Shown here one piece after another: positions 1 through 64,000 of a stretch of DNA of 64,000 nt. The notes under the pieces are model-generated. The model was not told where the DNA came from and did not search any database. It saw only the letters and a list, made by a program, of their open reading frames with translations. Made by a program: the position numbers and the translations under genes. The DNA lies in the IMG/VR virus record IMGVR_UViG_3300046810_000338, positions 164,500-228,499 of that record. The stretch is one strand, 5' to 3'. Positions within the stretch are counted from its first letter, which is position 1, and the number at the start of each line of letters is the position of its first letter.

Positions 1-489
1 AGAATCCACACGCCCGGTTGGATCAACGAACTTGCTCAGTGCGGCACGAGTGCCTTCGATGTCCTGTTCCTTGAAGTGCTTGAGATCGGTTACGCCAGCA
101 GCCGAGGCCAGGGTGTCAGGACTGGCGATGCGCAGGCTCAACCAGATGCTGAAAGGCTTGAGCACTTCGTTCTCAATGTTCTCAACCTTGAGCAAGGCGT
201 CGAACAGAGACTCGCTGTAATCGGCCAGGCCGCCCTTGAGACCACGAGGGGTGGTGATCTTGACCTGAGAGATGTCGCTGAAGCGGGCACCGGCCAGATC
301 TTTGATAACGCTGTTGTAGGCAACCAGAGGAATCTTGGCATCGGGACGGATGCGGTTGTTGGACCAGTCGCCAATGATGTTGGCCACACCACGCAGTTTG
401 GCATGCACAGAGGACACAACGTCGCCCACCATGCCGATCCCCAACGCGTCGGTGATGATCATCTGGTGTTTAAGTTCAAGATCGCGCAT
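1..489 (-). CDS. Virion structural protein, partial (runs off the window edge; phiKZ gp153-like by position)
   Basis: Manual translation from the ATG at 489 (MRDLELKHQMIITDALG...TTPRGLKGG...) is open to the window edge and is not in the ORF track. Divergent from uvsX. Confidence 0.6.
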   Translation of the reverse strand, partial: MRDLELKHQMIITDALGIGMVGDVVSSVHAKLRGVANIIGDWSNNRIRPDAKIPLVAYNSVIKDLAGARFSDISQVKITTPRGLKGGLADYSESLFDALLKVENIENEVLKPFSIWLSLRIASPDTLASAAGVTDLKHFKEQDIEGTRAALSKFVDPTGRVDS

Positions 490-624
490 TTCAAGTACCG
501 TCCACAATGTCGGATTAATAGGTTCCACTCGTAAGCGGCTATACTATTTGAATCACTTAAGCGCTACGAGACAGAGAAACGTATTAGAAAGCTATACCGC
601 ACTTACACGAATTGGGGATAAAAG

Positions 625-2133
625 ATGCGTCGTGCTAAATTTGAATCATCGTCCGCAGTATTGCCCGTATTGAATACCGGTGGTATCTGGGACTTGCCTA
701 CGGGTACTTACTTGACTGGCAAGCATGGGGAAATGATTCTCTGTGGCGGCCTGTCCTGGCTGACGGGCATCGCAGGGCCAGGCAACACCTACAAGTCGTT
801 GATGCTCTGGGACATGATCCTGTGTGTTCTGGAAGCCTACTTCGGTCTGGCAGAAGCAACCAGCTACGACACCGAGATGTCGCAGAAACGCAGTCGTCCT
901 CGCAGCTTGTCTAAGGCGTCTGTATTCGAGCGCCTGCGCGAACTGCATGACATTGTCTTCGATGAGAAGTCCAACGTCGAAGGTATCTTGCAGATGACGT
1001 CTGCTCGTGAATACCTGGGCGACAAATGGTACTCCATTTTGTCCGACGCAATGGACGACAAATGGGACGAGTTTCTCAAAGAAGAGAAACGCAATGCCAA
1101 AGATCCACAAGTATGCCTGACGACCCCTTTCGTCGACGACGACGGCGTCTTTGTCAAGGCTTCTGTGCCAGATCTCTACGGCATCGACTCACTCTCCAAC
1201 TTCTTGACGTCTTCCGTTGAGAAGCTGCAAGACGAACACGACATCGGTGAATCCGGTCGGAACATGGAAGTGATGCGCGGTGGCATGGCCAAGACGCAGA
1301 TGATGATGGAGCTGCCTGTTAAGACGGCCCGTGGCGGCGGCTACGTCATCATGACAGCGCATGTGGGCAAAGAGTTCCAGATGGACCCCCGCACCCCTCC
1401 ACAGAAGCAACTGGCGTTCCTCAAGCAAGGGCTCAAGTTCAAGAACGTGCCTGAGAAGTTCTCGTTCCTGGTGAACAACTGCTGGTTCTGCATGATGGCC
1501 AGCCCGCACTGGGTCAGTTCCAGCGACCGCGTGCCGATGTATCCGCGTAACAGTGATGACAAGGTCAGCGGTGATACCGATCTGATGACGGTGTTGATCT
1601 CTAACCTGCGTGGTAAATCTGGTGGCTCCGGCATGCCATTCGATGTTGTGGTTAGTCAATCCGGCGGCGTTAAGCACGGCCTGACCCAATTTGAATGGTT
1701 GAAGAAGTACAACCGTTTCGGCCTGACCGGCGATCTTCAGAAGTATGTGCTGGATCTTCTGCCAGACATTAAACTGTCGCGTACTGCCATCCGTGACAAA
1801 CTGGACAACAGCTACACTCTGCGTCGTGCAATGCATATCACCTGGGAAATGTCGTTCATCCGTACCTGCATGCAGGACTGGCCAGAGAAATGGCGTAACG
1901 TTGCTCCACAAGAGCTGTACGACGGTCTGAAGGCTAAAGGCTACGACTGGAACCAACTGCTGGAAACTCGCACCACCTGGAACTTCAACGAAGCTTCTCA
2001 TCCTCGTGAGTTCCTGTCCACTGCCGACCTTCTGAACATGTACCACGATGAGTACGTTCCTTACTGGATGAAGGAGCCACCAAAAGCCGCTGTCGCAGCC
2101 CACCAGAAGTGGAAGGCTACGCAGCCGGCATAA
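625..2133 (+). CDS. uvsX: UvsX/RecA-like recombinase (phiKZ gp152-like)
   Basis: 502 aa. Walker A-like GIAGPGNTYKS, YDTE motif, Walker B-like LYGIDSLS, VIMTAH. Confidence 0.85.
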   Translation: MRRAKFESSSAVLPVLNTGGIWDLPTGTYLTGKHGEMILCGGLSWLTGIAGPGNTYKSLMLWDMILCVLEAYFGLAEATSYDTEMSQKRSRPRSLSKASVFERLRELHDIVFDEKSNVEGILQMTSAREYLGDKWYSILSDAMDDKWDEFLKEEKRNAKDPQVCLTTPFVDDDGVFVKASVPDLYGIDSLSNFLTSSVEKLQDEHDIGESGRNMEVMRGGMAKTQMMMELPVKTARGGGYVIMTAHVGKEFQMDPRTPPQKQLAFLKQGLKFKNVPEKFSFLVNNCWFCMMASPHWVSSSDRVPMYPRNSDDKVSGDTDLMTVLISNLRGKSGGSGMPFDVVVSQSGGVKHGLTQFEWLKKYNRFGLTGDLQKYVLDLLPDIKLSRTAIRDKLDNSYTLRRAMHITWEMSFIRTCMQDWPEKWRNVAPQELYDGLKAKGYDWNQLLETRTTWNFNEASHPREFLSTADLLNMYHDEYVPYWMKEPPKAAVAAHQKWKATQPA

Positions 2134-2146
2134 ATGCTATCTGTGC

Positions 2147-2170
2147 GGGAGTGGTCCTGTAGCCACTCCC
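2147..2170 (+). terminator. Stem-loop after uvsX
   Basis: GGGAGTGGT/GCCACTCCC stem; no U-tract. Confidence 0.5.
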
Positions 2171-2184
2171 TTGAGGCCTGAACA

Positions 2185-2532
2185 ATGAAAGCTTATCGCG
2201 ATAATATCTATGAGGTCCTGAGCACTCTGGACTCGGCAGTTGCCAGACAATGGCGACTGTCTTATTACCCACCAGTGGCTCATGCATCTCGCGCTGAAGA
2301 GATCAAAGCTCTGATGGATTATTTCTTCCGAGCCTTCTCTCGGTTGCCGGGTGATAACACCCACGTACTCAACTGCCTCATTGCTAACGCCAACAACTGG
2401 GAATACTGGTTGCATGACTTCACCCATGTGGTGGCTGTCCAGTTCGTTAGCAATGCTCGCCACATTTTCGCTCCCACTCGCGACCTCGCTGATAACGTCA
2501 GTGAGCTTGGTCAATTGCTGGGAGCCTATTGA
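2185..2532 (+). CDS. Hypothetical protein
   Basis: 115-aa ORF with upstream GAGG; fills the gap between core genes. Confidence 0.65.
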   Translation: MKAYRDNIYEVLSTLDSAVARQWRLSYYPPVAHASRAEEIKALMDYFFRAFSRLPGDNTHVLNCLIANANNWEYWLHDFTHVVAVQFVSNARHIFAPTRDLADNVSELGQLLGAY

Positions 2533-2544
2533 CATAGGTGCCCC

Positions 2545-3219
2545 ATGGCTGGTAATCGTAAAGTTGCTGAAAAAATCCTATTTGCAGATTACGCCTTGTA
2601 TGACCCACAGGGCGAGAATCTGAAACGCTATGCTACCTATGTGGCAGGCATGAACGATGGCCAGTTCGATGCGTTTATCAATCGACTGGGGTCAGGTGAA
2701 GAATTCCTTTACCTGAAAGTGCCTAACTTCAAAGGCAGAAGTCTGACCTTTGAACGTATCCTGGAAATCGGTGATATCGTTGGGTACAAGTTCTTCCAGC
2801 GGATCTGGATTACTGACCGGGCAACCGGTGTCACCATGCTCAGTAACCATGAGTACATGATTGTTGTTCTGCCCAACCGTCGGCAGAGTCAATCGCTCAT
2901 GGGCAAGATGTCCGTGGCCAAAGATAACAGCCATGTCGATACCTTGACTGACCAGCCTACCAACGAATCCAAAACCAGTAGCCTCTCTTTTGTCGAGACC
3001 CAGGTTCTTTCCAACCAAGGGGTTGATCGGCCATTGGAAGAGTTGATGCGGGTACGGGGCGGTAACCTTAAGGCACTGGCCCGGTTTGAACAACAGTTCC
3101 TGGAAAAAGGTTCGGCCAGTCTGGACGCTCCAGGCATGGAAGTGGGCAAGGTCAAGTCCGTGCAGAACACTTCCATCTATCTCAAAGCCATGCATTTGGA
3201 TAACACTTTCAATCAGTAG
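2545..3219 (+). CDS. Virion RNA polymerase beta subunit, C-terminal part (phiKZ gp149-like)
   Basis: 224 aa. RRQSQSLMGKMSV...DTLTDQPT...SLSFVETQVL...EELMRVRGG resembles the RpoB C-terminal region (LxH...TQQP...GEME). Confidence 0.75.
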   Translation: MAGNRKVAEKILFADYALYDPQGENLKRYATYVAGMNDGQFDAFINRLGSGEEFLYLKVPNFKGRSLTFERILEIGDIVGYKFFQRIWITDRATGVTMLSNHEYMIVVLPNRRQSQSLMGKMSVAKDNSHVDTLTDQPTNESKTSSLSFVETQVLSNQGVDRPLEELMRVRGGNLKALARFEQQFLEKGSASLDAPGMEVGKVKSVQNTSIYLKAMHLDNTFNQ

Positions 3220-3228
3220 GAGATTGTA

Positions 3229-3834
3229 ATGGAATTGGATCGCGCTCAGGCAGCTGCGCATTACGTGGGTCAGGCACAAGAGGCTTTGGCTATTGTTCTG
3301 GCTCGCTGCGAATGGACCTATGGTCAAGACGCCGCCAAGAAAGCTGCACTGATGTTCACGCAGTTGTTCTTCGGTCACAACCTGCCGCTCTACTGCGAAC
3401 CCAATGAAGTGCTGACCTTGTTTAACACGATCAGTACCACCGCCATTTCCCCAAAGGTTTGGGGTGGTGAATTCATTATGGGCCTGAGTCAGCAGTTCAA
3501 CATGTTTGTTGAACCTGCCGTGCAGTACCCACACGTCAAGTCGCCCGCTGACCAGCAACCAAAACTGACAGAGTTGGGCTGGCACCTGGTTGCAGCCATG
3601 ACAGGCATGCATGGCGATACGCCTAAGGACGTTGATCAAGACCTGGTACACCCTTACGGTCACTACATGCTCGACGTGCCCAAGGCGTACCAGGTGACAA
3701 CGATCCTGTTCAACTTCCCTTGGATGACACCGCTCTATCTGTTGTCTCTGGCAGACCCTGCGCACATCTCGGTCATCGTCGGCCCGTATGGCTCACGAGA
3801 CATCCCTGCCGGTTCCGAGCAAGACGGTGCGTGA
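3229..3834 (+). CDS. Hypothetical protein
   Basis: 201 aa; AGGAG RBS. Confidence 0.7.
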   Translation: MELDRAQAAAHYVGQAQEALAIVLARCEWTYGQDAAKKAALMFTQLFFGHNLPLYCEPNEVLTLFNTISTTAISPKVWGGEFIMGLSQQFNMFVEPAVQYPHVKSPADQQPKLTELGWHLVAAMTGMHGDTPKDVDQDLVHPYGHYMLDVPKAYQVTTILFNFPWMTPLYLLSLADPAHISVIVGPYGSRDIPAGSEQDGA

Positions 3835-4577
3835 ACCGTCGTAAGTTCTGCGTGTTCCTAGACGCTATTCTGGATACGCGTCTGGGAGCCATGAACACCT
3901 TCAGTCCGGATATCTCTGGTAAGCTGGTAGAGACGCCCGACTACTTCAACCGTATCGATGACAACTATGATCGGTTTGGTCCAGGCGTGACCATGATGTG
4001 GCGCAACATCTACGCAGGTCGTAATGTTGAGGTCTTGAAAAGCAGTTTCCCAACCATGATCCCTGCACTGGTAGGTTTGGAAGTTCGCTCGATCTACGCC
4101 AAAGCCATTGACCACCCAGTGCACAAAGGGGTGGACGTTGACATCAACATCTGGCCTTACAAGCTGGATGATATCGAGCAGGATGAAATCTGTCTGGCGT
4201 TGCAGTCTATGATCATTCCCGTCGACGAGTACGACGAGTATGCATTTGACACCCGGTTCAGAACGATCAGTGTTGCTCCCAAGGATTTTACCCTGGAACT
4301 GATTCGTGAGAACTACGCCATGGTGATCATGTACGACTTTCAGGAGTGGTACGACATCCAGGCAGCGGAGATCATCAAAGGCGAGTCTACTGCGCGTCTG
4401 ACTACGATGTGTGTGCCGATGTTGTTCAAGCACACGCCCAAACGTAAGGATTTGATTGCGCAGGATGGGCAGATACAAAACCCATTCGACGATACCAAAC
4501 GAATCCTCTCCCTGTACATCCAATTGGATTTCTGGGATGCACGGGTGTTTTCTCTACCGAGCCCATTCGAAGCATAA
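3831..4577 (+). CDS. Conserved jumbo-phage protein with HAD-like N-terminal motif (VFLDAILDTRLG)
   Basis: GTG start at 3831 overlaps the upstream stop (GTGA); the ORF-track start at 3720 is probably too long. Confidence 0.65.
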   Translation: MNRRKFCVFLDAILDTRLGAMNTFSPDISGKLVETPDYFNRIDDNYDRFGPGVTMMWRNIYAGRNVEVLKSSFPTMIPALVGLEVRSIYAKAIDHPVHKGVDVDINIWPYKLDDIEQDEICLALQSMIIPVDEYDEYAFDTRFRTISVAPKDFTLELIRENYAMVIMYDFQEWYDIQAAEIIKGESTARLTTMCVPMLFKHTPKRKDLIAQDGQIQNPFDDTKRILSLYIQLDFWDARVFSLPSPFEA

Positions 4578-4617
4578 GCCCTCTCCCTCTTCCCGCAAAG
4601 GAAGAGGGAGAGTATGC
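4572..4617. terminator. Stem-loop between convergent genes, flanked by GCATA/TATGC
   Basis: 13-bp stem CTCTCCCTCTTCC/GGAAGAGGGAGAG. Confidence 0.7.
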
Positions 4618-4618
4618 C

Positions 4619-5149
4619 CTAGCTTGGATCATGTTCAAGCAGGTTGTTATTGACCCGTGCGTGCTTCTGAGCCAGGTCTTTGTAGGTTATCGTTTGAACA
4701 CCCACATCCATCTCACCAGGCACCGTTGATATCTCAGGCAGACTGGAGTCGTCGATGTGCGGCAACTCGCGTATCCCCGTACGAGCAGTAGGGTCACGCA
4801 ACAGGGGCTTGTTACCTTGCCGCCGGCTGAGTTCAACCAAAGCCTGTGCCACCAACTGTTCGCGCGCAGCAGCAGTGTTGTCGGTCTTCTGTTTCATCAG
4901 ACCAAATGAAACTTGGTCCATGTTGGACAACGTGACCAACAGCAGCTTGGCATCATCCAGATCTTTAGGGACCTTGGTGCCGTCATTGGTTAGGTTGTTG
5001 ACTATCTTGAGCCTGACCGACTGTGTAAGGGCCAAAACCCCTTCAGGTGTATCAGGCAACTTATCTGGATTCTCGTACGCCGGGATCTTGCTAGGCACGT
5101 AGGTATCCAGTTCTTCTTCTCCCATCAATTCTGTCATGATATTCTCCAC
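4619..5149 (-). CDS. Hypothetical protein
   Basis: 176-aa ORF; the start may be slightly downstream (MTELMGEE). Confidence 0.7.
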   Translation of the reverse strand: MENIMTELMGEEELDTYVPSKIPAYENPDKLPDTPEGVLALTQSVRLKIVNNLTNDGTKVPKDLDDAKLLLVTLSNMDQVSFGLMKQKTDNTAAAREQLVAQALVELSRRQGNKPLLRDPTARTGIRELPHIDDSSLPEISTVPGEMDVGVQTITYKDLAQKHARVNNNLLEHDPS

Positions 5150-5165
5150 GAATATAAGGAAATCT

Positions 5166-5186
5166 CAGACCTAAATTATCTACGTG
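5166..5186 (+). promoter_or_regulatory. Putative phage promoter motif ACCT-N11-GTG
   Basis: CAGACCTAAATTATCTACGTG; the same spacing recurs at 26851, 29318, 49281 and 49324. Confidence 0.5.
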
Positions 5187-5254
5187 AGATAGACAAGTCT
5201 GTTATATTTCAAAGCTACTAAATATGTGTATAGGCTACTTACGACTAGGCGCAT

Positions 5255-5770
5255 GTGATGTTCAAGAAAATCTGGAGATGGATAATGGAGGAGGATGAGG
5301 ACGTAATTACCCCTCAGCCCGATCCGCTAGCAGATCGCATGACGTCGATGTTGGATGTACTTGGCCGATTTGCAAGCCTGCTAGCGCAACACCGGTGGAA
5401 AGGACGCAGGGTAACCTGGCGCACCTCCACAATAACCAGTGTCCATTCGGACATTTATAATCTAATCGATACCGTACGGAGCACCACCCATGCAGTCATG
5501 GTCAAAGGAAAACCAGAAACGACCACCCGACTCAGCCGCAGATTTGTGGACAACCTAACCACGACTACTCTCGATGGCTACCTCGTTGACGAACAAGGTA
5601 TGTCTACCGAACCGAGTGTCATTATGCAGGAGCTGATTACCGCTGTCAGGGAACTGGTCGCCAACATCAACCTGTGTAAGGAAAGCGATGCCATGAACTA
5701 TGAATGGTATCTTGCACAATGCTCAAATCTGTTTGTCGAGCTAGAGATTGTATTTAAGGCCTACCTCTAG
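5255..5770 (+). CDS. Hypothetical protein
   Basis: 171-aa ORF. Confidence 0.7.
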   Translation: MMFKKIWRWIMEEDEDVITPQPDPLADRMTSMLDVLGRFASLLAQHRWKGRRVTWRTSTITSVHSDIYNLIDTVRSTTHAVMVKGKPETTTRLSRRFVDNLTTTTLDGYLVDEQGMSTEPSVIMQELITAVRELVANINLCKESDAMNYEWYLAQCSNLFVELEIVFKAYL

Positions 5771-5796
5771 TCTCCTCAAGCTGAGGGTCTTTCTGG

Positions 5797-6489
5797 ATGA
5801 GTACACAAAGAGGGAGTGACATCTCAATTTTGTTGGCCTCTCACGACAAACGTATCCGAGAAGCGTCTGGCTTATTGAGCAGGCTGTATCGGTTAACCTT
5901 GCTTGAGCTGTCGATAACCCCGTATAAGTGGAACCTGTTGCTGACCAACTACTTGGACAATCTGGCTCACACCCAGAGTCTGTCTCAGGACAAGATTACG
6001 AACGAGCGCAACAACCTGCGTAAGGGACTGTCTGAGCCTGACATGACATTCGAGATGTTGGCCCGAGGATTAAAGGTCCTCAATCCAAAGGAGATTCATT
6101 TTGACGTGGAGTTAATGTTCCCCCAGAACGTGACACTCACAACGACGATCAACATGATCTCCCCACAGAACGGCGAACAGGGAAAGCTGACTGAGATGTA
6201 TAGCAACATCCTTGCCATGCTTGGCAAGGACGTGAACAACCTGGAACCGGAGATAGATGCCTACCTCTCCAATCCGTTGATTCGCGAAGATATAAAAGGA
6301 CGCAAGAAAGGAAACGACAAGGGCAACCTACGTCGTGAACTACCAGGCATGGCCATGACTTTTGACGTGTTCAAGAAAGGACTACGGATTCTTGCACCCG
6401 ATGAAGTAACCATGACCATCCGACTGCGGTGGAATCGCAGTCGTGTCACCAAACACAAGCTTATCATTGTTACCCCCAAGCAAGCATAA
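5797..6489 (+). CDS. Hypothetical protein with two tandem homologous domains
   Basis: NNLRKGLSEPDMTFEMLARGLKVLNP versus GNLRRELPGMAMTFDVFKKGLRILAP. Confidence 0.75.
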   Translation: MSTQRGSDISILLASHDKRIREASGLLSRLYRLTLLELSITPYKWNLLLTNYLDNLAHTQSLSQDKITNERNNLRKGLSEPDMTFEMLARGLKVLNPKEIHFDVELMFPQNVTLTTTINMISPQNGEQGKLTEMYSNILAMLGKDVNNLEPEIDAYLSNPLIREDIKGRKKGNDKGNLRRELPGMAMTFDVFKKGLRILAPDEVTMTIRLRWNRSRVTKHKLIIVTPKQA

Positions 6490-6493
6490 GTCA

Positions 6494-6527
6494 GCCCTCT
6501 CTCCAGCCTTCGGGTTGGAGAGAGGGT
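6494..6527 (+). terminator. Stem-loop with UUCG tetraloop
   Basis: GCCCTCTCTCCAGCC-TTCG-GGTTGGAGAGAGGGT; T-rich tract downstream. Confidence 0.7.
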
Positions 6528-6589
6528 CTGTTGCCCTCGGTTTATTTTTTGGCCAATCCTATAGTCCTTTTATCAGTGGAATCCTAATC

Positions 6590-7600
6590 ATGAGAACAAA
6601 CATTGCCCCGACTACGATCTACACGGGTATCGATGAAAAGCTTAAGGTTAAAGACGCCGCTGATATCACGGGCGCAACCGGTAACACCTCGGTAATCGAT
6701 GCACTGTCTGGCATGAAAGATGAGGTCGTAGATACCTTACGTAAAACACCTCAGCTGGCTTCCAGGTTGACCCAGTTGGTTCTGGATGTAAAGAATGGTC
6801 GGGCAACAGGCACCGATACCGCTTCTCGTATTGCCAGTGTCTTTAGCAACCGAGGCGGGGTGTTGGACGATCTGTCTAACAGAGCCAAAGGCGTCATGCA
6901 AGATTCGCTGGGTATGTCCCCAGCACTGGCTAACCAGGTATTCATTGCAGCCAAGGGCACTGTCCTGGCCGGTACTGCGTACTTGGGTTCTAGCCGAGAC
7001 ATCAGCAGTGCCTCAGGCGTTGCCTCGACACTGCAACGCCTGCTCAATGACAAAGACGCTATCCAGTACGTGGATCTGTCTGCTCAAGCTTCTCTGCTGT
7101 CCGGTGTGATGAACGAGGCTATCAAGTCGGGCATCCCTCAAGGCATCGACATGCTGATGAAGCAGGCGGCCACAGACGCCCAGCGTAGTGCCATTGCCAG
7201 TCAGAACTTGTACGCTGTGGTGTTCAGCGGTAACTTGGATACCGTGGAAGCTATGGTCAAGTACGTAACCCCTGAGGCTATCAAAGCTCGCTATCCAACC
7301 TTTGCTCGTGACTTCCTGGCCCAGTACACCTTGCTGGCCACCGATAACCCACTCACCTACGCTCCAGCTAAAGCCAGAATCTTGGCGCTGTTTCGACTGA
7401 TTGATCCCGTTTGGGACATTACGATGCGTAACGGTGCGCCGGTCCCCTCCCTAGCTCCGTTCGTGTCGGCCTCATCGGATGCTGTGAAAGTATTTGCAAC
7501 CTCCGATGAATACCGTAATGCAATGACCATTGCTCCTGGCTTCAAGTCAGTTGAGGCCAAGGCTTGGATTAAACAGCATTACTCGTTCTTCCCTGCTTAA
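6590..7600 (+). CDS. Putative virion structural protein
   Basis: ATG at 6590 (MRTNIAPTT...). The extended ORF-track start runs through the upstream hairpin. Function inferred from context only. Confidence 0.55.
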   Translation: MRTNIAPTTIYTGIDEKLKVKDAADITGATGNTSVIDALSGMKDEVVDTLRKTPQLASRLTQLVLDVKNGRATGTDTASRIASVFSNRGGVLDDLSNRAKGVMQDSLGMSPALANQVFIAAKGTVLAGTAYLGSSRDISSASGVASTLQRLLNDKDAIQYVDLSAQASLLSGVMNEAIKSGIPQGIDMLMKQAATDAQRSAIASQNLYAVVFSGNLDTVEAMVKYVTPEAIKARYPTFARDFLAQYTLLATDNPLTYAPAKARILALFRLIDPVWDITMRNGAPVPSLAPFVSASSDAVKVFATSDEYRNAMTIAPGFKSVEAKAWIKQHYSFFPA

Positions 7601-7614
7601 CAAAGGCAAAAGTC

Positions 7615-8193
7615 ATGGCTGACAAAGTGCTGATCGTCCCCATACGGCAGTTTAACTTGTATAGCGTTGCATACAACAAGGAGTTCACAGAAGCACTCGG
7701 TAAACCCTACTGGCTGACCAATGAAAACTACGTTTATTACTTGGGCGATAAGTTCAGTAATGAATGGGTGCTGGTACCCCGTGGGTTTGGTACGGATGGC
7801 GCAACTGTCCCTCCAGCCTTTCAGGGCATTCTACCGGTGTTTGGTAAACATGGAGCAGCCGTTATCTTGCATGACTGGTTGTGTGAGAACGGCTATGTGT
7901 GGCACATGGACAAGGCAACTGGGATTGTCCATAAACGGGTGCTGACCCGTAAGGAAATCGATTCTGTTTTCATCGAAGCCCTGACCGTGGTTGAAATGCC
8001 AGCCGATACTATCAAGCTGGTTAACTTGGGCTTTATCGCCTATCGCAGTTGGGCTAACCCATCTGTCCCTAACCCCAACATTGAAAAGAACAAATTGGAA
8101 ATGAACTGGGCTGCCAACAATGGGGTAGTCCCCTTTTCTGGTGAGCAGCTGTACGACGTTGTAGGTCACCCGCCTGCTTGGGTATTCGTGTAA
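7615..8193 (+). CDS. DUF1353-family protein
   Basis: VPRGFGTDGATVP...AAVILHDWLC...RKEIDSVF matches the DUF1353 pattern. Confidence 0.8.
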   Translation: MADKVLIVPIRQFNLYSVAYNKEFTEALGKPYWLTNENYVYYLGDKFSNEWVLVPRGFGTDGATVPPAFQGILPVFGKHGAAVILHDWLCENGYVWHMDKATGIVHKRVLTRKEIDSVFIEALTVVEMPADTIKLVNLGFIAYRSWANPSVPNPNIEKNKLEMNWAANNGVVPFSGEQLYDVVGHPPAWVFV

Positions 8194-8195
8194 GC

Positions 8196-8237
8196 GACAT
8201 AGCCTCCTGCTCCTGTGAGGGAGCAGGAGGCGTATGC
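8196..8237. terminator. Stem-loop between convergent genes, flanked by CATA/TATG
   Basis: GCCTCCTGCTCCT-GTGA-GGGAGCAGGAGGC. Confidence 0.7.
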
Positions 8238-8239
8238 TG

Positions 8240-10366
8240 TTAGTTGTTGGCCACGGTACCACGACCAAAGATGGAGAGAATCCGACCAGGCAAACTCCCT
8301 GCTACGTTGTTGATAAAACTGGATTGACTGGACCAGGTGTCGAATGAGGTCATCATTCTGGTTTGAGCCAATCGAATCTTCTGCGTGGTGTAGATTTGTT
8401 CTTGCAGTGACAAGCCGCCCAGCACAGCCATCATCTCACTGAACTTGCTGGAGTCGTCATAGGTTGCCGGGTCGAGCAGAGTGGCTTTGGCTTGGGATGA
8501 GTTAGTAGCCTCACCTGTCACCAGGCCGCGCAAGCCATCGTCAATCTTGCCCACAGTTTGCGTCAGGCCGGACCAGAAACTAGCTTCTGTGCTGATTGGC
8601 ATGTGCACGATGCTGGACAGGTCAACGATTTCAAAGTTCAGCGTGACGCCCAGCGCTTCACCTTCAGAGTTACGGCCCAGGTTACCAACACCTACTGCGA
8701 TAGACAAGTTACGTACCATGCCCAGCTTGATGGTGCAGCGCCCACGAGAGTACGCTTCCAGAATGAAAGGCGAGGTGTAGGACATCTTACCGGTCGATTG
8801 AGGCATGACTGTAGCTAGTGCCATGGACACTGGAACCCAAATGTCCTTGAACCGACTGATAGGATCGCCCGACCAACCCCGCAGTTCGATCGTGTAGTTG
8901 GTAGCCGGCATGCTAGCAGCCGAACTCTGCCACACTTGCGGAATGTCAACAAAGGCGTTACCCATCAGCGCTGTCAGGTTAGACACACCGATGAAGTCCA
9001 GACCGCCTGAGATGACGTTCTTGATCGAACCCACTACTGTGTCAACCAGCCCAATACCGGTTTGGAACTCAGCCGCATTGAAGCGGATAGAGCGTGCGTT
9101 GGATACAGTGCCGTTGAAACCAGAAGCAATCGAAGACTCGCCTACGGTGTTGTCAAACGAGAAGGTACTAGGACCGCTGTTATCCACACGGAAGGTTACC
9201 CACTCGGCACCCTCGTTCATGCCCGCCTTTTGGTGTTCAACCATGGCGTCCAACATGCTCCATTTGGCCAAGGTACTGGCGTCGGCCGTCTTCTTGCCTG
9301 AGGAGTCAGTGCCACCTGTTTCGTTGTCCGCCTTAAACGACAGCACCGCCCGTTCAAGCTTATCACTGTCCAGGTTCTCAAACTGGTTACCCGTAGCGTT
9401 CAGATAACGACGGGTGTAGGTCATGACGTCACCGATCTTAGTATCGGTTAGCGCGCCAAACGCCGCGTTGTTTGCCCATTGCCTGAAGGAGTCAATGAAC
9501 CCGCCCTTAGACGTGGCCTGAATGGCCAGGTCGTTAACCGCTTCCTGGAACTTGAGCGATAGTCGGTTATAGCGGTTGGCCACACCAAACAGATCGATGC
9601 CACCGTCCTTACGGAAGATGTCTGGCAACATTGCGTTGTACTGCTTGATCTCGTCTGCACGAGCAGCAATCTCTTCCTTGGAATCATCGCGGCCACCCAC
9701 ACGAGGAATAATCCCCATGTTGGTAGCCAAGGAGTTGGCAATGTTGTTCGCCGCCATCCAGTAGTTGTGCATCGTTGGTTCCAAGTAGTAATACCTGGAA
9801 ATACTTTTGCCCAACAGAAAAGCAACGGCCTTGCCGACAAACATAATAGGCGCAATGGTTGCCCCCACCACCGCCGTCAGCATCCGCCCCGCCTCATAGA
9901 AGACGCTAGGGCCCGCACCTGTACGAGCCACCACCGAAGCAGTAGGATCATAGAAGCTGAAGAAGAACGACAACAGCCCGTTCATCTTAGGCACACCCAG
10001 ACGCATGGTGATGTATTCACCTGTGTCGTCGTACATCGCCGAATAAGCGCGACCAAGGCCACGAGACGCTGCCACGCTGTTACGCACGTCTGTCTTGCGG
10101 TCTTCTTCACTGATCAACAACTGGTACACCGGGTTGTCAATCGAATAGCTCAGCGCAGTGTTGAGCCCAGGTACCGTCATATCGGCATACTGGGTAAACT
10201 GTGGAAACGGGTTGATGCAGCGAGCGCCACCCAATGTGGTGTCGCTGAATTTTACGCGTGCACCCGAATCCAATCGATTCTGTCGGTCTTGAATGGTACG
10301 GCCTGCCTTTGTAATCAAAAAGCTGGACCGTACCCAACTGTCGTTCCGTACCTGGGTGGTCGCCAT
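8240..10366 (-). CDS. Virion structural tail/baseplate protein (phiKZ gp182-like)
   Basis: 708 aa, directly downstream of the tape-measure gene. FSDTTLGG..INP.PQFT.YAD and SYTSPF motifs recalled from phiKZ-like virion proteins. Confidence 0.7.
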   Translation of the reverse strand: MATTQVRNDSWVRSSFLITKAGRTIQDRQNRLDSGARVKFSDTTLGGARCINPFPQFTQYADMTVPGLNTALSYSIDNPVYQLLISEEDRKTDVRNSVAASRGLGRAYSAMYDDTGEYITMRLGVPKMNGLLSFFFSFYDPTASVVARTGAGPSVFYEAGRMLTAVVGATIAPIMFVGKAVAFLLGKSISRYYYLEPTMHNYWMAANNIANSLATNMGIIPRVGGRDDSKEEIAARADEIKQYNAMLPDIFRKDGGIDLFGVANRYNRLSLKFQEAVNDLAIQATSKGGFIDSFRQWANNAAFGALTDTKIGDVMTYTRRYLNATGNQFENLDSDKLERAVLSFKADNETGGTDSSGKKTADASTLAKWSMLDAMVEHQKAGMNEGAEWVTFRVDNSGPSTFSFDNTVGESSIASGFNGTVSNARSIRFNAAEFQTGIGLVDTVVGSIKNVISGGLDFIGVSNLTALMGNAFVDIPQVWQSSAASMPATNYTIELRGWSGDPISRFKDIWVPVSMALATVMPQSTGKMSYTSPFILEAYSRGRCTIKLGMVRNLSIAVGVGNLGRNSEGEALGVTLNFEIVDLSSIVHMPISTEASFWSGLTQTVGKIDDGLRGLVTGEATNSSQAKATLLDPATYDDSSKFSEMMAVLGGLSLQEQIYTTQKIRLAQTRMMTSFDTWSSQSSFINNVAGSLPGRILSIFGRGTVANN

Positions 10367-10401
10367 GTAAATTCTCCAGAAAGAGGATTGATCATAAAGT
10401 A

Positions 10402-10435
10402 AGCCCTGACTCCCACAGGTAGGGGAGTCAGGGCT
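10402..10435 (-). terminator. Stem-loop after the tape-measure gene
   Basis: AGCCCTGACTCCC/GGGAGTCAGGGCT. Confidence 0.6.
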
Positions 10436-10442
10436 CTAAGGT

Positions 10443-13400
10443 TTACGTAGGGATTCTCAGACTCATGGGACCCGCAGCACGAGGACCTTGATTAGACAAA
10501 CTCTGGCTCAACCCAGCGATGGCTTTAATAACACCTTCAAAGCCATCAGTTTGAACCTTCAATTGCTTCTCAGATACCTCTACCAACTTATCAACCCCAC
10601 CACCGCTCATGTTAGCCGCAGAGGTGGTTTGTGCCGAAGCACTGGCTGCCCGCTGACGATCAATGGCCTCGGCAGTAGGGATGGGCAATGCTGTTTGGGT
10701 AGGTTGAGCAGTAGGCACCGGACTGTTCTGCACAGGATCGGACACTGGCAACATCCCACTAGGGGGCGATGCAATGTCAGAACCCATAGCGTTACCAGCA
10801 CGAGCTGTAGCCGCAGCAGAGGCGACTGGTTGCTCTGTAGCTGGCCCAGTCTCAGGGCCGGACGGTTTGACCTCTGGAGTGGCACTGGAGGCCGCTGTAA
10901 CACCCATGTCTGGAGCTGGAGCCCCAGTTGCACCCGCAGCAGCAGCGCTGGCAGCGGTATCAGACATCGTTTGTGGAGTGGTTTTAGGAGCATCCATAGA
11001 TGGATTAACCGAAGCGCCACCGGCATTGAAGATGCTATCGTCCACCGTCTCGCCTTTCGACTTGAGGTAGGCGTTCATCATCGGACCGTAGAGGTTGCGG
11101 TTCTTGATTTGCTTGTTGCCTTGAATCGTCAAGATCTCCCTGGCCGTCCGAGGACGATCCAGCTTACCATCCACATAGAAGATCGACTTGTTATTGGCAG
11201 CAGCCTTGGAGTCCAAGTCTTTGCCCAAGCGATCTGGGTTCTTCACCATCTGAGCGTAACCGCCTGCGCCCAAGAAGTGAGCCCCGTACAAATCGACGTC
11301 TGTGAAGTTATCACGACCCAGCGACTTTTTAAGTTGCTCGGAGTTCTGCTTCATGTACATCACCGTCATCAGAGCGTTAGCCCTTGGATCGGTGGCTGGA
11401 GTGTTGGCTGGAATGCCAAACATTGGCCCGTAGGTCTTGAGCATCGTCTTCCATGTACTGCCGATGAACTGACCCAGACCCGTAGCCGAACCCACGGTGT
11501 TCTTGACACTGGAGTTGAATCCAGACTCAGTCGCCACCAACCCTGCCAGAATGCCTGGGTTGATCCCAGTCATCTTGGCCACAGCTGCCAGCAGTTCCTT
11601 GTGCTCGTTAAAGCCTTTAGGTCCTGTTGGCATTGGCAGTTCGGTATAGTTTCCGTACTTACCGCCTTCCCCGCCCTGTGCAAAGGTTGTTGCGACCCCG
11701 CCACCCTGTTGAGGTGTGTACTGATCACCGCCCCCGTTGTATCGGTCTGCCTTGTCGTAGTTGGTCGTTGCATTACTGCGACCACCCGCTACGCTAGGCG
11801 TTGTCCCACCATTGATTCCTTCATTGGGGGACTTGGCACCGAACAACTTGGCAAAGAACCCAGGTTGGTCATCGGCTACAGGCTTGGGCTTGTCATCCCC
11901 ACCGAACCAACCACTGACCGTATCACCAATGCTTGCAAAGAAGCCTTTGGTTTTAGACAGCAGGGAACTTTTGGTCTTACCGTTCTCACCCGACTCTTCG
12001 TCCAGCTGATCCTTCTCGCTGGCTTTGATGATCGCTTTCATGTTCTCAGCGACAGTCGAGGCATCCGTGTTTGGCTTCTGGCCCAGGGTAGGGCTCAGTG
12101 GAATCGACCAAATGGATACAAAGCTGTCTTTGTACACAGCACCGGAACCAATCATGGCTTCGGCCACTTTGTACATCTGAGCAGACTTAAGCTTCTCATG
12201 TGCACGGCTAGGCGTTGCAGTACCCGACACTGCTTTCACAGCGCCAGCAAAGGTTGTCCACGCAGGCAGGAACCGAAGGTCCAGCCATTGTTTGAAGTTG
12301 TTGTAGCTGGCCGACCCAATCTCACCCACACCGAAACGTGGACCACACTGAGCAATCAACTCTTCCAACTTACCTTCATAAGTACCCGCCCCATTGCTAT
12401 CCACCTTGGTCTTCTGGTTAGCCACCCATTCCAAATAGATCAATCCATTGACCAGTTCGGTGTTGAGTGTTGTCAGACCGTAGACCCGCATTCGCACAGT
12501 ACGAAACGCATCCAACACTGTCGTCGGATAAAGGTCTTCAGGGAATTGCACAGGGACACCGTCTTTGCTCGTGAACGTCGAGTAAGCACCCGCGATCACA
12601 GCCAGAGCCGCCATACCAGCCGCCCCCGGAGCACCTGCCATCAAAGGAGCCTTGATGCTTACGCCACCAGCTCTTGCAGGCGCCCCTGAGGCCGATGCGC
12701 CTTCAGCCCCGACCAATGCCGCAACTCCGGCAGCAGTAGCCGCAGCAGCTACTGTAGGAGCTGTGGGGGCCACACCCGGTAGAGGAAGCTGGGTGCGTTC
12801 CAATGGTTTGGCACCATCCTTCTTAAAGACGGCTTCTGCTTCGGCTGCAATGTCATCGATCTTCTTCTCGTCGGTCAGAGGCGACATCCCTGGGGTTGCC
12901 GTAACTCCAATCGACCAAGCGTCACGACCCGCGCCACGCACTGCATTGAGCAGGGCGAGTTTGGTATCGGCTTTGAGGTCGTCATCGAGCTTGTTCAAAG
13001 CCTCTTTGATTTCCAACTTAGCCATGGCCTGCAACCAGGTGCTGAACACAGGACGGAACCTGCGCTCGTACCAGATGGAGAAGTTACGCATTGGGAGCGA
13101 ACCAGGCTTCTCTGGATCAAGGTCAAGTTCTTTGATAGCTTCCAGAGCATCATCGCCTCCGGAGGTTACATTGACCTTGCCATCGGTAACGGTAACGTGT
13201 TTGAGCAACTTCTCCTCAAACGCCAACATCTTCTTGGCATAGTCATCGTCATCACCCGAGAACCCGTATTGCGCCAACCGAAGTTTCTGCAATGGGCGTG
13301 ACTTGCTGGAGTCGTACCACTTGTAAGCCATCCAACCCAGCGAAGCCACACCGATCACAGTGCCTGCGATCGCTGCCACGGGAGCAGAGATAATGCCAGC

Positions 13401-16400
13401 CGCTACTGCACCAGCACCCAGAGCACCCCGTAGAGCCCAACTGCCCGCAGTACGAACACCTGCGCCTATCGCTGTGCGGACAGCACCGCTACCCAACAGA
13501 CTACCCAGCTTACCAACCCCTGGTATCTTGTTGAGCATCCGACCCCCCCAACGCATCCCGCGCCCGCCCCAGTTGCGCAGCTTGCCCAACACTCCCTTAC
13601 CATGACTTGCAAGGTCAGCAGCGTTAGCAGCGTCTTGCAAGGACATGCCATCGTCATCCCCTTTCTTCTTGCCGAACAAACCTTTCAGTTTGTCACCCAG
13701 GCCACCGAGCAGGGCAGCAATGCCGCCCTTACCCAATGCTTCTTTCCCAGTAGCTTTACCACCTGCGGCTGCGATCTTGTCCTTGACAGCCTGAGCGCGT
13801 TTACGCTCTTGGTCCTGCCACGAACCATCGACCACGCCATCCCCATCAGCATCGCCCACCTTGCGCTTTGCCTTTTTAGGCTTGCTCAGGTTGGAAACCT
13901 GCTCCAGGATACTCATTTGCACTTGCAGCTGTGCTTTGAGAATGTCGCTGGAATACCCGTCGTCGGAGAACATGTTGGAGATCTTGGAACCGGCCTTGGA
14001 CAACAGACCTACGCCCCACTTACCAAACTTGCGCAACCCATTACCGACAGACTTGCCGATCTTCTTGATACCGTCGAGTGCCCGAGTACCTGTGTTCTTG
14101 AGCCGGGTAATGCCACGCCCAACCCGAGTCATCGCCATTGCCCAACCGGCTTTGATATCTTCACCGTATTGGTCAACCATGCCCTTGCGCATGTCCTTGA
14201 GCGACATCACCAAGTTGCCGTTAGCATCAACAATGTCGCCTTTGATGTCAGACAGCTTCTTGATCACGTTGCCGGTAGCTTTGTCAAAGTACCCACCGTT
14301 CTCCAAAACGGTTTTAAGCAGTCGAGGCAGCTTCTCGCCTTTGAGGTAAACGTCGTGCAGTCCGTTGAGCTTATTCCATGCCCAGTCCTTAACCGCAGTG
14401 AGTTTACCCAGCGCGAAGTTCTTGACACCTGCCCAACGTCCCAGAGCAGAATCGATCAGACTGTTCGCCCCATCCTTGAGGTTCTTCCAGCCAGCCAGAA
14501 TAACGCGCTTACCCAGACGGTCAGTCAGACCCGTCTTGAGATCTTCCAGGCTCAGAACAATGTTGCCAGCCTCATCGACCACAGCACCCTTGATATCAGA
14601 GAGCTTCTTGATGATCTTGCCAGTGGCTTGGTCACGGTAAAGTCCAAGTTGCAACTTACGCGCTTCCAGAGCAGGGTGCTCCCAGCCTTTGACGTAGATA
14701 TCAACCACACTGCCCCGGAAGTTATCCAGTGCAGTACCTGCCTTGCCCAACATGTCGGTAGCACCGCCCACGAGGCTCTTGGCGCGATCCTTGATGTTCT
14801 TGAGATGCTTGTTAGCAAACCCACGGGCACCACGGAACGCGTCCCCAATGCGCTTACCGCCACGCTTAGCACGGTCTTTCCACAGACCGGCCTCTGTGCC
14901 TAACTGTTTACCGCCCACAATGAACAGGTCATCGGTGACTTTAACATTGGCAAACTGACGACCATCCTGGAGAATGTCCATGATCTCTTCCAGAACCAAA
15001 GTTTGGTAGCCTTGGTTGTAGGAATCGTTCAGGGTTTCCAGTGTAGCGATGATCTTGTCCATTTTGTCCAGCGTTGGCTGGGCATCATGGGCTTCAGCTT
15101 TGGGCATAGCGGCTGCAAAGGTGCGTCCCATCAGTTCGTAGTCAAACACGAACGGAGCAGCGGCAGCAGGGGCAGGTTGTGGTGGAGCAGCTTTACCTGG
15201 ATCGTTAGCCGCTTTGGCACCTGACAAAATGTCTTGCAACATTTTGCGCAGTTGATCGTCTTCCTTTTTACGGCGACGAGGAGAACGACTGCCCGGCCCA
15301 CCTGGACCACCATTTCCTCCATTGCCCCCATTCCCGCCGTTGCCTCCATTACCACCGGAACCGCCTGGGCCCCCTGGACCACCAGGGCCGGCTGGAGCAG
15401 GACGAGGTTTGGACTTAGGAGAGAAGAGGCTGTCTTGGTCGAACAGTTTACCGTCATCTTCGCCGAGGCGCATGTCGGTGACTTTATCGAAGTTGATCGA
15501 TACAGACCCATTCTTGTTAACCAAGATCCCTGCGTTGAGCAACTCCTCTTTATAGCCCGCTTGAATAAGCGCCTTGATAGGGCCAGACGGGTCAGAGAAG
15601 TTGTGACGCATTGATTGCAGCATGGTGCCTACATCGGCTTCATGACTGTTAACCGCCTCACGGTCTTCCTGGGCAATGTCGCCGTTGATGTCCACCTTGT
15701 GCCGTTGTTGCAACAGCTTACGGATAGCAGCTTTGTCAGCTGGGTGAGCATTGCCATGCAATGCACCACCATTGGCGATGTCTTTAACCTTGAAGGCTTT
15801 GTTGGTCATGTTCAACTGAACCAGATGACGCCCCAACGCTTTACGTTGGTTCTGAGTCAGCTTCTTCTCAGGATCGATTGTATCAATGATACCGTCAAGC
15901 CCTTTGACGTTGTGAGCAGACTGTCCGTCACGTACCAATGAGTTCTTAACCCGACCGATCATGGTGCGTGCATCGGTAAAGGTACCCGAGGCCATGTCGT
16001 AGCGGATCATTGGTACAGAGTCATCGCCTGTGCGTGCTTTAACCGCTTCGTGGTGAATACGGCTCAGCAATCCAGGAATGATGTCGATCAAAGAACGGTT
16101 GGACAGTTTGTTGAAGTTATCAGGCATGTGACCTTTGGAGAGGTCCTCATTCTTGATAGAACTGTCCAGGTTGGTCGAGTGCAGCAGGGACCGACCGAAG
16201 TCAAGCAGCGTACCTTTAATGCCGTCGTGGGTATTACGCTTGCCGGCCTGTTCGTCCAACCAGCGAGCACCGTTGGTCAAGGCATTGCGGGTCAGACCCT
16301 GTTTGCCGTTGAACCGAACGTTCTGCCCCAACCGTGCCCGAGCCTTACCACCAAACTTGTTGATGCCCCAATCACCTGCCGCACCCATGGCCAGTTCAAT

Positions 16401-17459
16401 GAGAGAGCCGACAGAGTCATCAGACCCGCCCATCTCCTCTTGCATCTGAACCATGTCACCGCCCATGTCGCCGGCGTCGCGGAATCCATCACGAATACCA
16501 CGCAGTTTGTCACGGGCGGTTGTGGTAACCCGGTCCTTGACACCCTTGGCGGTTTTGTTGATGTAGTCACCGAGGTTGCCATACATGCCAGAACCCAGCG
16601 CCTCCAACAGACGCGCTTGGTTCATCTTGCCAAATTCTTCACTGGCAGTAATCTTGGCAGCTTCAGGCAAACCGGTGTTCTTGGCAATGGCATCCAGTCG
16701 TGCCATGATGTCGACACTGGAACGACCCTGTTGGTCGACCAAATCGTTCATCAGGTAGTTGGACTGCATTTGCAGTTCCAACGTCTTACGCTTCCAACGA
16801 GAATCCAAGCCCTCGTTATAGTCACGCAGCTGTCTTAGGCTGGTGTCCATGGAACTGAAGGCAGCCATCTGCGTCTTGAAACGCTTACGGCCGATTGTTT
16901 CATTGTTAATGCGACGAGCTTCGCCAATCTCACGATCAGATTGACTCTGGTCGTTCATGGCACCCATGATGTCGTCAAGGCGAGCAGAGGTTTCTTCGGC
17001 GCGTTCCTGCTCCTTGGTTTTACCGCGGTAAGCCGAATCGTCCTCCCCTGCTAATTTCTTAAGCAACGTGCCTAACTTATCAGGGAGCTTTCCTTGAATT
17101 TTAGGCAAAGTGCGACGCAAGGTCTTTTGCATGTCCTTGCGGGTCTTATCGATTTCACTTGCCCCAGCATCGAAGACATCTTTCATCGATGTAGCGGCAT
17201 CAAAACCTACGCCCACAGTGTCGCTGTAAGCGCCTGGCAAAACGGCTGTAGCAGCTTTGCGGATACGGGCTGGGTCAGCGACTGTCTTGACCGCTCCTTT
17301 GAGAGCAGAAGAGGCGACCTTGCGGACTGGGGTTCGGTCGTCTTTAGGCTCTTCTATGGAGTCCTCGAAGTCGAAGTCGGGCCAATCCATGTCCTCCATG
17401 TTATCAAAATCGAAATCGACCTTGCCACCGGCTTTCTTGCTGGCCATATCGTCACCCAC
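10443..17459 (-). CDS. Tail tape-measure-like protein with C-terminal lytic transglycosylase (phiKZ gp181-like)
   Basis: 2338 aa. SLT motifs ATESGFN...SATGLGQFIGSTW...YGAHFLGAGG. Divergent from the vRNAP genes. Confidence 0.88.
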   Translation of the reverse strand: MGDDMASKKAGGKVDFDFDNMEDMDWPDFDFEDSIEEPKDDRTPVRKVASSALKGAVKTVADPARIRKAATAVLPGAYSDTVGVGFDAATSMKDVFDAGASEIDKTRKDMQKTLRRTLPKIQGKLPDKLGTLLKKLAGEDDSAYRGKTKEQERAEETSARLDDIMGAMNDQSQSDREIGEARRINNETIGRKRFKTQMAAFSSMDTSLRQLRDYNEGLDSRWKRKTLELQMQSNYLMNDLVDQQGRSSVDIMARLDAIAKNTGLPEAAKITASEEFGKMNQARLLEALGSGMYGNLGDYINKTAKGVKDRVTTTARDKLRGIRDGFRDAGDMGGDMVQMQEEMGGSDDSVGSLIELAMGAAGDWGINKFGGKARARLGQNVRFNGKQGLTRNALTNGARWLDEQAGKRNTHDGIKGTLLDFGRSLLHSTNLDSSIKNEDLSKGHMPDNFNKLSNRSLIDIIPGLLSRIHHEAVKARTGDDSVPMIRYDMASGTFTDARTMIGRVKNSLVRDGQSAHNVKGLDGIIDTIDPEKKLTQNQRKALGRHLVQLNMTNKAFKVKDIANGGALHGNAHPADKAAIRKLLQQRHKVDINGDIAQEDREAVNSHEADVGTMLQSMRHNFSDPSGPIKALIQAGYKEELLNAGILVNKNGSVSINFDKVTDMRLGEDDGKLFDQDSLFSPKSKPRPAPAGPGGPGGPGGSGGNGGNGGNGGNGGNGGPGGPGSRSPRRRKKEDDQLRKMLQDILSGAKAANDPGKAAPPQPAPAAAAPFVFDYELMGRTFAAAMPKAEAHDAQPTLDKMDKIIATLETLNDSYNQGYQTLVLEEIMDILQDGRQFANVKVTDDLFIVGGKQLGTEAGLWKDRAKRGGKRIGDAFRGARGFANKHLKNIKDRAKSLVGGATDMLGKAGTALDNFRGSVVDIYVKGWEHPALEARKLQLGLYRDQATGKIIKKLSDIKGAVVDEAGNIVLSLEDLKTGLTDRLGKRVILAGWKNLKDGANSLIDSALGRWAGVKNFALGKLTAVKDWAWNKLNGLHDVYLKGEKLPRLLKTVLENGGYFDKATGNVIKKLSDIKGDIVDANGNLVMSLKDMRKGMVDQYGEDIKAGWAMAMTRVGRGITRLKNTGTRALDGIKKIGKSVGNGLRKFGKWGVGLLSKAGSKISNMFSDDGYSSDILKAQLQVQMSILEQVSNLSKPKKAKRKVGDADGDGVVDGSWQDQERKRAQAVKDKIAAAGGKATGKEALGKGGIAALLGGLGDKLKGLFGKKKGDDDGMSLQDAANAADLASHGKGVLGKLRNWGGRGMRWGGRMLNKIPGVGKLGSLLGSGAVRTAIGAGVRTAGSWALRGALGAGAVAAGIISAPVAAIAGTVIGVASLGWMAYKWYDSSKSRPLQKLRLAQYGFSGDDDDYAKKMLAFEEKLLKHVTVTDGKVNVTSGGDDALEAIKELDLDPEKPGSLPMRNFSIWYERRFRPVFSTWLQAMAKLEIKEALNKLDDDLKADTKLALLNAVRGAGRDAWSIGVTATPGMSPLTDEKKIDDIAAEAEAVFKKDGAKPLERTQLPLPGVAPTAPTVAAAATAAGVAALVGAEGASASGAPARAGGVSIKAPLMAGAPGAAGMAALAVIAGAYSTFTSKDGVPVQFPEDLYPTTVLDAFRTVRMRVYGLTTLNTELVNGLIYLEWVANQKTKVDSNGAGTYEGKLEELIAQCGPRFGVGEIGSASYNNFKQWLDLRFLPAWTTFAGAVKAVSGTATPSRAHEKLKSAQMYKVAEAMIGSGAVYKDSFVSIWSIPLSPTLGQKPNTDASTVAENMKAIIKASEKDQLDEESGENGKTKSSLLSKTKGFFASIGDTVSGWFGGDDKPKPVADDQPGFFAKLFGAKSPNEGINGGTTPSVAGGRSNATTNYDKADRYNGGGDQYTPQQGGGVATTFAQGGEGGKYGNYTELPMPTGPKGFNEHKELLAAVAKMTGINPGILAGLVATESGFNSSVKNTVGSATGLGQFIGSTWKTMLKTYGPMFGIPANTPATDPRANALMTVMYMKQNSEQLKKSLGRDNFTDVDLYGAHFLGAGGYAQMVKNPDRLGKDLDSKAAANNKSIFYVDGKLDRPRTAREILTIQGNKQIKNRNLYGPMMNAYLKSKGETVDDSIFNAGGASVNPSMDAPKTTPQTMSDTAASAAAAGATGAPAPDMGVTAASSATPEVKPSGPETGPATEQPVASAAATARAGNAMGSDIASPPSGMLPVSDPVQNSPVPTAQPTQTALPIPTAEAIDRQRAASASAQTTSAANMSGGGVDKLVEVSEKQLKVQTDGFEGVIKAIAGLSQSLSNQGPRAAGPMSLRIPT
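15291..15393 (-). repeat. Gly-rich (GGP/GGN)n low-complexity repeat within the tape-measure gene
   Basis: Encodes GPGGPGGPGGSGGNGGNGGNGGNGGNGGPGGPG. Confidence 0.85.
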
Positions 17460-17510
17460 TATTCAAATAGCTTACAAATCATAAATTAACTGTCATCAGA
17501 GAAGGGTGCC

Positions 17511-19136
17511 ATGAAAAGATCCTCTTTACCGGCCAACGTCACTATCCTGGATACACGTTCGCCGCGGGTCGCCCAACTGCGCGAAGTGACCAGTTTGGAC
17601 ATCACCGTAGCGGCCACCCGTAACCTGCACCCTGAAGGTCTGTTCTCTACTCAGATCTTTGGTCGTGTCGGATCGGATGAACGCGACACCACGTTCGGTC
17701 GAATCAAGATTGCCGTGCCGGTCTTTGACCCGACCACCTTCGACATCCTGATGTCGCTCAAGGGACTGTATCCTGCGATCATCAACGAAACCAAGTTTGC
17801 AGTGTGGGATGAGGTTGAGCGAGATTTTGTCGCCTCCGATCCCCTCAAGGGCGATACGGGTTACGACTTCTTCTTCCGTCATTGGAACAAGATCCAGTTT
17901 GCCAAGAGCAACTCTGATCGACGCAACATCAAGATCCAGATGTTGGAGAAGTACAAAGACGAAGCGACCCTGCAAAGCTTCGTTGTGCTGCCTGCTGGTT
18001 TGCGTGACATCGAAACCAACGAAGCGGGGCGTCTGGAAGAGAACGAGGTCAACGAGCTGTACCGTCGCGTACTGTCCTCTGCCCGTGTTTTGAACATCGG
18101 TGTAACGACTGGTGATTTGCGTTCACTCAATGCCCCTCGTAGGTCCTTGCAGCGGGCTATCCAGGAAGTCTGGCAGTATTTCTTTGACTTCATTGGTGGC
18201 AAGCGCGGTTACATGGCCCAACGGATGGCCAGTCGTCGTATCTTTGACGGTACTCGAAACGTCATTACAGCGATGGACCCTATTCGTGCTGAGATCGGCA
18301 TGGGTGAGGCGCTGGACATTAACAAGACCCAGGCCGGTATCTTCCAGACCGCCAAGGGCACTCGCCCTATGACAATCGGTATCCTGCGTAAGGTGCTGAT
18401 GGAGCATGTCTTCGAGGACACGCCTGAATCCACTCACGCCTGGTTGATCAACCCCAAGACGTTTGAGCGGGTTCATGTCAATGTGGGTTTCCAGATCAAA
18501 GACCGTTGGACGACCAAAGACGGTTTGGGCAAAGTGATTGAGAGTTTCCGTGAAGACTCTCTGCGTCAATCTGCCCTACAAATCAACGGCATGTACTTGG
18601 GCCTCATCTATGAAAAAGATGGGGCATACAAGATGTTCTATGACATTGCCGAGTTGCCAGAAGGATTGTCTCGTCACAACGTTCGGCCTATCACACTGAC
18701 CGACTTCCTTTACCTTAACTGCGTAGAGCGTTGGTTGCAGTGCTACCTGATCCCTACCCGTTATCCGGTGGCAGGTGCTGGTTCTATCTATCCAAGCCAG
18801 ATCGCTCTGGTGTCCACCGTGCCTGCCACTCAGGCTCGGCGGTTGGATGAGAACTGGGAAGCAGGGCCAAACAGCTTTGTGGTAAACAGCTACCCACTGC
18901 GTAACGCTGTGTACTTTGACTCGATGTCGGTGCACCCTGCGATGCTGGTAGGCCTGGGCGCCGACCACGACGGTGACATGGCTTCGGGTAACATTGTCAT
19001 GGCCGATGAGTCTATCAAGGAGCTGGACAACTTGATGGATCAGGCAACCACCTATTTGAACCCCCAAGGCGGGTTGAAGTCCTCAATGGACTATTACACC
19101 ACAGCCCTGGTCACTCACAACATGAGCTTGCGTTAA
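17511..19136 (+). CDS. rpoC: Virion RNA polymerase beta' subunit, catalytic part (phiKZ gp180-like)
   Basis: EGLFSTQIFG, VLPAGLRD, GKRG, RYP and the catalytic GADHDGDM (DxDGD). Confidence 0.92.
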   Translation: MKRSSLPANVTILDTRSPRVAQLREVTSLDITVAATRNLHPEGLFSTQIFGRVGSDERDTTFGRIKIAVPVFDPTTFDILMSLKGLYPAIINETKFAVWDEVERDFVASDPLKGDTGYDFFFRHWNKIQFAKSNSDRRNIKIQMLEKYKDEATLQSFVVLPAGLRDIETNEAGRLEENEVNELYRRVLSSARVLNIGVTTGDLRSLNAPRRSLQRAIQEVWQYFFDFIGGKRGYMAQRMASRRIFDGTRNVITAMDPIRAEIGMGEALDINKTQAGIFQTAKGTRPMTIGILRKVLMEHVFEDTPESTHAWLINPKTFERVHVNVGFQIKDRWTTKDGLGKVIESFREDSLRQSALQINGMYLGLIYEKDGAYKMFYDIAELPEGLSRHNVRPITLTDFLYLNCVERWLQCYLIPTRYPVAGAGSIYPSQIALVSTVPATQARRLDENWEAGPNSFVVNSYPLRNAVYFDSMSVHPAMLVGLGADHDGDMASGNIVMADESIKELDNLMDQATTYLNPQGGLKSSMDYYTTALVTHNMSLR

Positions 19137-19157
19137 TCGTAAGTAAAGGAGATCACC

Positions 19158-22100
19158 ATGGTTCGTTTTGAACCCTTCAACCGACACTACGGGATTGTCC
19201 GAGGTGAGCAAGTAAGCTCTCCTCGAATGTCCGATATGGTTGATGTTGAGTTTCCAACCGGGTCGGTGCTGCACTTCCTGCCCGGCGACATGACTGAGTG
19301 GGCCCCAGAGCCTACCTGGTGGATGATTCGTAAAACTGAGGGCGCTGTCTGGGTTGATCACGTTACCGAGTTCACAGCGACTCACGGTAAGACAACGCCG
19401 GTTACGGGGAGTCCAACTAACTTCATCCGTAAGTTCCACCAAAAGTTCCCATCGCTCAAGAAAGTGATCAACCTGGATGTGCCACTGGGTTCTGCTACCA
19501 GCACCATCGTGATCAACCACGCTCTGGGTATGCACTTTGTTAAGTACCAGTCCAACCGCTTCCTGGACTTCCAGCGCAACCAGAACTTGCGTGACAACAT
19601 CTTCGCCAAGGTTAAGGCCTTGGTTGAACAGGTGGATCGTCCGCACTTCATTCCGCTCAAGATGCCTACAAGCTTTCCATCGCTGGGTAAGATCCAGCGG
19701 GCTGAGAAAGAGATGGGCGTGGAAGAGATCAAGTTGTTCGGATCTCTTGAGCGTCTGATGTTCTTGGAAGTGTGGAAATGGTTGGGTGATCCTACTCAGG
19801 GCATTATCGCAACACTGGATCAGTCCAAACTGCATAACGTGAACTTTGTGTTCATGGTGCGGGGCAACTGGTACTTTGCCAACCTCGCCACGCTGGGCGA
19901 GTTGCGCAAAGAGATCATCGTCAAGACCAAGGAATCGGTTAAGGCTGTCGGCGCAGTCTCCGCGGTCTCTTCTGAAGAGTCGACGGAAGAAGTTGCCATT
20001 GCAGGTAAGGTCGGCAAGAAGTCTGGCAAGTACGAACCTGTACAACTGCAAAAGCACTTCCTCAATGGCTTGATCGATTTGATCGAAGCTGGAGTGGTGG
20101 CCGAAAAAAAGCAGCCGCTGCCGCTCGACGACGGGCATGTTCAAAACGACCAGTCCCAAAAAGACCCGTTGACCCAGGCAGAGATCCAGACCCAGAACGA
20201 GGCAACACTGAGTCGAGTGACGGCATCGAAGGAGGTGTCGGGGAAATACGAACAGACGCCCAAGACTTTAGCCAATATCGGCGTGGACAACTCCCAAGCG
20301 ACTACAAAGCAGTCCGTGTCGGTGGAGGAGGAAGCCTCGGCGAAGGAACAGGCGGTCTTGGAAGCGGAACGATCCGAGGCATTATCCAGAAACTTACAGG
20401 CCGGCAAGGTTACCACTGAGTTAACCGACGAGGAGATCGATGCCAACCTGGAAGCACTGGATCGTGTGGATCAGATCCAGAACGGCAACGATTTCGCAAC
20501 ACCCCATAACCCCAACACCAACCCGTTGGAAGAAGGCATTCTGGCACCTATTCGTGCTCGGGCCAAAGATGGGTTGATCTCGGGTGCTGAGCTACGTCGT
20601 GGTGAGGCACTGGCAGTTGCCTATAAAAAGATCAAGAACCCGTATGGTTCTGGTCTGCTGCATGAAGCTGCGGTGGTCAAGCCTGAGGAGCTGGTAGTGA
20701 CTCCAGCCAAGTACAAGGTCAAAGGCCTGGTGCTGGATGAGTCCATGCTGGAATCTTCTGTACGGGAGATCAACAAGACCTACGTGCAGAACACCATGCA
20801 TAAGGACTTGGTTAACTCGGTCCTGCATTTCCAGAAGTCGGGCATGGCGGTTGTTGACTACAACGTCAACAAGTCGCGTACCGTGCTCGGGGCTCAAGAC
20901 ATTACCTCTGCGCGTTTCCAACCGGTAGACGGTGCTCCAAGTACCGTTCGGTTTATGACGCCGGTGATCGATGATGAGGGTGTGTTCAAGGCCGGTGGTA
21001 CCCGTTATCGCTCACGCTTTCAACGGGTCGATGTGCCTATCCGTAAGGTCAAGCCCAGCCAGGTGTCCCTGACCAGCTACTACGGCAAGATCAGTGTTAC
21101 GCTGTCTGATAAAGAAGTACACAACTACCCGACGTGGTTGGGTAATCAATTGTCTGCTATGGACATTGATAAGAAAGGTGTGCTCAAGGACGTTCACTTC
21201 ACCAACGTATTCGACCGTGAGTTCAAGAGCCCCAAGACGTATTCGTTGCTGGCCCACAAAGTCCACTCGATGCGCATTGGTGATCTGACCTTCAACTTCC
21301 GTCATCAAGACCGTTTGACCTGGGGCCTGGACTCCACCATTGCAGCGCTGGAGAAAGACGGCGGTGTGGTGTGTGGGATTGACAGTAAGAAACAACTGGT
21401 GCTCATGGATCGCCAGAACAAGCTGTCGGTTAACGGTCAACCACTGGGCACGATCGAAGAGCTGCTGGGTCTTGACCTGAGCGCTGCTCCTCACCAGATG
21501 GCCATCATCCGGGTACGTGGGCAGAACATCCCACTGGGCGTTGTGATGGCAAGCTACCATGGCCTGACCAACTTGATCGCCATGCTCAAGGCCACTACCC
21601 GCCGTGTGTTGGCTGGCGATCGTGCCAACCTTGAGCGCCACGAATACCCTGTACGCTTCTCTGATGAAACGCTGGTGTTGGATACGCGGGAACCTTTGGC
21701 AATGATGTTGTTGTCGGGCTTCCGTTACTACCACAAGCAAATCCGTCAGATCAGCATCTACAGTTTTGACACCATGTCGGCTTACAGTCATCTGTTGGAT
21801 GCCAATAGTCGTAACGGCACCTACACCGTGGAACTGGATCTGCTGGATAAGCAGTTCGTTGATCCGATGACCGAGCGTACCCTGATTGAGATGGGTGAGC
21901 CTACCACCTGGCGTGGTCTGTTGACGCGTTCTGCTGAGCTGTTGTTGACCGACTACTCCCCTGAGGAAGTAGATGGCGATTACATGCTCTACAAAGGCTA
22001 CGAGCGTGTGGCAGGGGCGGTGTACAAAGAGTTGGTGGTTGCAACGCGTCAGTACAAACTGCGCAGCCGTGTCACCAAAGCTGCAATGGACATGAAGCCC

Positions 22101-23570
22101 ACTGCGGTGTGGAACGTCATCACCGGCGACTCAGCAACCAGCCCTATCAACGACTGTAACCCCATTGCCGATCTGCGGGCTTCTGAAGCCGTTACGTACA
22201 TCGGTACAGGTGGTCGCTCCAAGCGGTCTATGGTGGCGCGTACTCGCAAGATGCACAAGAACGACCGTGGCACTATCGGTGAGGCTACCGTAGACAGCGG
22301 TGACGTGGGTATCAACGTTTACTTCTCGGCCAACCCTCGGATTGTTAACACCGGTGGTAAGGCGTTGATCGGCGATCCAAAAGACATGGGCGTAAGTTCC
22401 ATGGTGTCCACCTCTGCCATGTTGGCTCCGGCGGGCGACATCGACGACCCTAAGCGTTTGGCATTTGTCAGTATCATGCATGGTTCGGGTATTGCAGCGG
22501 TGGGTTATCGCACCATGCCGTACGGTACCAACTATGAAGATATCATTCCTCACCGGGTGGGCAAGAAGTTCTGTTACGTAGCGCGTGGGGCTGGGGTGGT
22601 CACCAGTTTGAAAGCTGGGGTAATGAAAGTTACCTACGCTGACGGCTCTATTGATGCATTGGAAGTGGGTCGAGTCTTTACCTCTGGTGAAGGTCACACC
22701 TACCCCAACGATTTGATTACCTTGGTCAAGGCTGGCGACACGTTCATTGAAGGCGACTGCTTGGTTTACAACAAAGCCTTCTTCGAGGAGTCTCCATTCG
22801 AATCGCGGGCTGTCATGTACAAACATGGCGTACCGTGCACCATCGCTCTGTACGAGTCGGTTAACACGCTGGAAGACAGCTCGATGATTAGCGAGCGGGT
22901 GAGTAAGGCCATGCGGGCTTACGAAACCGAGATTCGTGACGTCGTGATTGACTTCAAAGTCACCTTGCACACCATCGCTCAAGAGGGCGAAACGGTTGAG
23001 CCGGATGATATTTTATGTACTATGGAAGATCCAACTTCCCAAGCGGCAGACCTTTTTAGCGAAGAAGCGGTTGAGTCTCTTCAACTGTTGGCGGATAAAT
23101 CGCCTAGCGCTAACCTGCATGGCGTGATTGACAAGATCGAGATCCTCTATAACGGTGAGCTTGAGGACATGTCTCCTTCGCTGCGTAAGTTGGTCGAAGA
23201 GTCTGATCGCAAACTGCGTAATCGCAACCGTGATCTGGGTGACCCTGTGGAAAGTGGACGTGCAGACGAAACTCTGCGCATCCGTAACCAACCTCTACAG
23301 ATGGACACCATGACTATCCGTTTCTACATCTCCCACGGCCGCGATGCGTTCGCAGGCGATAAGGGGGTGGTGGGTAATCAGATGAAAACGGTGTTTGGTC
23401 AGGTTATGGGTGGGACGTTTGAAACCGAGTCTGGTCAGCCATTGGACATGGTGTGCTCCGACAAAGGGATCGAAGATCGAATTGTTCGCTCTGCTCGCAA
23501 GGCTGGGATGATGAACTCCCTGCTCATGCACACAGCGAAGAAAATGGTTGCAGCTTACCGGGGTGCATAA
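19158..23570 (+). CDS. rpoB: Virion RNA polymerase beta subunit, large part (phiKZ gp178-like)
   Basis: 1470 aa. EATVDSGDVG, DDPKR, LEDSSMISE and GDKGVVGNQMKTV are RpoB-like motifs. Confidence 0.9.
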   Translation: MVRFEPFNRHYGIVRGEQVSSPRMSDMVDVEFPTGSVLHFLPGDMTEWAPEPTWWMIRKTEGAVWVDHVTEFTATHGKTTPVTGSPTNFIRKFHQKFPSLKKVINLDVPLGSATSTIVINHALGMHFVKYQSNRFLDFQRNQNLRDNIFAKVKALVEQVDRPHFIPLKMPTSFPSLGKIQRAEKEMGVEEIKLFGSLERLMFLEVWKWLGDPTQGIIATLDQSKLHNVNFVFMVRGNWYFANLATLGELRKEIIVKTKESVKAVGAVSAVSSEESTEEVAIAGKVGKKSGKYEPVQLQKHFLNGLIDLIEAGVVAEKKQPLPLDDGHVQNDQSQKDPLTQAEIQTQNEATLSRVTASKEVSGKYEQTPKTLANIGVDNSQATTKQSVSVEEEASAKEQAVLEAERSEALSRNLQAGKVTTELTDEEIDANLEALDRVDQIQNGNDFATPHNPNTNPLEEGILAPIRARAKDGLISGAELRRGEALAVAYKKIKNPYGSGLLHEAAVVKPEELVVTPAKYKVKGLVLDESMLESSVREINKTYVQNTMHKDLVNSVLHFQKSGMAVVDYNVNKSRTVLGAQDITSARFQPVDGAPSTVRFMTPVIDDEGVFKAGGTRYRSRFQRVDVPIRKVKPSQVSLTSYYGKISVTLSDKEVHNYPTWLGNQLSAMDIDKKGVLKDVHFTNVFDREFKSPKTYSLLAHKVHSMRIGDLTFNFRHQDRLTWGLDSTIAALEKDGGVVCGIDSKKQLVLMDRQNKLSVNGQPLGTIEELLGLDLSAAPHQMAIIRVRGQNIPLGVVMASYHGLTNLIAMLKATTRRVLAGDRANLERHEYPVRFSDETLVLDTREPLAMMLLSGFRYYHKQIRQISIYSFDTMSAYSHLLDANSRNGTYTVELDLLDKQFVDPMTERTLIEMGEPTTWRGLLTRSAELLLTDYSPEEVDGDYMLYKGYERVAGAVYKELVVATRQYKLRSRVTKAAMDMKPTAVWNVITGDSATSPINDCNPIADLRASEAVTYIGTGGRSKRSMVARTRKMHKNDRGTIGEATVDSGDVGINVYFSANPRIVNTGGKALIGDPKDMGVSSMVSTSAMLAPAGDIDDPKRLAFVSIMHGSGIAAVGYRTMPYGTNYEDIIPHRVGKKFCYVARGAGVVTSLKAGVMKVTYADGSIDALEVGRVFTSGEGHTYPNDLITLVKAGDTFIEGDCLVYNKAFFEESPFESRAVMYKHGVPCTIALYESVNTLEDSSMISERVSKAMRAYETEIRDVVIDFKVTLHTIAQEGETVEPDDILCTMEDPTSQAADLFSEEAVESLQLLADKSPSANLHGVIDKIEILYNGELEDMSPSLRKLVEESDRKLRNRNRDLGDPVESGRADETLRIRNQPLQMDTMTIRFYISHGRDAFAGDKGVVGNQMKTVFGQVMGGTFETESGQPLDMVCSDKGIEDRIVRSARKAGMMNSLLMHTAKKMVAAYRGA

Positions 23571-23607
23571 CCCCGGTTTCATTTAATACTCTCATCGGAG
23601 AAACATC

Positions 23608-23802
23608 ATGGGTCCATCTAACAATGCCCGGCTGATCGAACACAACACCGCAGTCGTTGCTAATGCGGTCAACATTGTCGTGCTTGCCTTGGGCGAAGTC
23701 ATGGGTCGTCAGGTCCAACGCCAAACTGGCGGCAATGTTATTTCCGATGAAGCATTGACCTCTCTGGTCACCGCTCGCATCAAAAACAAACTGGGTCTGT
23801 GA
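23608..23802 (+). CDS. Small hypothetical protein
   Basis: 64 aa; GGAG RBS. Confidence 0.65.
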   Translation: MGPSNNARLIEHNTAVVANAVNIVVLALGEVMGRQVQRQTGGNVISDEALTSLVTARIKNKLGL

Positions 23803-23818
23803 GCGTAGGGAGAATTCC

Positions 23819-25252
23819 ATGTTTCCAACCAACCTCGTACAAGAAGCCATTGCTTTGGCTACGAATGCCGCCGAGCGCGACATTGCCATCAATGGCGCAC
23901 CGAACAGCTTTCTCGATACGCTGATCGGTTTGTCCAAGAATGCTCTGGACACCTCGTCCTCGTCGATGGACGATGCCGGGCAGCGTTACGATCGTTCTGA
24001 TACCTTCTCGCATTTGGAATGCGACGTCCATACCGCCTTTGCTGACCGCGATGCACTCGCTTCGGCCAAGGTAATTGCCAGCAACATCAACACGGCGCGT
24101 AACGATGCCATTCCGTTGATTGCCGGCATCATGGCCGACTTCGAAAAGATCATCAACCCGGACATCCCATTCGCCTATCGCCGTCGGGCGGTTATCCCAG
24201 TTCAGTTCAATCCGATCTGGTCCAGCGAATACGTCCAGAACATCGCCCAAACCTACGCTACGGCAACAGGTCTCGGCGAGATTCCTCAGGGCCTAGTGCT
24301 GTCCAACGAAGAAGAGCAGTTCACCAACTTCGTTGAGTTGACCAAGACGGGTCTGTCGTCGGTGGATGGCCAGTTGGGGAAACTGTTGTCCTCGTATGAA
24401 GACAACTATCTGCTCCAGTTGTTCAAGGATACCTTCACCCATGGCTCGATGCGCATGGTGCGTGGTCCTGATGATCTGACCGATGGTTGGATCAACGACA
24501 ACATCCTGATCCACGTCTGGGCACGTAACCTGTCCGAGATGACCCCTAGCAAGTCGGCTCACGGCCTGCCTGGCTATCGCGCTGGTATCACCGCCGTTAT
24601 CGCTCGCAGCGGTAACAACGTGTGGAACATCAACAAGCTGCGTGAGAACTGTGCCACCAACGGTATCATGATCCTGGCGTACCAAGGTGACAACACCTAC
24701 GTACATTCGGACATCTACACCGATTGGCTCAAGACCAAGAACGCAGCGGGTATCAAAGGCAGTCCTGAAATCATTCTGGGTGCCTCCCTGCTGACCGGCC
24801 AACTGCGTCCTACTAAAGGCGAAGAGCTGTTGGCTCAATCGGTTCAGCTGACCGAGAAGTGGAACAACTATGTTTCCATGACCAGCCGTAGCGAGCAGGA
24901 AAACCTGAACTCTACTGCACGGCGTGAGTTGTTCATTCTGATCCGTTCGCGTATCGATGCCCGTCTGGGTGAAGGCCTGGTTGGCAGCTACGATGAAGTG
25001 ATCCTGCGTTTGAATGACGCGTGCGATCAGCTGGCTACCAACTTCATCAAGAATGCCTATCCGGCGATCCGCGATGTAGTGCTGTACACCTTCTACGTCA
25101 ATACCGACGTGCCGCAGTTCATCATGGCGATGGACGAGGTGTGCAGCGACGACGACGACCTCTCTGAAGAGGAAGTCGCCTCGATCGCTACCGTCAACTA
25201 CGTCTCCGACTGGATGGCCAAACTGCTGACCATTCGTGGCGGTTCTCGCTAA
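23819..25252 (+). CDS. Conserved hypothetical protein (phiKZ gp177-like position)
   Basis: 477 aa; GGGAG RBS; synteny. Confidence 0.7.
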   Translation: MFPTNLVQEAIALATNAAERDIAINGAPNSFLDTLIGLSKNALDTSSSSMDDAGQRYDRSDTFSHLECDVHTAFADRDALASAKVIASNINTARNDAIPLIAGIMADFEKIINPDIPFAYRRRAVIPVQFNPIWSSEYVQNIAQTYATATGLGEIPQGLVLSNEEEQFTNFVELTKTGLSSVDGQLGKLLSSYEDNYLLQLFKDTFTHGSMRMVRGPDDLTDGWINDNILIHVWARNLSEMTPSKSAHGLPGYRAGITAVIARSGNNVWNINKLRENCATNGIMILAYQGDNTYVHSDIYTDWLKTKNAAGIKGSPEIILGASLLTGQLRPTKGEELLAQSVQLTEKWNNYVSMTSRSEQENLNSTARRELFILIRSRIDARLGEGLVGSYDEVILRLNDACDQLATNFIKNAYPAIRDVVLYTFYVNTDVPQFIMAMDEVCSDDDDLSEEEVASIATVNYVSDWMAKLLTIRGGSR

Positions 25253-25263
25253 GGAGATGATGC

Positions 25264-25986
25264 ATGGATATCCGAGGACTGAAACGCGATGCAGGAGCTG
25301 CCAAGCGCAACATCCTGGTTCGTGGTGACGAGATGGTCGCCAAGGTTCCATGCAAGATCGTGATCCCCGCTCGGTACATTGAGCGGGGGCTGGGGACTCT
25401 TGAGCCCGAAGTCTATGTCATCTCCATCTATGCCATGATCTTCGAGGACAATACCTACACGATCGCTCAGGCTCCATCTCTGATGCGCCTGACACCCACT
25501 GACGTTCAGGACATCGTGATTGAGGAAGAACCGTACGTCGAGTTCTCCTTTGCCAAGGGTGCTGTGATCTGCCCAAACTTGAACTTGGTTATGCGTAATG
25601 AGATGATTTATTACGTGTATAACGAGTTCACCGCCAAGGGCAACATGCCTTGGTTTATGGGCGAGAACGATAAGACCATTCCGTATGAGAATGCTCCCCG
25701 CTTCTGTGGGGTGAACGTTGGGGCCAACCCTTCGATCATGCAGATGGTTCACTCCTCGACCACACGGGTGGCGAACAACAAAGCCGTTCAGTTGCGACAC
25801 GCTGTTAGAACGCCTAAGGAATTGGCGGCCGTAGAAGCAGTTACCATTGCTCTGCGTTCCATCATCTGGGGGCCGACTAACACGCCTGCTCGTATCATCG
25901 GCTCGTATTTCAAGGAAGGTTTGACGACAGCATTGGTTAACCCCAGTGAGATCAAAGAGCCTATCGAGGACATGTTAATGAGGTAG
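25264..25986 (+). CDS. Conserved hypothetical protein (phiKZ gp176-like position)
   Basis: 240 aa; C-terminal RIIGSYFKEGLTTAL; synteny. Confidence 0.7.
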   Translation: MDIRGLKRDAGAAKRNILVRGDEMVAKVPCKIVIPARYIERGLGTLEPEVYVISIYAMIFEDNTYTIAQAPSLMRLTPTDVQDIVIEEEPYVEFSFAKGAVICPNLNLVMRNEMIYYVYNEFTAKGNMPWFMGENDKTIPYENAPRFCGVNVGANPSIMQMVHSSTTRVANNKAVQLRHAVRTPKELAAVEAVTIALRSIIWGPTNTPARIIGSYFKEGLTTALVNPSEIKEPIEDMLMR

Positions 25987-25992
25987 TGGGCC

Positions 25993-26793
25993 ATGGCCGC
26001 TAATCAAGTGCGTTACGGTTGTACGGCCCTGTTGGGCGTCAACAAAAAAGGTATCATCAAGCCAGATGCCAACGGTTACTACCCTATCACAGTTGGGGGC
26101 TTTAACGTCCACAACTACGGTGGTGCGTACTACCCGTTGGGAGAGGCGGCCAAGTTGTTCGAAGAGTCCGGCTCTTTGATGCGCCGGATCAAGGCAGGCG
26201 TTGTGCGGGCTGAGTTGGGTCATCCTCGTAAAGAGAACATGGGGCCTAACGATTTCTTCAAGCGTCTGAACGAGATCTACGAAGAAAAGGTGTGTGGTCA
26301 CTTTGCTGAGGTGTGGCTGGATTACGACAATTACAAGTCGAAGTCTGGTTTCCCGATGGTCGCCATCGTGGCACGCGTCAAGCCTTCTGGCCCGTACTGC
26401 GACACCCTCAAGATGTCGTTGGACAATCCTGAGGAAGAAACCTGCTTCTCCATTCGTGCAGCGGTTGTGCCGAAGATGGAAGGCGGTCGTGAAGTGCGCT
26501 ACGTTGAAGACATCGTGACGTGGGACTATGTGAACGAGGGTGGTATCGCCATCGCTCGCAAATACTACTCGATGGCTTTGGAGAGTATGGATGCGCGCAT
26601 GACCGACATTGCTACTGAGGACAATCTGATTGTTACTCCGGCGATGCTGGAACATGCAACTAAGGCCTCCATCCGCACCATGGGTTTGGAATCTGAAGAT
26701 ACCCAGCGTCTGAAGGACCTGGGAGAGCGTCTGGGCTGGGATCGTCCTACACGGACATCTTTCCCTACCCCAAGCTATCTGAAGTGGTCATAA
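25993..26793 (+). CDS. Prohead (head maturation) protease (phiKZ gp175-like)
   Basis: AELGHP, CFSIRA and TWDYVNEGGI motifs; C-terminal ALE/GLE candidate self-cleavage sites. Confidence 0.85.
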   Translation: MAANQVRYGCTALLGVNKKGIIKPDANGYYPITVGGFNVHNYGGAYYPLGEAAKLFEESGSLMRRIKAGVVRAELGHPRKENMGPNDFFKRLNEIYEEKVCGHFAEVWLDYDNYKSKSGFPMVAIVARVKPSGPYCDTLKMSLDNPEEETCFSIRAAVVPKMEGGREVRYVEDIVTWDYVNEGGIAIARKYYSMALESMDARMTDIATEDNLIVTPAMLEHATKASIRTMGLESEDTQRLKDLGERLGWDRPTRTSFPTPSYLKWS

Positions 26794-26799
26794 GACCTT

Positions 26800-26833
26800 G
26801 CAGGGGCTCCTAAGGGAGTCCCTGCTTTATGCC
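26800..26833 (+). terminator. Stem-loop followed by TTTATGCC
   Basis: GCAGGGGCTCC-TAAG-GGAGTCCCTGC. Confidence 0.65.
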
Positions 26834-26850
26834 ACCGGATTACTTTTTTA

Positions 26851-26871
26851 CACACCTGAAGTATCTACTTG
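26851..26871 (+). promoter_or_regulatory. Putative promoter motif, degenerate (ACCT-N11-TTG)
   Basis: CACACCTGAAGTATCTACTTG directly upstream of the small-gene array. Confidence 0.35.
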
Positions 26872-26891
26872 AACTGTATTGGAGATTTGCA

Positions 26892-27101
26892 ATGGTTAAC
26901 TACCTGTCGACTCAGTTGCAGTATGCCAACAATCATCGCCTGCAAGCGGTGAGTGTGGTAGAAGTTGAGAACATGGAAGTTCTGTATCAACGGACACTTT
27001 CGATCATTTGGATAGATGGTGTTATCCAACGTCACTACAAGGCAACTGAATCTGGGAACGGATTTGCTTGCGCTACCTTTGAAATAGGAGGATTAGAATG
27101 A
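26892..27101 (+). CDS. Small hypothetical protein (array member 1)
   Basis: GGAG RBS; ATG at 26892 (MVNYLSTQLQY). Confidence 0.6.
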   Translation: MVNYLSTQLQYANNHRLQAVSVVEVENMEVLYQRTLSIIWIDGVIQRHYKATESGNGFACATFEIGGLE

Positions 27102-27478
27102 GTAGCCTGCGCTATTGCAACACAGTCCGCCGATATGCCGGCAACTATGTTCAAGTCATTGGTAACATCACCGACATCTCTACCGTGCCTGGAAGAGAGG
27201 GTCTCGTTGCCGACATCACGGCGATGGCGATGAGTTTGGCTCCAACCGATTACAGCATGAGCGATTTCGAAACAGTCTATCGCACTGCCAGGAGCTCTCA
27301 GTTTGGGATGTGTCAAGTCGAGCGTTTCCATTACTGCGAGCAACGGGCAAGGCGGATGACCTCTGAGCGCTATCGGGAAACCAGATTAATCATGGCCGCC
27401 GGGCATAAAGACTTCGGTCGCCTGTTTGAGCCTCGTCCAATGTGGCATGAAGGCTATGCCGAAAAGATAGGATTGTAG
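27098..27478 (+). CDS. Small hypothetical protein (array member 2)
   Basis: AGGAGG RBS; ATGA overlap; MSSLRY. Confidence 0.7.
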   Translation: MSSLRYCNTVRRYAGNYVQVIGNITDISTVPGREGLVADITAMAMSLAPTDYSMSDFETVYRTARSSQFGMCQVERFHYCEQRARRMTSERYRETRLIMAAGHKDFGRLFEPRPMWHEGYAEKIGL

Positions 27479-27480
27479 TC

Positions 27481-27705
27481 GTGCGATACGAAAACCAACA
27501 AATCGTAACAGCGCTGTCAGTTAGCCAAAGTCACTGCCGCTGGGATGGTGAATACCATGACTTTGCCATCGCTACCCAGGTTAGCCTTGCAGCATACATT
27601 CGTGGCTACAAAGAAACACATTTCACCTACTCGAACAGTTCTGAACGCATTTATCTTTCCAAGACCCGAGGTGAACAGCAGACCTCCCCTGAGTACCGTT
27701 ATTAA
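27481..27705 (+). CDS. Small hypothetical protein (array member 3)
   Basis: AGGA RBS; GTG start; MRYE. Confidence 0.6.
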   Translation: MRYENQQIVTALSVSQSHCRWDGEYHDFAIATQVSLAAYIRGYKETHFTYSNSSERIYLSKTRGEQQTSPEYRY

Positions 27706-27730
27706 GAAAGTTACGGCCGAGGAAACGATT

Positions 27731-27982
27731 GTGGATAGATTGAAATATACGCACATGACCAGGCAGTATGGGGAGGGTTGGGTTCAAACAGTATTCACCA
27801 GATCTTCTGAAGAACCTAGTTGGTTGAATACCAACAGCACTCGCTGGACCACATCCGGACTTACGCTGCATCACAGCACTGTCGTTGCTGGGGTTCATCG
27901 GATTGATATAATCCATCCTCGGGCCGATGTACCTGCCCCAGTATTTAAACACTCCTGGGGCTCAGAAGAAAGTTACAGTTGA
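27731..27982 (+). CDS. Small hypothetical protein (array member 4)
   Basis: GAGGA RBS; GTG at 27731; MDRLKY. Confidence 0.6.
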   Translation: MDRLKYTHMTRQYGEGWVQTVFTRSSEEPSWLNTNSTRWTTSGLTLHHSTVVAGVHRIDIIHPRADVPAPVFKHSWGSEESYS

Positions 27983-27991
27983 GGAGGTACC

Positions 27992-28273
27992 GTGATCAAG
28001 TACAGCAATTCTCAGATGCACAAGGAGGACCATTACGACCCGCATCGAACGGAGAGCCACGCCACTCACTATCGAGGCGACAAGCCTCTACGGGACAACG
28101 TGACCATCGTTCGCCAACCCTTCTGGACAGCCCCAGCTCACTACGCCATCTACTCCCACAAGCTGCATCCGTACGGTGAGGGCGGTATTAATCGCCTGAT
28201 CGAACAGGGGCGTATTGACGACGCGGGTCGAAGTGCTACTCGACTCATGACTTTACTGAGGCCTGACGAATGA
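27992..28273 (+). CDS. Small hypothetical protein (array member 5)
   Basis: GAGGAGG RBS; GTG start; MIKY. Confidence 0.65.
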   Translation: MIKYSNSQMHKEDHYDPHRTESHATHYRGDKPLRDNVTIVRQPFWTAPAHYAIYSHKLHPYGEGGINRLIEQGRIDDAGRSATRLMTLLRPDE

Positions 28274-28530
28274 GTAACCAACGTATTCGTTACGAGTCCC
28301 ACCAGCGTCTTGGCAGAACTCGTCTGGGTAAGGAGACTTATTCTTCTTCGAGTACGGTCAGCGTTGTGACCACCGGAGAGGCCCAAATCAACTTCACCTA
28401 CCATGGTGCCGGCGACATCGCCGCTAGTGCCTATGAGCTGTTCACCAGGGACGGACCAGCTTTCCTTGGCACTACCAAAAAACAGTACAGGGAATGGATG
28501 ACTCCCTTGTCAGTTGAATTGAGGCGATAA
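28270..28530 (+). CDS. Small hypothetical protein (array member 6)
   Basis: ATGA overlap; MSNQRIRYESH. Confidence 0.65.
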   Translation: MSNQRIRYESHQRLGRTRLGKETYSSSSTVSVVTTGEAQINFTYHGAGDIAASAYELFTRDGPAFLGTTKKQYREWMTPLSVELRR

Positions 28531-28534
28531 GGTC

Positions 28535-28750
28535 ATGCTTCGATACCGTTCACATAACCGGATGTACGTTAATCATTTATCGGGGCATCAGGTTTATTCC
28601 AGCCACACGAAGGTTACTCACGACGTGGTGGTCTTTAACGAAGTCGGACGGCGTGGCGCTGTCGGATCTGGCATTCATGAAGAAACCTACTTCTCTGTAA
28701 GGGAAGGCGGTCATTTTCTGCGCGGAACCTTCTTTGGAGGCTTCAAATGA
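28535..28750 (+). CDS. Small hypothetical protein (array member 7)
   Basis: MLRYRSH; tight packing. Confidence 0.65.
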   Translation: MLRYRSHNRMYVNHLSGHQVYSSHTKVTHDVVVFNEVGRRGAVGSGIHEETYFSVREGGHFLRGTFFGGFK

Positions 28751-28998
28751 ACCTGCGATATGAATCCGTAATCCGGCTCGCTAACCGTGAGCCTGAGGAA
28801 GGTGGTCCTGTGGTTGTGGCCTCGACTACTGTTATTCATCCTGGAGGCTACGATTACAATGTTGCCTGTCGTATGAGTGAAATGGGTCAACCTCCTTTTC
28901 GTGAGAACTACTTTGCTCGCATGGGCAAAGAGCATTATCTGCGTGGTCGTGTAGTAGGCGATTTCCGTGAACGCAAGGTTAAGATTACCTTTTTCTAG
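28747..28998 (+). CDS. Small hypothetical protein (array member 8)
   Basis: GGAGG RBS; ATGA overlap; MNLRYES. Confidence 0.65.
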   Translation: MNLRYESVIRLANREPEEGGPVVVASTTVIHPGGYDYNVACRMSEMGQPPFRENYFARMGKEHYLRGRVVGDFRERKVKITFF

Positions 28999-29006
28999 GA
29001 GGAGAG

Positions 29007-29309
29007 ATGCTCAGACATCACCGACTACAAATTCGTAACGATGGTCAAACCGATACGGTCACCACCGAATTACGAATACCCGAATACCATGAATCAGGTT
29101 GGCATCCAACTAGTCTCATAGTCCATCACGTAGATAACGGGGACGTGACGGGCGAGAGATTCATCTTGTTTGGAGGTCAGTCTGTCCAAGTGTTCGTGGG
29201 TGAGGAATCGGACTGCTATGCAACCGTTAATGTTGGCGGATGTATCGTTGGTCTTCATCGAGTTGGTTCAATGATTCGGTTACCTGCCAAACGTTGGAGT
29301 CTGAAATAA
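29007..29309 (+). CDS. Small hypothetical protein (array member 9)
   Basis: AGGAGG RBS; MLRHH. Confidence 0.6.
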   Translation: MLRHHRLQIRNDGQTDTVTTELRIPEYHESGWHPTSLIVHHVDNGDVTGERFILFGGQSVQVFVGEESDCYATVNVGGCIVGLHRVGSMIRLPAKRWSLK

Positions 29310-29317
29310 AGATTGTT

Positions 29318-29338
29318 GACACCTAAATCATTCAAGTG
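29318..29338 (+). promoter_or_regulatory. Putative promoter motif ACCT-N11-GTG
   Basis: GACACCTAAATCATTCAAGTG in an AT-rich intergenic region. Confidence 0.45.
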
Positions 29339-29450
29339 GACTAGTTATTAGATTGGTTCATAAGCTTCTCATTTCACGATGAGATTTATCCTGCCAAGAC
29401 CTGGAACATGTTCTGTCCAATTCTGGCAATCGTAATCAAGGAAACATGAG

Positions 29451-29942
29451 ATGTCCATCAAAAAGAATTTGTCCACTGGTTCCGCTCTGTTGCTCAAGAA
29501 CCTGACTACCGCCATCGACGCCACTCTGGGCGGCGAGAAGCCACCGAGCGATCTGGAAGTAAGCCTGGATAACAAAACCCTGGCCGATGTTCTGGACGGC
29601 TACGTCACCACCACCGATGTCGGCGAACGCGCTGTCACTGTGGACGACCTTCAAGCGGTCGGTAACTTCCGTCGTGACTTCCAGCAGGTCACTCGCATCT
29701 ACAACGGCGACGCCGGTGTAGAGCACATGGAAGCCAACGTTGACGCCACCTCCTTCCGCACCACTGTCAATCTCGGCAACCTCGGCACCAGCGTGCAAGC
29801 GGCGTTCTTCAAGCCTGGCAAGGAAGACCAGGGCAACACCAACTTCGTGTCGATCACCGATGCCTGGGACGGCAGCGATGAAGACAAAGCCGTCGAAGCT
29901 CATCTGAAAAGCCTGAGCCAACGTCTGGTTGCGAAGAAGTAA
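29451..29942 (+). CDS. Hypothetical protein, probably highly expressed
   Basis: 163 aa; strong C-ending codon bias; own terminator. Confidence 0.75.
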   Translation: MSIKKNLSTGSALLLKNLTTAIDATLGGEKPPSDLEVSLDNKTLADVLDGYVTTTDVGERAVTVDDLQAVGNFRRDFQQVTRIYNGDAGVEHMEANVDATSFRTTVNLGNLGTSVQAAFFKPGKEDQGNTNFVSITDAWDGSDEDKAVEAHLKSLSQRLVAKK

Positions 29943-29954
29943 TACCCCGGCCAG

Positions 29955-29998
29955 GAGAGATTAGCGGAAGCTAATCTCTCTCAGCATTCTTTTTTTTG
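29955..29998 (+). terminator. Rho-independent terminator
   Basis: GAGAGATTAGC-GGAA-GCTAATCTCTC followed by a T-tract. Confidence 0.75.
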
Positions 29999-30045
29999 TT
30001 ACACTCGGTTGCAACTATATGCAATCCAACAACGAGGCTTACTGC

Positions 30046-30381
30046 ATGAAAATCACCATCGCTACTCCTGCACTGTTGGGCGTATTCGCTTCGGAAGAAG
30101 TGGAAGGCCAAGTTATCTATACTTCGAGCATCGTCGGTGTCTCCGGCACCAACATCAAACTGTCCGGCATCGGCAACTCCGTCATCGAACTGCCGCTGAC
30201 CGTTCAAGGTGGCCTGAAAACCCTGCCGACCGTTGGTCAACCGATCCGTTTCAATGCCGACGGTCTCATCATCGGCGTGCTGTTGGTTCCTGAAGCCAAG
30301 CCTGCACGTAATACCGGCAGAACTTCTCCATCGTTCGACCAGATCGCCGCCCTGCGCGCCGCTGGCAGCGACCGCCACTAA
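30046..30381 (+). CDS. Hypothetical protein
   Basis: GAGG RBS; ATG at 30046 (MKITIATP). Confidence 0.7.
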   Translation: MKITIATPALLGVFASEEVEGQVIYTSSIVGVSGTNIKLSGIGNSVIELPLTVQGGLKTLPTVGQPIRFNADGLIIGVLLVPEAKPARNTGRTSPSFDQIAALRAAGSDRH

Positions 30382-30398
30382 GCACTGAGCACCGGTCA

Positions 30399-30422
30399 GG
30401 CCCGCCTCGCAAGAGGTGGGTC
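30399..30422 (+). terminator. Stem-loop with GCAA tetraloop, followed by ACTATGCC
   Basis: GGCCCGCCTC-GCAA-GAGGTGGGTC. Confidence 0.55.
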
Positions 30423-30448
30423 ACTATGCCCTTGAATGGAGAAACCCT

Positions 30449-31045
30449 GTGACAACGATTGCGTATCACCGAGGGCAAATGTCCTCTGACAGCCGTGTAG
30501 CAGTTCGATTGAATACGCGGGCCGAGAGCTTCGAGTTCCGTGAAAAGATCTTTCGTAGTAGCTGCGGTCGTGCTTATGCTGGTCAAGCAGGCGACAACCT
30601 CCTTCCAGAAGCCATGGAAGAGTTGGTTCAACAGTTGTTGTTGGGGATCATCGACTACGAAAAAGACCCTTCTGCGTGGACTGGTCTTAAAACCCCAGTC
30701 AAGGAAGACATCGTCGTCATGACGCAGCACTCGGCTTACCTTTTTGAACACATCAAAACCACCGTGCTCATTCCTCTTACCGATGACATGGTGGCGACCA
30801 TGGGGTCTGGTGAAGACCTGGCTAAGACGGCACTGATAGCTGGCTGTTCGCATGAACAAGCCATTGGCTACGCCTTGTTGCATGACCGCTTTTCCGGTGG
30901 CCAATGCCACGTTTACAATGCCAGTGATCTTGAGCCACTACTGCGCCTGCGTACTGCGGAGGAGATCTCGGCTGAGTTAACCAAAGCCGGCATCGAGCAC
31001 ACGATCACTTCGGTTGATGAAGCACCTGCCGGGGGTTTGGAATGA
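30449..31045 (+). CDS. HslV/proteasome-beta-like Ntn threonine peptidase
   Basis: GGAG RBS; GTG at 30449 gives the N-terminus (M)TTIAY. Also SDSR, EKIF, AGQAGD, MGSG and HDRFSGG motifs. Confidence 0.75.
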   Translation: MTTIAYHRGQMSSDSRVAVRLNTRAESFEFREKIFRSSCGRAYAGQAGDNLLPEAMEELVQQLLLGIIDYEKDPSAWTGLKTPVKEDIVVMTQHSAYLFEHIKTTVLIPLTDDMVATMGSGEDLAKTALIAGCSHEQAIGYALLHDRFSGGQCHVYNASDLEPLLRLRTAEEISAELTKAGIEHTITSVDEAPAGGLE

Positions 31046-31569
31046 ATCTGATTGCATTTAAAAATGGGCTGATTCTCTTTTCGCCAAATATCTACTGGCG
31101 AAATGGGACGACCGATGTTTTCCAAATGGAGGCATGGGTAACTCCAAAGGGGCTCATTCTCCCATTGACGGCCATCGCGGTATCGGCCAGGGAGACATTG
31201 ACTGACCCGACTTACTGTCCCACCGACAAGGTCAATAATCTGGAAATAGGTATGCTTCTTACCCCAGACGGGCGCTTATATACGATGACTTATGTCAACG
31301 ATCCAAGCGGGGACAGTAAGCTAAGCAAAACCATGATGGGTTGCAAGTCCTACGACAGAATAGCGTTATCGCCGGATCGCTACTGCACGTTCTCTGCGAT
31401 GGTGGCAATTGATCTGGTGGACGAACCCATCAAAGCACTCGACATCGTTGATCGGGTGCGCAACATCGTAACTGTCGGATACCAACAGTGGAAGCTGGAG
31501 GATCTGGTTAATTGGACCAAAGAGCAAGTAGCTCTTAAGTTCCCCGAGGAGAAGAAAGATGAATCGTGA
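31042..31569 (+). CDS. Hypothetical protein, possible degenerate Ntn-hydrolase paralogue
   Basis: MNLIAFKNG aligns by eye to TTIAYHRG; no N-terminal Thr. Confidence 0.6.
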   Translation: MNLIAFKNGLILFSPNIYWRNGTTDVFQMEAWVTPKGLILPLTAIAVSARETLTDPTYCPTDKVNNLEIGMLLTPDGRLYTMTYVNDPSGDSKLSKTMMGCKSYDRIALSPDRYCTFSAMVAIDLVDEPIKALDIVDRVRNIVTVGYQQWKLEDLVNWTKEQVALKFPEEKKDES

Positions 31570-32224
31570 TCGCCCTTCTTTGTTTGAGATGCTTGGCCAT
31601 AGCGCTGCCGACATGGCCGAAGCTGAAAAGCTGGTGGACATGTTTGATCGGGTACGTGGGTTTATCCGTCAAAGCGGGGTACACTGCGTAGTAACTACCC
31701 CGCCCGCCCAGGCCGATCTGACCTGTACCGAATGGTCTATCCAGTTTGAAGCTGGTACAGACCCAATCGTTGCAGATGGTTTGGCCGGAACGATTGCGGC
31801 GACGACGGCCATGCGTTGCTCCAACGTTACACGGTTGGATGGCATTCCTCGTTACGACTTTGTTTCGCTGATTGGTTATAGCCACCTACGTGACGGGGTC
31901 TGTATTGATACCCGCAAGGAAGCTGAACTGAAACAACGAACCGAGACCATCAAAGGTTTCGATATCGATTACGAACGGATACCGGGCGACACGCCGATAG
32001 ACCTGGGAGACAGTCGGTGGCGGTCAGCTAGTGGCCTCAACTACTTCTCTCATGCCCACGTTGGGCGGTTTGATGCATCTGGGCCAATCCCTACCATTGA
32101 CAACCCAGGCGGTGGTTCACCCTGCTGGGGCGATCCTGCTCCAACAGCAGAACGGGCAGCCGCAGAACGGCGCCGTTCCAAGATCCATGTCAATGGCCGA
32201 CCGAAGAAAGGGTGGCAGCGATGA
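31559..32224 (+). CDS. Hypothetical protein with basic C-terminal tail (NGRPKKGWQR)
   Basis: 221 aa; GAGGAG RBS. Confidence 0.7.
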   Translation: MNRDRPSLFEMLGHSAADMAEAEKLVDMFDRVRGFIRQSGVHCVVTTPPAQADLTCTEWSIQFEAGTDPIVADGLAGTIAATTAMRCSNVTRLDGIPRYDFVSLIGYSHLRDGVCIDTRKEAELKQRTETIKGFDIDYERIPGDTPIDLGDSRWRSASGLNYFSHAHVGRFDASGPIPTIDNPGGGSPCWGDPAPTAERAAAERRRSKIHVNGRPKKGWQR

Positions 32225-32373
32225 GCCCGTTCCAAGAGGCTAGACAATGGCTCCGTGAGTGGCGTAAGCGGGTCGATGCCAAGATTGCCCTGCTCATGGA
32301 AGGGAAGACCCGCCCTAACTTCTATCGGCACAAGGATCGGCGTGGTAAACCCATCAAGGGCTGGCAGAAATGA
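32221..32373 (+). CDS. Small basic protein, 50 aa (C-terminus RGKPIKGWQK)
   Basis: Below the ORF-track cutoff. ATGA overlaps at both ends. MSPFQEARQWLREWRKRVDAKIALLMEGKTRPNFYRHKDRRGKPIKGWQK. Confidence 0.7.
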   Translation: MSPFQEARQWLREWRKRVDAKIALLMEGKTRPNFYRHKDRRGKPIKGWQK

Positions 32374-32591
32374 CCAGGCGTACCAGGGTCAGGTCGATGG
32401 AGTCTGCGACCAAACACCGTGGTAAATTAAACGCCGAACAAAAGGCTCAGTTAGAAGTACAAAAGAAAGTCCTTGCGCTCATGTGGAATGGTTGCAAGGA
32501 AACCATTAAGTTCGCTCTCTTAAGGATGAGCACTACGAGCAAACCCAAGGTTGCTCGCAATGGCAGGAAGAAGAAAATATGGGAACGGTAG
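32370..32591 (+). CDS. Small basic protein (C-terminus NGRKKKIWER)
   Basis: 73 aa; ATGA overlap. Confidence 0.65.
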   Translation: MTRRTRVRSMESATKHRGKLNAEQKAQLEVQKKVLALMWNGCKETIKFALLRMSTTSKPKVARNGRKKKIWER

Positions 32592-32992
32592 TAGATAAAC
32601 AAGCGGACTTGTTCGCGATTCTGAGAAAGCACGCACGTACCTTGGAAAAGGCCGATGATGCTTTCAACTGGGCAGGGTTCGTTGACGATTTGATTCTTGA
32701 ACTCAACGAGATAAAAATAGATATCTGTCCCGACCAGGACATCTATCTGCGTACCCAGGGCAGACAGTGTGAGGAAATCGGTAAGCGCATTATTCAGGCG
32801 CGCACCAACCTCAACATGGTTCAGACGCGCCTGGCAATCCTGACTGGGATTCCACAGCCGTCGCTTTGTAGTTTGGAGTACGGGGGGATAAAGAAGATCA
32901 AACTGACCAGACTGGCAGCGATTGCGGCTGCTACAAAAACAACTACCGACTACCTCATTTACGGTATCGGAAGCTTGCCACGCACGATGTAA
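32579..32992 (+). CDS. XRE/Cro-C1-type helix-turn-helix protein
   Basis: IGKRIIQARTNLNMVQTRLAILTGIPQPSLCSLEYG...LAAIAAATKTTTDYLIYG. Confidence 0.8.
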   Translation: MGTVVDKQADLFAILRKHARTLEKADDAFNWAGFVDDLILELNEIKIDICPDQDIYLRTQGRQCEEIGKRIIQARTNLNMVQTRLAILTGIPQPSLCSLEYGGIKKIKLTRLAAIAAATKTTTDYLIYGIGSLPRTM

Positions 32993-33002
32993 GGAAGGTT
33001 GT

Positions 33003-33821
33003 ATGAAAAATAAAGGCAACGCAGCGGACACTCACATCGTCGTTGATGGGGACGGCAATGTTAGTTCTAAAACAACTATCACTACGGAAGATGGGCTCCT
33101 AACCATTGACCATGTAGCCGAGGATCAGTTTTCTCGTCGCATGCGTCTGCGTGACAAAACCAGGACGGCTTATCCAGCAAATGCTTACATCGTTCGCTGC
33201 ACCAACATAGCAGCGCTCGAAGCTCATCTGGAGGCAAACCCACCCGTATCACCGTTGCAGGTTATCCTGCGAGCACTAGCACACGTCATCGGATTGCATC
33301 TATCTGTAACACACGTTTACTTCACACCAGAACTGCATTGGCGCTTTATCGGCCCCGACAACTTCGGTCCTTTCTTTGGCACCCAGGTTAACATGGCCTG
33401 GCTAGAAGAAGCAGCTCAGGCAGCTGTTGAGATTGACTTAGTTAGTCGGCCCATCTTTCTGATCGAAAGTCCTGAGGCAAAAGACGACTGGGAGGCCGAT
33501 ACGCTGCTGCCACCGGGTTTGAATTCCGTCATGCGCAACATCCTCGACCCCGCATTGTTTCTTCAGGAATTTCCACCAGAAGAGCCGATGGTGTGCAATG
33601 TAGAGGTCGGCAATGCCCTGCCCAAAGCAAACCGACATGATCGTCGGATGCGAGGTGCGCGTAGACGCATCGATACACTGGAAAATGTTCTTAGCGAACT
33701 CTACCAGGTGTTAGGGGAACTCGATGCACCAGAAAAGGTGCTCGATCAGGTAACAGCTGCACTGGAAGGTGCTGTGTTGCCACATGAATCACTTCTGCCA
33801 TTCGTTAAAGGGGAACAGTAA
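33003..33821 (+). CDS. Hypothetical protein
   Basis: AGGAAGG RBS; ATG at 33003. Confidence 0.7.
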   Translation: MKNKGNAADTHIVVDGDGNVSSKTTITTEDGLLTIDHVAEDQFSRRMRLRDKTRTAYPANAYIVRCTNIAALEAHLEANPPVSPLQVILRALAHVIGLHLSVTHVYFTPELHWRFIGPDNFGPFFGTQVNMAWLEEAAQAAVEIDLVSRPIFLIESPEAKDDWEADTLLPPGLNSVMRNILDPALFLQEFPPEEPMVCNVEVGNALPKANRHDRRMRGARRRIDTLENVLSELYQVLGELDAPEKVLDQVTAALEGAVLPHESLLPFVKGEQ

Positions 33822-34438
33822 TGAAAGAGCCTAAAGGTACCGTTAGTCCAAACACAGGTACGATCCTGGACATGTCAACCACCAGTCTGGAACCATTCGC
33901 CAGTCCCATGCCTGTGCGGCGCGATGTCCTGTTCGTGGGTAGCATCAGCGAACATCGCCTGGCCATGACGTTGGGCAACCACGCCCACCGCATGCACGCT
34001 TTGGACCCAGCGCTGGTATCCCATCGAGTGGTGACAACCGGTATGGAGTTGGTTGCCCAATCGACAGCCAGGATGACGGGTTACCGTCGTGGGGAAATGG
34101 CGATCTTGTCCAGCGATGACCCTAGCTTCAAGAACTGGGGTAATCCTGAGAACGCCAAACTGGTCGTGGATGGCGCACCTCCAGGTAACCGGGAAGAAGT
34201 TAAGCGGATGGGCACTGCCACTATCCCGGCCGACTTCTGGCTGTCCCTCAAGGCCATGATGGAGAAGTACGGTAACCATCTGGTGGTCAACGTTGAGGCA
34301 CCTCGTCGGGAACACCATTACGGCTATCACCCTACTCCTGAAAACACGCTGATCGTGTGTGACAGTTACGCTGACTATCGGCACAGTGGGCGCATGATGA
34401 CTTCTAAGCACGCTGGTGCACGGGGTAACAAGAAATGA
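33821..34438 (+). CDS. Hypothetical protein
   Basis: 205 aa; TAATG overlap. Confidence 0.7.
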   Translation: MKEPKGTVSPNTGTILDMSTTSLEPFASPMPVRRDVLFVGSISEHRLAMTLGNHAHRMHALDPALVSHRVVTTGMELVAQSTARMTGYRRGEMAILSSDDPSFKNWGNPENAKLVVDGAPPGNREEVKRMGTATIPADFWLSLKAMMEKYGNHLVVNVEAPRREHHYGYHPTPENTLIVCDSYADYRHSGRMMTSKHAGARGNKK

Positions 34439-34698
34439 CAGAAGCCATCCAGGAGATTGAACGCATCGAACTGCTGGCCAACGAAGCTAGCAAACGAGCT
34501 GTACGCAGTGGTCGTAAGTACATCGACGCCCTGCGAATGCTGCAATCTGAACTGCGTCGTGAAAACATCGCTATTTCAGACAGTCATCTTCAAAGCATCC
34601 TTACGCTGGCTTATAGCCGCGCAAGTGAAAGCTACGAGGTCAATGTGGCCTACAAGGCCAAACGCAAAACTCAACGGGCAGCGCAATCGGTTGCCTAA
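34435..34698 (+). CDS. Hypothetical protein
   Basis: 87 aa; ATGA overlap. Confidence 0.65.
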   Translation: MTEAIQEIERIELLANEASKRAVRSGRKYIDALRMLQSELRRENIAISDSHLQSILTLAYSRASESYEVNVAYKAKRKTQRAAQSVA

Positions 34699-34769
34699 GT
34701 TCCACTCTTTTCGTTTGCCTTCTGTCAGCCGAATAGGTTAGATGGTTGGTCTATTCAGGGATTAGTAGT

Positions 34770-35297
34770 ATGTCTGGTAAAACGCTTACTCTTCAGCGCA
34801 AGGAACCCACCAATGGGGCCAAGCGTACACAGATCACCGTTCAACGCGTTCGTCGAAAGCCTATCAGCATAGATGAAGCAGCTGCTCTTTTTGAAACGCC
34901 TGAGATCCCAGATCTCGGCGACGCTGTCCGTGCGGCCAATTCGGAGCGAATGATCGCTGCGCTTGAGCAACATGTCGGCAAACCTGCAAAACGCCCCACA
35001 GGCCTTCCTAAGGCCCCACAGGCAGTAACTTACTACGAGGATAAAGACGAGTGGCAACACATCGTCATTCCTGGTGGCAAGCGTGACGTTCACCTGCATG
35101 AAATGTTGGACAAAGACAAGTTTCTGCTGAACGTCAATGGCGCTCGGCTCGACCATGATCAGATTGTTGCTTTGGCCGACGAGCTTCAGCACTACCTGAC
35201 ACACGGTTTCCTCAAGGAGAATGCAAATGTCGAAAGATCTTCGAAGCCATGCAAAGAAACTGCACCTGTACCTGCTGACCCACCTGTTTACCACTGA
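34770..35297 (+). CDS. Hypothetical protein
   Basis: ATG at 34770 after AGGGA. Confidence 0.65.
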   Translation: MSGKTLTLQRKEPTNGAKRTQITVQRVRRKPISIDEAAALFETPEIPDLGDAVRAANSERMIAALEQHVGKPAKRPTGLPKAPQAVTYYEDKDEWQHIVIPGGKRDVHLHEMLDKDKFLLNVNGARLDHDQIVALADELQHYLTHGFLKENANVERSSKPCKETAPVPADPPVYH

Positions 35298-35718
35298 TCG
35301 GGTTGACGGGCGGGTGCCTCTGGTTCCACGAGAGGCGATTCACAAAGACCTGGAGTTGACCGAAGCACAAATGGTCAACGCAATGATGACTATCCGCGAT
35401 CAAGCGGCTAAACGGAGTGAACCCTCGCTGACTGCATTGATAGTCAAGCGCGAAGCAGACAACCCACTGACTGTCTACGACATGTGGTCTCAGATCAATG
35501 CCGAGCTGGGTGGGGTATGGCGCTGGCCATCCAAGTACAAAGATGAACCCGTCGAGTTGGATAGCATCACCAGAAAGATGGAAATCTGGTTGCACCCACA
35601 CGCGGGCGGTACTGTTGTTGAAAGTGTCCTCGGCGTCTCCAAAGTCGTGGTGCACGAAAGTCACTTGCAGACTGACTATGATGTTCTCATGGACAGTTAC
35701 CGAGACTACTTCAAGTAA
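35221..35718 (+). CDS. Hypothetical protein (true start uncertain)
   Basis: ORF ends just before a terminator; its 5' end overlaps the previous gene. Confidence 0.55.
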   Translation: MQMSKDLRSHAKKLHLYLLTHLFTTDRVDGRVPLVPREAIHKDLELTEAQMVNAMMTIRDQAAKRSEPSLTALIVKREADNPLTVYDMWSQINAELGGVWRWPSKYKDEPVELDSITRKMEIWLHPHAGGTVVESVLGVSKVVVHESHLQTDYDVLMDSYRDYFK

Positions 35719-35727
35719 GATCATAAC

Positions 35728-35757
35728 GCCCTCTCCTACCTTCGGGTAGGAGAGGGC
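35728..35757 (+). terminator. Stem-loop with UUCG tetraloop
   Basis: GCCCTCTCCTACC-TTCG-GGTAGGAGAGGGC. Confidence 0.75.
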
Positions 35758-35796
35758 TATCTCTTATGCTTTCTTTTTTGTTTCCATGGGCATAAA

Positions 35797-35820
35797 TGGC
35801 CTGGGTTTTACCCCAGGCCA
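35797..35820 (-). terminator. Stem-loop after the tail tube gene
   Basis: TGGCCTGGG/CCCAGGCCA, followed on the minus strand by TTTATGCC. Confidence 0.65.
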
Positions 35821-35825
35821 AGGTG

Positions 35826-36704
35826 TTACATTTTGGCGCCGACAGAGGCAGCAGCTGCCGCAGCGATGCTTTCTTTGTAACCACGAGTCGATGCCAGGTA
35901 ATCGGCATGGATCGCGTCCATTGCAGCCGGACGGTTGTTCGGGCTCACGCCAGTCAGGCTGATGGAACTCAGCACTTCTTGAGCGAACGCGAAGACGGCG
36001 TCGGTCGATTCAGTCACACCGGTGAATTCCATGGAGAACTGAAGCGCCTGATCGCCTTCCGGCAAGTTGCGGACCAGTTCACGAGGAATACCCGAGGACG
36101 GCATCATGTTGCTGATCAGAGCCGCTTCCACCACATAGCGGTGGGTTGGATCTGGCTCGATGAACAACATGGTCATCGACATGAAGTCTTCCAGGATTTC
36201 TTCAGGCATGCCAGAAACAGCCATCGACAAGATGTCCGGGAACTTGGTTTCCGGGTTCATCATGCAGACTTTGTGCCAGAAGGTGAAGAAGCGGGTAAGA
36301 ACCTTACCGTACTTCTCCTGGTAGCTGAACGATGGAGCCGATTCAGCGAGCATCATGTTGCTGATGATCTTGAGCTTCTGACCAGCACCGCCGACCGCAG
36401 TTTCTGCAAACTCAGGCGTCATGGTGAGGTTGATACCTTCGATGGAGAGTGGGTGCTCTTCCATCAGAACCTTGAGGGTATCTTTGATCAGTTGCCCGCC
36501 ATCCAGGTAGTCAAAGGCTTTAGGGCCTTGAACCACGATTGGAATCATCGGTTTGCGGGTGTACGGGGTGTTGCTCGGCAGCTCGCGGAAGTTCGGCATG
36601 AAGCCAAACTGTGCACCCATACGCGGGTCCACAACCGGAGTCAGGGCGTTCTTAGCGAAGCCCTGTTTGCCCAGCAGACGATTTACCAAATCAGTGCTAG
36701 CCAT
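35826..36704 (-). CDS. Tail tube / major tail protein (phiKZ gp30-like)
   Basis: 292 aa directly downstream of the sheath gene; MTMLFIEPDPT motif. Confidence 0.75.
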   Translation of the reverse strand: MASTDLVNRLLGKQGFAKNALTPVVDPRMGAQFGFMPNFRELPSNTPYTRKPMIPIVVQGPKAFDYLDGGQLIKDTLKVLMEEHPLSIEGINLTMTPEFAETAVGGAGQKLKIISNMMLAESAPSFSYQEKYGKVLTRFFTFWHKVCMMNPETKFPDILSMAVSGMPEEILEDFMSMTMLFIEPDPTHRYVVEAALISNMMPSSGIPRELVRNLPEGDQALQFSMEFTGVTESTDAVFAFAQEVLSSISLTGVSPNNRPAAMDAIHADYLASTRGYKESIAAAAAASVGAKM

Positions 36705-36750
36705 GAGAAATCCTCAAGTAGGCCCCGCTCCTTAGAACGGGGCTAATGGG

Positions 36751-38826
36751 TTAAACCGCTACACCAGCCAGGTCGCCCAGGCGGTTGGCGCGTACGGTGA
36801 ACGAACCTACGGTACGCAGGCTACCCAGACCCAGATCGATCAAGCAGCTCCAGCTGTAGCCGCGCTCGCTGTCGTCTGGCGTGAAGTACGTGTTCGGGAT
36901 AACCCGTACACGGCCGTCGTACTTGCCAGCTACAGCAGCAGAGATCTTGTCGTTGGACTTCTGGATGAACTGCGCATCGGTCAGCTCGTCGGTCAAACCA
37001 ACCAACTCGGTCCAGACCGCACGGCAGACCTTGACGATGTCCACTGCGATGATCATGTTGATCGCCGAGTTCAGAGGACTGGTGTCGTCGGTGTAAACAG
37101 TCTGGTAGGCCGGGATGAACTGATCGCGACGGTTCTTGTACTGAGCCCAGATGATGCCGGCAGACCAGAAGTCGTCAACCACTGGATCAGTTTTGGAACG
37201 TGCGTTCAGCGAGGTGTAGCCGGTAACCACGTTGTTGCCTGGGGTATCTGGACGCTTCTCAGTGACCCAGATGCCGTCGCCAGCGCCCATGTAAGCGGCG
37301 CTATCAGCACCCCACTTGTGTGCCAGAGGAACAACCGACTTGACCTTGGCAGCTGGGTATACGCCAGCGTGACCGATGATCATGCCACGGCAGCAGCCGG
37401 TGCCATGCAGAGTGGACTCAGGGTAGCTCAGCAGCTCGTTGGAGAGTGCCAGGCCGATCGAGTAGTCTTCTGCTTCGTCGTTTGCCGGAGTGTCCCAGAC
37501 CTGCGTAGTCAGAACCACGTAGATGTCATCACGGAAGCTCAGCAGTTTCGGGAACTTCAACTTGACAGGCAGAGTGTAGCCTGTGTCGTAGAACACGGAG
37601 ACAGGTACACGGAAGGGGTCCCACAGACGCGAGGGGTCTTCCATGAAGCCGTCGATGAAGTCGCCCACCGCAGCATCGTAGGTAGCCGGAGTGAACGTGC
37701 CGTCAGCACCGCCCTGGGCATAGTGCACAGTGGCGTCGGTGAACAGCAGGCCACCAGCCGATGGAGATTCCATCTTGATGGTGTGGTACGGGTAGCCGAG
37801 GTACGACATGCCGGTCAGGAAGTTGACCATGTGGAAGTCTTCTTCGCTGTCACCAGCGGTGTCGTACGGCAACTCAGTTGCGTGCAGAGCGCGCAGCAGG
37901 ATTTCCAGGTTGTCTTCGTAAACGAAGTAGCCCGAGAAAGTGCCGTAGGTATCAGGACCACCGTCGGTTGCCCGAGCGTTGTACTTCTGCAACAGCACTT
38001 CTTCAATGCCGTATTCGACCTGAGTGTTCTTGTCGTACACGCCCTCTTTGAAAGAGAACATAACCGACTGGTCGCCACCGAGGGTGGTTTTGATCAGAGG
38101 GCTCGAACGATCAGTCAGGCGCTCCATAGCTTGGAAGCTATAAAGGAAGGCGCGCTGGTCTTCGATCAGATCATCGCGAGTACCGCCAGACGACTTGATA
38201 GTCGGAGCAGTCAGACGAACGCCACCACGGTTACCAGCCGACCCACGGTGAGGACGTTGCAGGTCGAACAGCGGGTAGGTTTTGCCCGACTCGTTGTTCT
38301 TGCCGACCATGTCGCCGGTGCCAATAACAGCCTGACCCAGATCGCCGGTGGTCAGTGGAGTGGTGAAGATGCGGACACGACTACCCAACAGGGTTGGGGT
38401 CGTCGGATCAACCATCGCCTGGCCAGTCGACGGATCTACTTTATAGGACCCGTCAGCATTGCGCAGCGTGTTGGGTACGTTGTCGGCAACCAGCTCTGCC
38501 CAGACGGTCATACCGGCGGGAGCAGGGGCGTCTTCGGCAACGATGCGCTTGACCAGAATCTGGTTACCAGCGGCGTTAACCGTTTCAGCCAGCAGGTTCT
38601 GGTGAGTGAAGTGAGCCGCACGGCGATCAAACACATCGTCGCCGTAGAGAATCTTGATCTGCCCACCTGATACCAGTTGGTCAGTCTCAGGACCCCAGGC
38701 GGCTCCAAGCATGAACATCGGGCAGTGAGTCGGCACGGCCAACGGGGTGGCGGGGTTGCTTCCACGACCATTGTCGTCGAACCCGTCGAAGAGGAAACGC
38801 GGTGCCGCGTTTTTAACGGTTGCCAT
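36751..38826 (-). CDS. Tail sheath protein (phiKZ gp29-like)
   Basis: AAAGGAG RBS; ATG at 38826 (MATVKNAAP). PTHCP...WGP, FYDTGY and YPES..HGT..CR motifs. Confidence 0.85.
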   Translation of the reverse strand: MATVKNAAPRFLFDGFDDNGRGSNPATPLAVPTHCPMFMLGAAWGPETDQLVSGGQIKILYGDDVFDRRAAHFTHQNLLAETVNAAGNQILVKRIVAEDAPAPAGMTVWAELVADNVPNTLRNADGSYKVDPSTGQAMVDPTTPTLLGSRVRIFTTPLTTGDLGQAVIGTGDMVGKNNESGKTYPLFDLQRPHRGSAGNRGGVRLTAPTIKSSGGTRDDLIEDQRAFLYSFQAMERLTDRSSPLIKTTLGGDQSVMFSFKEGVYDKNTQVEYGIEEVLLQKYNARATDGGPDTYGTFSGYFVYEDNLEILLRALHATELPYDTAGDSEEDFHMVNFLTGMSYLGYPYHTIKMESPSAGGLLFTDATVHYAQGGADGTFTPATYDAAVGDFIDGFMEDPSRLWDPFRVPVSVFYDTGYTLPVKLKFPKLLSFRDDIYVVLTTQVWDTPANDEAEDYSIGLALSNELLSYPESTLHGTGCCRGMIIGHAGVYPAAKVKSVVPLAHKWGADSAAYMGAGDGIWVTEKRPDTPGNNVVTGYTSLNARSKTDPVVDDFWSAGIIWAQYKNRRDQFIPAYQTVYTDDTSPLNSAINMIIAVDIVKVCRAVWTELVGLTDELTDAQFIQKSNDKISAAVAGKYDGRVRVIPNTYFTPDDSERGYSWSCLIDLGLGSLRTVGSFTVRANRLGDLAGVAV

Positions 38827-39009
38827 TGGGTACGCTCCTTTAAAGGGGGTATTCGTTCTTTGCAAAGAGTTTGCCTGCCGGTAAACCCTCTTTGGGGCCA
38901 TGGTTCCCCTTGGAAGAGGCAGGCCATGCATCGGCCAATGTTGACTAAGCCATAAGATAGAAGATTAACTACCAACTCTTTTCCCATATAACGAACGCCA
39001 GAGGCTACC

Positions 39010-39888
39010 ATGATTATTGAACCGTATGAAACAACCATTGCCAAACCTTACAAGGTAGCCGCTATCCGCGCAGCCGTGGTTGCTGCTGCTCTGGCCGATC
39101 GTCCCGACGGTTCTATCTTCCTTATTCAGGAAGGGCACAAGGAAGTTCCAACCTTTACTCAACCGGTAGCATACGAAACCCCCGCCAACCGCGATCCAGT
39201 GATCGCGATTGACGGTCGCCAATTCAATGGCACTAATGGGTTTGTAGTTGAGCAACTTAATCTGTTGAAGTTGCGTGCAGCTTTGACACTGCATGGGGTC
39301 CGTGAAAAGTCTCTGGCATCATTCTTCCATCCGGTCGCACAGGTTGCTTATGCAAACATTCTGGCCGGGGTAGTTGCCAAGAAATTCAGCATTGACCCCA
39401 AGCTTAAACTCCAAATCACGACAGTAGCAGCAGCTCACTACTACAACATTACTCACGATCTGGGTGAGGGTGGCTACAGTGATTCTGAACTGCCATTACT
39501 GATGCACACCCTGACCAAGAACCTGAAGATGCCGATGGACATCGTGTCGGGGGTGATGGACAAGATGGAATCTGGCAGCACCATCAAAGCCTTCTGCGAC
39601 AACGTGCGTGCTGTTGACGGCACTGACCGCACAGCAGCGTTCATGCCTGGCATGCTGGCGAACATGGTCAGTGACCTGTGGTTCGGCGTTAACGCCAACG
39701 AGATCGTACAGGTGTCCTTGGAGCATGCTCCTACCTTCTGCGCCCTGCTGTTTACTGCGCTGGGCGAAGGCACCTTCTCTCGCGGTGAGTTCAGCAACCG
39801 CCTGAAATACGTGAGCAGTGTGCGTCAGAAGGCTGAAACCTTCCGTACCACTATTCGCCTTATTGAATCGGAGATTGTCAATGCCTAG
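39010..39888 (+). CDS. Virion structural protein (phiKZ gp28-like position)
   Basis: 292 aa; divergent from the sheath gene; synteny. Confidence 0.65.
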   Translation: MIIEPYETTIAKPYKVAAIRAAVVAAALADRPDGSIFLIQEGHKEVPTFTQPVAYETPANRDPVIAIDGRQFNGTNGFVVEQLNLLKLRAALTLHGVREKSLASFFHPVAQVAYANILAGVVAKKFSIDPKLKLQITTVAAAHYYNITHDLGEGGYSDSELPLLMHTLTKNLKMPMDIVSGVMDKMESGSTIKAFCDNVRAVDGTDRTAAFMPGMLANMVSDLWFGVNANEIVQVSLEHAPTFCALLFTALGEGTFSRGEFSNRLKYVSSVRQKAETFRTTIRLIESEIVNA

Positions 39889-42568
39889 TACGTACCTGAT
39901 CGATCACGCCATTGCGAATGTGTGGTGTGCTCCTGGCCAGGACTTTCAGGCGGTTATCAGTCCCTTCCGGCTGACCAATTACTTGGGCGCCAGAAGTAAG
40001 TACGACGTGGAGATGGGGCAGGAGATTCCTTTACCGGATGACACGACCGTATTCCACCTCTTCCAGATTGGTAATCTCCATCCTGGATTCATCGGCATCT
40101 TCCCTAAAGCAGGGACCTGGATTCGTGCAAGCGACCACTGCAATGTCATGGGTATGCTCATCGACATCTATGGCCGCACTGGGGTGCATCTGCCCCGCAT
40201 CGAAACCTGGATTGTTGTACTGCCTAATCGCAACATGTTGGTTGCGATTGCAGATCAGGGCGATAAGTTTGATCTGTCGGCGGAACAGGTCTTTCTGCGC
40301 TTCTACTCCAATGCTTTCTTTGAGAGTGATCGCAGTGACGCAGCCCAAGAAATCCCGTACCAAACCATCCTGGACAACCCGGCTAATGATTGGGCTAACC
40401 TGGGTGGCATACGCGGCGCTGGTCGTGGTGGTGATGTCATTGTTGAGGGTGTGCGTCTTAAGCGTCGTAATGAGCTGATGCTGTTGGATGCCCGCGTTAC
40501 GGTCATGCGTAACTTGGGCTTTGGCGCTGTCAAGTGCTACTACAACGGCATTATGGTTCCAGACTTCTCAGGAGCCTATTACAGCTCGGCGGTGTTTAAG
40601 GAAGGGGATTGGGCAGAGTTCGTCATGGATGCGTCCATGCGTGAGGTGGTGCAGTTTAAGATGGTTGATCTGCCTACCTTCGACTCTACCCTGGACGGCT
40701 CTCGAAAATACTTGCTTCACCGACCAGAAGCGTTCATTGAATCGATTCAGTTCAAGGACGATTTGGATATTTATCTGTCTCGCCCTCTGGACAATGGTCG
40801 CTGGGAAGCGATCAACTACTACCAGCACTCTGAGAACGCCATGCGAATGGTGACCCATCAAGACTGGTCGATTCCTGTGCCGTTTGTGGTGGGCTACAAG
40901 GACGGGGTAACGGGTTTCAGTAACCCAATGGAGTGGACCGTTCAGGTGCACGTACGAGAAGCTGGGTTCCTGCGTCCTCTGATCAATGAGACCAGTCGGA
41001 TTAAAGAGCTGTACAAGCTCCCTCCTGCTGATCGTAGCCTCGCTATGCTGGGTATCAACTCTACCCTGCCGTTCTGGCGAGCACCTGCATTGGAAGCGGC
41101 GGTATATCCTGAGCTGATGCGTCGGTTCTCGGGCAACTTCACGGTAGCAGAAGTGGAACAAGCTTATGGCTACAATGCCATCAGTAAGTTGCTGGCAGAT
41201 AGCCCCATTCCTACCACCCTGGAGTTGGGTAACCCTGTCGCCGTGCTGCCCGTTGGGCTGCAAGCCGACGCGACTGTCTACGAGTACGATGTCGATGGTC
41301 TGTTGTTGGGTTGGAGCCAGACACATGGCACCACCCACTACAGTTGCCGCAACACGAATTGTGCGTTTGTAGAAGGACGCATTGGACTGGGGGGCAGTAA
41401 GCTCTCTACCACGTTCGGTACGGCTCCTCTGACCATGAACCCCGACGTTGACTACTTCTTCATGAAGGTGCCAACTTGGGGCGGGGTAATCAACGGCTCG
41501 TTTACGCCTGCCGTGCTGGGAACTGACTACGTCATTACCAATGGCGTGGCTCACTGGAACCTGGACCCCAAGGCGTGGCTCTGCGTAGTGCGGGACAACT
41601 CACAGTTCCTGTCGTACACGATCCAGCTGGATGCAACGGATGGGTTGATGATCTTCAGTGTTCAGTCTGAGGAAGTCGATCCGAGTGAACCTGCTAACCG
41701 CGTTGAACAAGTGCCCTACGGCAAGATTACGCTGTGGCTGAATCGCCGTACGTTGATCGAGAACATCGACTACGTGGTGCGCTGGCCTCAGGTTGTGATC
41801 TGCAACAAGGAATTCATCAGCACCGATCCTCTGCAACGTGTGGACATTCGTTGTGTGGGTCTGCCGTTTGTGGACGACACAGGCGAGTTTGTACGTGAGT
41901 TGCCGCTGGACACTGGGTTTGTGGAATACGGGCAGTTGAGCCACAACAACCATTACAACGTGCGGGACGATAAGGTCCAGCGTATTGTGGTGCGTGGTCG
42001 AGTGCGCCAACCCTCGGACATTTCCTATCCTGAGAATGGCGTGGGGGCATCTGTAGCGGGCGTCGTTAACGGCGATCCGTACAGCGTAGAAGAAGTGATT
42101 GTGCCTGTGGATCGTTTTACCACCGACACGACGACCAACCTGCGAGCCGCTGCAATGGAACGGGATCGGTTGATCGAGAACTACATGGATCAGTTTGTCC
42201 ATGAGCCTACCGAGCCTAACCCCAACCCTATTCCTGCGCGTTACGACGTGTTCAGTCCGTTCTTGGCCAAGATCATTCGTGATCTGCAACACGGCTACTT
42301 GTCCATCAAGGCTGCTGACATGCCTTTGACTGACAACAAAACCAAGACGATGTTGGCCGATTATGTCTACCTGTTGGAGTATGACCCGTATCGGCTTAGC
42401 CTGCCGCCCGACTACGTGACCATCCACCCCCATGACAGCTACACCGCTATCACCTTGGGTGTGTATGAGTTCTACCTGGTTCAGAAGGCCGTCAAGCTGT
42501 ACTTCGCAGACTCTATCGACACCAGTTTGCTGCTCGGTGTTGAAGAGGGTTGGGTACCTATTTCCTAG
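39881..42568 (+). CDS. Virion structural (baseplate-region) protein (phiKZ gp27-like)
   Basis: GGAG RBS; ATG at 39881 (MPSTYLIDHAIANVWCAPGQD); synteny. Confidence 0.7.
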   Translation: MPSTYLIDHAIANVWCAPGQDFQAVISPFRLTNYLGARSKYDVEMGQEIPLPDDTTVFHLFQIGNLHPGFIGIFPKAGTWIRASDHCNVMGMLIDIYGRTGVHLPRIETWIVVLPNRNMLVAIADQGDKFDLSAEQVFLRFYSNAFFESDRSDAAQEIPYQTILDNPANDWANLGGIRGAGRGGDVIVEGVRLKRRNELMLLDARVTVMRNLGFGAVKCYYNGIMVPDFSGAYYSSAVFKEGDWAEFVMDASMREVVQFKMVDLPTFDSTLDGSRKYLLHRPEAFIESIQFKDDLDIYLSRPLDNGRWEAINYYQHSENAMRMVTHQDWSIPVPFVVGYKDGVTGFSNPMEWTVQVHVREAGFLRPLINETSRIKELYKLPPADRSLAMLGINSTLPFWRAPALEAAVYPELMRRFSGNFTVAEVEQAYGYNAISKLLADSPIPTTLELGNPVAVLPVGLQADATVYEYDVDGLLLGWSQTHGTTHYSCRNTNCAFVEGRIGLGGSKLSTTFGTAPLTMNPDVDYFFMKVPTWGGVINGSFTPAVLGTDYVITNGVAHWNLDPKAWLCVVRDNSQFLSYTIQLDATDGLMIFSVQSEEVDPSEPANRVEQVPYGKITLWLNRRTLIENIDYVVRWPQVVICNKEFISTDPLQRVDIRCVGLPFVDDTGEFVRELPLDTGFVEYGQLSHNNHYNVRDDKVQRIVVRGRVRQPSDISYPENGVGASVAGVVNGDPYSVEEVIVPVDRFTTDTTTNLRAAAMERDRLIENYMDQFVHEPTEPNPNPIPARYDVFSPFLAKIIRDLQHGYLSIKAADMPLTDNKTKTMLADYVYLLEYDPYRLSLPPDYVTIHPHDSYTAITLGVYEFYLVQKAVKLYFADSIDTSLLLGVEEGWVPIS

Positions 42569-42590
42569 CCTCCTTCGGGAGGCTCTTTTT
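42567..42590 (+). terminator. Rho-independent terminator (UUCG loop)
   Basis: AGCCTCC-TTCG-GGAGGCT-CTTTTT. Confidence 0.75.
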
Positions 42591-42604
42591 AAGAGACCAC
42601 GTAC

Positions 42605-44308
42605 ATGGCCGGAATCACAACAGATCCAAACATGATCATCGATCCCGATCGGACAACGTTTCATGTTTGGTCAATGCCACAAATTTTTATCCCTGGGGGT
42701 GCGGGTGGTCGTAACGTACCTAACATCGACAACTGGGTGCTGGAATGGTCGACTAAGTCGTATCTGGTTTACCGGGTCATCGACGTTGACTACACCACCG
42801 GCAAGAGTACGTTGCAGCTGAGCCACGAGGTTCCTAATGCAACGGACCTGAGCGAGACAGACATCATTCTGTCGACCTATCCCGGCAAGCCCATCAAAGC
42901 CTTCCGTGCCTACATCGACCGCAGTGTTAAGCCGTCGACCGTATCGATCGATCGGCATCTGTTCGTATTGGGTTCGCTGAGTCGTTATGCCAAGCTGTAT
43001 AAAGGCACCGACATTGGTGTCAACGGTGAGGTCATCTCGGCGATGTACGATCAGGGCAACACACTGATCGGTGAGAACCTGTTGCTGGAGACGGTGGCTA
43101 CAGTTGCTATCCCTTCTGCGGGTGTGGGCGCGGTTATCAACTCAGGCGTCAAGATCGTCAGTCCAGGCTACCTGGCCAAAGACGTGATCGACAACGAAGT
43201 GCTGACGCTGGTCTTCTACGATGACGTGGGTAACATTGTTGAGACTGCCTCGATCGTTGCGTACAACACCTCGTTCTCCAGCCAGCCTGATACCTCGCGC
43301 AAATACGTGAAGGACATCATGCTCGACTCCTCGTTCCTGAGCGAGGGTGATTCGACCAACATCGTGATCCCGCGTAACGTGACACTGGAGTCGATTCTGG
43401 CGTTTGGTAAGGTCCTCTACTCGGACGGTGATACCAAGCAGGTACCAATCGATGGCGGCAAGATGGCGCTGTTCGGTCTTTACAACGACCGCTACATTGC
43501 TAACAGCGATGGCATGCGGGCCAAGGTTGTGCTGCGGTATTTGCTCGACCCGTCAGAGTACCTGTACGGCGCTTCAGTGGGCGAAGCACCCCACATGTCT
43601 AAACCGTACACGGTTGAGACTACCGCGTTCGAGAAGGCCTTTGCAGCTCGTATCTGGGCCTATCCTACATGGGTAGACGAGCTCTCTGGATATCGTATGA
43701 AGTATTATCTTTCGACGTTGAGTCGCGATACTCTCTATGATGTCACTAGCAAGGTGCGCCTGAGCATCAATTCACCTATCTTCGACCCCCTCCTGTATGG
43801 CGCCAGACAGAGCCTTATTCTGACGCTGGACCTTAACACGGTTGACCCTGTGTTCAAGTCCTGGAAGTTCATTCAGCCAACCACCATCACCCTTTACGGG
43901 GAAGGTAATACGGCCAACACTTCTTACACGGTTAACTACGCCCCTGGCGGCGCGACTGTGTTTGGGTTGGACCTTAAAGCCTTGGGCGACTATCGCTCTG
44001 CGGGTAGCTGGCTGCTGGACGTCTCGCAACAGGCAGGCAGTAAAGAAGATTGGTTGGAGAAGATGTTCTACAACACCTTGCCCATCCATAACCCAGCCAA
44101 CGAGTTGCGAGCCCCAGCTCCTACTCACTTCAACCTGGTGATTGCAGGCTTCCGTCAAGAGTTCCCTGTTACGGGGTTCGGAGGTGCATTGCAGATCCAG
44201 GCGCAGCCTAATCCAGGAGAGCCTGTGTTCTTCGAATGGATTCTGCGTGACGGCAACGGTGACCATGCGATGGGTGTTAGTGCCATTCCTTTCTTCCAGA
44301 TCGACTAA
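42605..44308 (+). CDS. Virion structural protein (phiKZ gp26-like)
   Basis: 567 aa; beta-rich; between the gp27-like gene and terminase. Confidence 0.7.
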   Translation: MAGITTDPNMIIDPDRTTFHVWSMPQIFIPGGAGGRNVPNIDNWVLEWSTKSYLVYRVIDVDYTTGKSTLQLSHEVPNATDLSETDIILSTYPGKPIKAFRAYIDRSVKPSTVSIDRHLFVLGSLSRYAKLYKGTDIGVNGEVISAMYDQGNTLIGENLLLETVATVAIPSAGVGAVINSGVKIVSPGYLAKDVIDNEVLTLVFYDDVGNIVETASIVAYNTSFSSQPDTSRKYVKDIMLDSSFLSEGDSTNIVIPRNVTLESILAFGKVLYSDGDTKQVPIDGGKMALFGLYNDRYIANSDGMRAKVVLRYLLDPSEYLYGASVGEAPHMSKPYTVETTAFEKAFAARIWAYPTWVDELSGYRMKYYLSTLSRDTLYDVTSKVRLSINSPIFDPLLYGARQSLILTLDLNTVDPVFKSWKFIQPTTITLYGEGNTANTSYTVNYAPGGATVFGLDLKALGDYRSAGSWLLDVSQQAGSKEDWLEKMFYNTLPIHNPANELRAPAPTHFNLVIAGFRQEFPVTGFGGALQIQAQPNPGEPVFFEWILRDGNGDHAMGVSAIPFFQID

Positions 44309-44315
44309 GTCGTAA

Positions 44316-44343
44316 GCTCCCTTGGGCAGTAGCCCAAGGGAGC
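44316..44343 (+). terminator. Stem-loop before terminase
   Basis: GCTCCCTTGGGC-AGTA-GCCCAAGGGAGC. Confidence 0.6.
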
Positions 44344-44359
44344 CACTAAGGAGCGGTTT

Positions 44360-46522
44360 ATGATTTTGCACTCGGAGGACATCCTGGATTATCCGGGGGC
44401 CATCTATGATTTCCATACGTCCAACAAAAGCTTTGTTCGGTACGTAGCCCTGCTTAAGGCAATGGGCGTAAAGAATGCCTATTTTGCTTTGGCACTCATG
44501 CAGCCAGAATTGCAAGGGGTCAATCCCCACGATCCCAACTTGGACGAGCTTACCAAGATCAAGATCTGGCAAGAGTGCATGGAAAACCCCTGGTACTTCC
44601 TGAGGGAGGTTATCCGTATTAAAGCGGGTGACATGATCCCGTACGGCGCTAACCGGGGTAACATGGCTTTGATGTGGCTGTTCCTTAACCACATTGACAT
44701 GTTCCTGATCCAGCCTCGTCAGACAGGTAAGTCTGTCGCGGCCGACTGTCTGATGCTGTGGCTGATCTACTTCGGTTGCTACAACATCGAGATCCAGCTT
44801 ATTACAAAAGACGCCAACCTTCGAACGACGAACGTCAATCGGATGAAGGCCATGCGTGACGGTATCCCACAATACTTAATTGCGTTTGACAAGAACGACC
44901 CAGACAACACCGAGGTCATTGGTTACGCTGCTCGCAAGATGCTCTACACGGCCAAAGTGCCACGGGCCTCTGAGATCGATGCTGAGAAAGTGGGTCGGGG
45001 TGCTACAGGCGAGATCCTGCAATTTGACGAAGCCCCGCACATTAACCACATCGGCATTACCTTGCCATCGGCTCTGGGTTCCTCCACCGCTGCCCGTGAG
45101 AACGCCAAACGTAACAACACGCCATACGGCATTCTGTACACCACTACCGCTGGCCGTATTGACAGCCGTGATGGTCGGTACGTGTACGACATGTTGCAAG
45201 GGGCAGCTATCTGGAACGAAGGGTTCCTGGATGCGGGCAGTCAAGAACGTCTGGAGCAAATGGTTCTCGACCATGGCACCTCCGATGCTCCTCTGATGAA
45301 CTGCACGTTCTCTCACAGGCAATTGGGTTACACCGATGCCTGGCTATGGGAAACCATGGCGCGCAACAAAGCGTCGGGGGAACTGGCAGAGCGGGACTAC
45401 CTTAACCGCTGGACAAACGGTACAGGCAGTAACCCAATCTCGGCACAGCTGCTGGAACGGATTGCTAAGTCTGAGCGAGATCCTAACTGGATTGAGCATA
45501 CCAAAGAAGGCTACATGGTTCGCTGGTATATCCCTGAGGCCGAGATGTCTGCTATGTTGGCAGAGCGCAAGTTCATCATGGGGCTCGATACCAGTGATGC
45601 GATCGGTCGAGACGGTATTGACATGGTGATCATTGATACCCGAACACTGTCGGTGGTAGCATCGGGTACCTTTAACCGTACCAGTATCTACCGCTGGATT
45701 AGTTTCCTCGGTGCCTTCATGATTCGTTACCCGAACATCACGCTGATCCCTGAACGTAAGTCCAGTGCTCAGTCGATTGTGGATGGCCTGGTTCAGATTC
45801 TGGACTCGGCAGGTATCGATCCATTCCGTCGTATCTTCAACCACCTTGCGGACAACAAAGAGAAGTACGGAGAAGAGCTGACCTCTACAGCCAACTCCAT
45901 GCTGCGTCGTCGTATGTACGAAACCCACAAGCAATACTTCGGGTTCAATACCACAGGCGATTCTCGTACGCAGCTGTATGTGGACGTGCTTAACAACACG
46001 TTGGAAGATGCAGCCGGTAAGATCCTCGATAAGAAACTCTCGGGTGAACTGCGTGGGTTGGTTGTCAAGAACGGGCGTGTGGATCACCAGACCGGCGGAC
46101 ACGATGACTCGATCATTGCCTACCTCATGGCCAACTGGATGTTGATCCATGGTCGTAACCTGCAACACTACGGCATTACGTCCAAAGACATTCGTACCGA
46201 GGTTGTACGCGGTAAGGATGTGGTGACTGTAGCGGACATGATCAAACAAGATCGTGCTCGTAAGTTGCGCGCTAATCTGGACTCTCTGTTCGAGCGTCTG
46301 AATAACGTGACTACTGATGCAGAAGCCATCCGTCTGGAATACGAGATCCGTCACCTGATGACCCTGTCGTTTGACATTGGGGAATCTGCTGAGAGTATTC
46401 AAGAGCTGATCGATGCGGCTGCGGCTAAACGGCGTGACCGTCTGAGAACCAATCGCTACAACCACAACTCCGGTGTCAACTGGAATACTCAAGGGTGGCA
46501 GCCGCCTCCCATGACCTGCTAA
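44360..46522 (+). CDS. terL: Terminase large subunit
   Basis: NPWYFLRE, Walker A PRQTGKS, Walker B ILQFDEA, TTTAG, and nuclease motifs GLDTS and HDD. Confidence 0.93.
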   Translation: MILHSEDILDYPGAIYDFHTSNKSFVRYVALLKAMGVKNAYFALALMQPELQGVNPHDPNLDELTKIKIWQECMENPWYFLREVIRIKAGDMIPYGANRGNMALMWLFLNHIDMFLIQPRQTGKSVAADCLMLWLIYFGCYNIEIQLITKDANLRTTNVNRMKAMRDGIPQYLIAFDKNDPDNTEVIGYAARKMLYTAKVPRASEIDAEKVGRGATGEILQFDEAPHINHIGITLPSALGSSTAARENAKRNNTPYGILYTTTAGRIDSRDGRYVYDMLQGAAIWNEGFLDAGSQERLEQMVLDHGTSDAPLMNCTFSHRQLGYTDAWLWETMARNKASGELAERDYLNRWTNGTGSNPISAQLLERIAKSERDPNWIEHTKEGYMVRWYIPEAEMSAMLAERKFIMGLDTSDAIGRDGIDMVIIDTRTLSVVASGTFNRTSIYRWISFLGAFMIRYPNITLIPERKSSAQSIVDGLVQILDSAGIDPFRRIFNHLADNKEKYGEELTSTANSMLRRRMYETHKQYFGFNTTGDSRTQLYVDVLNNTLEDAAGKILDKKLSGELRGLVVKNGRVDHQTGGHDDSIIAYLMANWMLIHGRNLQHYGITSKDIRTEVVRGKDVVTVADMIKQDRARKLRANLDSLFERLNNVTTDAEAIRLEYEIRHLMTLSFDIGESAESIQELIDAAAAKRRDRLRTNRYNHNSGVNWNTQGWQPPPMTC

Positions 46523-46525
46523 TGG

Positions 46526-46564
46526 CATAAGCCTCCTGCCCACTCAAAGGGCAGGAGGCTTATG
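46526..46564. terminator. Perfect 16-bp stem-loop between convergent genes, CATA/TATG ends
   Basis: CATAAGCCTCCTGCCC-ACTCAAA-GGGCAGGAGGCTTATG. Confidence 0.75.
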
Positions 46565-46567
46565 GTG

Positions 46568-47908
46568 TCACTTGGAAATGTCTTTGCGCAAGCGAGCAAC
46601 GATCTCACGCATTTTGGTACGGGTTTCTGGAGTGACTTCTGGACTCATGGCGAAGACTTCAAAGATCTCCATCTGTTCCTTCAGTGCATCAACTGTCTCC
46701 TTACCCAACACATTGACCAGTTTGTTGAAAGCGGCAACTTCGATGTCTACCATTTCCAGCAACCAGTCGGCAACCTTGACCTTTTCCTTGGTCATGTCGA
46801 TGTATCGAGTGAGAATGTTGTTGGTGTGTTCGGGAACGCCTTCAGTCGCCTTCAGTCGCTTCTCATCGGCCTCAATCAACTTGGCCAACTTAGTCACGTC
46901 ATCAAAGTCTTTGACCAACTTGGAGTTATCAGGAACCCGAACCTTCAAACGCTCGCCAGTGCGCTCACCGACCCGAATGGCCTGGATGAAGTCTTCCAGG
47001 GCCGACCCAACCATACTCGCTGGTGATTTAGCCCAGTCACGGATGTGCATCATCGTGTGCAATGGGTTTGTCTTGTCGGTAAGGGGGATCTCCTGCTGTA
47101 GTTTGAAGTAGCGAACGAACTCTGCCATTTCTGCAATGGCGGGGTTGTTGGATCTACCCATAAACTCGGCCGAGGCCGCCCAGGCTTTCTTGATGGAGAT
47201 GTCGGACTCGTCGCCTTCTTTCATTTTCAAAGCAGCTTCGACAGCCGGCTTAAGGATCTCTTTATAATCCTTGTCCAGATCAATGGTCAGCTTGCTGTAT
47301 ACCTTGGACGCCAGGGAATATACGCCCACTGTACTGTCGACAGAAACATGTGCCAAACTTTCCCAGGCCAGGTTGTTAAGACCGTAACCCTTTAGCCGCT
47401 CAACCACTTCATCCGTGGTCTTCTTCACCTTCTCAACCGATGCGTGGTAGGCTGCGGTGTTCATGGCCAACGCTTCCTTGGCAGCTTTGCCGGCTTCCTC
47501 CTTGCCACCAGTGACCTTGTTCAGGTTATCAACGGCCTTGGCATTTGGAGTTGCCTGTCCTTTACCAGAAGCACGCATCATCAACCAAATGAGCGTACCC
47601 AAGCCTGCAATGACGCCAGCGGCGATGATGACCTTAAGCGTAGTCGACAACGCTTCCTGCGTCATCTCGTAATTGGTGTTGGTAGGCTGGGTCGTAAAGG
47701 ACTCAAGTGCCATGTCGGCAGGCAGGTAGTCTTTGAACTGATTCGCCAGATCAATCGAAACACCGCCAGTGGATTGAAGAAGCTCAAGGCTCATTTCGAC
47801 CTGTGCTCGGTCATCGGCGATCTGAGAAACGAGATCATCGATCTGTTCGATTTCCATGCCCTCCATTGATTCAAGAGTGAGGGTAGAATACTTTTCTGTC
47901 AGTTTCAT
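46568..47908 (-). CDS. Internal head (ejection) protein with acidic propeptide
   Basis: Acidic N-terminus with TLE/SLE/ALE candidate prohead-protease sites, followed by a hydrophobic segment. Confidence 0.65.
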   Translation of the reverse strand: MKLTEKYSTLTLESMEGMEIEQIDDLVSQIADDRAQVEMSLELLQSTGGVSIDLANQFKDYLPADMALESFTTQPTNTNYEMTQEALSTTLKVIIAAGVIAGLGTLIWLMMRASGKGQATPNAKAVDNLNKVTGGKEEAGKAAKEALAMNTAAYHASVEKVKKTTDEVVERLKGYGLNNLAWESLAHVSVDSTVGVYSLASKVYSKLTIDLDKDYKEILKPAVEAALKMKEGDESDISIKKAWAASAEFMGRSNNPAIAEMAEFVRYFKLQQEIPLTDKTNPLHTMMHIRDWAKSPASMVGSALEDFIQAIRVGERTGERLKVRVPDNSKLVKDFDDVTKLAKLIEADEKRLKATEGVPEHTNNILTRYIDMTKEKVKVADWLLEMVDIEVAAFNKLVNVLGKETVDALKEQMEIFEVFAMSPEVTPETRTKMREIVARLRKDISK

Positions 47909-47917
47909 GACAAGTCC

Positions 47918-49231
47918 TTACTTGTAGTAGTTCATGGTCAAGGCACGAACCACGATGTAGAGTTCAAGCGCAGTGCGCAGCGAGGAGATCTGGGTGTCGC
48001 TCTTAGACAGACGAGACTTGGTCACGATCTGCAAGGCCATGTCACGGGCTTTGATCAACCCCGTGTCACGCATCCGAGAGGCCATGTACAGATCCTTAAG
48101 ACGCGAGATCAATACAGCCAGATCATCTACCCGCTTCAATGCCACACGGTTGACCTGGATGTAGTCTACAGCGTGCAGAACCAGTTCCTCTGCCAACTCA
48201 CCCGTAGGTACCTTCATGCGCCCCCTGTGGGCCTCTGAGGTCCACTTGAGCAGTTCTAGGAAAAGGTTGGGCGATACACTGCCCACCATCTCTGTCACGA
48301 TCGTTACACACTCATCACGGATGAATGTGTTGGGGTCTTGCATGACGCCCAGGATGTAAGGCACATAGCGCTTGTTGGCATTCATGTGACTCTTTACCAT
48401 CAACTCACCGTCAATGGTCAGTGTCGAGGTGGTCGTACGAATACGACCGCCGTTACGACGCACATCCAGGTGCACCTGGAAGATCTTCTTCATGACTTCC
48501 CGCAAACGATCCTGAGGCTCGGTTACGGCATAAGTAACCGACACGTCTGGACTGTAGTGCTCAACGCAGGCGTGGTGGATAGCATTTGGCAGAAAGAAAC
48601 GTTCGGCCCGTTGAGTAAACCACACGTCCCATGAACCCGCTTGCTTGATGTCAAACTTCAGCGAGAGCGAGGCATAGGTTGCTTTGGCTTCTTCTACAGA
48701 AGCAGGCTTGTCGTACCAGTGAGACAACAGACTGGTAAACAGCTTAACCTGCAACATGTAGAACACATCAATCTTGGCCTGGATCTTTTTAGCCTGAGAC
48801 AGCTTAGGACTGTTGTGCAGGCGATAGATCAGGTAAAGAGCGGCGGTGTTATACGGGTCACTCAGACGCGCAAAGTCAGATTCGATCAAAGGCGTCTTGA
48901 CGATCTCGGCACGAGCCTCGTTCTCGTCAATACCAATCACGTCTTCAAAGAAGATACTGCGATCGGTTGAGGTATGGCGAACAATCTCCACACCTAACAG
49001 ATTGCCACCAAAGAACGCAATGTGATCTTCGTTCTTGTTGATGAACCCACGTTTGTATTTGGCGATATGCTCAACCAAATAGTTATCTACCACGAGGTCT
49101 TCGCACAGTACGTCAAAGACCTGCTTAATGGTGCCGCCGTCACTAGACAGGGCTTCCAGGGCCATGGAGGCTATGAACCGCCCGGCATCGGCTTCGAGGC
49201 TATCAAAGTCGAAGTTGTAATAGTGATCCAT
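47918..49231 (-). CDS. Conserved jumbo-phage protein, possibly virion-associated
   Basis: 437 aa; NEDHIAFFGGNLLGV motif recalled from phiKZ-like core genes; N-terminal SLE/ALE. Confidence 0.65.
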   Translation of the reverse strand: MDHYYNFDFDSLEADAGRFIASMALEALSSDGGTIKQVFDVLCEDLVVDNYLVEHIAKYKRGFINKNEDHIAFFGGNLLGVEIVRHTSTDRSIFFEDVIGIDENEARAEIVKTPLIESDFARLSDPYNTAALYLIYRLHNSPKLSQAKKIQAKIDVFYMLQVKLFTSLLSHWYDKPASVEEAKATYASLSLKFDIKQAGSWDVWFTQRAERFFLPNAIHHACVEHYSPDVSVTYAVTEPQDRLREVMKKIFQVHLDVRRNGGRIRTTTSTLTIDGELMVKSHMNANKRYVPYILGVMQDPNTFIRDECVTIVTEMVGSVSPNLFLELLKWTSEAHRGRMKVPTGELAEELVLHAVDYIQVNRVALKRVDDLAVLISRLKDLYMASRMRDTGLIKARDMALQIVTKSRLSKSDTQISSLRTALELYIVVRALTMNYYK

Positions 49232-49280
49232 TATAGAAGTCCCTTGAGGGTAGGCTTGGCTATAGGATACGAGAAAAAGT

Positions 49281-49344
49281 CAGACCTAGATTATCTTAGT
49301 GCAGACCCTATATAAAGAAATTTCAAACCTATATTCTTGCTGTG
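49281..49344 (+). promoter_or_regulatory. Two tandem putative early promoters (ACCT-N11-GTG)
   Basis: CAGACCTAGATTATCTTAGTG and CAAACCTATATTCTTGCTGTG; the second contains TATATT, like the phiKZ early promoter TATATTAC. Confidence 0.55.
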
Positions 49345-49384
49345 AATGAGTTGAATAAACAATCTCGTTCATCTATCTAACCAG

Positions 49385-49398
49385 GTTCTAAGGAGAAC
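49385..49398 (+). promoter_or_regulatory. SD-occluding mini-hairpin (prototype of a repeated element)
   Basis: GTTCT-AAGG-AGAAC. Variants at 49751, 50706, 51206, 51760, 52095, 52597, 53429, 55106 and 55304. Confidence 0.75.
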
Positions 49399-49402
49399 TA
49401 AC

Positions 49403-49699
49403 ATGTCCATTACTACCACTATCGCCACTACCCTGAACAACATCTTCGCCCTCACTCGGGTTAAAGAGGTTACTCTGAAAGTCAATCAACCAGAAGCTCT
49501 GACCTACATTGAGACGGTTGAGGCTGGCGGGGTAATTAAGCGTCACGGCATCACCGTTACTTTCAATAACTTCCTGAACCCCTCTATGGGTTACAAACAG
49601 GTTGTACTCTGGAAGTACATGCAGCGCATGGCTAAATCCAATAACTTGGGTGAGCTGCGCGTCATCAACTTCAACGGCGAGATCTACTCCGTCGAGTAA
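49403..49699 (+). CDS. Hypothetical early protein
   Basis: 98 aa; AAGGAG RBS. Confidence 0.75.
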   Translation: MSITTTIATTLNNIFALTRVKEVTLKVNQPEALTYIETVEAGGVIKRHGITVTFNNFLNPSMGYKQVVLWKYMQRMAKSNNLGELRVINFNGEIYSVE

Positions 49700-49708
49700 T
49701 AGTAACAT

Positions 49709-49738
49709 CCTTAGCCTAACAATGGTGTTAGGCTAAGG
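49709..49738 (+). terminator. Intergenic stem-loop (no U-tract)
   Basis: CCTTAGCCTAACA-ATGG-TGTTAGGCTAAGG. Confidence 0.55.
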
Positions 49739-49769
49739 CTTACCTTCCAAGTCCTAAGGAGGACATGTC

Positions 49770-50651
49770 ATGAAACAAGCGAACATTACTTTCATCGAAG
49801 ATGCTGAAGGCGCCCTGATCTTTCAATACGAAGGTCGCAAGTATCTCTACGCTGGTCGTAAAGAGGGGACCATGTATGGTATCTCCACCATTCGTGAAGA
49901 ATGGAAGGAACTGCTGGAAGATGCTGGCAATCGTTCTTACGAGAAGGTTGGTAAGCGGGCTGTGGAGATTGGTCTGGACTTTGTATGTTTTGACCTGGGC
50001 GTCATTAACATCGACGCGGTGGCCAAGGTCACGGATCTAATGGAGACCTACGATGACTTCGAAGGTCTGGGTGTAATGTCAATCAGCAAAACCGATTGCC
50101 GTTCTCCAGACGGCATCACGATCGGTTTGATCGACGGCATGATCGCCATGGCTCGGGTTCTGCGTAAAGCCAACCTGGGCTCGGCAGAGGTACAAGAGGC
50201 TCTGAAGGACTTCACTACCGATGAGGATGTGAAGTGGTTGATGGAGCAGTCTGTACAGAACTGGGACTTCGAAGAGGACGCTAGCTGGCAACTGGGTGAT
50301 CCACTTCACCCAGTGGTCGTTCCTGAAACGGCTCCTCAGCCAGCCCTCGAATCTTCCAAAGATGGCAAGTACATGGTGGAGTATTGCCAGAAGACTTGGC
50401 CAGTCGGTTGGGATCACCAGGACTCGACCATCGAGTTTGACAGTCGGGATGAAATGACCACCTGGCTGGTGAACAAGATCGAGTGGTGCAAGTACGAAGA
50501 TAACGGCTTCCGTTGCCGCGTCTATTTGTACAAGGACAACTTTCCTTACTCGATCGGCAAAGGTGAATGGACTGACAAGCAGTTCAAAGACGTTGGCATG
50601 GGTTGTAAACCAACGGTTGAAGTCCTCGCCGACATGGAATGGATGAAGTAA
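49770..50651 (+). CDS. Hypothetical early protein
   Basis: 293 aa; AAGGAGG RBS. Confidence 0.75.
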   Translation: MKQANITFIEDAEGALIFQYEGRKYLYAGRKEGTMYGISTIREEWKELLEDAGNRSYEKVGKRAVEIGLDFVCFDLGVINIDAVAKVTDLMETYDDFEGLGVMSISKTDCRSPDGITIGLIDGMIAMARVLRKANLGSAEVQEALKDFTTDEDVKWLMEQSVQNWDFEEDASWQLGDPLHPVVVPETAPQPALESSKDGKYMVEYCQKTWPVGWDHQDSTIEFDSRDEMTTWLVNKIEWCKYEDNGFRCRVYLYKDNFPYSIGKGEWTDKQFKDVGMGCKPTVEVLADMEWMK

Positions 50652-50664
50652 AGCTGAATAGTAC

Positions 50665-50700
50665 CCCAGTCTCCCAATAGTGGGAGACTGGGTTTTATAC
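50665..50700 (+). terminator. Intergenic stem-loop followed by TTTTATAC
   Basis: CCCAGTCTCCCA-ATAG-TGGGAGACTGGG. Confidence 0.65.
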
Positions 50701-50723
50701 CCTCGGTTCTAAGGAGAACTAAA

Positions 50724-51212
50724 ATGGTTACTGATATTCGTGATCCGTTGGATAATGTTACCATGGTTGCCAAGCTGTTTGCAGGCTTCGTTGCCTCTGG
50801 TGATCTGGTGCTTGAACCGGAAGTTGATAATGAGGCTGCTCTGCGCAACTACCATCGTTGCCGCGAGTTCGCCAAGGGGCGTGGGTTGCCGGGTGCCAAT
50901 CTGGAAGAAGACATGGATCTGGTCAAGATCGCTCGTCTGCGCAGTGCTGCTCAGATCCTGTCAGCCTTTACCAAAGACGATGTCCATCGCATGAAGGACT
51001 ATATCTCGGTCGAAGGTGCCAAGAACAATTTGCAGGCACTGTGTCGCGCAGTCGAATTGGGTATGGTAGAATTCAAACCGTTGACCAGCAATGAGGTCTA
51101 CGTTGAGAACTGCCGTATCGCCAACGAATTCTTGAGCCTGCCAAACCCTTTCACTCCACCGCCTGCGCCTACCAAGCCTTTGCTTTCGGTTATCAAATCT
51201 ACCAAGTTCTAA
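50724..51212 (+). CDS. Hypothetical early protein
   Basis: 162 aa; AAGGAG RBS. Confidence 0.75.
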   Translation: MVTDIRDPLDNVTMVAKLFAGFVASGDLVLEPEVDNEAALRNYHRCREFAKGRGLPGANLEEDMDLVKIARLRSAAQILSAFTKDDVHRMKDYISVEGAKNNLQALCRAVELGMVEFKPLTSNEVYVENCRIANEFLSLPNPFTPPPAPTKPLLSVIKSTKF

Positions 51213-51222
51213 GGAGAACAAG

Positions 51223-51711
51223 ATGGACGTACATTTCAAAGTTGACAATCGGAATACTCTCGGGAAGTTTCCTCTGGCCGCCTACATTCAGGCACCCAAG
51301 GTCGATGTCGATCTTTTTCGCAGGGAGCTGCACTGGGTCAGTGAGAAGTTTGAGAGCGAAGCTCTGCGTGCAGAGAAGATGTTCTACATCGCTTACGAAC
51401 ACGGTGGCGATGCGCTGATAGTCGAACTGATCGATCTGGCTAAGCGCTGCACCCCAGATCTGGGGATTGCTAAGACCACCGACAACCAATTCGTGTTCAG
51501 GCATGTTCTACTGCATGGTATCGACGTCACTCAGGACGACCAGTACAAGTGCCTGTATGCAGTTCACATGCTGCAACAGATTCTTAGTTTTGCTGCACTG
51601 CCTGACGGTCCTGGTGAAGAAGGTCATCTGGACTTCGTTGCCAAAGCGTTTGACACGTTGGTTGATCGCCTGCGTGCAACTGTCAAGACCATGAACAAGC
51701 TTCAAGGTTAA
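51223..51711 (+). CDS. Hypothetical early protein
   Basis: 162 aa; AAGGAG RBS. Confidence 0.75.
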   Translation: MDVHFKVDNRNTLGKFPLAAYIQAPKVDVDLFRRELHWVSEKFESEALRAEKMFYIAYEHGGDALIVELIDLAKRCTPDLGIAKTTDNQFVFRHVLLHGIDVTQDDQYKCLYAVHMLQQILSFAALPDGPGEEGHLDFVAKAFDTLVDRLRATVKTMNKLQG

Positions 51712-51721
51712 CCTGAAATAC

Positions 51722-51755
51722 CCCAGCCCATCATTTCGATGGGTTGGGTTTATAC
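51722..51755 (+). terminator. Intergenic stem-loop followed by TTTATAC
   Basis: CCCAGCCCATC-ATTTC-GATGGGTTGGG. Confidence 0.6.
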
Positions 51756-51776
51756 TCGCGATTCTAGGAGAATCAC

Positions 51777-52091
51777 ATGGAATACGTACAAGCTGCTCTG
51801 ATCATTGCTCTTTGCTTAGCTACTCTGCTACGTGTTGTTTACTGGGCTGTACATGGTGGCGCTTACGTTCGTTCGGTAGGCGTCATGTTCAAGGCTGCAA
51901 GTCGTGGTGAGGATTACTACGAAGTTGTGGTTGGCGGTACTCGGCTGCGCAAGGTGTTAGAAGTTGAGGCTACTCTGTCTCCTCTGCACAGCGAACACGC
52001 ACTGCGTCGCCGCATCTGGCGGATGGCAAAACGGTGTGAACCAAAAATCAGTCGGATCAGCTATGCTGGTCACGTCTACGCTTACAATTAA
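51777..52091 (+). CDS. Hypothetical protein with N-terminal membrane anchor
   Basis: AALIIALCLATLLRVVYWAV hydrophobic segment. Confidence 0.7.
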   Translation: MEYVQAALIIALCLATLLRVVYWAVHGGAYVRSVGVMFKAASRGEDYYEVVVGGTRLRKVLEVEATLSPLHSEHALRRRIWRMAKRCEPKISRISYAGHVYAYN

Positions 52092-52115
52092 TCCTAGTTC
52101 AAAGGAGAACTAAAC

Positions 52116-52523
52116 ATGGCTCTTAAAGATTACATCCTGCTGATCAAAAAGAACAAACCGGTCCTGCTGGCTGTCGGCATGACCGTGCTGTTGGTTCCGG
52201 CGCTCATCACCTACTGGCTCTACAGCTGGCTGGGTGAGAGCGCTGTCACCTGGCTGACTCTCTGGAGCGTCATCTTCATGGAGGGAGTGCGCTTCTTCGT
52301 CGGTCGCTCTGCCGATTTCAAGGCAGGGGTTGCAAAGTCGTTGTCCAAGGTTTTCGCTGCCCAGGGTTACATGCTCTCCTGTCGCATCTGCTCTATCGTC
52401 GTTACCATCGGCCTGCTTTATGCCGGCTGGTGGATGTGCGCTGTGCTCACGCTGGTTGTGTGGTACCAGTTTGAAAGCTTGGTCAAGGCGGCTAGCAAGC
52501 CTGCCGATGGCGTAACCTTCTAA
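52116..52523 (+). CDS. Multi-pass membrane protein
   Basis: 135 aa with 3-4 hydrophobic segments. Confidence 0.75.
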   Translation: MALKDYILLIKKNKPVLLAVGMTVLLVPALITYWLYSWLGESAVTWLTLWSVIFMEGVRFFVGRSADFKAGVAKSLSKVFAAQGYMLSCRICSIVVTIGLLYAGWWMCAVLTLVVWYQFESLVKAASKPADGVTF

Positions 52524-52615
52524 CACCCTAGGGCTCTCCGGGAGAGAGCCCGCTCTTAAGTGCATTGATTTCCAGTGTACTTAAAAGTCGTATCCCATTT
52601 CTAAGGAGAAATACC

Positions 52616-53170
52616 ATGACTCATCCATCCTACAACGCTGTACAGAACGCCACTCTGGAAGCTGGCTCCATTGCATTCGATCCCAAGAAAGATCAGCCCG
52701 CCGGCTACGGTATCTTTCTTAACGTCTTCTACCTCGCCGAACACCGCAAGCATGCCGATAACTTGCCGTGCATCGAAATCCTCGAAGGCGACATGGAGCA
52801 CAATGACTACTACGGTCCTCTGACTCGTCGCAACCTGCGTCTGAAAGTGGGCACTCTGGTGCGGGCAGTGTCGCCTGGCAAGAACAACCGTCGGATGTTG
52901 ATCCTTGCTGGTCACACCGGCAACCTGGTTCTGTTCGAACGTTACACCGGTGGCGACAAAGGCGTGCTCGTCATGAACGTTCCTCGCGAATACACCCATC
53001 TGTTCGGTGGTTCGGCGTCTACTGAACACGACGTGCAATTGATGACGGGTGGTCTGTGGGGTACCAACGTCGTGCAGATCATGACCGACGTCATGCGCAC
53101 CTTCATCACCACCGACTTCTCTGGCGACCAAATCGTCACTAACAACGATCGGGATCTTGACGATGAGTAA
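52616..53170 (+). CDS. Hypothetical early protein
   Basis: AAGGAG RBS; ATG at 52616 (MTHPSY); GNLVLFERY motif. Confidence 0.75.
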   Translation: MTHPSYNAVQNATLEAGSIAFDPKKDQPAGYGIFLNVFYLAEHRKHADNLPCIEILEGDMEHNDYYGPLTRRNLRLKVGTLVRAVSPGKNNRRMLILAGHTGNLVLFERYTGGDKGVLVMNVPREYTHLFGGSASTEHDVQLMTGGLWGTNVVQIMTDVMRTFITTDFSGDQIVTNNDRDLDDE

Positions 53171-53387
53171 TTTAAACGTTGACTACGAACCGGATGAGAT
53201 CCGCGATAACCTTTCCCCTGCCGAACAAGCGGTCTACGACAAAAACGTTGCCGCCGATATTCGGATCATCATGTCCGACCAAGCCATTCGTGACCGCCTG
53301 GTCGGTCCGTGGGATGGTGAAGGCTGGGATGAGGGTATGGACGAAGTCACCCGCCTGCAACGCATCAACATGATGCCTGTCAAGTAA
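53163..53387 (+). CDS. Small acidic hypothetical protein
   Basis: ATG at 53163 overlaps the end of the previous gene. Confidence 0.6.
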   Translation: MSNLNVDYEPDEIRDNLSPAEQAVYDKNVAADIRIIMSDQAIRDRLVGPWDGEGWDEGMDEVTRLQRINMMPVK

Positions 53388-53392
53388 TCTAC

Positions 53393-53420
53393 AGTCTGGG
53401 CCACAAAGGTGGCCCAGACT
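53393..53420 (+). terminator. Intergenic stem-loop (no U-tract)
   Basis: AGTCTGGGCCAC-AAAG-GTGGCCCAGACT. Confidence 0.55.
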
Positions 53421-53447
53421 ACATCCATGGTTCTAAGGAGAATTAAA

Positions 53448-55076
53448 ATGTCTAATGAAAGCAAAGTTTTGGTAAACGGTACTCCAATGGAAGCCGTCTT
53501 CCCTGAAGGGACTGAAGTGGTCGCCGACGACAAAGTTCGTTACACCATCGTTCATGGTCGCTGGGTTCCAGAAGGTGCAGTACAAAAGGCACTGTCCTGC
53601 ATTCATCTGGACGCGTCTGCCAATCGCATGGAATTGATGAACGCCATGCTCGACGGCAAAACAAAAGTTACTGGCAAGCCCTACCCGTTCCCACCGTTTC
53701 CTCTTGATGGCACCGAGGAAACAAATCGAACAGAGTTGTCTCCAGAAGAAAAGGCCAGTCTGTTCATTGCTAACGAATGCGGTGCAGTCAGTGAGGCGAC
53801 CCACGCGATCCTCGTTGAACACATCGTTAACGAACGCAAGGCGCCAGTCACCGAATTGCCGGAACCGGCGTTGTCTACCATTCAAAAATACGCTAATTTC
53901 CGCGACATCGGTGCTCTGGAAATCGGTGGCGGTGGTTCCCAAAAACACTACCAAACGCCAAGTAAGACCCGAGTCGAGCTGGAACAGGAACTTTCCAGTT
54001 TCATGTTCCTTATGGCAACCGGTAAGGAGATGCCAGAGGACCCTTTGGACAAGGCGCTCATCATGGCCAACACGTTCCTGCCAACCAGCCCAAAGCTGAA
54101 TGCCATTATCAGCCGGGCCGAGGAGCTGCACCCTGGCTTAAAGGCTCGGTTGTTTATGTCGGTGGAAGGCAAGCCGGATTTTGCTATTGGCGATGTAGAC
54201 CCGGAACTGCTTCCAGCTCTGTCTCAGGCACTCAAGGAATACAGCGCTCCGCCTGCACCAGAATCGCTCTTTGCCCATGAGCCCATTCTGGCCAGCAATC
54301 GCAAGACACCGGCAGAGATGGCGCAGGATGGTTACTGCTTCGGTACGGAAACCAGCACCCTGGTTCCCTCCGATGATGAACCAGTTATCGTTGTGGCGGC
54401 AGGACATCTTGCCGAGGTGGAACAACAACGCGGTGTTCATCGTGAAGGACGTGGCTTCGTAACCCGCCGCGTGATCATGGCTGAATCCAGCACACCTTTC
54501 ACAGGGCGCAACGTGATAACCTCGCCACCACCAATTGTCGAGGATTTGTCGCTGTTAATAACCGCGTGGAAGGTCATGGGGTTAGATCCTGACAACCTGC
54601 ACCGTGAGAGCTGGCACCTGGACATCGGCAGTAACCGTGCTCACAAACTCTTTGTCCAAGAACTGGAAAAGTGTCTGGATTCGGCTGGTAAGCTTTTTAT
54701 CGGTCCGGATGAACTCGCCGAATGGTACGACATGTTGAAGCTGCCGATCCGCGGCATTCTTCAACAACGCAGGCCAACTATCTATTACCCAGAGGACCAA
54801 ACGCTTAAACACGCTTGGGACAAAATGGGTTTAGACTTTGCGCGTCTTCCAGAACGTGATCGCAATCTCAACATCGCCGACTATTCTGCATGGATGCTGT
54901 TCGTTGCTGAGATTCGTAAACTGTTTCTCGATGAGAACGGCGTCGATTGGTTAAAGCCAATCGACAATGAACTGCTCAGCAAAATCCTCGCCCATCCCAT
55001 CGAAGACATTCTGGACATTATGCCCAGAGAGAGTTTGGATGAAATGTTGGCAGAAAATAAATCCTACAATGCCTGA
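53448..55076 (+). CDS. Hypothetical multi-module protein with duplicated C-terminal domain
   Basis: ATG at 53448 after AAGGAG; AWKVMGLD...WHLDI versus AWDKMGLD...RNLNI. Confidence 0.75.
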   Translation: MSNESKVLVNGTPMEAVFPEGTEVVADDKVRYTIVHGRWVPEGAVQKALSCIHLDASANRMELMNAMLDGKTKVTGKPYPFPPFPLDGTEETNRTELSPEEKASLFIANECGAVSEATHAILVEHIVNERKAPVTELPEPALSTIQKYANFRDIGALEIGGGGSQKHYQTPSKTRVELEQELSSFMFLMATGKEMPEDPLDKALIMANTFLPTSPKLNAIISRAEELHPGLKARLFMSVEGKPDFAIGDVDPELLPALSQALKEYSAPPAPESLFAHEPILASNRKTPAEMAQDGYCFGTETSTLVPSDDEPVIVVAAGHLAEVEQQRGVHREGRGFVTRRVIMAESSTPFTGRNVITSPPPIVEDLSLLITAWKVMGLDPDNLHRESWHLDIGSNRAHKLFVQELEKCLDSAGKLFIGPDELAEWYDMLKLPIRGILQQRRPTIYYPEDQTLKHAWDKMGLDFARLPERDRNLNIADYSAWMLFVAEIRKLFLDENGVDWLKPIDNELLSKILAHPIEDILDIMPRESLDEMLAENKSYNA

Positions 55077-55124
55077 TCGTCATTAGACGAAGGCATCTAT
55101 CTCCATTTTCTTAAGGCAGAAAAG

Positions 55125-55310
55125 ATGAAAAATGTAATCGCAGTAGTAACCGGGTTGATCCTTGGCGCAGCGCTCATGGCTGGCCATTACGAGAAGCCCG
55201 GTGTTGCACAGGATCGTTCAACGGTCGTTGTGGGTCATCGTGTGGCCCCCAATGGTCAACAAATGGTTAGCTTTGCAGACGGCCATGTTATCACCGTACT
55301 GCAATTCTAA
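55125..55310 (+). CDS. Small secreted or membrane-anchored protein
   Basis: MKNVIAVVTGLILGAALMAG is signal-peptide-like. Confidence 0.65.
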   Translation: MKNVIAVVTGLILGAALMAGHYEKPGVAQDRSTVVVGHRVAPNGQQMVSFADGHVITVLQF

Positions 55311-55320
55311 GGAGAGTGTT

Positions 55321-55614
55321 ATGCAACAGCAGTTTAAAGTATTGGAAAGCAGTCTGCGGACTGTGCTGGATGAGGCACCTGCTTTGCTTCATCACGAAGA
55401 GCTGAGCCCTTGTTTGAAGATGGCGTTGCTGAACAGCCTTCGTAACGACTTGGCAGATTTGCTCAATCGTATTGCCAATCTGTCTGGGCAGTCGCCAGAG
55501 ACTCACACCAACATTTTCCGAGAGGCCAGTCGCTTCTGTTTGCAAGTGAGCGACCTGAATAAGCCATCGCAGGGTATGTGGAGAATGGAACATGGCGGTT
55601 ATGGTGGCTTCTAA
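55321..55614 (+). CDS. Hypothetical protein
   Basis: AAGGAG RBS; ATG at 55321. Confidence 0.65.
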   Translation: MQQQFKVLESSLRTVLDEAPALLHHEELSPCLKMALLNSLRNDLADLLNRIANLSGQSPETHTNIFREASRFCLQVSDLNKPSQGMWRMEHGGYGGF

Positions 55615-55873
55615 GTCCTGGGTTGATCCAGCCTTTGCCAGGCTGCAAATGATGAGCCTGGTTGTTCAGGCTCAGTATCTTCACCGAGCATTGTCGGGCA
55701 AGCCCACCTTGCTCAACCTGATGCTCGACAACATCAAGCAGGAATCGGACCACTGGGTTCGGTTCCTGCCTAAAATGGACCATCCGGTCTACGTGATTGC
55801 AACGCCGTTCGATCCCAATCGGGAACGATCGGTGGATGAATTCCCAATTGAATTTAAGGAGTTAGTACCATGA
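55592..55873 (+). CDS. Hypothetical protein
   Basis: 93 aa; overlap-packed. Confidence 0.6.
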   Translation: MAVMVASKSWVDPAFARLQMMSLVVQAQYLHRALSGKPTLLNLMLDNIKQESDHWVRFLPKMDHPVYVIATPFDPNRERSVDEFPIEFKELVP

Positions 55874-56244
55874 CCATGATGAACATTTTTACCCGAGGAG
55901 CGCGCACCATGCCAACTGAAGAAGAGTACCACCCAATCCTGTTCGTGCGTAACGAAAAGGATGAGCACGTCCCAGTGGACAACAATCCCCTGTGGATTGC
56001 CAAGCTGGGTCAGGTCATTGACCGTGGGGAATCCTTTGCCGACCTGATCGGCCCACTGCTGGTCCGTCGCGGGTGCGAAGGAGACTGGCATTATTACCCA
56101 GCTCCATTTCTGTTCAAGTCTCCTGAAGAACGCCGGGTTGCAGCCACTCGCCGTGGCAAGAACCCACCCGCAGAGCCATGGGTCCGCCGTAAGCTGGCCC
56201 TGCTCTATCGACTGGCTCGCCGTGAATATAAACTGGTGGCCTAA
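55870..56244 (+). CDS. Hypothetical protein
   Basis: AAGGAG RBS; ATGA overlap. Confidence 0.65.
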   Translation: MTMMNIFTRGARTMPTEEEYHPILFVRNEKDEHVPVDNNPLWIAKLGQVIDRGESFADLIGPLLVRRGCEGDWHYYPAPFLFKSPEERRVAATRRGKNPPAEPWVRRKLALLYRLARREYKLVA

Positions 56245-56307
56245 ATATAACAGGAGTATTTCACTCACTTACTTACTTTCAACTTTGCTGGTAGCCGAGG
56301 GGGGTAC

Positions 56308-56784
56308 ATGAAAATTGGATGTTGCGAACATGTTTCCTCCCTTGTAGCCAAAGAGGTCGGCTTACAATGGACTGGTCGGAAAATGGCCCTAAGAGACTTA
56401 GGGCCAACTGATCGGGTAACAGGTTTATTTTTTGTCTCCACGTACATTGACTTGTCCTTGGATGAGTACATTTATTTGATTGACCATCTTTCTCTGTTGA
56501 CGATGTTCAATGGAATACGATGCAAGATCCCCGCGTTCCATTTCAACTCTGCCATGGTCAGCTATTTGGAGCATGCCGGACATCGGTATTGGTACATCGC
56601 TGTCAATGGAGAACTGGTGAGAATAAGAGAGATGACCATGACCAAGCTGTCCAATCGATTGAACATCAACCTCGATGAAGACATCCGTCATTGCTTTGAT
56701 CAGCTCTTCATTCACTCCCCAGTAGAAGCCCGTCAAACTTACATGCCTCAACGTGGTAAAACACCTCGATTGAAATGGTCGTAA
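56308..56784 (+). CDS. Hypothetical protein
   Basis: 158 aa; GAGGGG RBS. Confidence 0.65.
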   Translation: MKIGCCEHVSSLVAKEVGLQWTGRKMALRDLGPTDRVTGLFFVSTYIDLSLDEYIYLIDHLSLLTMFNGIRCKIPAFHFNSAMVSYLEHAGHRYWYIAVNGELVRIREMTMTKLSNRLNINLDEDIRHCFDQLFIHSPVEARQTYMPQRGKTPRLKWS

Positions 56785-56789
56785 TACTC

Positions 56790-56830
56790 TGCCTGTACAG
56801 CCGCTACTGCGGCTGTACAGGCATTATGCC
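56790..56830 (+). terminator. Perfect 15-bp stem-loop followed by TTATGCC
   Basis: TGCCTGTACAGCCGC-TACT-GCGGCTGTACAGGCA. Confidence 0.7.
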
Positions 56831-56894
56831 ACCTATTTTCTTTTTGTTACTGTATGACACACGACTACCTTTTCTTGTCTACGAGTGTATTCTA

Positions 56895-57278
56895 ATGCAG
56901 TTAGAAAATAGAATTGAGCGTACACACGAACTGAAAAACATGTTGAGTGGCCCAGGACCTGCTGTCGTCCAACACTGGGAAGACTACCGCAAGTTTGAAG
57001 CCATGATGGGTGGCGACCATGAGGTTGCACTTTTCTTTGCTGAGCAAGATGTAAAGCGCGAAATCAGCAATGGGAAGTTCAATACCCCGGTTGCACAATC
57101 CGATCTGGATCTGTTCGTGATCAGGGCCCCAACCATTTTACGGTGGTTGGATAAAGACATTTCCGCTGTCATTGAAGTAGGAGGGAATGACGCCATTGTA
57201 TACCTGAAAACTTTATCTGATCTGCGCCAGATTCTTACCCGGACACTGGAGCACTATCAGAGGATCGTGGGTGTATAA
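56895..57278 (+). CDS. Hypothetical protein
   Basis: ATG at 56895 (MQLENRI); the longer ORF-track start crosses the terminator. Confidence 0.6.
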   Translation: MQLENRIERTHELKNMLSGPGPAVVQHWEDYRKFEAMMGGDHEVALFFAEQDVKREISNGKFNTPVAQSDLDLFVIRAPTILRWLDKDISAVIEVGGNDAIVYLKTLSDLRQILTRTLEHYQRIVGV

Positions 57279-57728
57279 ATGACCGTCGAAGTTGTTTACC
57301 GCAACTTGTTTGATTCAACCGAAGACGCCATCGTCATCACAGTCAACTGTGGTGGCATCATGGGTAAAGGTGTGGCTGAAGGTTTCAAGCATCGATACCC
57401 GTTATGCTTCTTCGATTACAACCGACGCTGTAAAGGGGCTCTGGTTAAACCAGGGAGAATCACGTTGAAGGACGTGTACCGCTTGCCTAACGGTAAGTAC
57501 GCGATTCTATTCCCTACCAAATCCACCTGGAGAAGGAACTCTGATATTGAATGGATTAAAAGTGGACTAAAAGACTTATGCGACATTGTCTTGCATCTAG
57601 GTCTGGACTCCATTGCCATGCCTCCACCGGGTTGCGGTAATGGCGGTCTGGATTGGGATAAAGAAGTTGGGCCATTAGTCCACGAATGGTGGGATGGTTC
57701 TGAGGTAGAAGTCGTGGTGTGCAGGTAG
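57279..57728 (+). CDS. Macro domain ADP-ribosylhydrolase (DarG-like)
   Basis: VITVNCGGIMGKGVA.GFK.RYP, FPTK..WR..S, SIAMPPPGCGNGGLDW. Confidence 0.88.
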   Translation: MTVEVVYRNLFDSTEDAIVITVNCGGIMGKGVAEGFKHRYPLCFFDYNRRCKGALVKPGRITLKDVYRLPNGKYAILFPTKSTWRRNSDIEWIKSGLKDLCDIVLHLGLDSIAMPPPGCGNGGLDWDKEVGPLVHEWWDGSEVEVVVCR

Positions 57729-57741
57729 ACATTATATGTGC

Positions 57742-57959
57742 GCGTTGCTGCGACGCTGGTCCTCACCTTAAGGAGTCGGGCGCTGAGACTGAATTGGTCC
57801 TTTGCCTGGCATTAAGGTACGGTGGCTTGGGGTTTCCCGTCCTTTCCTCTAAGCCACAAGTTGTAGAGTGTGGACGCGTTCTGCCTGACGCGTTTGACTA
57901 TGCAGCCTACTGATCGCCAGATTCTCCTGTGGGTGGTCAGTGGGGTGCCGTGACAACGT
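57742..57959 (+). ncRNA. Candidate structured non-coding RNA (~220 nt), family unknown
   Basis: The 5' and 3' ends pair through four nested helices, with at least two internal hairpins. TATG lies immediately upstream and a terminator-like hairpin immediately downstream. Many G-U pairs favour the + strand. Confidence 0.6.
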
Positions 57960-57961
57960 AA

Positions 57962-57995
57962 TGGTCCGTCCCTTAGGGGGCGGGCCACTATGCCG
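57962..57995 (+). terminator. Stem-loop followed by CTATGCCG
   Basis: TGGTCCGTCCC-TTAG-GGGGCGGGCCA. Confidence 0.6.
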
Positions 57996-58033
57996 TAATT
58001 GTATAAGACCCCCAACCTATTAGGAGCTTTACC

Positions 58034-58519
58034 ATGGGTATTCGTACCATTGCACAGATCATCGCCCAGCTGACTGGCTTCGCTGCTAAGGGTGACAACA
58101 ATGACATCACCAAGCTTTCTGCACTGACCTCTCTGGTCAAGAAAGTAACGGCCACCATTATCAGCGTGGGTAGCTTGGCTGAGAAGATTCGTATCGTTAC
58201 GGCGGCAACCGGCACTGTAACCCTGGACCTGGCAACGGCCTCGACCTTCGAGTTGCAGATGACTGGTAATACGACGGTGGCATTCACCAACGTTCCCACC
58301 ACGGTAGGCGAGAGCATTGGGTTCACCATTCGCATTGTTCAACCAGCGTCACCGTTCTCGATCACCTGGCCTACCAGCATCACCAAATGGATCACCCCCA
58401 CAGGTCTGGCCCCAGACACTCCGGCGGCCAACAAGACCGGTGAGTTTATCTTTACTGCCCATGTGGCATCGATCAGCTCTGGCACTACGATCACGGGTCG
58501 TAAAGGGGCAACAAATTGA
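58034..58519 (+). CDS. Tail-fibre-related protein
   Basis: AAKGDNNDITKLSAL resembles the tail-fibre GANSDITSL repeat; TLDLATASTF...TWP.SI.W is a beta-sandwich pattern. Confidence 0.6.
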   Translation: MGIRTIAQIIAQLTGFAAKGDNNDITKLSALTSLVKKVTATIISVGSLAEKIRIVTAATGTVTLDLATASTFELQMTGNTTVAFTNVPTTVGESIGFTIRIVQPASPFSITWPTSITKWITPTGLAPDTPAANKTGEFIFTAHVASISSGTTITGRKGATN

Positions 58520-59553
58520 GCATTGCATCCAGACTGATGGGTGCCCCGTCAGACACTCAAATTATTGTCCCTCCTTTAAGCCAGTTGTTTGAAGCAAAGA
58601 CCTACTCTGGATTCGAACTACAGAGCAGTGCTGATAGAAAAGTCAGTAGCAACGTTGACCTGTTAAACAATTCTGGTTTGCGTTGGATTAAACGCCGGGG
58701 TGGCGGTGGGAACCACATTCTGATCGAAAGCAGTATGCGTGCAAATAACCTACCGTTACTGTCTACCAACACAACTGACGGACCGTTTCCAAATGGTAGC
58801 ATCTCCACAGTCGCACCCTTGGCAGACGGCTTCAGCGTTACGATAGAAGAAGATGTGGGCAGCTCCGTTGGCACCTATGTGGCATGGTCTTTTCGTGAAG
58901 CCCCCAAGTTCTTTGATGCAGTGCGTTACTCTGGCAGTGGTATAAGTCAGGTAATTCCACACAGCCTGGGCGTTGCTCCCGGCATGATCGTCACCAAGAT
59001 GATCAACGGTAGCGGGGATTGGAACGTTTACCATCGCAATAGCGGGTTAGATTCTGGTAACGGTAGCGATGGTGTTCTGACGCTAAACACAACCTCTGGC
59101 AGTCTAATTGATGATGGTCGATATTGGGGAGTCCCTGGGGAAGGACCAGTCAGCCCAGACGCCTCAAGCTTCACCGTTGGCTACGGCAACGCTCAGGGTG
59201 CTGGAGAGTATCTAGCACTGCTATTTGCCCACTCGGACGATCCTGATAGCTATGTTCGTTGTGGGTGGTTTGAGACAAACAGCGGAGGCGCTGGTCAACT
59301 CAACCTGGGGTTCAAGGCAAACTTCCTGTTGGTCAAACGCAAAGACAACGACGGTGATTGGATGATTTTTGACGGGGCTCGTGGTCTTGACACTACCAGT
59401 ACCTTCGAGTACCTGAAAGCCAACAGTCCCGATCGGAATAGCCAGACTAACGACGTTGTCATTAGTCCTGGCGACACCACCACCGATTTCTCCTATCCCG
59501 CATATGGCGCATCGCGTTACATCTACATGGCCATTCGCTTCCCTGACTCCTGA
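58516..59553 (+). CDS. Tail-fibre-associated beta-rich repeat protein
   Basis: TTG start overlapping the upstream stop. Three repeats: WIKRR...YVAWSF, IVTK...W.VYH...YLALLFA, LVKRKD..GDW...YIYMAI. Confidence 0.65.
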   Translation: MSIASRLMGAPSDTQIIVPPLSQLFEAKTYSGFELQSSADRKVSSNVDLLNNSGLRWIKRRGGGGNHILIESSMRANNLPLLSTNTTDGPFPNGSISTVAPLADGFSVTIEEDVGSSVGTYVAWSFREAPKFFDAVRYSGSGISQVIPHSLGVAPGMIVTKMINGSGDWNVYHRNSGLDSGNGSDGVLTLNTTSGSLIDDGRYWGVPGEGPVSPDASSFTVGYGNAQGAGEYLALLFAHSDDPDSYVRCGWFETNSGGAGQLNLGFKANFLLVKRKDNDGDWMIFDGARGLDTTSTFEYLKANSPDRNSQTNDVVISPGDTTTDFSYPAYGASRYIYMAIRFPDS

Positions 59554-59560
59554 GGTTACT

Positions 59561-60388
59561 ATGTCTCTCATTGTTTATATCAACACCCTCACTGGGAAGT
59601 ACCCAGTAACCGAACAAGATATTCGAGCTAACAATCCGAACGTCAGCTTCTCCCCTCCCTTCATTGCCCCAAAGCAGTATCGACAGGTCTTTGCCTCCAA
59701 GTTGCCAGACTTCAACCCACTCACCCAACGCCTGGCCGAAGCCGCTCCCGTGATCAGTCAAACGGGTACCTACGAACGCGGTTGGACAATCGTTGATCTT
59801 GATCCAGACGTGGCCCAGAAAAACCTGGCCAACCGACTGGTTAATGATACTGCTCGGCTGATTGCAGCCATCAAGATTTCTGAAACAGTGGCTGACATCA
59901 AAGACGTCTATGACTCCATCGTTGCCTCTGGGGCAACGTTGCCTGACTATGGGGTCATCCGCCCGTACGCACTGGATCGCTTGAATGCGGACTACACGAC
60001 AGCCGTTAACTTCATTCGGGCAGACTATCCAGAAGCCGAGTTGATCACCTGGACCATGCAGCGTACCGAAGCCAAAGCCTACCTGGCCTGGGAGAATGCA
60101 GGTTCTAAGGGTACTCCTCCTGATACTCCGTTCCTGGTGCAACTCAACGCGGAGCGCACGGCGATGCAAGTGGGCGATGGCATGGTCGACTTGGTGAACC
60201 GCATCATTAACAACGATGCGTTCTACACCCCGGCGATGGCCAAACTCACTGCCATGCGTCACGGCTTTGAGAAACAGCTCAATGCATTCACCACACTGGA
60301 ACAGGTGGCATCGATCGATTGGGTGTTCCCCAACCTTGTAGCAGAGGCACAGGCGGCTGCCGCTGCGGCGGCTAATCCGGCAACATAA
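59561..60388 (+). CDS. Putative tail fibre assembly-type protein
   Basis: GAGG RBS; ATG at 59561. YP...IRA.NPNVSF N-terminus and a YP..E..TW..Q..EA.AY...TPFL domain. Confidence 0.6.
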   Translation: MSLIVYINTLTGKYPVTEQDIRANNPNVSFSPPFIAPKQYRQVFASKLPDFNPLTQRLAEAAPVISQTGTYERGWTIVDLDPDVAQKNLANRLVNDTARLIAAIKISETVADIKDVYDSIVASGATLPDYGVIRPYALDRLNADYTTAVNFIRADYPEAELITWTMQRTEAKAYLAWENAGSKGTPPDTPFLVQLNAERTAMQVGDGMVDLVNRIINNDAFYTPAMAKLTAMRHGFEKQLNAFTTLEQVASIDWVFPNLVAEAQAAAAAAANPAT

Positions 60389-60393
60389 GTGCA

Positions 60394-60430
60394 CCCTCCT
60401 TCCCTTTAGGGGGAAGGAGGGCTTATGCCG
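60394..60430. terminator. Stem-loop between convergent genes, flanked by CATA/TATGCC
   Basis: CCCTCCTTCCC/GGGAAGGAGGG. Confidence 0.7.
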
Positions 60431-61492
60431 TTATGAGCAACGCAGACGAATCTTGAGCTTATCCATGTCGGCCTTTGTCAAAGACAAACCAGCAACGTTT
60501 TTATCCGTTGAAGTCAGGCGCTGAAAAGTACCCATTGCACCCGTCATCGTTTTCGACCACGGTTTGAAGACCGTACCATCCTCAGAGAAGCTGGTCGTTG
60601 CCGTCATGGTCATGCCATTAACCGCTTTCAACCGACCCTTGGCCAACACCCCGACCACTTTGGCACTGGTCAGACTGGGGGCAGTGTAACCCACATCCAA
60701 CGTGGCCAGCTGAGCAGGCCCGCTAACAACAGGCGTGTCGATATCCGACGTACCCGTGATGGCGGTTTTCAACACCGAGTCCACTGTGCCGGTAGACGGG
60801 GTCAGGTTAGTGGCAGTGGTGGTCGCTACCGCCATGGGTGCCACCGTAATGTTGCCAGGAGGCATCAGGGTTTCCCCAGACTCGTACTCAATCCAATAAA
60901 GGTCTTTAAAGCACCATTCATAGGTCAAGTTGAGGGTTGAGGTGCGCTCGCCGTAGCCACCCATGTCTTGGTAGATAGCCGCGTTGTTGGCAACCGCGGT
61001 TGTCATCCAGGCAGGGATTGGCGTAACCGCAAGCTTTACCCCATTGACCCAACGATCGATGATTCCGTTGGGGAAGTCCAGCTTCCACGTACACCAGTAT
61101 TCAACGCCTGCTGCCAAACCAGGCAGGTCGGTGGACGAGAAGAGCTGAAGTCGGTTGACCACGTTGTCGTTGATGAAGCCCATCACCGAATCAAACCAAG
61201 ACCCAGTAGTGTTCTTCACACGAAACCCACTGTAGATGGTTCTGCCAGCCGTCAGTTGTCCAACCAGATTAGCCAGGGTGTTGTACAGCGTGATGTATGC
61301 AACGTCTGCCCCGGCAGTGCGCTTGTTGGTCAAGTGCAGGTAGCCGTTGGCATCTACCGAAGTGCCGGCTACCTGGTTACCGGAGTAGGCGTTGTCGTTT
61401 CGACGAACCCACCCAGTACCAGGCAGAGTAGTGGCCGCAGTCAGCGTGGCTGGAACCGGATAGGCCCAACCGTAGGCATCATGAATGATCAT
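60431..61492 (-). CDS. Virion structural / tail-fibre-associated beta-rich protein (family A)
   Basis: 353 aa, Thr-rich; resembles 62095..63177. Confidence 0.6.
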   Translation of the reverse strand: MIIHDAYGWAYPVPATLTAATTLPGTGWVRRNDNAYSGNQVAGTSVDANGYLHLTNKRTAGADVAYITLYNTLANLVGQLTAGRTIYSGFRVKNTTGSWFDSVMGFINDNVVNRLQLFSSTDLPGLAAGVEYWCTWKLDFPNGIIDRWVNGVKLAVTPIPAWMTTAVANNAAIYQDMGGYGERTSTLNLTYEWCFKDLYWIEYESGETLMPPGNITVAPMAVATTTATNLTPSTGTVDSVLKTAITGTSDIDTPVVSGPAQLATLDVGYTAPSLTSAKVVGVLAKGRLKAVNGMTMTATTSFSEDGTVFKPWSKTMTGAMGTFQRLTSTDKNVAGLSLTKADMDKLKIRLRCS

Positions 61493-61503
61493 GTCGGGTA
61501 TCC

Positions 61504-62085
61504 TTAGTTGGTCAGCACAAAGGTTGTGCCGGGTAGGTAGTAGAAACTACGGGAACCAATGGTCAGCGTAATGCTGGTTGCACCATTGGCGATTGGGCCA
61601 TCCACCAAGTCGCGTTGTTCCAGAGCCAGACCAAACTTGGAGTTGATAGCGGCAATCGTGTTGTACACGGTTGTACCCACCACTCCAGGCAGACCGTTGA
61701 CCTTATCTGCAAAAGCGTCCGACAATGGATGGCGGGCGTAGTTAAACAAATAACTACCGCCATACGCACAGGTTGGCGTTGCAGTCACTGTTACCGTGGT
61801 GTTGTAATCCGTTGCTGGATCTAGCACCACGGGGTCGGCAAAGGTCAAGTCGCTGGCAACAAAGTTGCGACTTTGCTCATTATTGATGGCCGTCAACAAG
61901 CCCACCAAAGGCGCAGTGCCATAAGGAGGACCGGAAGCAGGTTTGGTCAAGATGAATGCAGACAACTGTCGAACGCTCAGCACCGTGGTTTCTGAGGTGA
62001 TCGCGTAGACGTTGACATCGCGCAGTTTGGTGCGACCATCCTGCGTGATGGCGTAGACGTTAATGTCACGAAGATTGGTAGTCAT
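61504..62085 (-). CDS. Virion structural protein (family B)
   Basis: Y.R..L...IN.KFGL.L...DLVD motif; N-terminal duplicate LRD[IV]NVYAIT. Confidence 0.65.
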   Translation of the reverse strand: MTTNLRDINVYAITQDGRTKLRDVNVYAITSETTVLSVRQLSAFILTKPASGPPYGTAPLVGLLTAINNEQSRNFVASDLTFADPVVLDPATDYNTTVTVTATPTCAYGGSYLFNYARHPLSDAFADKVNGLPGVVGTTVYNTIAAINSKFGLALEQRDLVDGPIANGATSITLTIGSRSFYYLPGTTFVLTN

Positions 62086-62094
62086 GACTCCTCC

Positions 62095-63177
62095 TTACGG
62101 TGCAGTCGGGGTGACTACAATCTCAAGCCCGGCCAAAGACGTAGGACTGTATGCGGTGCCATCTGGCAATGCAATGGCTGCTGGCAAGCGGGTGTCATAC
62201 GACATGGTACCTGCGGTCAGCGGCATTGCAGTGGCCGCCGTGGTTGTACCGCCGTAAGCCAATGCCAGGGAGACGTTGTTAGCAGTGGATAGGTCTTTGG
62301 TGGCCGAAGCCCTGACAGTCAACCCGAGCACGTTAAGCCCGGTAATGGTAGTCGTATCCATCTTAACTCGCAGTGGTGACAGATCGGCCGCCAATGCCAC
62401 CACCGGTGCGGTAAGGGCAGCGGACGTAGACCGCTTGGTATTAAGTGCATCGACTGTGGTAGAGCCCGACGGAGGGGTAGAAGTACCTGTAGTCGAGACA
62501 ACCGGCAGTCTGTTCAGCACCACTGGGCCCAAACGGTTAACTGCGGTGTCACCGGCGGTGCCGTAGTCCACAACTGTGATGATGTCGGAGAGCCCATGAA
62601 CAACCAAATCGCCACCGAGGATCATGTAGTAGGTGGAGATTGTGCCGATCTGCCAGTACAGCGTACGGAAGTTGGCTTTGGTGATACTGGTGGGTAGTGC
62701 ACCGGAGCTGGTCTGTACATTGTTGGTGAAGACCACCCACGTCAAGGCATTGAGGTCAATGGTCACCTCGTAGTACGTGGCCACCCCCACCGCATCTGTG
62801 GTACGGGAGTAGATGATGGGTAACAGTCCGTCGCCCGCCGTCGTTGTTCCGTTGGTGATGCTGAAAATGGGTTGGTCAGCACTAGGTGCGTTGAATCGCG
62901 TAACCCGGAAGGCCAGCGTGAACTTGTTGGGAGTGCCTCCGGGGGTCAGCGCACTGAACTGCAAAGTGTTCAAACCGGCACACTGCGCGGTGTTGCCTTG
63001 CAGTTTACCCAACGCCATCATGTTGCCGTTGTAGGGACGCAGTGCGGCAAAGTTACCAGAACCGCCCCAATAGCAATTGAACTTCAGGTCAGAGTTGGCC
63101 ATACCGAAGCATGTGGTGTAAGACCCAATAGCAAAGTTCTGGGGCAGGTGTTCGAGACCATAGGCGGTGATAGCCAT
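62095..63177 (-). CDS. Virion structural / tail-fibre-associated beta-rich protein (family A)
   Basis: 360 aa; YYEV.ID and RLGPV motifs. Confidence 0.6.
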   Translation of the reverse strand: MAITAYGLEHLPQNFAIGSYTTCFGMANSDLKFNCYWGGSGNFAALRPYNGNMMALGKLQGNTAQCAGLNTLQFSALTPGGTPNKFTLAFRVTRFNAPSADQPIFSITNGTTTAGDGLLPIIYSRTTDAVGVATYYEVTIDLNALTWVVFTNNVQTSSGALPTSITKANFRTLYWQIGTISTYYMILGGDLVVHGLSDIITVVDYGTAGDTAVNRLGPVVLNRLPVVSTTGTSTPPSGSTTVDALNTKRSTSAALTAPVVALAADLSPLRVKMDTTTITGLNVLGLTVRASATKDLSTANNVSLALAYGGTTTAATAMPLTAGTMSYDTRLPAAIALPDGTAYSPTSLAGLEIVVTPTAP

Positions 63178-63186
63178 GTTAGCTCC

Positions 63187-63681
63187 TTATACCCAATTGA
63201 TAGAATTGGTACTGAATGCAGTGGAGAGGGCAGGTTTACGAGCCACTGTGAGCGTGCAGGAGCCCTTGAATTTAGGAGACCCTGCCTTGGCTGTGAGTGT
63301 CAGCGTAAAACTGGTAGAAGACGATTGTGCGGTCACCTGAGCGTTAACCAGGTCATCTGTCGTGAACTCAATCCCTGTCAGCTGGATCAGCTGCGGGATA
63401 AGGTCGTAAACCATCACCCCATCGGTCAGCTGAACCAGTTTAGGGATAACCGAGGTGGTGAGGTACGCCAGGTCCATGCGGTTGTAGTAAACCGTACGGT
63501 TAAGCGTGGACAGACCGTCTGCGCTCGGGTACGAGCACAGGCGACCAACTTCCTTGTTACTGCCCAGGAATGGACCAGCAGTAACCGTGCCAGCCAGGGT
63601 GACCGTAGCTGGGTCCAGGGTTCGACCCTCCAACGTCGATAACGCAGAGACGAACCGGGCCTTATTGAAATAGGCAAACAT
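63187..63681 (-). CDS. Virion structural protein (family B)
   Basis: YNRMDLA...DLIPQL...GIEFTTDDLVN...S..FKG motif. Confidence 0.65.
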   Translation of the reverse strand: MFAYFNKARFVSALSTLEGRTLDPATVTLAGTVTAGPFLGSNKEVGRLCSYPSADGLSTLNRTVYYNRMDLAYLTTSVIPKLVQLTDGVMVYDLIPQLIQLTGIEFTTDDLVNAQVTAQSSSTSFTLTLTAKAGSPKFKGSCTLTVARKPALSTAFSTNSINWV

Positions 63682-63689
63682 GTTTCACC

Positions 63690-63998
63690 TCACGGGTTAT
63701 AGTGGAAGTAGAGGGGTCTGGTGAACCAACTACCTGCCAGTGGAGGGACTACGATAACCTTGGCAAACCGACCAGTTTGATCGGCGTCTGGTATTGCAGC
63801 ATTGGGCAGCGAGTAGCTGAAGGCTACGGCTGCACGCATTCCGCCCAAGGTTTGATAGGAGCCACCTGAGAAGATAGTGATCCCGCCCAGGGCATTGGAC
63901 ATACTGGCAAAGGTGTCACCCACTGCATCAGACAGGACGGTGCCGGATGCCGCAATCCCAGAGAACAAGCTCTTACCTTGCGTGGTGCTGTAATCGAT
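63690..63998 (-). CDS. Virion structural protein, C-terminal part (start outside the window)
   Basis: Frame is open to the window edge (IDYSTTQGKSLFSG...); ends LYFHYNP. Confidence 0.6.
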   Translation of the reverse strand: MDYSTTQGKSLFSGIAASGTVLSDAVGDTFASMSNALGGITIFSGGSYQTLGGMRAAVAFSYSLPNAAIPDADQTGRFAKVIVVPPLAGSWFTRPLYFHYNP

Positions 63999-64000
63999 GC

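What the first reader, a model, noticed from the sequence alone, without database searches (positions are those of the whole stretch)
26892..29309. Tandem array of nine tiny proteins, most sharing an N-terminal [LI][RK]Y motif
Seen: nine tightly packed ORFs of about 70-125 aa with good RBSs follow the prohead protease terminator and a promoter-like motif. Their N-termini are MVNYLSTQLQY, MSSLRY, MRYE, MDRLKY, MIKY, MSNQRIRYESH, MLRYRSH, MNLRYES and MLRHH. The remainders are highly divergent, rich in His/Thr/Tyr/Arg and look beta-strand-like. Inference: an old, fast-diversifying paralogue family in which the first strand is a shared docking or targeting signal. They could be variable adaptors, anti-defence inhibitors, or subunits that complement a common partner.
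Basis: partly seen in the sequence, partly recalled or inferred. Interest (0 to 1): 0.62.

Follow-up and report, generated by a model that had tools for sequence, protein, structure and literature searches.

The report
Fast-evolving small-protein family in jumbo phage
Nine tightly packed small genes after the head protease of an uncultivated phiKZ-like jumbo phage are real and belong to an undescribed, very fast-evolving protein family that shares an N-terminal beta-strand motif and appears to be switched on early in infection; what they do is still unknown.

Summary
There are nine same-strand ORFs of 69-126 aa at 26892-29309, each with a Shine-Dalgarno site, and each is the best of its six frames by codon usage. 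[LI][RK]Y lies in the first 9 residues of 6 of the 9, against 8 of 822 comparable starts in the 228.5-kb genome.

The motif is the start of a longer element of about 13 residues, hydrophobic-R-Y-x-N-x-Q-R-R-hydrophobic-G-x-G. It is shared with 5-7-gene arrays at the same locus in at least eight related ~230-kb phage contigs.

Significant similarity links o2 and o4 (family F) and o7 and o8. o3 is a weak, borderline match to family D. o1, o5, o6 and o9 are tied in by the motif alone.

An AlphaFold2 model of o2 (pLDDT 70) places the motif in strand 1 of a five-stranded beta-meander followed by a helix. No known fold matches above background.

The array follows a phiKZ-type terminator and a 28-nt motif. 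That motif also precedes the nuclear-shell and non-virion RNA polymerase genes, so early transcription is likely.

Array genes evolve far faster than their flanks: family F is 39% identical between two phages whose proteases are 97% identical.

Function is unknown. I favour host-directed early effectors. A T4-like capsid-targeting signal is disfavoured.

The parts
25993..26793 (+). Head maturation protease (Peptidase_S80); conserved left anchor of the locus
   Evidence: Pfam PF20034 E 3.6e-73 and PHROG 3014. 43% identical to the Ralstonia phage FLC1-1B/RP12 protease. 74-75% identical to the nearest metagenomic relatives.
26789..26833 (+). phiKZ-type intrinsic terminator: GC-rich hairpin followed by TTATGCC (26827-26833)
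   Evidence: RNA fold -28.9 kcal/mol, z -4.0. About 30 hairpin+TTATGCC elements in the genome. Same architecture as the phiKZ terminator motif ...YTTATKYYGT (PMC10914365).
26847..26874 (+). 28-nt promoter-like motif TTTACACACCTGAAGTATCTACTTGAAC, inferred early (virion RNA polymerase) promoter of the cassette
   Evidence: About 20 copies in the genome, nearly all on the + strand and intergenic. Conserved in front of the arrays of L003, L004, L014, L032, L036 and L037. The same motif precedes the nuclear-shell and RNAP beta genes.
26892..27101 (+). o1, 69 aa, MVNYLSTQLQYAN...; carries the motif, no detectable relatives
   Evidence: (matrix rank 13 of 822). The Pfam DUF7574 hit is below cut-off (15.3 against 27 bits).
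27098..27478 (+). o2, 126 aa, member of family F; the only member with a usable fold model
   Evidence: F profile E 5e-8. hhalign to F 82%. AF2 pLDDT 70: strands 3-13, 17-30, 39-52, 55-67, 74-82 and helix 89-102.
27481..27705 (+). o3, 74 aa (GTG start), probable counterpart of family D in relatives (borderline match)
   Evidence: D profile top non-member hit, E 0.03. hhalign D-o3 E 6e-4 over the ERIY segment. Alignment A2.
27731..27982 (+). o4, 83 aa (GTG start), second family-F paralogue lacking the C-terminal helix
   Evidence: F profile E 1e-5. BLASTP to L030 F-type protein E 4e-9. Alignment A1.
27992..28273 (+). o5, 93 aa (GTG start), motif IKYSNSQ; orphan
   Evidence: (rank 11 of 822). 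No Pfam or PHROG hit.
28270..28530 (+). o6, 86 aa, motif IRYESHQRL; weakly linked to o7/o8
   Evidence: The o7+o8 profile's top hit outside the pair is o6, E 0.24. BLASTP o6-o7 over the N-terminus.
28535..28750 (+). o7, 71 aa, paralogue of o8
   Evidence: o7-o8 BLASTP 29% over 72 aa, E 2e-3. hhalign 70 columns, E 2.4e-4.
28747..28998 (+). o8, 83 aa, paralogue of o7; ORFan outside this genome
   Evidence: Only a self-hit among 5.8 billion proteins. AF2 model failed, pLDDT 44.
29007..29309 (+). o9, 100 aa, motif LRHHRLQIRNDGQ; ORFan
   Evidence: Only a self-hit. No match in two complete relatives. Matrix rank 6 of 822.
29314..29341 (+). Second, weaker copy of the promoter-like motif, ahead of the next gene
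   Evidence: Matrix score 22.6.
29360..29392 (+). Weak hairpin followed by TTATCC, a degenerate terminator-like element in the leader of the next gene
   Evidence: Fold -14.8 kcal/mol, z -0.95, not distinguishable from shuffles.
29451..29942 (+). Conserved 163-aa protein of unknown function; right anchor of the locus
   Evidence: 54-59% identical in L003, L004, L014, L030, L032, L035 and L037. PHROG 7952, function unknown.

Best explanation
The nine ORFs form a cassette of genes for a lineage-specific, undescribed family of small (62-152 aa), mostly basic, beta-rich proteins. The family is found in a clade of ~230-kb phiKZ-like (nuclear-shell-encoding) jumbo phages from soil and rhizosphere metagenomes.

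Shown: the cassette always sits between the head maturation protease and a conserved 163/164-aa gene. It holds 5-9 genes per phage, and the window's nine is the largest seen. It changes by tandem duplication (o2/o4, o7/o8), gain and loss, reordering and replacement by very divergent alleles. Members share an N-terminal motif, hydrophobic-R-Y-x-N-x-Q-R-R-hydrophobic-G-x-G.

Modelled: in o2 the motif forms strand 1 and the turn of a long beta-hairpin that opens a five-stranded antiparallel meander.

Inferred: the cassette is insulated from the late head genes by a phiKZ-type terminator. It is transcribed from the phage's early, virion-RNA-polymerase-type promoter, alongside the nuclear-shell and non-virion RNA polymerase genes.

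Inferred, weakest step: the proteins are made in the host cytoplasm at the start of infection. They act as a diversifying set of binders against host factors (takeover or counter-defence), built on a common beta scaffold with variable surfaces.
For: Real genes: SD sites, 9 of 9 best frame by codon usage, and dN/dS 0.19-0.35 for orthologous array genes in relatives.

Shared motif.

Paralogy and orthology: F profile hits o2 at 5e-8 and o4 at 1e-5; o7-o8; D profile hits o3 only at a borderline E 0.03.

Lineage restriction and fixed locus: an exhaustive HMMER search of 1.84 billion representatives found only about 8 true homologues. Every one whose context could be read lies in a protease-array-164-aa arrangement. 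More distant phiKZ-like phages have unrelated genes there.

Fold: AF2 of o2, pLDDT 70, pTM 0.57, motif in strand 1.

Early transcription: terminator (PMC10914365). A 28-nt motif with an AT-rich core occurs in about 20 intergenic copies. It is conserved ahead of the arrays in six relatives. It lies upstream of the nuclear shell protein (PHROG 4795) and a 710-aa RNAP beta that matches phiKZ-group phages in two pieces, like the split non-virion beta. PMC7598289 states that the bioinformatically detectable conserved motif in RNAP-encoding jumbo phages has in every tested case been the early promoter. PMC4666361 states that non-virion RNAP subunits are early genes.

Fast evolution: L036 against L037 has protease and the 240-aa protein 97% identical, but F 39%, G 48%, B 69%, D 73%. 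F and G have saturated synonymous sites (pS 0.78) against 0.2-0.4 in the flanks.
Against: No direct evidence of function. There are no expression data: the only sequencing run holding this DNA is the probable source rhizosphere metagenome.

The early-promoter assignment is by analogy with phiKZ, not by mapping a transcription start.

In some relatives a family member ('A', 63 aa) lies upstream of the terminator, on the late side. Another ('H') lies about 2 kb downstream. So the family is not strictly tied to the early cassette.

Four of the nine (o1, o5, o6, o9) are joined to the family only by the short motif. A common fold is modelled for one member only.

The basic, Arg/His/Tyr-rich composition fits nucleic-acid binding as well as protein binding.
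Confidence: 0.5

Rival explanations
1. T4-like internal head (ejection) proteins. The shared N-terminus would be a capsid-targeting sequence that docks the proteins to the prohead core. It would then be removed by the neighbouring protease, and the variable bodies would be injected with the DNA to counter host defences.
For: The array sits directly after the prohead protease in a head-gene block. The proteins are small, mostly basic and hypervariable, with only the N-terminus conserved. This matches the T4 IP and CTS logic, and the conserved N-termini of the SPN3US paralogues gp53 and gp54 (PMC5694885). In some relatives member 'A' lies upstream of the terminator and is probably co-transcribed with the protease.
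Against: The cassette is separated from the protease by a strong terminator. It carries the promoter class shared with the shell and non-virion RNAP genes. There is no conserved Glu-containing cleavage site after the motif: [SAG]-x-E occurs in only 11 of 33 members, at scattered positions. In the o2 model the motif is an integral strand of the sheet, not a detachable propeptide.
Confidence: 0.12
2. Small nucleic-acid-binding proteins. The conserved same-face residues of strand 1 (Tyr3, Asn5, Gln7, Arg9) would form a beta-sheet surface that binds RNA or DNA. This would resemble ribbon-helix-helix repressors or ssRNA-phage coat proteins. The paralogues would recognise different targets, for example to regulate phage or host transcripts early in infection.
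For: pI is 8-11.5 for most members. Arg, His and Tyr are enriched about two-fold. Conserved polar and aromatic residues alternate on one face of a strand. The o2 model is an exposed antiparallel sheet backed by one helix. Levivirus coat proteins appear among the weak fold matches at Z 4.8-4.9, which is background level.
Against: No match to any nucleic-acid-binding family by sequence or by fold above background. Some members are acidic or neutral (o1 pI 5.2, o9 6.6). The resemblance to Arc or MetJ-type strands comes from my memory, not from a test.
Confidence: 0.15
3. The N-terminal motif is a sorting signal within the infected cell. It might direct import into, or docking on, the phage nucleus, and would be shared by otherwise unrelated cargo proteins.
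For: The phage encodes a nuclear shell protein. Only the N-terminus is conserved across most members.
Against: Several members are demonstrably homologous beyond the motif, so the motif need not be an added signal. The motif is modelled as a core strand. I found no linear import signal described for these phages in the papers read, but I did not search for one specifically.
Confidence: 0.08
4. Chance ORFs or non-functional remnants in a variable intergenic hotspot.
For: Codon-usage scores are lower than for long genes. Most members have no relatives. Single-sequence structure models are poor.
Against: The nine ORFs are contiguous and on one strand, each with an SD site. All nine are the best frame of six. 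The motif statistics hold. Orthologous arrays in relatives are under purifying selection.
Confidence: 0.03

Closest known systems
Bacteriophage T4 internal proteins IPI/IPII/IPIII and their capsid-targeting sequence (as summarised in PMC5694885)
   Same: Small, mostly basic proteins that vary greatly between related phages and are conserved mainly in a short N-terminal segment. The genes are associated with the head morphogenesis and protease system.
   Different: The T4 CTS is a 10-20-residue propeptide cut off after a Glu by the prohead protease, and the IP genes are late. Here there is no conserved cleavage site. The promoter is of the early type. The motif is modelled as part of the folded sheet. 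There is no sequence similarity.
Variable accessory or anti-defence gene islands of phages (for example anti-CRISPR loci beside a conserved marker gene); comparison from general knowledge
   Same: A fixed genomic slot between conserved genes is filled with a changing set of small, fast-evolving genes. Contents differ between phages whose flanking genes are nearly identical.
   Different: Such islands usually hold unrelated proteins. Here the occupants share an N-terminal motif, and several are demonstrably paralogous. No member matches a known anti-defence protein, and no HTH regulator is adjacent.
phiKZ early transcription units and phiKZ-type intrinsic terminators (PMC7598289, PMC4666361, PMC10914365)
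   Same: A hairpin followed by TTAT(G) acts as terminator. An extended conserved motif with an AT-rich core occurs upstream of the shell and non-virion RNAP genes and upstream of this cassette.
   Different: The motif sequence (CAGACCTArATTATCtAaGTGA) is specific to this phage clade. The transcription start and polymerase dependence are not mapped.
Generic long beta-meander sheets backed by a helix (actin capping protein, Aha1 N-domain, levivirus coat proteins, TULIP-like domains, segments of outer-membrane barrels)
   Same: The o2 model has five long antiparallel strands plus one helix. These are the best fold matches (Z 4.8-7.1, TM 0.4-0.58).
   Different: All scores are at the background level the tool states for models without a true match. 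No single family stands out, and sequence identity is 0-12%.

Membership tests
One paralogous family containing all nine ORFs | Shared sequence motif beyond chance | tested here: met
   6 of 9 against 8 of 822 starts. 13-residue motif score 463 against 357-373 in controls. Cross-phage matrix ranks five of the nine in the top 13 of 822.
One paralogous family containing all nine ORFs | Significant similarity over most of the length between members | tested here: inconclusive
   Met for o2/o4 (F profile 5e-8 and 1e-5) and o7/o8 (E 2e-3; hhalign 70 columns). o3-D is borderline (E 0.03). Not detectable for o1, o5, o6 and o9.
One paralogous family containing all nine ORFs | Common fold | tested here: inconclusive
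   o2 model is usable (pLDDT 70). o8 model failed (pLDDT 44). ESM Atlas models of o2 and o9 have pLDDT 0.43 and 0.39. No further fold jobs were available.
T4-type capsid-targeted internal proteins | Conserved short N-terminal segment | tested here: met
T4-type capsid-targeted internal proteins | Prohead-protease cleavage site ([LI]-x-E in T4; [SAG]-x-E in phiKZ) directly after the segment | tested here: not met
   No conserved Glu column in the 14 residues after the motif. [SAG]-x-E occurs in 11 of 33 members at varying positions.
T4-type capsid-targeted internal proteins | Late transcription with the head genes | tested here: not met
   A strong terminator lies between protease and cassette. 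An early-class promoter motif lies ahead of o1. This is inference by analogy, not a mapped transcript.
T4-type capsid-targeted internal proteins | Presence in the virion | not testable with these tools
   The phage is uncultivated and no proteome exists.
phiKZ-like early transcription unit | Extended conserved motif with an AT-rich core in many intergenic copies | tested here: met
   22 matrix hits of at least 14 bits, 21 on the + strand, nearly all intergenic.
phiKZ-like early transcription unit | Same motif upstream of hallmark early genes (non-virion RNAP, nuclear shell) | tested here: met
   The motif at genome position 61127 precedes the shell gene at 61211. The motif at 76424 precedes the RNAP beta gene at 76534.
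phiKZ-like early transcription unit | Mapped 5' ends and dependence on the virion RNAP | not testable with these tools
   No RNA run holds this sequence.
phiKZ-type intrinsic terminator | GC-rich hairpin followed by TTAT | tested here: met
   Window 26789-26833, -28.9 kcal/mol, z -4.0. About 30 similar elements in the genome. Motif described in PMC10914365.
Pfam DUF7574 (o1 only) | Score above the gathering threshold | tested here: not met
   15.3 bits against a cut-off of 27.
Any Pfam, PHROG or PDB-sequence family | Significant profile match | tested here: not met
   No hit at E below 0.01 for any of the nine. The F-family profile finds nothing among PDB sequences.

The most novel reading that the evidence does not exclude
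The conserved face of the first strand (Tyr-Asn-Gln-Arg on alternate residues) is a common recognition element. Through it a diversifying set of early proteins would engage one shared partner: a nucleic acid, the nascent phage nucleus or its import machinery, or each other by strand pairing. The variable remainder would select different targets. That would make this a phage-encoded variable adaptor system, expanded to nine members here.
Probability: 0.15. Interest if true: 0.8.

Novelty: new variant of a known kind. Interest (0 to 1): 0.5.

Why it matters
Most genes of nucleus-forming jumbo phages have no known function. Their early small proteins are where host takeover and counter-defence factors have been found.

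This locus offers a defined, lineage-specific multigene family. It sits in a fixed genomic slot and has a recognisable 13-residue signature, an inferred early promoter and extreme evolutionary turnover. That pattern usually marks genes at the phage-host interface.

The signature gives a simple handle for finding further members. The fixed slot gives a clean target for deletion or swap experiments once a relative is cultured.

The by-products are also useful for annotating this clade of uncultivated soil jumbo phages. They are a clade-specific early-promoter consensus and phiKZ-type terminators in a phage only 43% identical (protease) to its nearest cultured relatives.

Tried and rejected
Nucleotide search against 50,697 phage records: no match.

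Pfam and PHROG scans of all nine: nothing significant.

Word-index protein search with o8 and with o9: only self-hits.

o9 against two complete relatives: nothing. Three other handles were not held and so were not searched.

The exhaustive profile search also returned two long eukaryotic repeat proteins, P0009 and P0011 (Fn3- or CUB-like). I treat these as spurious summed repeat matches.

PDB sequence search with the F profile: nothing.

AF2 of o8 with a 7-row alignment: pLDDT 44, unusable.

ESM Atlas look-ups for o2 and o9: poor models and no usable hits.

Fold searches with the o2 model in PDB (Foldseek and VIA-align wide), BFVD and the ESM Atlas: only background-level matches.

Complex prediction on an o2 homodimer: no verdict, which is neither support nor evidence against.

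Sigma-70 promoter and T-tract terminator scans of the region: no more than chance.

I first read the TATG inside TTATGCC as a phiKZ late promoter. I dropped this once PMC10914365 showed that the hairpin plus TTAT is the phiKZ terminator motif. A dual role is not excluded.

Profiles of families A, B, C, G, K and E2 from relatives did not pick up any window ORF.

Sequencing-run search: only the probable source metagenome, no RNA. I therefore did not use read laying.

Full report
Context. The window is bases 164500-228499 of a single 228,499-bp contig. Its head maturation protease (25993-26793, Peptidase_S80) is at most 43% identical to those of cultured phiKZ-like jumbo phages of Ralstonia, Burkholderia and Xanthomonas. 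The genome also encodes a nuclear shell protein and split RNA polymerase subunits. The only public run that holds the region is a rhizosphere metagenome, which is probably its source.

The observation. Nine + strand ORFs fill 26892-29309 almost without gaps: o1 69 aa, o2 126, o3 74, o4 83, o5 93, o6 86, o7 71, o8 83, o9 100. Three begin with GTG, and all have a GGAG-type site upstream. In all nine the annotated frame is the best of six under the genome's codon usage. The scores are typical of other short genes here.

[LI][RK]Y lies within the first nine residues of six of the nine. It occurs in only eight of 822 comparable starts in the whole genome, and six of those eight are the array itself. 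The composition claim holds for His, Tyr and Arg, each roughly doubled. It barely holds for Thr.

Relatives. Searches with the protease found a clade with proteases 72-75% identical: IMG/VR contigs of 231 kb (L003, L004) and metagenome contigs (L011-L014, L028). An exhaustive profile search with o2, o4 and their relatives against 1.84 billion representatives found only about eight true homologues.

Look-ups of five of these homologues returned loci L030-L037, all with the same arrangement. A virion RNAP subunit is followed by 63-, 473- and 240-aa proteins and the protease. Then comes an array of small genes, then a conserved 164-aa protein.

Arrays in relatives hold 5-7 genes, which I call families A-G and K. 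The window's nine is the largest array. More distant phiKZ-like phages carry unrelated, larger genes in this slot. The family and its slot are therefore specific to one clade.

Is it one family? With the wider sampling, the family-F profile hits o2 at E 5e-8 and o4 at 1e-5, against a background of about 5,700 six-frame ORFs. o4 also matches an F-type protein of L030 at BLASTP E 4e-9. o7 and o8 align over about 70 residues. o3 is the top non-member hit of the family-D profile, but only at a borderline E of 0.03. o6 is the top hit of the o7+o8 profile at E 0.24. o1, o5 and o9 have no detectable relatives, and o8 and o9 are ORFans among 5.8 billion proteins.

What unites all members is the N-terminus. 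A Gibbs search over 33 non-redundant array proteins converged on a 13-residue motif. Position 1 is hydrophobic in 24 of 33, Y is at position 3 in 18, N or S at position 5 in 22, Q at position 7 in 26, R at position 9 in 20, and G, D or N at position 13 in 22. Its score of 463 lies far above the 357-373 reached by random sets of N-termini.

A matrix trained only on other phages ranks five of the window's nine in the top 13 of 822 starts.

Structure. With a 12-sequence alignment, AlphaFold2 models o2 at pLDDT 70, and about 80 over residues 1-100. The model has strands at 3-13, 17-30, 39-52, 55-67 and 74-82 and a helix at 89-102. The motif is strand 1 plus the turn of a long hairpin.

The conserved residues fall on alternate positions, and so on one face of that strand. 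Fold searches in PDB, BFVD and the ESM Atlas gave only background-level matches to generic long beta-meanders. The o8 model failed, so a common fold for all nine remains unproven.

Transcription signals. The protease gene ends in a strong hairpin followed by TTATGCC. About 30 such elements occur in the genome. They have the architecture reported for phiKZ terminators (PMC10914365).

Thirteen bases further on lies a 28-nt motif at 26847-26874. It recurs about 20 times, nearly always on the + strand and in intergenic DNA. It is conserved in front of the arrays of six relatives. Elsewhere in this genome it precedes the nuclear shell gene, a 710-aa RNAP beta gene and a DNA polymerase operon. That RNAP beta matches phiKZ-group phages in two pieces, as the split non-virion beta does.

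The reviews read here state two relevant things. The one bioinformatically detectable conserved motif in such phages has always proved to be the early promoter of the virion polymerase (PMC7598289). Non-virion RNAP genes are early (PMC4666361). I therefore infer that the cassette is early. A weaker copy of the motif at 29314-29341 precedes the next gene.

Evolution. Between L036 and L037 the flanking genes are 97% identical, with dN/dS 0.05-0.15 and pS 0.2-0.4. Array families B, C and D have dN/dS 0.19-0.35. Families F and G are 39% and 48% identical, with saturated synonymous sites. So the genes are under purifying selection and are therefore coding, but they are much less constrained than their flanks.

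At the right end of the array, whole alleles have been exchanged for very divergent ones. Gene order also differs: F precedes D in the window and follows it in relatives.

Interpretation. The secure part is descriptive. This is a real, clade-specific multigene family with a conserved N-terminal hairpin. It sits in a fixed slot, turns over extremely fast, and probably has early expression.

For function I favour host-directed early effectors for takeover or counter-defence. The grounds are timing, turnover and small size. This step is inference only.

The attractive T4 analogy, internal proteins with a capsid-targeting sequence next to the protease (PMC5694885), is weakened on three counts. There is a terminator and an early-type promoter. 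There is no conserved cleavage site. The motif is modelled as an integral strand.

Two caveats apply. In some relatives member A lies on the protease side of the terminator. Another member, H, lies outside the cassette.

A nucleic-acid-binding role fits the basic, Arg/Tyr-rich composition and the same-face Tyr-Asn-Gln-Arg pattern. It has no support from family or fold matches. A homodimer test of o2 gave no verdict.

Novelty. No Pfam, PHROG or PDB family covers these proteins, and the fold has no clear counterpart. The general phenomenon is familiar, however: a hypervariable slot of small early genes. I rate it a new variant of a known kind, of moderate interest.

Noticed in passing
whole genome; in the window e.g. 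26789-26833, 56824, 60423 (+), 35795 and 46530 (-): About 30 GC-rich hairpins are followed directly by TTATGCC. Many sit inside a longer palindrome, GGCATAA-hairpin-TTATGCC. This is the same architecture as the phiKZ intrinsic terminator motif, in a phage only distantly related to phiKZ.
   Followed up: partly
genome positions 12999, 16285, 30324, 34232, 43220, 44016, 50534, 59285, 61127, 71404, 76424, 112262, 118346, 145166, 145463; window 5162, 26847, 29314, 49277, 49320: A 28-nt motif, atTTCAGACCTArATTATCtAaGTGA, occurs nearly always on the + strand and in intergenic DNA. It lies upstream of the nuclear shell, RNAP beta and DNA polymerase genes. It is probably the early-promoter consensus of this phage clade.
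   Followed up: partly
L036 vs L037 (array genes 5298-6595): Families F and G have saturated synonymous divergence (pS 0.78), while the adjacent protease has pS 0.31 and 97% amino-acid identity. The right end of the array has been replaced by very divergent alleles, not merely mutated.
   Followed up: partly
L003 8799-8990; L004 8804-8995; L013 459-650: A 63-aa family member ('A') sits between the protease stop codon and the terminator. It is therefore on the late-transcript side. The window phage has no counterpart at that position.
   Followed up: no
L003 12784-13077; L004 12299-12592: A 97-aa protein ('H', MMILRTNVQQ...) carries the same N-terminal motif and lies about 2 kb downstream of the array. 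No equivalent was found in the window genome.
   Followed up: no
L032 4385-4703: A gap without a called gene encodes a D-like peptide (..LFGDPPAWLAE..). This is probably a missed or degraded array member.
   Followed up: no
window 26829-27101: An alternative ATG at 26829, inside the TTATGCC of the terminator, would extend o1 to 90 aa and add a second LKY at residues 10-12. It lies upstream of the promoter-like motif and has no good SD site, so I kept the 26892 start.
   Followed up: partly
window 30416-31045: A 209-aa protein downstream of the array matches the PHROG 'peptidase HslV family' (E 3e-18). It is a second protease-like gene near the head protease.
   Followed up: no

What the first reader, a model, noticed from the sequence alone, without database searches (positions are those of the whole stretch)
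49385..55317. Covarying Shine-Dalgarno-occluding hairpin on ten genes of one block: a candidate translational regulon
Seen: most independently initiated genes in this block have their SD inside a small hairpin. The copies are GTTCT-AAGG-AGAAC (49385, 50706, 51206), GTCCT-AAGG-AGGAC (49751), GATTCT-AGG-AGAATC (51760), TAGTTC-AAAGGA-GAACTA (52095), ATTTCT-AAGG-AGAAAT (52597), GGTTCT-AAGG-AGAATT (53429), TTTTCT-TAAGGC-AGAAAA (55106) and ATTCT-AAGG-AGAGT (55304). The differences are compensatory (T-A to C-G, G-C to T-A) or G-U wobbles, so structure rather than sequence alone appears conserved. The copies at 51206 and 55304 are maintained even while overlapping the upstream stop codon. Core-gene SDs I checked (about 19146 and 25250) lack the stem; weaker candidates occur at 28991 and before terL at 44342. 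Established: CsrA/RsmA proteins bind ANGGA presented in SD hairpin loops, and T4 RegB cleaves GGAG in early SDs. Inference: these unrelated genes share a post-transcriptional switch read by a host Rsm protein, a phage RNA-binding protein or nuclease, or an sRNA.
Basis: partly seen in the sequence, partly recalled or inferred. Interest (0 to 1): 0.82.

Follow-up and report, generated by a model that had tools for sequence, protein, structure and literature searches.

The report
Shared ribosome-site hairpin on phage genes
Ten neighbouring genes of unknown function in an uncultured giant (phiKZ-like) phage each carry the same small RNA hairpin around their ribosome-binding site. Related giant phages keep this hairpin through compensating mutations, so it is a real and previously undescribed control element for one class of phage genes, but what reads it is still unknown.

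Summary
All ten hairpins lie at the stated coordinates. SD hairpins occur at 11 of 12 gene starts in 49403-55614, against 6 of 60 elsewhere, which is the chance level (Fisher p 4.5e-8). A covariance model finds copies only in 49372-55324 (+).

The window is the last 64 kb of an uncultured phiKZ-like jumbo phage. Eight related metagenomic jumbo-phage contigs carry the same hairpin with other stems (GTCCT/AGGAC, GATCT/AGATC, ATCCT/AGGAT, ATTCC/GGAAT), including at orthologous genes. Pairing beats partner shuffles (50 fully paired against 16.3; covariation 0.323 against 0.191, 0 of 500).

The element is larger than described. A G-free, C-rich tract precedes a WAGG tetraloop hairpin, an A-rich spacer and the ATG. 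Runs of these cassettes start 53-62 nt after a conserved vRNAP-type promoter-like motif, so the block is probably an early operon. Structural genes, and the two closest cultured phages, lack the cassette.

The hairpins are weak (-0.9 to -4.9 kcal/mol) and cannot silence translation alone.

- **Best reading:** an mRNA-level gate or operator at the ribosome-binding site for one gene class, probably clamped by an unidentified factor.
- **Main rival:** a factor-free, standardised ribosome-binding site with a standby tract.
- **CsrA and RegB:** the defining features tested were not met.

No Rfam family or publication was found.

The parts
49281..49295 (+). Promoter-like motif CAGACCTAGATTATC. It is an exact match to the clade consensus CARACCTANAWTAYC and is the upstream member of a tandem pair.
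   Evidence: The same motif occurs at 5166-5180 in the other divergent intergenic region.
49324..49338 (+). Promoter-like motif CAAACCTATATTCTT, orthologous to the motif heading the hairpin runs in relatives. It is followed by GTGAATGA. The transcription start is inferred at about 49344, which is 6 nt after the motif.
   Evidence: the motif lies 53-62 nt before the first hairpin in 10 loci. vRNAP promoters of phiKZ-like phages are extended, AT-rich, conserved motifs with the start 6 nt downstream (PMC5312081, PMC7598289). The start position is an inference.
49384..49399 (+). Hairpin 1, GGTTCT-AAGG-AGAACT, within cassette 49372-49405. It serves gene 49403-49699.
   Evidence: 33.6 bits. The isolated stem is -2.5 kcal/mol and P(stem) in context is only 0.07.
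49709..49738 (+). Intercistronic GC-rich stem-loop with a 13-bp stem and no T-run.
   Evidence: Sequence; intergenic listing.
49751..49764 (+). Hairpin 2, GTCCT-AAGG-AGGAC, within cassette 49738-49771. It serves gene 49770-50651.
   Evidence: 32.5 bits. Stability is -4.9 kcal/mol and P(stem) is 0.86-0.94. Orthologues in L122, L123 and L124 have the same stem.
50665..50692 (+). Intrinsic-terminator-like stem-loop, 12 bp followed by TTTTAT.
50705..50720 (+). Hairpin 3, GGTTCT-AAGG-AGAACT, within cassette 50693-50726. It serves gene 50724-51212.
   Evidence: 31.0 bits. Stability is -4.1 kcal/mol.
51206..51219 (+). Hairpin 4, GTTCT-AAGG-AGAAC, within cassette 51193-51226. The TAA stop of the upstream gene (51210-51212) spans the last base of the 5' arm and the first two loop bases. 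It serves gene 51223-51711.
   Evidence: 33.5 bits. P(stem) is 0.95. The orthologue L118:1988 has GATCT/AGATC.
51722..51748 (+). Intrinsic-terminator-like stem-loop, 11 bp followed by TTTAT.
51760..51774 (+). Hairpin 5, GATTCT-AGG-AGAATC, with a 3-nt loop. It serves gene 51777-52091.
   Evidence: 12.7 bits; not in the training set. Homologues in L106 and L118 have GTCCT/AGGAC or TGTTCT/AGAACA.
52095..52112 (+). Hairpin 6, TAGTTC-AAAGGA-GAACTA. The inner pair is lost and the stem is extended outward. It serves gene 52116-52523.
   Evidence: 28.3 bits. Orthologues have GTTCT/AGAAC in L122 and L123 and AGATCT/AGATCT in L124.
52531..52551 (+). Intercistronic GC-rich stem-loop, GGGCTCTC-CGGGA-GAGAGCCC.
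   Evidence: Sequence.
52597..52612 (+). Hairpin 7, ATTTCT-AAGG-AGAAAT. It serves gene 52616-53170.
   Evidence: 26.4 bits. Stability is -1.8 kcal/mol.
53393..53420 (+). Intercistronic GC-rich stem-loop with an 11-bp stem.
53428..53445 (+). Hairpin 8, TGGTTCT-AAGG-AGAATTA, including a G-U pair. It serves gene 53448-55076.
   Evidence: 25.5 bits. P(stem) is 0.9. Homologues have GTCCT/AGGAC or GATCCT/AGGATC.
55106..55123 (+). Hairpin 9, TTTTCT-TAAGGC-AGAAAA, with a weakened SD. It serves gene 55125-55310.
   Evidence: 14.1 bits; not in the training set. Orthologues in L122, L123 and L124 have GTCCT-AAGG-AGGAC, so several pairs have been exchanged.
55304..55317 (+). Hairpin 10, ATTCT-AAGG-AGAGT, with one U-G pair. 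The TAA stop of the upstream gene (55308-55310) spans the last base of the 5' arm and the first two loop bases. It serves gene 55321-55614. This is the weakest copy.
   Evidence: 19.0 bits. Stability is -0.9 kcal/mol and P(stem) in context is 0. It has no C-tract upstream.

Best explanation
The hairpin is the 3' half of a roughly 30-nt mRNA leader module attached to genes of unknown function. These genes sit in putative early operons of a clade of uncultured phiKZ-like jumbo phages.

The module has four parts, 5' to 3':
- A G-free, C/A/U-rich tract that is mostly single-stranded.
- A 5-7 bp stem whose tetraloop (A/U)AGG and 3' arm AG(R)AC present a maximal Shine-Dalgarno, UAAGGAG(G).
- An A-rich spacer.
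- The AUG.

It acts on the RNA at the ribosome-binding site. The closed stem competes with 30S binding. The 30S can dock on the unpaired flank and invade through the exposed AAGG.

The stems alone are too weak to silence translation, yet their shape is kept by compensatory change on dozens of unrelated genes. I therefore think the module is most likely a common operator. An unidentified trans-acting binder, more likely phage-encoded than host-encoded, would clamp the stem-loop to time or shut off translation of this gene class.

Shown:
- The hairpin exists, it is specific to one gene class, pairing covaries, and the element is conserved across the clade.
- It is linked to a promoter-like motif at the head of each operon.

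Inferred:
- The genes are expressed early.
- The element acts on RNA.
- A clamp exists.
For: - **Specificity within the window.** SD hairpins occur at 11 of 12 block gene starts against 6 of 60 elsewhere, p 4.5e-8. The ten best hits of model R1 all lie in 49372-55324 (+).
- **Selection on pairing.** Among 110 gene starts with a WAGGRG SD, chosen blind to pairing, 50 are fully paired against 16.3 with shuffled partners (maximum 25 of 5000).
- **Covariation.** The score is 0.323 against 0.191 +/- 0.015 (0 of 500), and the named register beats every slid register.
- **Two classes of site.** The number of Watson-Crick pairs is bimodal: 46, 8, 1, 20, 21 and 13 sites have 5, 4, 3, 2, 1 and 0 pairs.
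- **Independent structure prediction.** RNAalifold returns the same helix, with 4 of 5 pairs compensated.
- **Orthologous genes.** They keep the hairpin with exchanged pairs: GTTCT/AGAAC with GATCT/AGATC, and GTCCT/AGGAC with TTTTCT/AGAAAA or GATTCT/AGAATC.
- **Loop length varies** (AGG, AAGG, TAAGG). This argues against a fixed-spacing DNA operator.
- **Fixed geometry.** The position relative to SD and ATG is constant, and the SD is the strongest in the genome.
- **The 5' flank.** It is G-poor (0-5 G of 50 at positions -19 to -11, up to 8 at -15) and predicted to be less paired than its surroundings in 8 of 10 copies. CA-rich single-stranded tails 5' of a structured ribosome-binding site strongly promote initiation (PMC5934652).
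- **Operon position.** Hairpin runs start 53-62 nt after a conserved promoter-like motif in 10 loci, so the hairpin lies inside the transcript.
- **Contrast with late genes.** Structural genes lack the hairpin. Several gene starts carry a TATG phiKZ-late-type motif instead, often directly after a terminator stem-loop (PMC7598289).
- **Precedents for class-wide control at the ribosome-binding site.** T4 RegA and RegB act on early mRNAs (PMC3014915). RsmA clamps an unstable SD hairpin in pslA (PMC7652899). ChmC of chimalliviruses binds near start codons (PMC11077065).
Against: - No expression, 5'-end or binding data exist, because the clade is uncultured.
- No candidate binder was found among the window proteins scanned. 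Only 64 kb of the 228 kb genome was readable.
- SD constraints alone fix two to three of the five pairs, so the free covariation rests mainly on the outer pairs and the middle Y:R pair.
- G-U against A-C mismatch counts are too few to prove RNA rather than DNA pairing: 3 G-U or U-G against 2 A-C or C-A among the 8 sites with four Watson-Crick pairs.
- Two of the ten window copies are predicted not to fold in context.
- A factor-free role explains the same anatomy.
- Some operons with the same promoter-like motif have no hairpins, for example the one starting at 5285.
Confidence: 0.4

Rival explanations
1. The RNA module is the same, but no regulator is involved. It is a standardised, self-insulating ribosome-binding site for genes that are shuffled between phages. 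The weak local stem keeps a very strong SD from mispairing with arbitrary neighbouring sequence and shields the A/U-rich site. The G-free flank is a standby platform. The AAGG loop is a toehold through which the 30S opens the stem. Expression is therefore independent of context.
For: - The stems are uniformly weak, -0.9 to -4.9 kcal/mol, and never long.
- They are tied to the strongest SDs.
- The 5' tract is G-poor and mostly unpaired. CA-rich standby tails are known to work (PMC5934652).
- The cassettes sit on genes of unknown function in a region whose gene content differs between 76%-identical relatives, and the differences lie at cassette boundaries. This resembles the PeSL cassettes of T4-type phages (PMC4122927).
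- No binder was found.
Against: - A benefit this subtle would have to maintain compensatory pairing on dozens of genes across phages whose core proteins are only 35-50% identical.
- The outer stem pairs are more conserved in sequence (G:C and U:A in about 80-90% of copies) than a purely structural role requires.
- Other genes in the same operons do without the hairpin.
Confidence: 0.3
2. Host CsrA/RsmA reads the hairpins. It binds the GGA in the loop and represses these mRNAs, or is titrated by them.
For: - The site has AAGGA overlapping the SD at the top of a short stem of about 5 bp.
- CsrA prefers GGA in the loops of short hairpins.
- RsmA can stabilise an otherwise unstable SD hairpin, as in pslA (PMC7652899).
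Against: - The ACA element, invariant in SELEX ligands, is absent; the 5' arm is GUYCU.
- The loop is a tetraloop, not the usual hexaloop.
- The A of GGA is base-paired, and pairing of the GGA motif lowers affinity (PMC7652899).
- There is no second GGA 10-63 nt away: mean 1.0 per site against 1.55 expected, and 4 of 10 sites have none.
- The host is unknown.
Confidence: 0.08
3. The hairpin is the target of, or a shield against, a RegB-like endoribonuclease that cuts GG/AG in early Shine-Dalgarno sequences to end early expression.
For: - The 3' half of the motif, GGAG-R-A-C followed by an A-rich spacer, matches the T4 RegB/S1 strong-site consensus GG*AGRAYARAA.
- That consensus is found in intergenic early-gene SDs (PMC3014915).
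- The block is probably early.
Against: - In T4, secondary structure protects against RegB, and the strong sites are unstructured (PMC3014915).
- The RAC part is equally explained by pairing with the 5' arm.
- No RegB-like family was seen among the window proteins scanned.
- Positions +7 to +10 are only about 50% A.
Confidence: 0.07
4. The inverted repeat works on DNA or during transcription. It could be an operator for a dimeric DNA-binding protein, or part of a promoter or initially transcribed region for the phage RNA polymerase. It would overlap the SD only because the leader is short.
For: - The hairpin is tightly coupled to the upstream T/A + CCCC tract and often lies 8-15 nt after terminator-like stem-loops.
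- phiKZ nvRNAP promoters are minimal, and efficiency depends on undefined downstream sequence (PMC12809450).
- The block has no sigma-70-like promoter (0 against 4.4 expected).
Against: - The first cassette of each run lies 53-62 nt downstream of a separate, well-conserved promoter-like motif, so it is within the transcript.
- The C-tract and the hairpin occur independently of each other: C-tract without hairpin at L124:16023 and the L122:21050 family; hairpin without C-tract in L077 and at 55304.
- Several stem variants and loop lengths (3, 4, 5 and 6 nt) coexist within one genome. This is incompatible with one fixed-spacing operator.
- G-U pairs are tolerated.
Confidence: 0.08
5. Pairing has no function. 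The motif is a repeated sequence spread by duplication or recombination of a cassette, or it is a by-product of a U-rich enhancer upstream and an A-rich spacer downstream of a strong SD.
For: - Five copies share an exact 12-mer.
- The 5' arm is T-rich and the 3' arm A-rich.
- Gene content differs at cassette boundaries.
Against: - Shuffling partners between sites, which keeps composition, gives 16.3 fully paired sites against 50 observed. Column shuffles never reach the observed covariation (0 of 500).
- Orthologous sites show double substitutions that keep pairing, including U:A to A:U flips and G:C to U:A exchanges. Composition cannot explain these.
- The number of Watson-Crick pairs per site is bimodal.
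Confidence: 0.03

Closest known systems
Structured ribosome-binding site with a standby site (MS2 coat cistron; tisB). Reference: PMC5934652.
   Same: - A stem-loop embraces the SD.
- A single-stranded, CA-rich or AU-rich flank 5' of it lets the 30S dock and wait for opening.
- The context is a phage.
   Different: - The known cases are single genes with stable stems (about -10 kcal/mol) that also bury the AUG.
- Here the stems are weak (-0.9 to -4.9 kcal/mol) and the AUG is free.
- The module is repeated on dozens of unrelated genes.
T4 class-wide control of early mRNAs at the ribosome-binding site: RegA repressor and RegB/S1 endonuclease. Reference: PMC3014915.
   Same: - One trans factor acts on the initiation regions of many early mRNAs.
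- The RegB strong-site consensus GG*AGRAYARAA resembles the 3' half of this motif.
   Different: - RegA and RegB sites are unstructured, and structure protects from RegB.
- No regA or regB homologue was seen in the window.
- Here the conserved feature is a base-paired stem.
CsrA/RsmA sites, including RsmA-stabilised SD hairpins such as pslA. Reference: PMC7652899.
   Same: GGA overlaps the SD at the top of a short, marginally stable hairpin. Clamping of such a hairpin blocks the ribosome.
   Different: - There is no ACA.
- The loop is a tetraloop, not a hexaloop.
- The A of GGA is paired.
- There is no second site.
- The host is unknown.
PeSL/PmSL composite regulatory cassettes of T4-type phages. 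Reference: PMC4122927.
   Same: - Short repeated regulatory cassettes (stem-loop, expression signals, SD, ATG) precede variable genes of unknown function in hyperplastic regions.
- They are associated with gene gain and loss.
   Different: - The PeSL stem-loop is a terminator upstream of a sigma-70-like promoter, and the SD is unstructured.
- Here the promoter-like motif occurs only at the operon head.
- The conserved small stem-loop contains the SD itself.
T4 gene e, soc and 49 inhibitory hairpins at the ribosome-binding site. Reference: PMC3014915.
   Same: The SD is sequestered in a helix in one transcript class, which gives temporal control of translation in a phage.
   Different: - Those are gene-specific helices relieved by late promoters that start inside the helix.
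- Here one stereotyped hairpin is shared by many genes, and no internal promoter is evident.

Membership tests
CsrA/RsmA binding site | GGA single-stranded in the loop of a short hairpin, usually a hexaloop. | tested here: not met
   The loop is (A/U)AGG, 4 nt, in 47 of 47 aligned copies. The A of GGA pairs with the U of the 5' arm in 44 of 47. Pairing of GGA lowers affinity (PMC7652899).
CsrA/RsmA binding site | An ACA element 5' of GGA (SELEX consensus RUACARGGAUGU, with ACA invariant). | tested here: not met
   The 5' arm consensus is G-U-Y-C-U, with C invariant at -4 and U in 48 of 50 at -3. No ACA is present.
CsrA/RsmA binding site | A second GGA site 10-63 nt away for dual-site bridging. 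This is common but not obligatory. | tested here: not met
   The mean is 1.0 extra GGA per site against 1.55 expected from composition. Four of ten sites have none.
CsrA/RsmA binding site | Binding by CsrA or RsmA and csrA-dependent expression. | not testable with these tools
   This needs gel shifts and reporter assays. The host is unknown.
T4 RegB/S1 cleavage site | GGAG in an intergenic SD of early genes, with 3' context RAYARAA. | tested here: inconclusive
   GGAG-R-A-Y holds in nearly all copies. Positions +7 to +10 are only about 50% A. The RAY part is also explained by pairing. Early class is inferred, not shown.
T4 RegB/S1 cleavage site | The site is unstructured, because structure protects from cleavage. 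| tested here: not met
   AG of GGAG is in the stem, and P(stem) is at least 0.5 in 8 of 10 copies in at least one of the two contexts tested. Reference: PMC3014915.
T4 RegB/S1 cleavage site | A regB-type nuclease gene in the phage. | tested here: inconclusive
   None was found among the window proteins scanned against Pfam and PHROGs. Three large proteins (UvsX-like 625-2133, 42674-44308 and terL) were not scanned against Pfam individually. 164 kb of the genome was not readable.
Structured ribosome-binding site with standby site (MS2 coat type) | The SD lies within a stem-loop. | tested here: met
Structured ribosome-binding site with standby site (MS2 coat type) | An adjacent single-stranded tract able to hold a 30S subunit. 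| tested here: inconclusive
   The tract is G-poor. The predicted unpaired probability is above the local mean in 8 of 10 copies. This is prediction only.
Structured ribosome-binding site with standby site (MS2 coat type) | The stem is stable enough to be inhibitory without standby (about -6 kcal/mol or stronger), and the AUG is included. | tested here: not met
   Stability is -0.9 to -4.9 kcal/mol, and the AUG lies 1-5 nt outside the stem.
PeSL-type mobile regulatory cassette | A terminator stem-loop plus an early promoter plus the SD and ATG, repeated before variable genes. | tested here: not met
   Stem-loops and SD cassettes are repeated. The promoter-like motif, however, is found only at the head of each run, and no sigma-70-like promoter is present.
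PeSL-type mobile regulatory cassette | Association with gene gain and loss between close relatives. | tested here: met
   Genes 49403-49699 and 52616-53170 have no counterpart in the relatives. Homologues of 51223 and 51777 lie in a second cluster about 60 kb away in the relatives.
phiKZ-type vRNAP (early) promoter, for the operon-head motif | An extended, conserved, AT-rich motif upstream of early operons, with the transcription start 6 nt downstream. | tested here: inconclusive
   CARACCTAtAaTACC is conserved in at least 10 loci, including Xoo-sp14, and a conserved G/TGAA follows about 6 nt downstream. The start site and timing cannot be tested here (PMC5312081).
Any Rfam family | A match to a curated covariance model. 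| tested here: not met
   There was no relevant match in 48800-56400 at E <= 1.

The most novel reading that the evidence does not exclude
A clade of uncultured phiKZ-like jumbo phages marks a set of early accessory mRNAs with a dedicated initiation code: a G-free tract followed by an SD-tetraloop hairpin. A conserved phage-encoded factor would read this code. That factor could be an RNA-binding protein or a ribosome-modifying protein. It would give these mRNAs privileged or timed access to ribosomes, in a life cycle where transcription and translation are physically uncoupled. This would be a new translational regulon with a structured operator.
Probability: 0.2. Interest if true: 0.85.

Novelty: new variant of a known kind. 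Interest (0 to 1): 0.62.

Why it matters
Nucleus-forming and related jumbo phages transcribe with their own polymerases and, in the characterised members, separate transcription from translation. How they control translation of their many early genes of unknown function is almost unknown. ChmC binds near start codons, but no motif has been found for it (PMC11077065).

A stereotyped, covarying hairpin at the ribosome-binding site, shared by dozens of unrelated genes across a clade, is a concrete handle:
- **Gene class.** It defines a gene class from sequence alone.
- **Expression part.** It offers a compact expression part (standby tract, toehold hairpin and maximal SD).

If it is factor-free, it is still a natural example of a standardised, insulated ribosome-binding site on mobile gene cassettes.

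Tried and rejected
- **Nucleotide relatives among cultured phages.** None was found.
- **Close relatives from single proteins.** Searches with terL or the 542-aa protein found only the window's own contig. An alignment-based search was needed.
- **N4-type DNA hairpin promoter.** I considered this at first because of the 2338-aa ORF. That ORF is a phiKZ-type tail fibre/transglycosylase and the phage is phiKZ-like, so I dropped the idea.
- **Hairpin as the 5' end of each mRNA, made from a 'TAT-N-CCC' promoter analogous to the late TATG promoter.**
  - The spacing between TAT and CCC varies.
  - The AT part is often just the terminator T-tail.
  - The first cassette of each run lies 53-62 nt after a separate promoter-like motif.
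  - I kept it only as a minor rival.
- **sRNA pairing.** No sequence complementary to the motif occurs on either strand of the window. The rest of the genome was not readable.
- **Function of the block proteins.** There were no significant PHROG or Pfam matches (the only hits, DUF883 at 22.4 bits and DUF4335 at 13 bits, fall below the curated cut-offs) and no ESM Atlas leads.
- **G-U against A-C mismatch counts to separate RNA from DNA pairing.** There were too few cases.
- **Hairpin at the 46568-47908 (-) gene (ACAAGT-AAGG-ACTTGT).** It is absent in relatives and consistent with the chance rate.
- **Other copies of the 16-mer in the same genome.** None was found.
- **RNA thermometer and attenuator readings.** I did not pursue these. 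There is no U-tract after the small stem. The 5' arm pairs with AGAAC rather than with the GGA core.

Full report
**What the window is.** The window is the last 64 kb of IMG/VR contig IMGVR_UViG_3300046810_000338, which is 228,499 bp long.
- It belongs to a phiKZ-like jumbo phage. The large terminase is 43% identical to those of Xanthomonas phage Xoo-sp14 and Erwinia jumbo phages.
- Other phiKZ-type genes are split RNA polymerase beta-type subunits, a tail sheath, a PhiKZ vertex protein and an S80 prohead protease.
- No cultured phage is similar at the nucleotide level.

**Observation.**
- The 12-mer TTCTAAGGAGAA with up to 2 mismatches occurs 13 times, against 3.4 +/- 1.7 in shuffles. Nine of the 13 lie in the block.
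- A stem of at least 5 bp around the SD GG is present at 11 of 12 gene starts between 49403 and 55614. Elsewhere it is present at 6 of 60, which equals the flank-shuffle expectation of 5.85 +/- 2.2 (Fisher p 4.5e-8).
- Shuffling the flanks of the block RBSs gives a mean of 0.87 and at most 5 of 12 in 2000 trials.
- A covariance model built from 47 copies was run with filters off on both strands. Its ten best window hits all lie in 49372-55324 (+), including two copies that were not used for training.

**Relatives and covariation.** An exact-motif scan of IMG/VR and an alignment-based terL search found two groups of relatives.
- Three contigs are about 76% identical in terL: 3300042923_000474, 3300011774_000001 and 3300038441_001309.
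- Several more distant contigs are mostly of jumbo size. Two of them, 3300011906_000002 and 3300036944_001167, have core proteins 35-51% identical to those of the window.
- All of them carry the SD hairpin, but with other stems. GTCCT/AGGAC dominates in the close relatives, whereas the window has GTTCT/AGAAC. GATCT/AGATC, ATCCT/AGGAT, ATTCC/GGAAT and loops of AGG, AAGG, TAGG or TAAGG also occur.

To avoid circularity I took every called gene start that has a WAGGRG Shine-Dalgarno, regardless of pairing. This gave 110 sites.
- 50 are fully paired in the canonical register. Exchanging 3' arms among sites gives 16.3, with a maximum of 25 in 5000 trials.
- The number of Watson-Crick pairs per site is bimodal. 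Counts are 46, 8, 1, 20, 21 and 13 for 5, 4, 3, 2, 1 and 0 pairs.
- On that blind alignment the covariation score is 0.323 against 0.191 +/- 0.015 (0 of 500 shuffles). Cells changed on both sides number 76 against 36.9. The named register beats every slid register.
- RNAalifold independently returns the same five pairs, four of them compensated.
- Orthologous genes keep the hairpin while exchanging pairs:
  - The 52116 family has GTTCT/AGAAC, AGATCT/AGATCT and, in the window, TAGTTC...GAACTA.
  - The 55125 family has GTCCT/AGGAC against TTTTCT/AGAAAA.
  - The 51223 family has GTTCT against GATCT.
  - The 51777 family has GATTCT against GTCCT.

Pairing is therefore under selection. One caveat is that close relatives contribute non-independent rows.

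**Anatomy beyond the finding.** The hairpin is the 3' half of a cassette of about 30 nt.
- Positions -19 to -8 relative to the GG are G-poor, with a T/A-rich part and a C-tract (C in 33-40 of 50 copies at -12 to -10). Two A's follow.
- Next comes G-T-Y-C-T / WAGG / A-G-R-A-C, then an A-rich spacer and the ATG.
- An extended pattern that includes the tract (CCCA-N-GTCCTAAGGAGGAC) is almost confined to this clade in all of IMG/VR. It gives 15 matches, 13 of them in the three relatives.
- The tract and the hairpin can each occur without the other.
- In the window the cassettes follow GC-rich intercistronic stem-loops, two of them terminator-like with T-tails. Alternatively they overlap the TAA stop of the upstream gene, as at 51206 and 55304.
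- The block has no sigma-70-like promoter, against 4.4 expected.

**Operon context.** A conserved motif, CARACCTAtAaTACC, is followed about 6 nt later by G/TGAA.
- It lies 53-62 nt upstream of the first hairpin of a run in ten loci. In the window it is at 49324-49338, with a second exact copy at 49281-49295 and another at 5166-5180. It also occurs in Xoo-sp14.
- This fits the description of virion-RNA-polymerase early promoters of phiKZ-like phages: extended, AT-rich, conserved motifs with the start 6 nt downstream (PMC5312081, PMC7598289).
- In contrast, several gene starts carry (C)TTATGCC, often directly after a terminator stem-loop. This contains the phiKZ late-promoter core TATG (PMC7598289, PMC12809450).
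- I therefore infer that the block is an early operon and that the hairpins lie inside its transcript. This is an inference; no RNA data exist.
- Not every operon with this promoter-like motif has hairpins. The one starting at 5285 does not.

**Energetics.**
- In isolation the stems are worth -0.9 to -4.9 kcal/mol.
- In context they form with probability of at least 0.5 in 8 of 10 copies in at least one of the two contexts tested. Copies 49385 and 55304 fold poorly.
[quoted passage not shown] 'Occluding' is therefore too strong a word.
- The G-poor flank is predicted to be less paired than its surroundings in 8 of 10 copies. CA-rich single-stranded tails 5' of a structured RBS strongly promote initiation by ribosome standby (PMC5934652).

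**Mechanism.** The fixed geometry with the SD and the ATG points to an RNA-level role at the RBS. So do the varying loop lengths, the coexistence of several stem variants in one genome, the occasional G-U pairs and the position inside the transcript.

Two versions fit equally well on anatomy:
- **(a) A common operator.** A trans factor clamps the stem for class-wide timing or shut-off. Precedents are T4 RegA and RegB (PMC3014915), RsmA on pslA (PMC7652899) and ChmC binding near start codons in chimalliviruses (PMC11077065).
- **(b) A factor-free, standardised RBS.** A standby tract and a toehold hairpin serve genes that are shuffled between phages, in the manner of PeSL cassettes (PMC4122927).

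I rank (a) slightly higher (0.40 against 0.30). The reasons are that the hairpin is class-specific and that the outer pairs are more conserved in sequence than structure alone requires. Nothing here demonstrates a reader.

- **CsrA/RsmA.** The invariant ACA is absent. The loop is a tetraloop. The A of GGA is paired. Second GGA sites are not enriched (PMC7652899).
- **RegB.** The 3' half (GGAG-R-A-C, then A-rich) resembles the RegB/S1 strong-site consensus GG*AGRAYARAA. However, RegB sites are unstructured, and no nuclease homologue was seen among the window proteins scanned (PMC3014915).
- **sRNA.** No complementary sequence occurs in the window.

**Novelty.**
- No Rfam family matches.
- No cassette is found in 91 kb of the two closest cultured phages or elsewhere in the phage collection.
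- My literature searches found no description of it.
- It is a new variant of known kinds (structured RBS, translational operator, repeated regulatory cassette), not a new category.

Noticed in passing
window 5166-5180, 49281-49295 and 49324-49338 (+); also L122:14935, L123:16279, L124:14012, L118:1549, L106:157, L072:2289, L015:5856 and 9727, L014, L092:597, L135:30853: A conserved promoter-like motif, (T)CARACCTAtAaTACC, is followed about 6 nt later by G/TGAA. It lies in divergent intergenic regions and at the head of every hairpin run, and it is also present in the cultured phage Xoo-sp14. It fits the description of vRNAP early promoters of phiKZ-like phages.
   Followed up: partly
window about 4610-4618, 8228-8239, 26826-26832, 30421-30427, 35756-35762, 46523-46567 (both strands), 56816-56822, 57993-57999 and 60424-60430: GC-rich terminator stem-loops are followed immediately by (C)TTATGCC or TATGC. 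This contains the phiKZ late-promoter core TATG and suggests back-to-back terminator and late-promoter units. Several lie beside structural genes. TTATGCC is not enriched overall (11 against about 8 expected); it is the position right after the stems that stands out.
   Followed up: partly
window 52556-52586 (+); L122 about 16905-16940; L124:16537-16565: A second conserved hairpin (window AAGTGCA...TGTACTT; relatives TTATGCACA...TGTGCATAA) lies between a GC stem-loop and the 52597 cassette. It shows compensatory differences between the window and the relatives. In the relatives its 5' arm contains a TTATGC late-promoter-like motif. It could be a leader structure or a small RNA.
   Followed up: no
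window 49403-49699 and 52616-53170, compared with L122-L124, L106 and L118: Gene content differs from the 76%-identical relatives exactly at cassette boundaries. Two window genes have no counterpart in the relatives. Homologues of 51223 and 51777 lie in a second hairpin cluster about 60 kb away in the relatives. This is consistent with cassette-flanked gene shuffling.
   Followed up: partly
L122:19620-19640, L123 about 21235-21250 and L124:19375-19395: One gene family in the relatives has a variant SD hairpin in another register: (A/G)ACC-AAAGGA-GGTT, or GACC-GGA-GGTT in L123. The whole GGA is in the loop, and it is preceded by CATCCATGA. This form is closer to a CsrA-type hexaloop.
   Followed up: no
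window 47910-47925 (-): A perfect 6-bp SD hairpin, ACAAGT-AAGG-ACTTGT, precedes gene 46568-47908 and overlaps the stop codon of the upstream gene. It is not conserved in the relative L122 and is not detected by the model. It is compatible with the chance rate of about 6 per 60 genes.
   Followed up: yes
window 49150-55700: The block contains no sigma-70-like promoter match, against 4.4 +/- 2.4 in shuffles. This fits transcription independent of the host polymerase.
   Followed up: no

What the first reader, a model, noticed from the sequence alone, without database searches (positions are those of the whole stretch)
57735..57995. Unannotated ~220-nt multi-branched ncRNA with its own start motif and terminator
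Seen: this is a ~300-nt gap in otherwise gene-dense sequence, and its ends close into a long imperfect rod. 57742-57756 pairs with 57945-57959 (13 of 15 pairs), 57757-57766 with 57929-57939, AGGAG 57771-57775 with CTCCT 57924-57928, and GGCG 57779-57782 with CGCC 57915-57918. Internal hairpins are GTGGCTTGGGG/CTCTAAGCCAC (57822-57857, loop TTTCCCGTCCTTTC) and GGACGCGTT/GACGCGTTT (57872-57895, loop CTGCCT), plus smaller possible stems near 57787-57819. TATG (the established phiKZ late-promoter motif) sits at 57735-57738 and a GC hairpin follows at 57962. I see no tRNA, tmRNA, RNase P or hammerhead hallmarks. Inference: a stand-alone phage RNA, such as an sRNA, protein sponge, 6S-like decoy or anti-defence RNA.
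Basis: partly seen in the sequence, partly recalled or inferred. Interest (0 to 1): 0.75.

Follow-up and report, generated by a model that had tools for sequence, protein, structure and literature searches.

The report
Conserved structured RNA of jumbo phages
The gap holds a real, evolutionarily conserved, about 250-nt folded non-coding RNA of uncultivated phiKZ-like giant phages; it matches no known RNA family, its function is unknown, and its core recurs inside a tRNA operon of an apparently unrelated large phage.

Summary
Window 57729-58033 is non-coding. It lies between a DarG-type macrodomain gene and a tail-fibre-like gene in a 228-kb phiKZ-like jumbo phage.

Eight related lineages carry the same 270-300-nt element, which begins at or within about 10 nt of the macrodomain stop codon. 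Five local helices (P2, P3, P5, P6, P7) and a 3' hairpin (P8) are conserved.

For the P5-P6-P7 core, 96.9% of cells pair and 21 of 37 pairs change on both sides. None of 500 shuffles reaches this.

Folding energy alone is weak evidence: it sits at about the 10th percentile of this genome's own background.

P8 is one of 94 "hairpin + TTATGC" modules in the genome, probably a terminator followed by a phiKZ-type start. No reading frame is conserved. Rfam, tRNA and tmRNA searches find nothing.

The invariant core junction also occurs in another large phage. There it lies between a hammerhead ribozyme and a tRNA array, with no macrodomain gene on the contig.

Best reading: a stand-alone, stable, trans-acting RNA whose partner is unknown. 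This is a new RNA family.

The parts
57279..57728 (+). Flanking gene: stand-alone DarG-type macrodomain protein (149 aa). The RNA begins at or within about 10 nt of its stop codon in all eight lineages.
   Evidence: Pfam Macro 2.7e-14. NCBIfam DarG NF048014 4e-46, macrodomain part only and below the cut-off. More distant homologues sit next to DarT in bacteria.
57735..57738 (+). TATG, candidate phiKZ-type late start (T-3 A T G+1). Putative RNA 5' end at G57738.
   Evidence: Sequence. The motif definition comes from PMC7598289. A TATG lies 2 nt (window, L006) or 8 nt (the other six lineages) upstream of the invariant block. Function not shown.
57741..57752 (+). Invariant 12-mer CGCGUUGCUGCG. 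It is either a 4-bp mini-hairpin or the 5' strand of a long-range pairing.
   Evidence: Identical in all sequences. It never varies, so covariation cannot decide between the two.
57760..57774 (+). P2 hairpin (57760-65 with 57769-74).
   Evidence: RNAalifold pairs 35-40:44-49. It is mostly conserved, with one compensatory change.
57775..57810 (+). P3 two-tier hairpin (outer 57775-82 with 57803-10; inner 57787-90 with 57796-99).
   Evidence: There are several both-sided changes, for example four sequences at pair 65:79.
57822..57857 (+). P5 hairpin (57822-32 with 57847-57). The loop holds GUCCUU, which is invariant in the jumbo clade.
Evidence: Helices 1-2: 100% paired, 4 of 7 pairs with both-sided changes.
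57858..57906 (+). AA linker plus P6 (57860-80 with 57887-906). The invariant base is GUUGU/GCAGC, with two U.G pairs.
Evidence: Helix 3: 18 pairs, 10 with both-sided changes, 94.8% paired.
57907..57943 (+). P7 (57907-18 with 57932-43), abutting P6 with no linker. The invariant base is CUAC/GUGG, with one U.G pair.
   Evidence: Helix 4: 12 pairs, 7 with both-sided changes, 98.1% paired.
57944..57962 (+). Variable linker after P7. It may pair with 57742-56 or with GGUAC at 57816-20 to close the junction.
   Evidence: Length and sequence vary between lineages. The candidate pairings are mutually exclusive and unresolved.
57963..57986 (+). P8, a 10-bp GC hairpin (57963-72 with 57977-86). Probable 3' end or terminator of the RNA.
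   Evidence: It covaries (pairs 301-306:321-326). It is one of 94 strong hairpins that precede a TATG in this genome.
57989..57992 (+). TATG within ACTATGCC, directly after P8. It is invariant in all lineages. Probable start for the downstream late gene (ATG 58034, AGGAG 58022-26).
   Evidence: TATGC invariant. Genome-wide consensus yT-TATG-C-Y. TATG is the 4-mer most often preceded by a strong hairpin, 12.3% against 1.46%.
58034..58519 (+). Flanking gene: tail-fibre-like protein (161 aa). It is not conserved in the relatives, which carry DUF7941 genes instead.
   Evidence: phrog_9017. No tblastn match in the related loci. Gene tables.

Best explanation
The gap encodes a discrete structured non-coding RNA of about 250 nt, roughly 57738-57986 on the + strand. 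It belongs to a new family found in a clade of uncultivated phiKZ-like jumbo phages.

Shown:
- It folds into local helices P2, P3, P5, P6 and P7, followed by a GC hairpin P8.
- The selected part is the P5-P6-P7 core. Three hairpins of variable sequence and length are joined by invariant nucleotides: CAA, then GUUGU...GCAGC, then directly CUAC...GUGG. These form two abutting helices rich in U.G pairs.
- The same core occurs in a different large phage. There it lies in a tRNA operon immediately after a hammerhead ribozyme.

Inferred:
- The RNA is the last element of the conserved unit '127-aa gene, DarG-type macrodomain, RNA'.
- It is made either from the TATG at 57735-38 or by read-through from the hairpin+TATG module near 56790-56830.
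- It ends at P8, a standard hairpin+TTATGC module whose TATG restarts transcription for the next gene.
- It then acts in trans as a stable RNA that presents the invariant junction to a partner. The partner is more likely a host factor or the RNA's own fold than a clade-specific phage protein. This would make it an RNP scaffold or decoy. A role in counter-defence is possible but untested.
For: Conservation:
- Macrodomain homologues at 52-60% amino-acid identity on 217-232-kb contigs all carry the element, beginning at or just after the stop codon.
- Long invariant blocks stand beside variable hairpins.

Structure:
- RNAalifold predicts 71 pairs, 28 of them with compensatory changes.
- In the core, 96.9% of cells pair and 21 of 37 pairs change on both sides. 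Zero of 500 shuffles reach this, and slid controls give 3-7 such pairs.
- Invariant U.G pairs and strand-specific folding place it on the + strand.

Not coding: no frame is open across lineages, and most indels are not multiples of three.

Autonomy:
- L037 and L038 match the core model at 36.6 bits, E about 1e-6. All three hairpins are rebuilt from different sequence.
- 26 other pattern hits score nothing with the model.
- In L037 the order is HNH gene, tRNA-Pro 3' fragment, hammerhead core, RNA, then five tRNAs.
- Those two contigs have no macrodomain gene and none of the neighbouring proteins.
- In L019 the next gene is convergent, so the RNA is not a leader there.

3' end: P8 is one of 94 hairpin+TATG modules.
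Against: - There is no expression data. No RNA run could be listed, so the 5' end, the 3' end and the stability of the RNA are all inferred.
- In the jumbo clade the element always follows the same gene, which also fits a cis-acting 3' UTR.
- All eight lineages share gene order by descent, so the linkage is not independent evidence either way.
- The L037/L038 homologue was found with a pattern made of the invariant blocks, so its E-value is inflated by selection. It represents one lineage only, on contigs that are 24-35% complete.
- Its similarity is limited to the core. The 5' domain does not align.
- No partner, ligand or target is identified.
- Folding energy is unremarkable against the genome background.
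Confidence: 0.6

Rival explanations
1. It is a cis-acting 3' UTR of the '127-aa gene plus macrodomain' operon. In this reading it is a structured 3' end that stabilises the mRNA or tunes its decay or termination, and it has no role of its own.
For: - The element begins at or just after the macrodomain stop codon in all eight lineages.
- A hairpin+TATG module lies upstream of the two-gene unit, and the next one is P8. The RNA is therefore inside that transcription unit.
- A jumbo phage whose macrodomain protein is 39% identical and lacks the 127-aa gene also lacks the RNA.
Against: - The core recurs with no macrodomain gene on the contig, in a tRNA operon behind a hammerhead ribozyme.
- Five covarying helices with an invariant junction are far more than 3'-end protection needs. 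P8 alone does that job at about 94 other sites.
- A TATG is kept just upstream in every lineage.
Confidence: 0.2
2. It is a 5' leader, riboswitch or conditional terminator for the downstream tail-fibre gene. This would resemble the short terminator-bounded RNAs found in 5' UTRs of phiKZ and 201phi2-1.
For: - It lies upstream of a late structural gene and ends in a hairpin.
- phiKZ-type phages make many 5'-UTR-derived short RNAs by premature termination (PMC10914365; PMC11512511).
Against: - In L019 the next gene is convergent, yet the RNA is intact.
- The downstream genes are not homologous between the window and its relatives.
- An invariant TATG follows P8 and can serve the downstream gene by itself.
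- In L037 the element is followed by tRNAs.
Confidence: 0.07
3. It is a counter-defence decoy or sponge RNA. This is a sub-case of the best explanation: the RNA titrates or misleads a host immune protein, as part of an anti-defence locus.
For: - It sits directly after a DarG-type macrodomain, whose cellular relatives are antitoxins of the DarTG phage-defence system.
- In the other phage it sits in a tRNA array. From general knowledge, tRNA arrays are a class of phage genes often linked to escape from tRNA-cleaving defences.
- No phage protein is shared between the two contexts.
Against: - This rests purely on guilt by association.
- From general knowledge, DarT acts on single-stranded DNA, not RNA.
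- No mimicry of a tRNA, CRISPR repeat or other known target was found.
Confidence: 0.15
4. It is a small protein-coding gene: the 64-aa ORF 57719-57913, or the 113-aa ORF called in one relative.
For: - ORF 57719-57913 exists in the window.
- A 113-aa gene was called over the region in L007, and a 58-aa one in L011.
Against: - No frame is open in all lineages. The open frame of L013 carries three stops in its close relative L018.
- 7-11 indels per pairwise comparison are not multiples of three.
- There is no Pfam or PHROG match.
- The substitutions are compensatory for RNA pairing.
Confidence: 0.01
5. It is chance folding of a spacer with no selected structure.
For: Against the genome's own background the folding z-score is only about the 10th percentile.
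Against: There are invariant blocks and 21 of 37 core pairs with both-sided changes, against 3-7 in slid controls. The element is conserved where the flanking proteins are only 52-60% identical.
Confidence: 0.01

Closest known systems
Terminator-bounded short RNAs of phiKZ and 201phi2-1 (5'-UTR-derived sRNAs, e.g. upstream of phiKZ gp182, PHIKZ221 and PHIKZ302)
   Same: - Same phage group, with multisubunit phage RNA polymerases.
- Short non-coding transcripts are delimited by a start motif and a hairpin, some next to tail genes. They are conserved within genera and their function is unknown (PMC10914365, PMC11512511).
   Different: - Those RNAs are 70-200 nt leaders defined by transcriptomics. 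This one is about 250 nt, multi-branched and defined by covariation.
- It is not tied to the downstream gene (L019).
- The phiKZ gap before gp182 is only 55 nt.
- There is no sequence match to any phage record in the INPHARED/GenBank collection.
T4 small stable RNAs rnaC and rnaD (species 1 and 2), encoded in the tRNA cluster
   Same: The L037 homologue is, like them, a structured RNA of unknown function encoded within a phage tRNA array. It is presumably cut out together with the tRNAs.
   Different: - The core model finds nothing in the T4 tRNA region. The best hit is 4.6 bits, E 0.99.
- The window's own phage has no tRNA genes.
- In L037 a hammerhead ribozyme, not only RNase P, would set the 5' end.
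GOLLD and ROOL, large ornate RNAs of phages and prophages
   Same: They are phage-associated, highly structured and of unknown function. From general knowledge they are often near tRNA genes and they are covariation-supported (10.1101/2024.12.08.627333, listed).
   Different: From general knowledge those are about 600-800 nt and have Rfam models. This RNA is about 250 nt and matches no Rfam model, even at E up to 10.
6S RNA
   Same: Similar size range. Both are non-coding RNAs that could bind a polymerase.
   Different: 6S RNA is a long rod with a central bubble. Here the rod is contradicted by the conserved P2 and the covarying local hairpins P3 and P7. There is no Rfam 6S match.

Membership tests
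Any Rfam 15 family (4227 models) | Score at or above the family's gathering threshold | tested here: not met
   - There are no matches in the whole window.
- At E up to 10, only two chance fragments of 16-24 nt appear within 57600-58100.
- The relatives L007, L019, L006, L037 and L038 give only tRNAs.
tRNA / tmRNA | Cloverleaf, or tRNA-like domain with a tag reading frame, found by ARAGORN | tested here: not met
   ARAGORN finds none in the window and none in the whole 228-kb genome.
6S RNA | Long, largely double-stranded rod closed by the 5' and 3' ends, with a central bubble | tested here: not met
Only the outermost segment remains possible.
phiKZ-type late transcription unit | TATG overlapping the start site (T-3 A T G+1; PMC7598289) | tested here: met
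   TATG lies at 57735-38. A TATG is kept 2-8 nt upstream of the invariant block in all lineages. The genome encodes a phiKZ-type RNA polymerase beta subunit.
phiKZ-type late transcription unit | Transcripts really begin at that G | not testable with these tools
   No RNA run could be listed. The single read-laying run showed only DNA contigs.
Canonical intrinsic terminator | GC-rich hairpin followed by a run of U | tested here: not met
   The hairpin is present, but the tail is ACUAUGCC and the consensus scan does not call it. It instead fits the genome's own hairpin+TTATGC module.
Riboswitch / 5' leader | Constant position upstream of, and on the same strand as, the regulated gene | tested here: not met
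   The gene after the RNA is convergent in L019, is not homologous between window and relatives, and is a tRNA in L037.
Protein-coding gene | One reading frame kept open, with indels in multiples of three | tested here: not met
T4 rnaC / rnaD | Sequence and structure similarity to the T4 stable RNAs | tested here: not met
   The core model with filters off, run on the T4 tRNA region, gives a best hit of 4.6 bits.
Hammerhead ribozyme (the element upstream of the L037 homologue, not the window) | CUGAUGA and GAAA core, three helices, cleavable UH site | tested here: inconclusive
   - All core nucleotides and helices I-III can be drawn by hand at L037 2619-2685, with the cut after 2679.
- Rfam Hammerhead_3 scores 21.9 bits, E 0.057, which is below the gathering score.
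- The stretch is similar to an unannotated stretch in phages ZC03 and ZC08.
New family defined here (three-hairpin-core RNA) | P5, then CAA, then P6 on a GUUGU/GCAGC base, then directly P7 on a CUAC/GUGG base; helices covary | tested here: met
   Model R1 scores the window at 92 bits, the other jumbo lineages at 108-149 bits and L037/L038 at 36.6 bits.

The most novel reading that the evidence does not exclude
This is a previously undescribed class of autonomous structured RNA gene, exchanged between unrelated giant phages. Its invariant, wobble-rich double-helix junction would be an active site or a specific binding site. That would make it either a new ribozyme or ligand-binding fold, or an RNA decoy or RNP that acts on a host factor (for example in counter-defence) without a dedicated phage protein.
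Probability: 0.3. Interest if true: 0.8.

Novelty: new variant of a known kind. Interest (0 to 1): 0.62.

Why it matters
- Nucleus-forming phiKZ-like phages are intensively studied, but their non-coding RNAs are barely characterised and none has a known function.
- This is a covariation-supported RNA fold of about 250 nt with an invariant junction. It is conserved while the neighbouring proteins have drifted to 52-60% identity.
- It is also present in a tRNA operon of another large phage, where a self-cleaving ribozyme appears to free it. That is the signature of an RNA that does something by itself.
- It gives a defined and testable object: about 130 nt of core with eight natural variants. 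It is suited to structure determination, pull-downs and trans-complementation.
- The work also reveals the regulatory grammar of this phage. Hairpin+TTATGC modules separate its transcription units.

Tried and rejected
- **Folding energy as proof.** Rejected after the genome background test.
- **Homology searches.**
  - Rfam at gathering and E-value thresholds and ARAGORN found nothing relevant.
  - blastn against 50,697 phage records found no match to the RNA.
  - An exact 22-mer scan of IMG/VR found none.
  - Two scans of bacterial and archaeal genomes gave no true hit.
  - A relaxed IMG/VR pattern gave 14 extra hits, all rejected by the model. They serve as a control.
- **Expression data.**
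  - No RNA run could be listed.
  - Laid contigs only showed the source assembly, plus two identical 151-nt pieces in a freshwater run. This is uninformative.
- **Comparison with described phage RNAs.**
  - The phiKZ gp182-associated sRNA is not comparable, because the gap there is only 55 nt.
  - T4 rnaC and rnaD do not match.
- **Shared promoter word.** The RNA's 5' flank is unique in the genome.
- **Closing helix.** Two mutually exclusive candidates exist: the 5' invariant block with the tail, or GGUGC with GCACC. Neither is resolved.
- **Pseudoknot.** A pairing between the P3-P5 linker and the P7 loop looked compensatory (GGCAAG:CUUGCC, and GUAAAAG:CUUUUAC in L006). It is not better than shuffled loops, p 0.2-0.9.
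- **Shared protein partner.**
  - None of three neighbouring proteins, nor the macrodomain, occurs on the L037/L038 contigs.
  - The upstream genes have no Pfam function, and the 127-aa protein got no informative Atlas match.
- **Catalogue of candidate structured RNAs in viruses and phages (PMC10690425).** It could not be checked for this motif, because no supplementary files are held.
Full report
**Setting**

The window is the last 64 kb of a 228,499-bp IMG/VR virus record from a rhizosphere metagenome. The record is estimated 82% complete and has 52% G+C. It encodes a phage multisubunit RNA polymerase beta subunit (phrog_3295, 1.3e-176). That protein is about 33% identical to those of PhiPA3, phiKZ-like Pseudomonas phages, Burkholderia phage FLC9 and Xanthomonas phage Xoo-sp14. 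The genome has no tRNA genes.

**The observation**

Positions 57729-58033 form a 305-nt gap. Upstream is a 149-aa macrodomain gene at 57279-57728 (Pfam Macro 2.7e-14). Downstream is a 161-aa tail-fibre-like gene at 58034-58519 (phrog_9017).

The + strand of 57735-57995 folds to -116.6 kcal/mol, z = -3.89 against dinucleotide shuffles. The - strand gives z = -0.27.

That number overstates the case. In 240 random 226-nt windows of this genome the mean z is -1.09 (sd 1.26), and 9% reach -3 or lower. The element without its 3' hairpin has z = -2.97. A composition-regressed scan of the whole genome ranks it 444-831 of 7610. Part of this background comes from very strong hairpins scattered through the genome, described below. 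Energy alone would not have justified the finding.

**Comparative evidence**

The macrodomain protein has homologues of 52-60% identity on contigs of 217-232 kb and on shorter ones. Every locus that extends past the gene has a gap of 314-351 nt after it. Pattern scans added IMG/VR and JGI contigs. These make eight distinct lineages:
- the window
- L006
- L019
- L021
- L007 (=L016)
- L008 (=L009, L023)
- L010 (=L011, L017)
- L013 (=L014, L015) together with its close relative L018 (=L024), counted as one lineage

The gaps align over 270-300 nt. Invariant blocks alternate with hairpins whose sequences differ. The invariant blocks are CGCGUUGCUGCG, CAAGUUGU, GCAGCCUAC, GUGGG and UAUGC.

RNAalifold predicts 71 pairs, 28 of which keep pairing through changes on both sides.

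I built a covariance model of the P5-P6-P7 core (R1: 144 positions, 37 pairs) and counted pairs on the model alignment of nine distinct sequences:
- 96.9% of cells pair, against 80.4% in shuffles.
- 21 of 37 pairs have a both-sided change, against 11.1 ± 2.0 in shuffles and 3-7 when the partner is slid by 1-3 columns.
- Zero of 500 shuffles reach any of the five measures.

Several invariant U.G pairs would be C-A on the other strand. Together, this fixes the RNA on the + strand.

No reading frame survives. Each frame has stops in some lineage. The frame that is open in L013 has three stops in its close relative L018. Seven to eleven indels per comparison are not multiples of three.

**Anatomy in window coordinates**

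These coordinates are read.

| Feature | Coordinates |
|---|---|
| TATG | 57735-38 |
| Invariant 12-mer | 57741-52 |
| P2 | 57760-65 with 57769-74 |
| P3 outer | 57775-82 with 57803-10 |
| P3 inner | 57787-90 with 57796-99 |
| P5 | 57822-32 with 57847-57 |
| AA linker | 57858-59 |
| P6 | 57860-80 with 57887-906 |
| P7 | 57907-18 with 57932-43 |
| Variable tail | 57944-62 |
| P8 | 57963-72 with 57977-86 |
| ACTATGCC | 57987-94 |

Three of its four segments take bases from P2, P3 and P7, of which P3 and P7 covary strongly and P2 is conserved with one compensatory change. The outermost segment (57742-56 with 57945-59) competes with another candidate closing helix, GGUAC-type with GUGCC or GCACC. 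Neither has convincing support.

A possible pseudoknot between the P3-P5 linker and the P7 loop looked compensatory by eye. It is no better than shuffled loops.

**The 3' hairpin is a generic signal**

In this genome 94 of 766-767 TATG sites are preceded by a hairpin of -17 kcal/mol or stronger. The consensus is yT-TATG-C-Y. Of all 256 four-letter words, TATG is the one most often preceded by such a hairpin: 12.3% against a baseline of 1.46%. Many of these sites are symmetric and so would serve both strands.

In phiKZ the only late-promoter element is T-3 A T G+1 (PMC7598289). The simplest reading is therefore 'terminator hairpin followed by the next start'. P8 plus ACTATGCC is one such module, and its TATGC is invariant in all lineages.

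Another module lies near 56790-56830. It sits just before the real start (56895) of a 127-aa gene that precedes the macrodomain gene. The RNA is therefore the last element of a unit '127-aa gene, macrodomain, RNA', and its 3' end is very probably P8.

Whether it also has its own start cannot be shown:
- TATG lies 2 nt before the invariant block in the window and in L006.
- The other six lineages have TATA at that position and a TATG six bases further upstream, inside the last macrodomain codons.
- This retention is suggestive but no more than that.
- The 5' flank is unique in the genome.

**Autonomy**

A scan of IMG/VR with the three invariant core blocks returned two further true matches, L037 and L038. 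These are 58-kb and 84-kb contigs of one other large phage, estimated 24-35% complete and carrying a topoisomerase II gene.

R1 was built without them and scores them at 36.6 bits, E about 1e-6. P5 (8 bp), P6 and P7 (14 of 14 pairs by my reading) are all rebuilt from unrelated sequence around the same junction letters. The E-value is inflated because the loci were picked by those letters. However, 14 further IMG/VR pattern hits and 12 bacterial ones score nothing, so the pattern alone does not produce a match.

The order on L037 is:
1. an HNH endonuclease gene
2. a 3' fragment of tRNA-Pro
3. a sequence with every hammerhead core nucleotide and three drawable helices, at 2619-2685, which would cut after 2679. 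Rfam Hammerhead_3 gives only 21.9 bits, E 0.057, so this rests on hand annotation.
4. the structured RNA
5. tRNA-Thr, Met, Gly, Ser and Val on the same strand

Those two contigs have no macrodomain gene, no phiKZ-type polymerase and none of the three proteins encoded upstream of the macrodomain gene in the window, as far as the fragments go.

In L019 the gene after the RNA is convergent. The downstream genes of the window and of its relatives are not homologous. A related jumbo phage whose macrodomain protein is 39% identical has only a terminator after it and no match to R1.

Together these results argue against a leader of the tail-fibre gene. They make a purely cis-acting macrodomain 3' UTR less likely than a stand-alone RNA.

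**Function**

Nothing identifies the partner.

What is selected is the junction: CAA, then helix GUUGU/GCAGC (G-C, U.G, U-A, G-C, U.G), then with no linker helix CUAC/GUGG (C-G, U.G, A-U, C-G). One continuous strand, GCAGCCUAC, pairs with two separate strands. The three hairpins vary freely in length. Conserved wobble pairs in stacked helices are typical of specific protein or metal sites and of catalytic cores. This is inference.

The macrodomain protein is of the DarG type (NCBIfam NF048014, 4e-46, covering only the macrodomain part). Its more distant homologues sit beside DarT in bacterial defence islands. The RNA therefore lies next to a likely counter-defence gene, and in the other phage it lies in a tRNA array. 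That makes an anti-defence decoy attractive, but it is guilt by association.

I commit to a stand-alone, stable, trans-acting RNA that presents this junction to a partner. The probabilities below are for separate statements, not exclusive options. The counter-defence reading is a sub-case of the stand-alone reading.

| Statement | Probability |
|---|---|
| Real conserved structured RNA | about 0.95 |
| Stand-alone and trans-acting | about 0.6 |
| Cis-acting 3' UTR | about 0.2 |
| Counter-defence role specifically | about 0.15 |
| 5' leader of the tail-fibre gene | about 0.07 |

**Comparison and novelty**

It matches no Rfam 15 family, tRNA or tmRNA. It matches no phage record in the INPHARED/GenBank collection, and the pattern scans gave no true hit in bacterial or archaeal genomes.

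In kind it resembles several known RNAs:
- the terminator-bounded short RNAs mapped in phiKZ and 201phi2-1 (PMC10914365, PMC11512511)
- the unexplained stable RNAs rnaC and rnaD of the T4 tRNA cluster, which do not match
- at a smaller scale, GOLLD and ROOL

It may be among the roughly 8,500 unnamed IMG/VR candidates of PMC10690425. I could not check this.

I rate it a new family within a known kind: orphan structured phage RNAs. There is a fair chance that the mechanism, once found, is new.

Noticed in passing
whole genome G000; examples at window 56790-56830, 57963-57994, 35720-35775, 60380-60435: A genome-wide module: a 10-15-bp GC hairpin with a tetraloop, followed at once by yTTATGCy. It accounts for 94 of about 766 TATG sites. 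TATG is the 4-mer most enriched after strong hairpins (12.3% against 1.46%). Many copies are symmetric, with GCATAA before the hairpin and TTATGC after it. It probably acts as a terminator plus a phiKZ-type late start.
   Followed up: yes
window 57279-57728: The macrodomain protein is a stand-alone DarG-type macrodomain (NCBIfam DarG, 4e-46, macrodomain part only). Homologues at 40-44% identity sit beside DarT in bacterial defence islands with type I restriction genes. It is a likely phage counter-measure to DarTG.
   Followed up: partly
L037:2578-2690 (same in L038): Directly after an HNH endonuclease gene lies a 3' fragment of tRNA-Pro (variable loop, T arm, acceptor strand, ACCA). Next comes a hand-annotated type I hammerhead at 2619-2685, with the cut after 2679. 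Rfam scores it below threshold.
   Followed up: partly
Pseudomonas phages ZC03 (KU356690.1 42209-42255) and ZC08 (42366-42412): An unannotated stretch is 83-87% identical to the hammerhead-like part of L037. This suggests the same ribozyme in cultured phages of about 70 kb.
   Followed up: no
window 55600-55880 (+): This is the strongest local fold near the finding: -118.2 kcal/mol, z = -6.81. It overlaps a 93-aa ORF (55592-55873) whose product is 37% identical to a small gene in L006. It is therefore probably a coding region with an unusually structured mRNA.
   Followed up: partly
whole genome G000: Random 226-nt windows fold better than their dinucleotide shuffles on average (mean z -1.09). 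Shuffle z-scores therefore overstate structure in this genome.
   Followed up: yes
window 57623-57773 and 57857-58007: A freshwater metagenome run (X2) holds two 151-nt contigs identical to these stretches at depth 3-4. Nothing else from 56000-59500 was laid. The tool warns that holes prove nothing, so this is unexplained.
   Followed up: partly
window 57742-57749 versus L037 about 2911-2918: The 8-mer GCGUUGCU of the invariant 5' block recurs in L037 in a small hairpin 3' of the core rather than 5' of it. This could be a permuted arrangement or chance (roughly 0.15 by my estimate).
   Followed up: no
L002 (IMGVR_UViG_3300011867_000002, 221 kb): This is a jumbo phage with a macrodomain gene at 39% identity. 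It has only a plain hairpin terminator after that gene, no 127-aa neighbour and no match to the RNA model anywhere in the record.
   Followed up: yes
window 55870-57728 and related loci: The block of 124-aa, 158-aa and 127-aa genes plus the macrodomain gene is syntenic in the related lineages whose contigs extend that far. Synteny ends exactly at the RNA, and the tail-fibre genes beyond it are different (DUF7941 in the relatives). None of the three small proteins has a recognisable function.
   Followed up: partly
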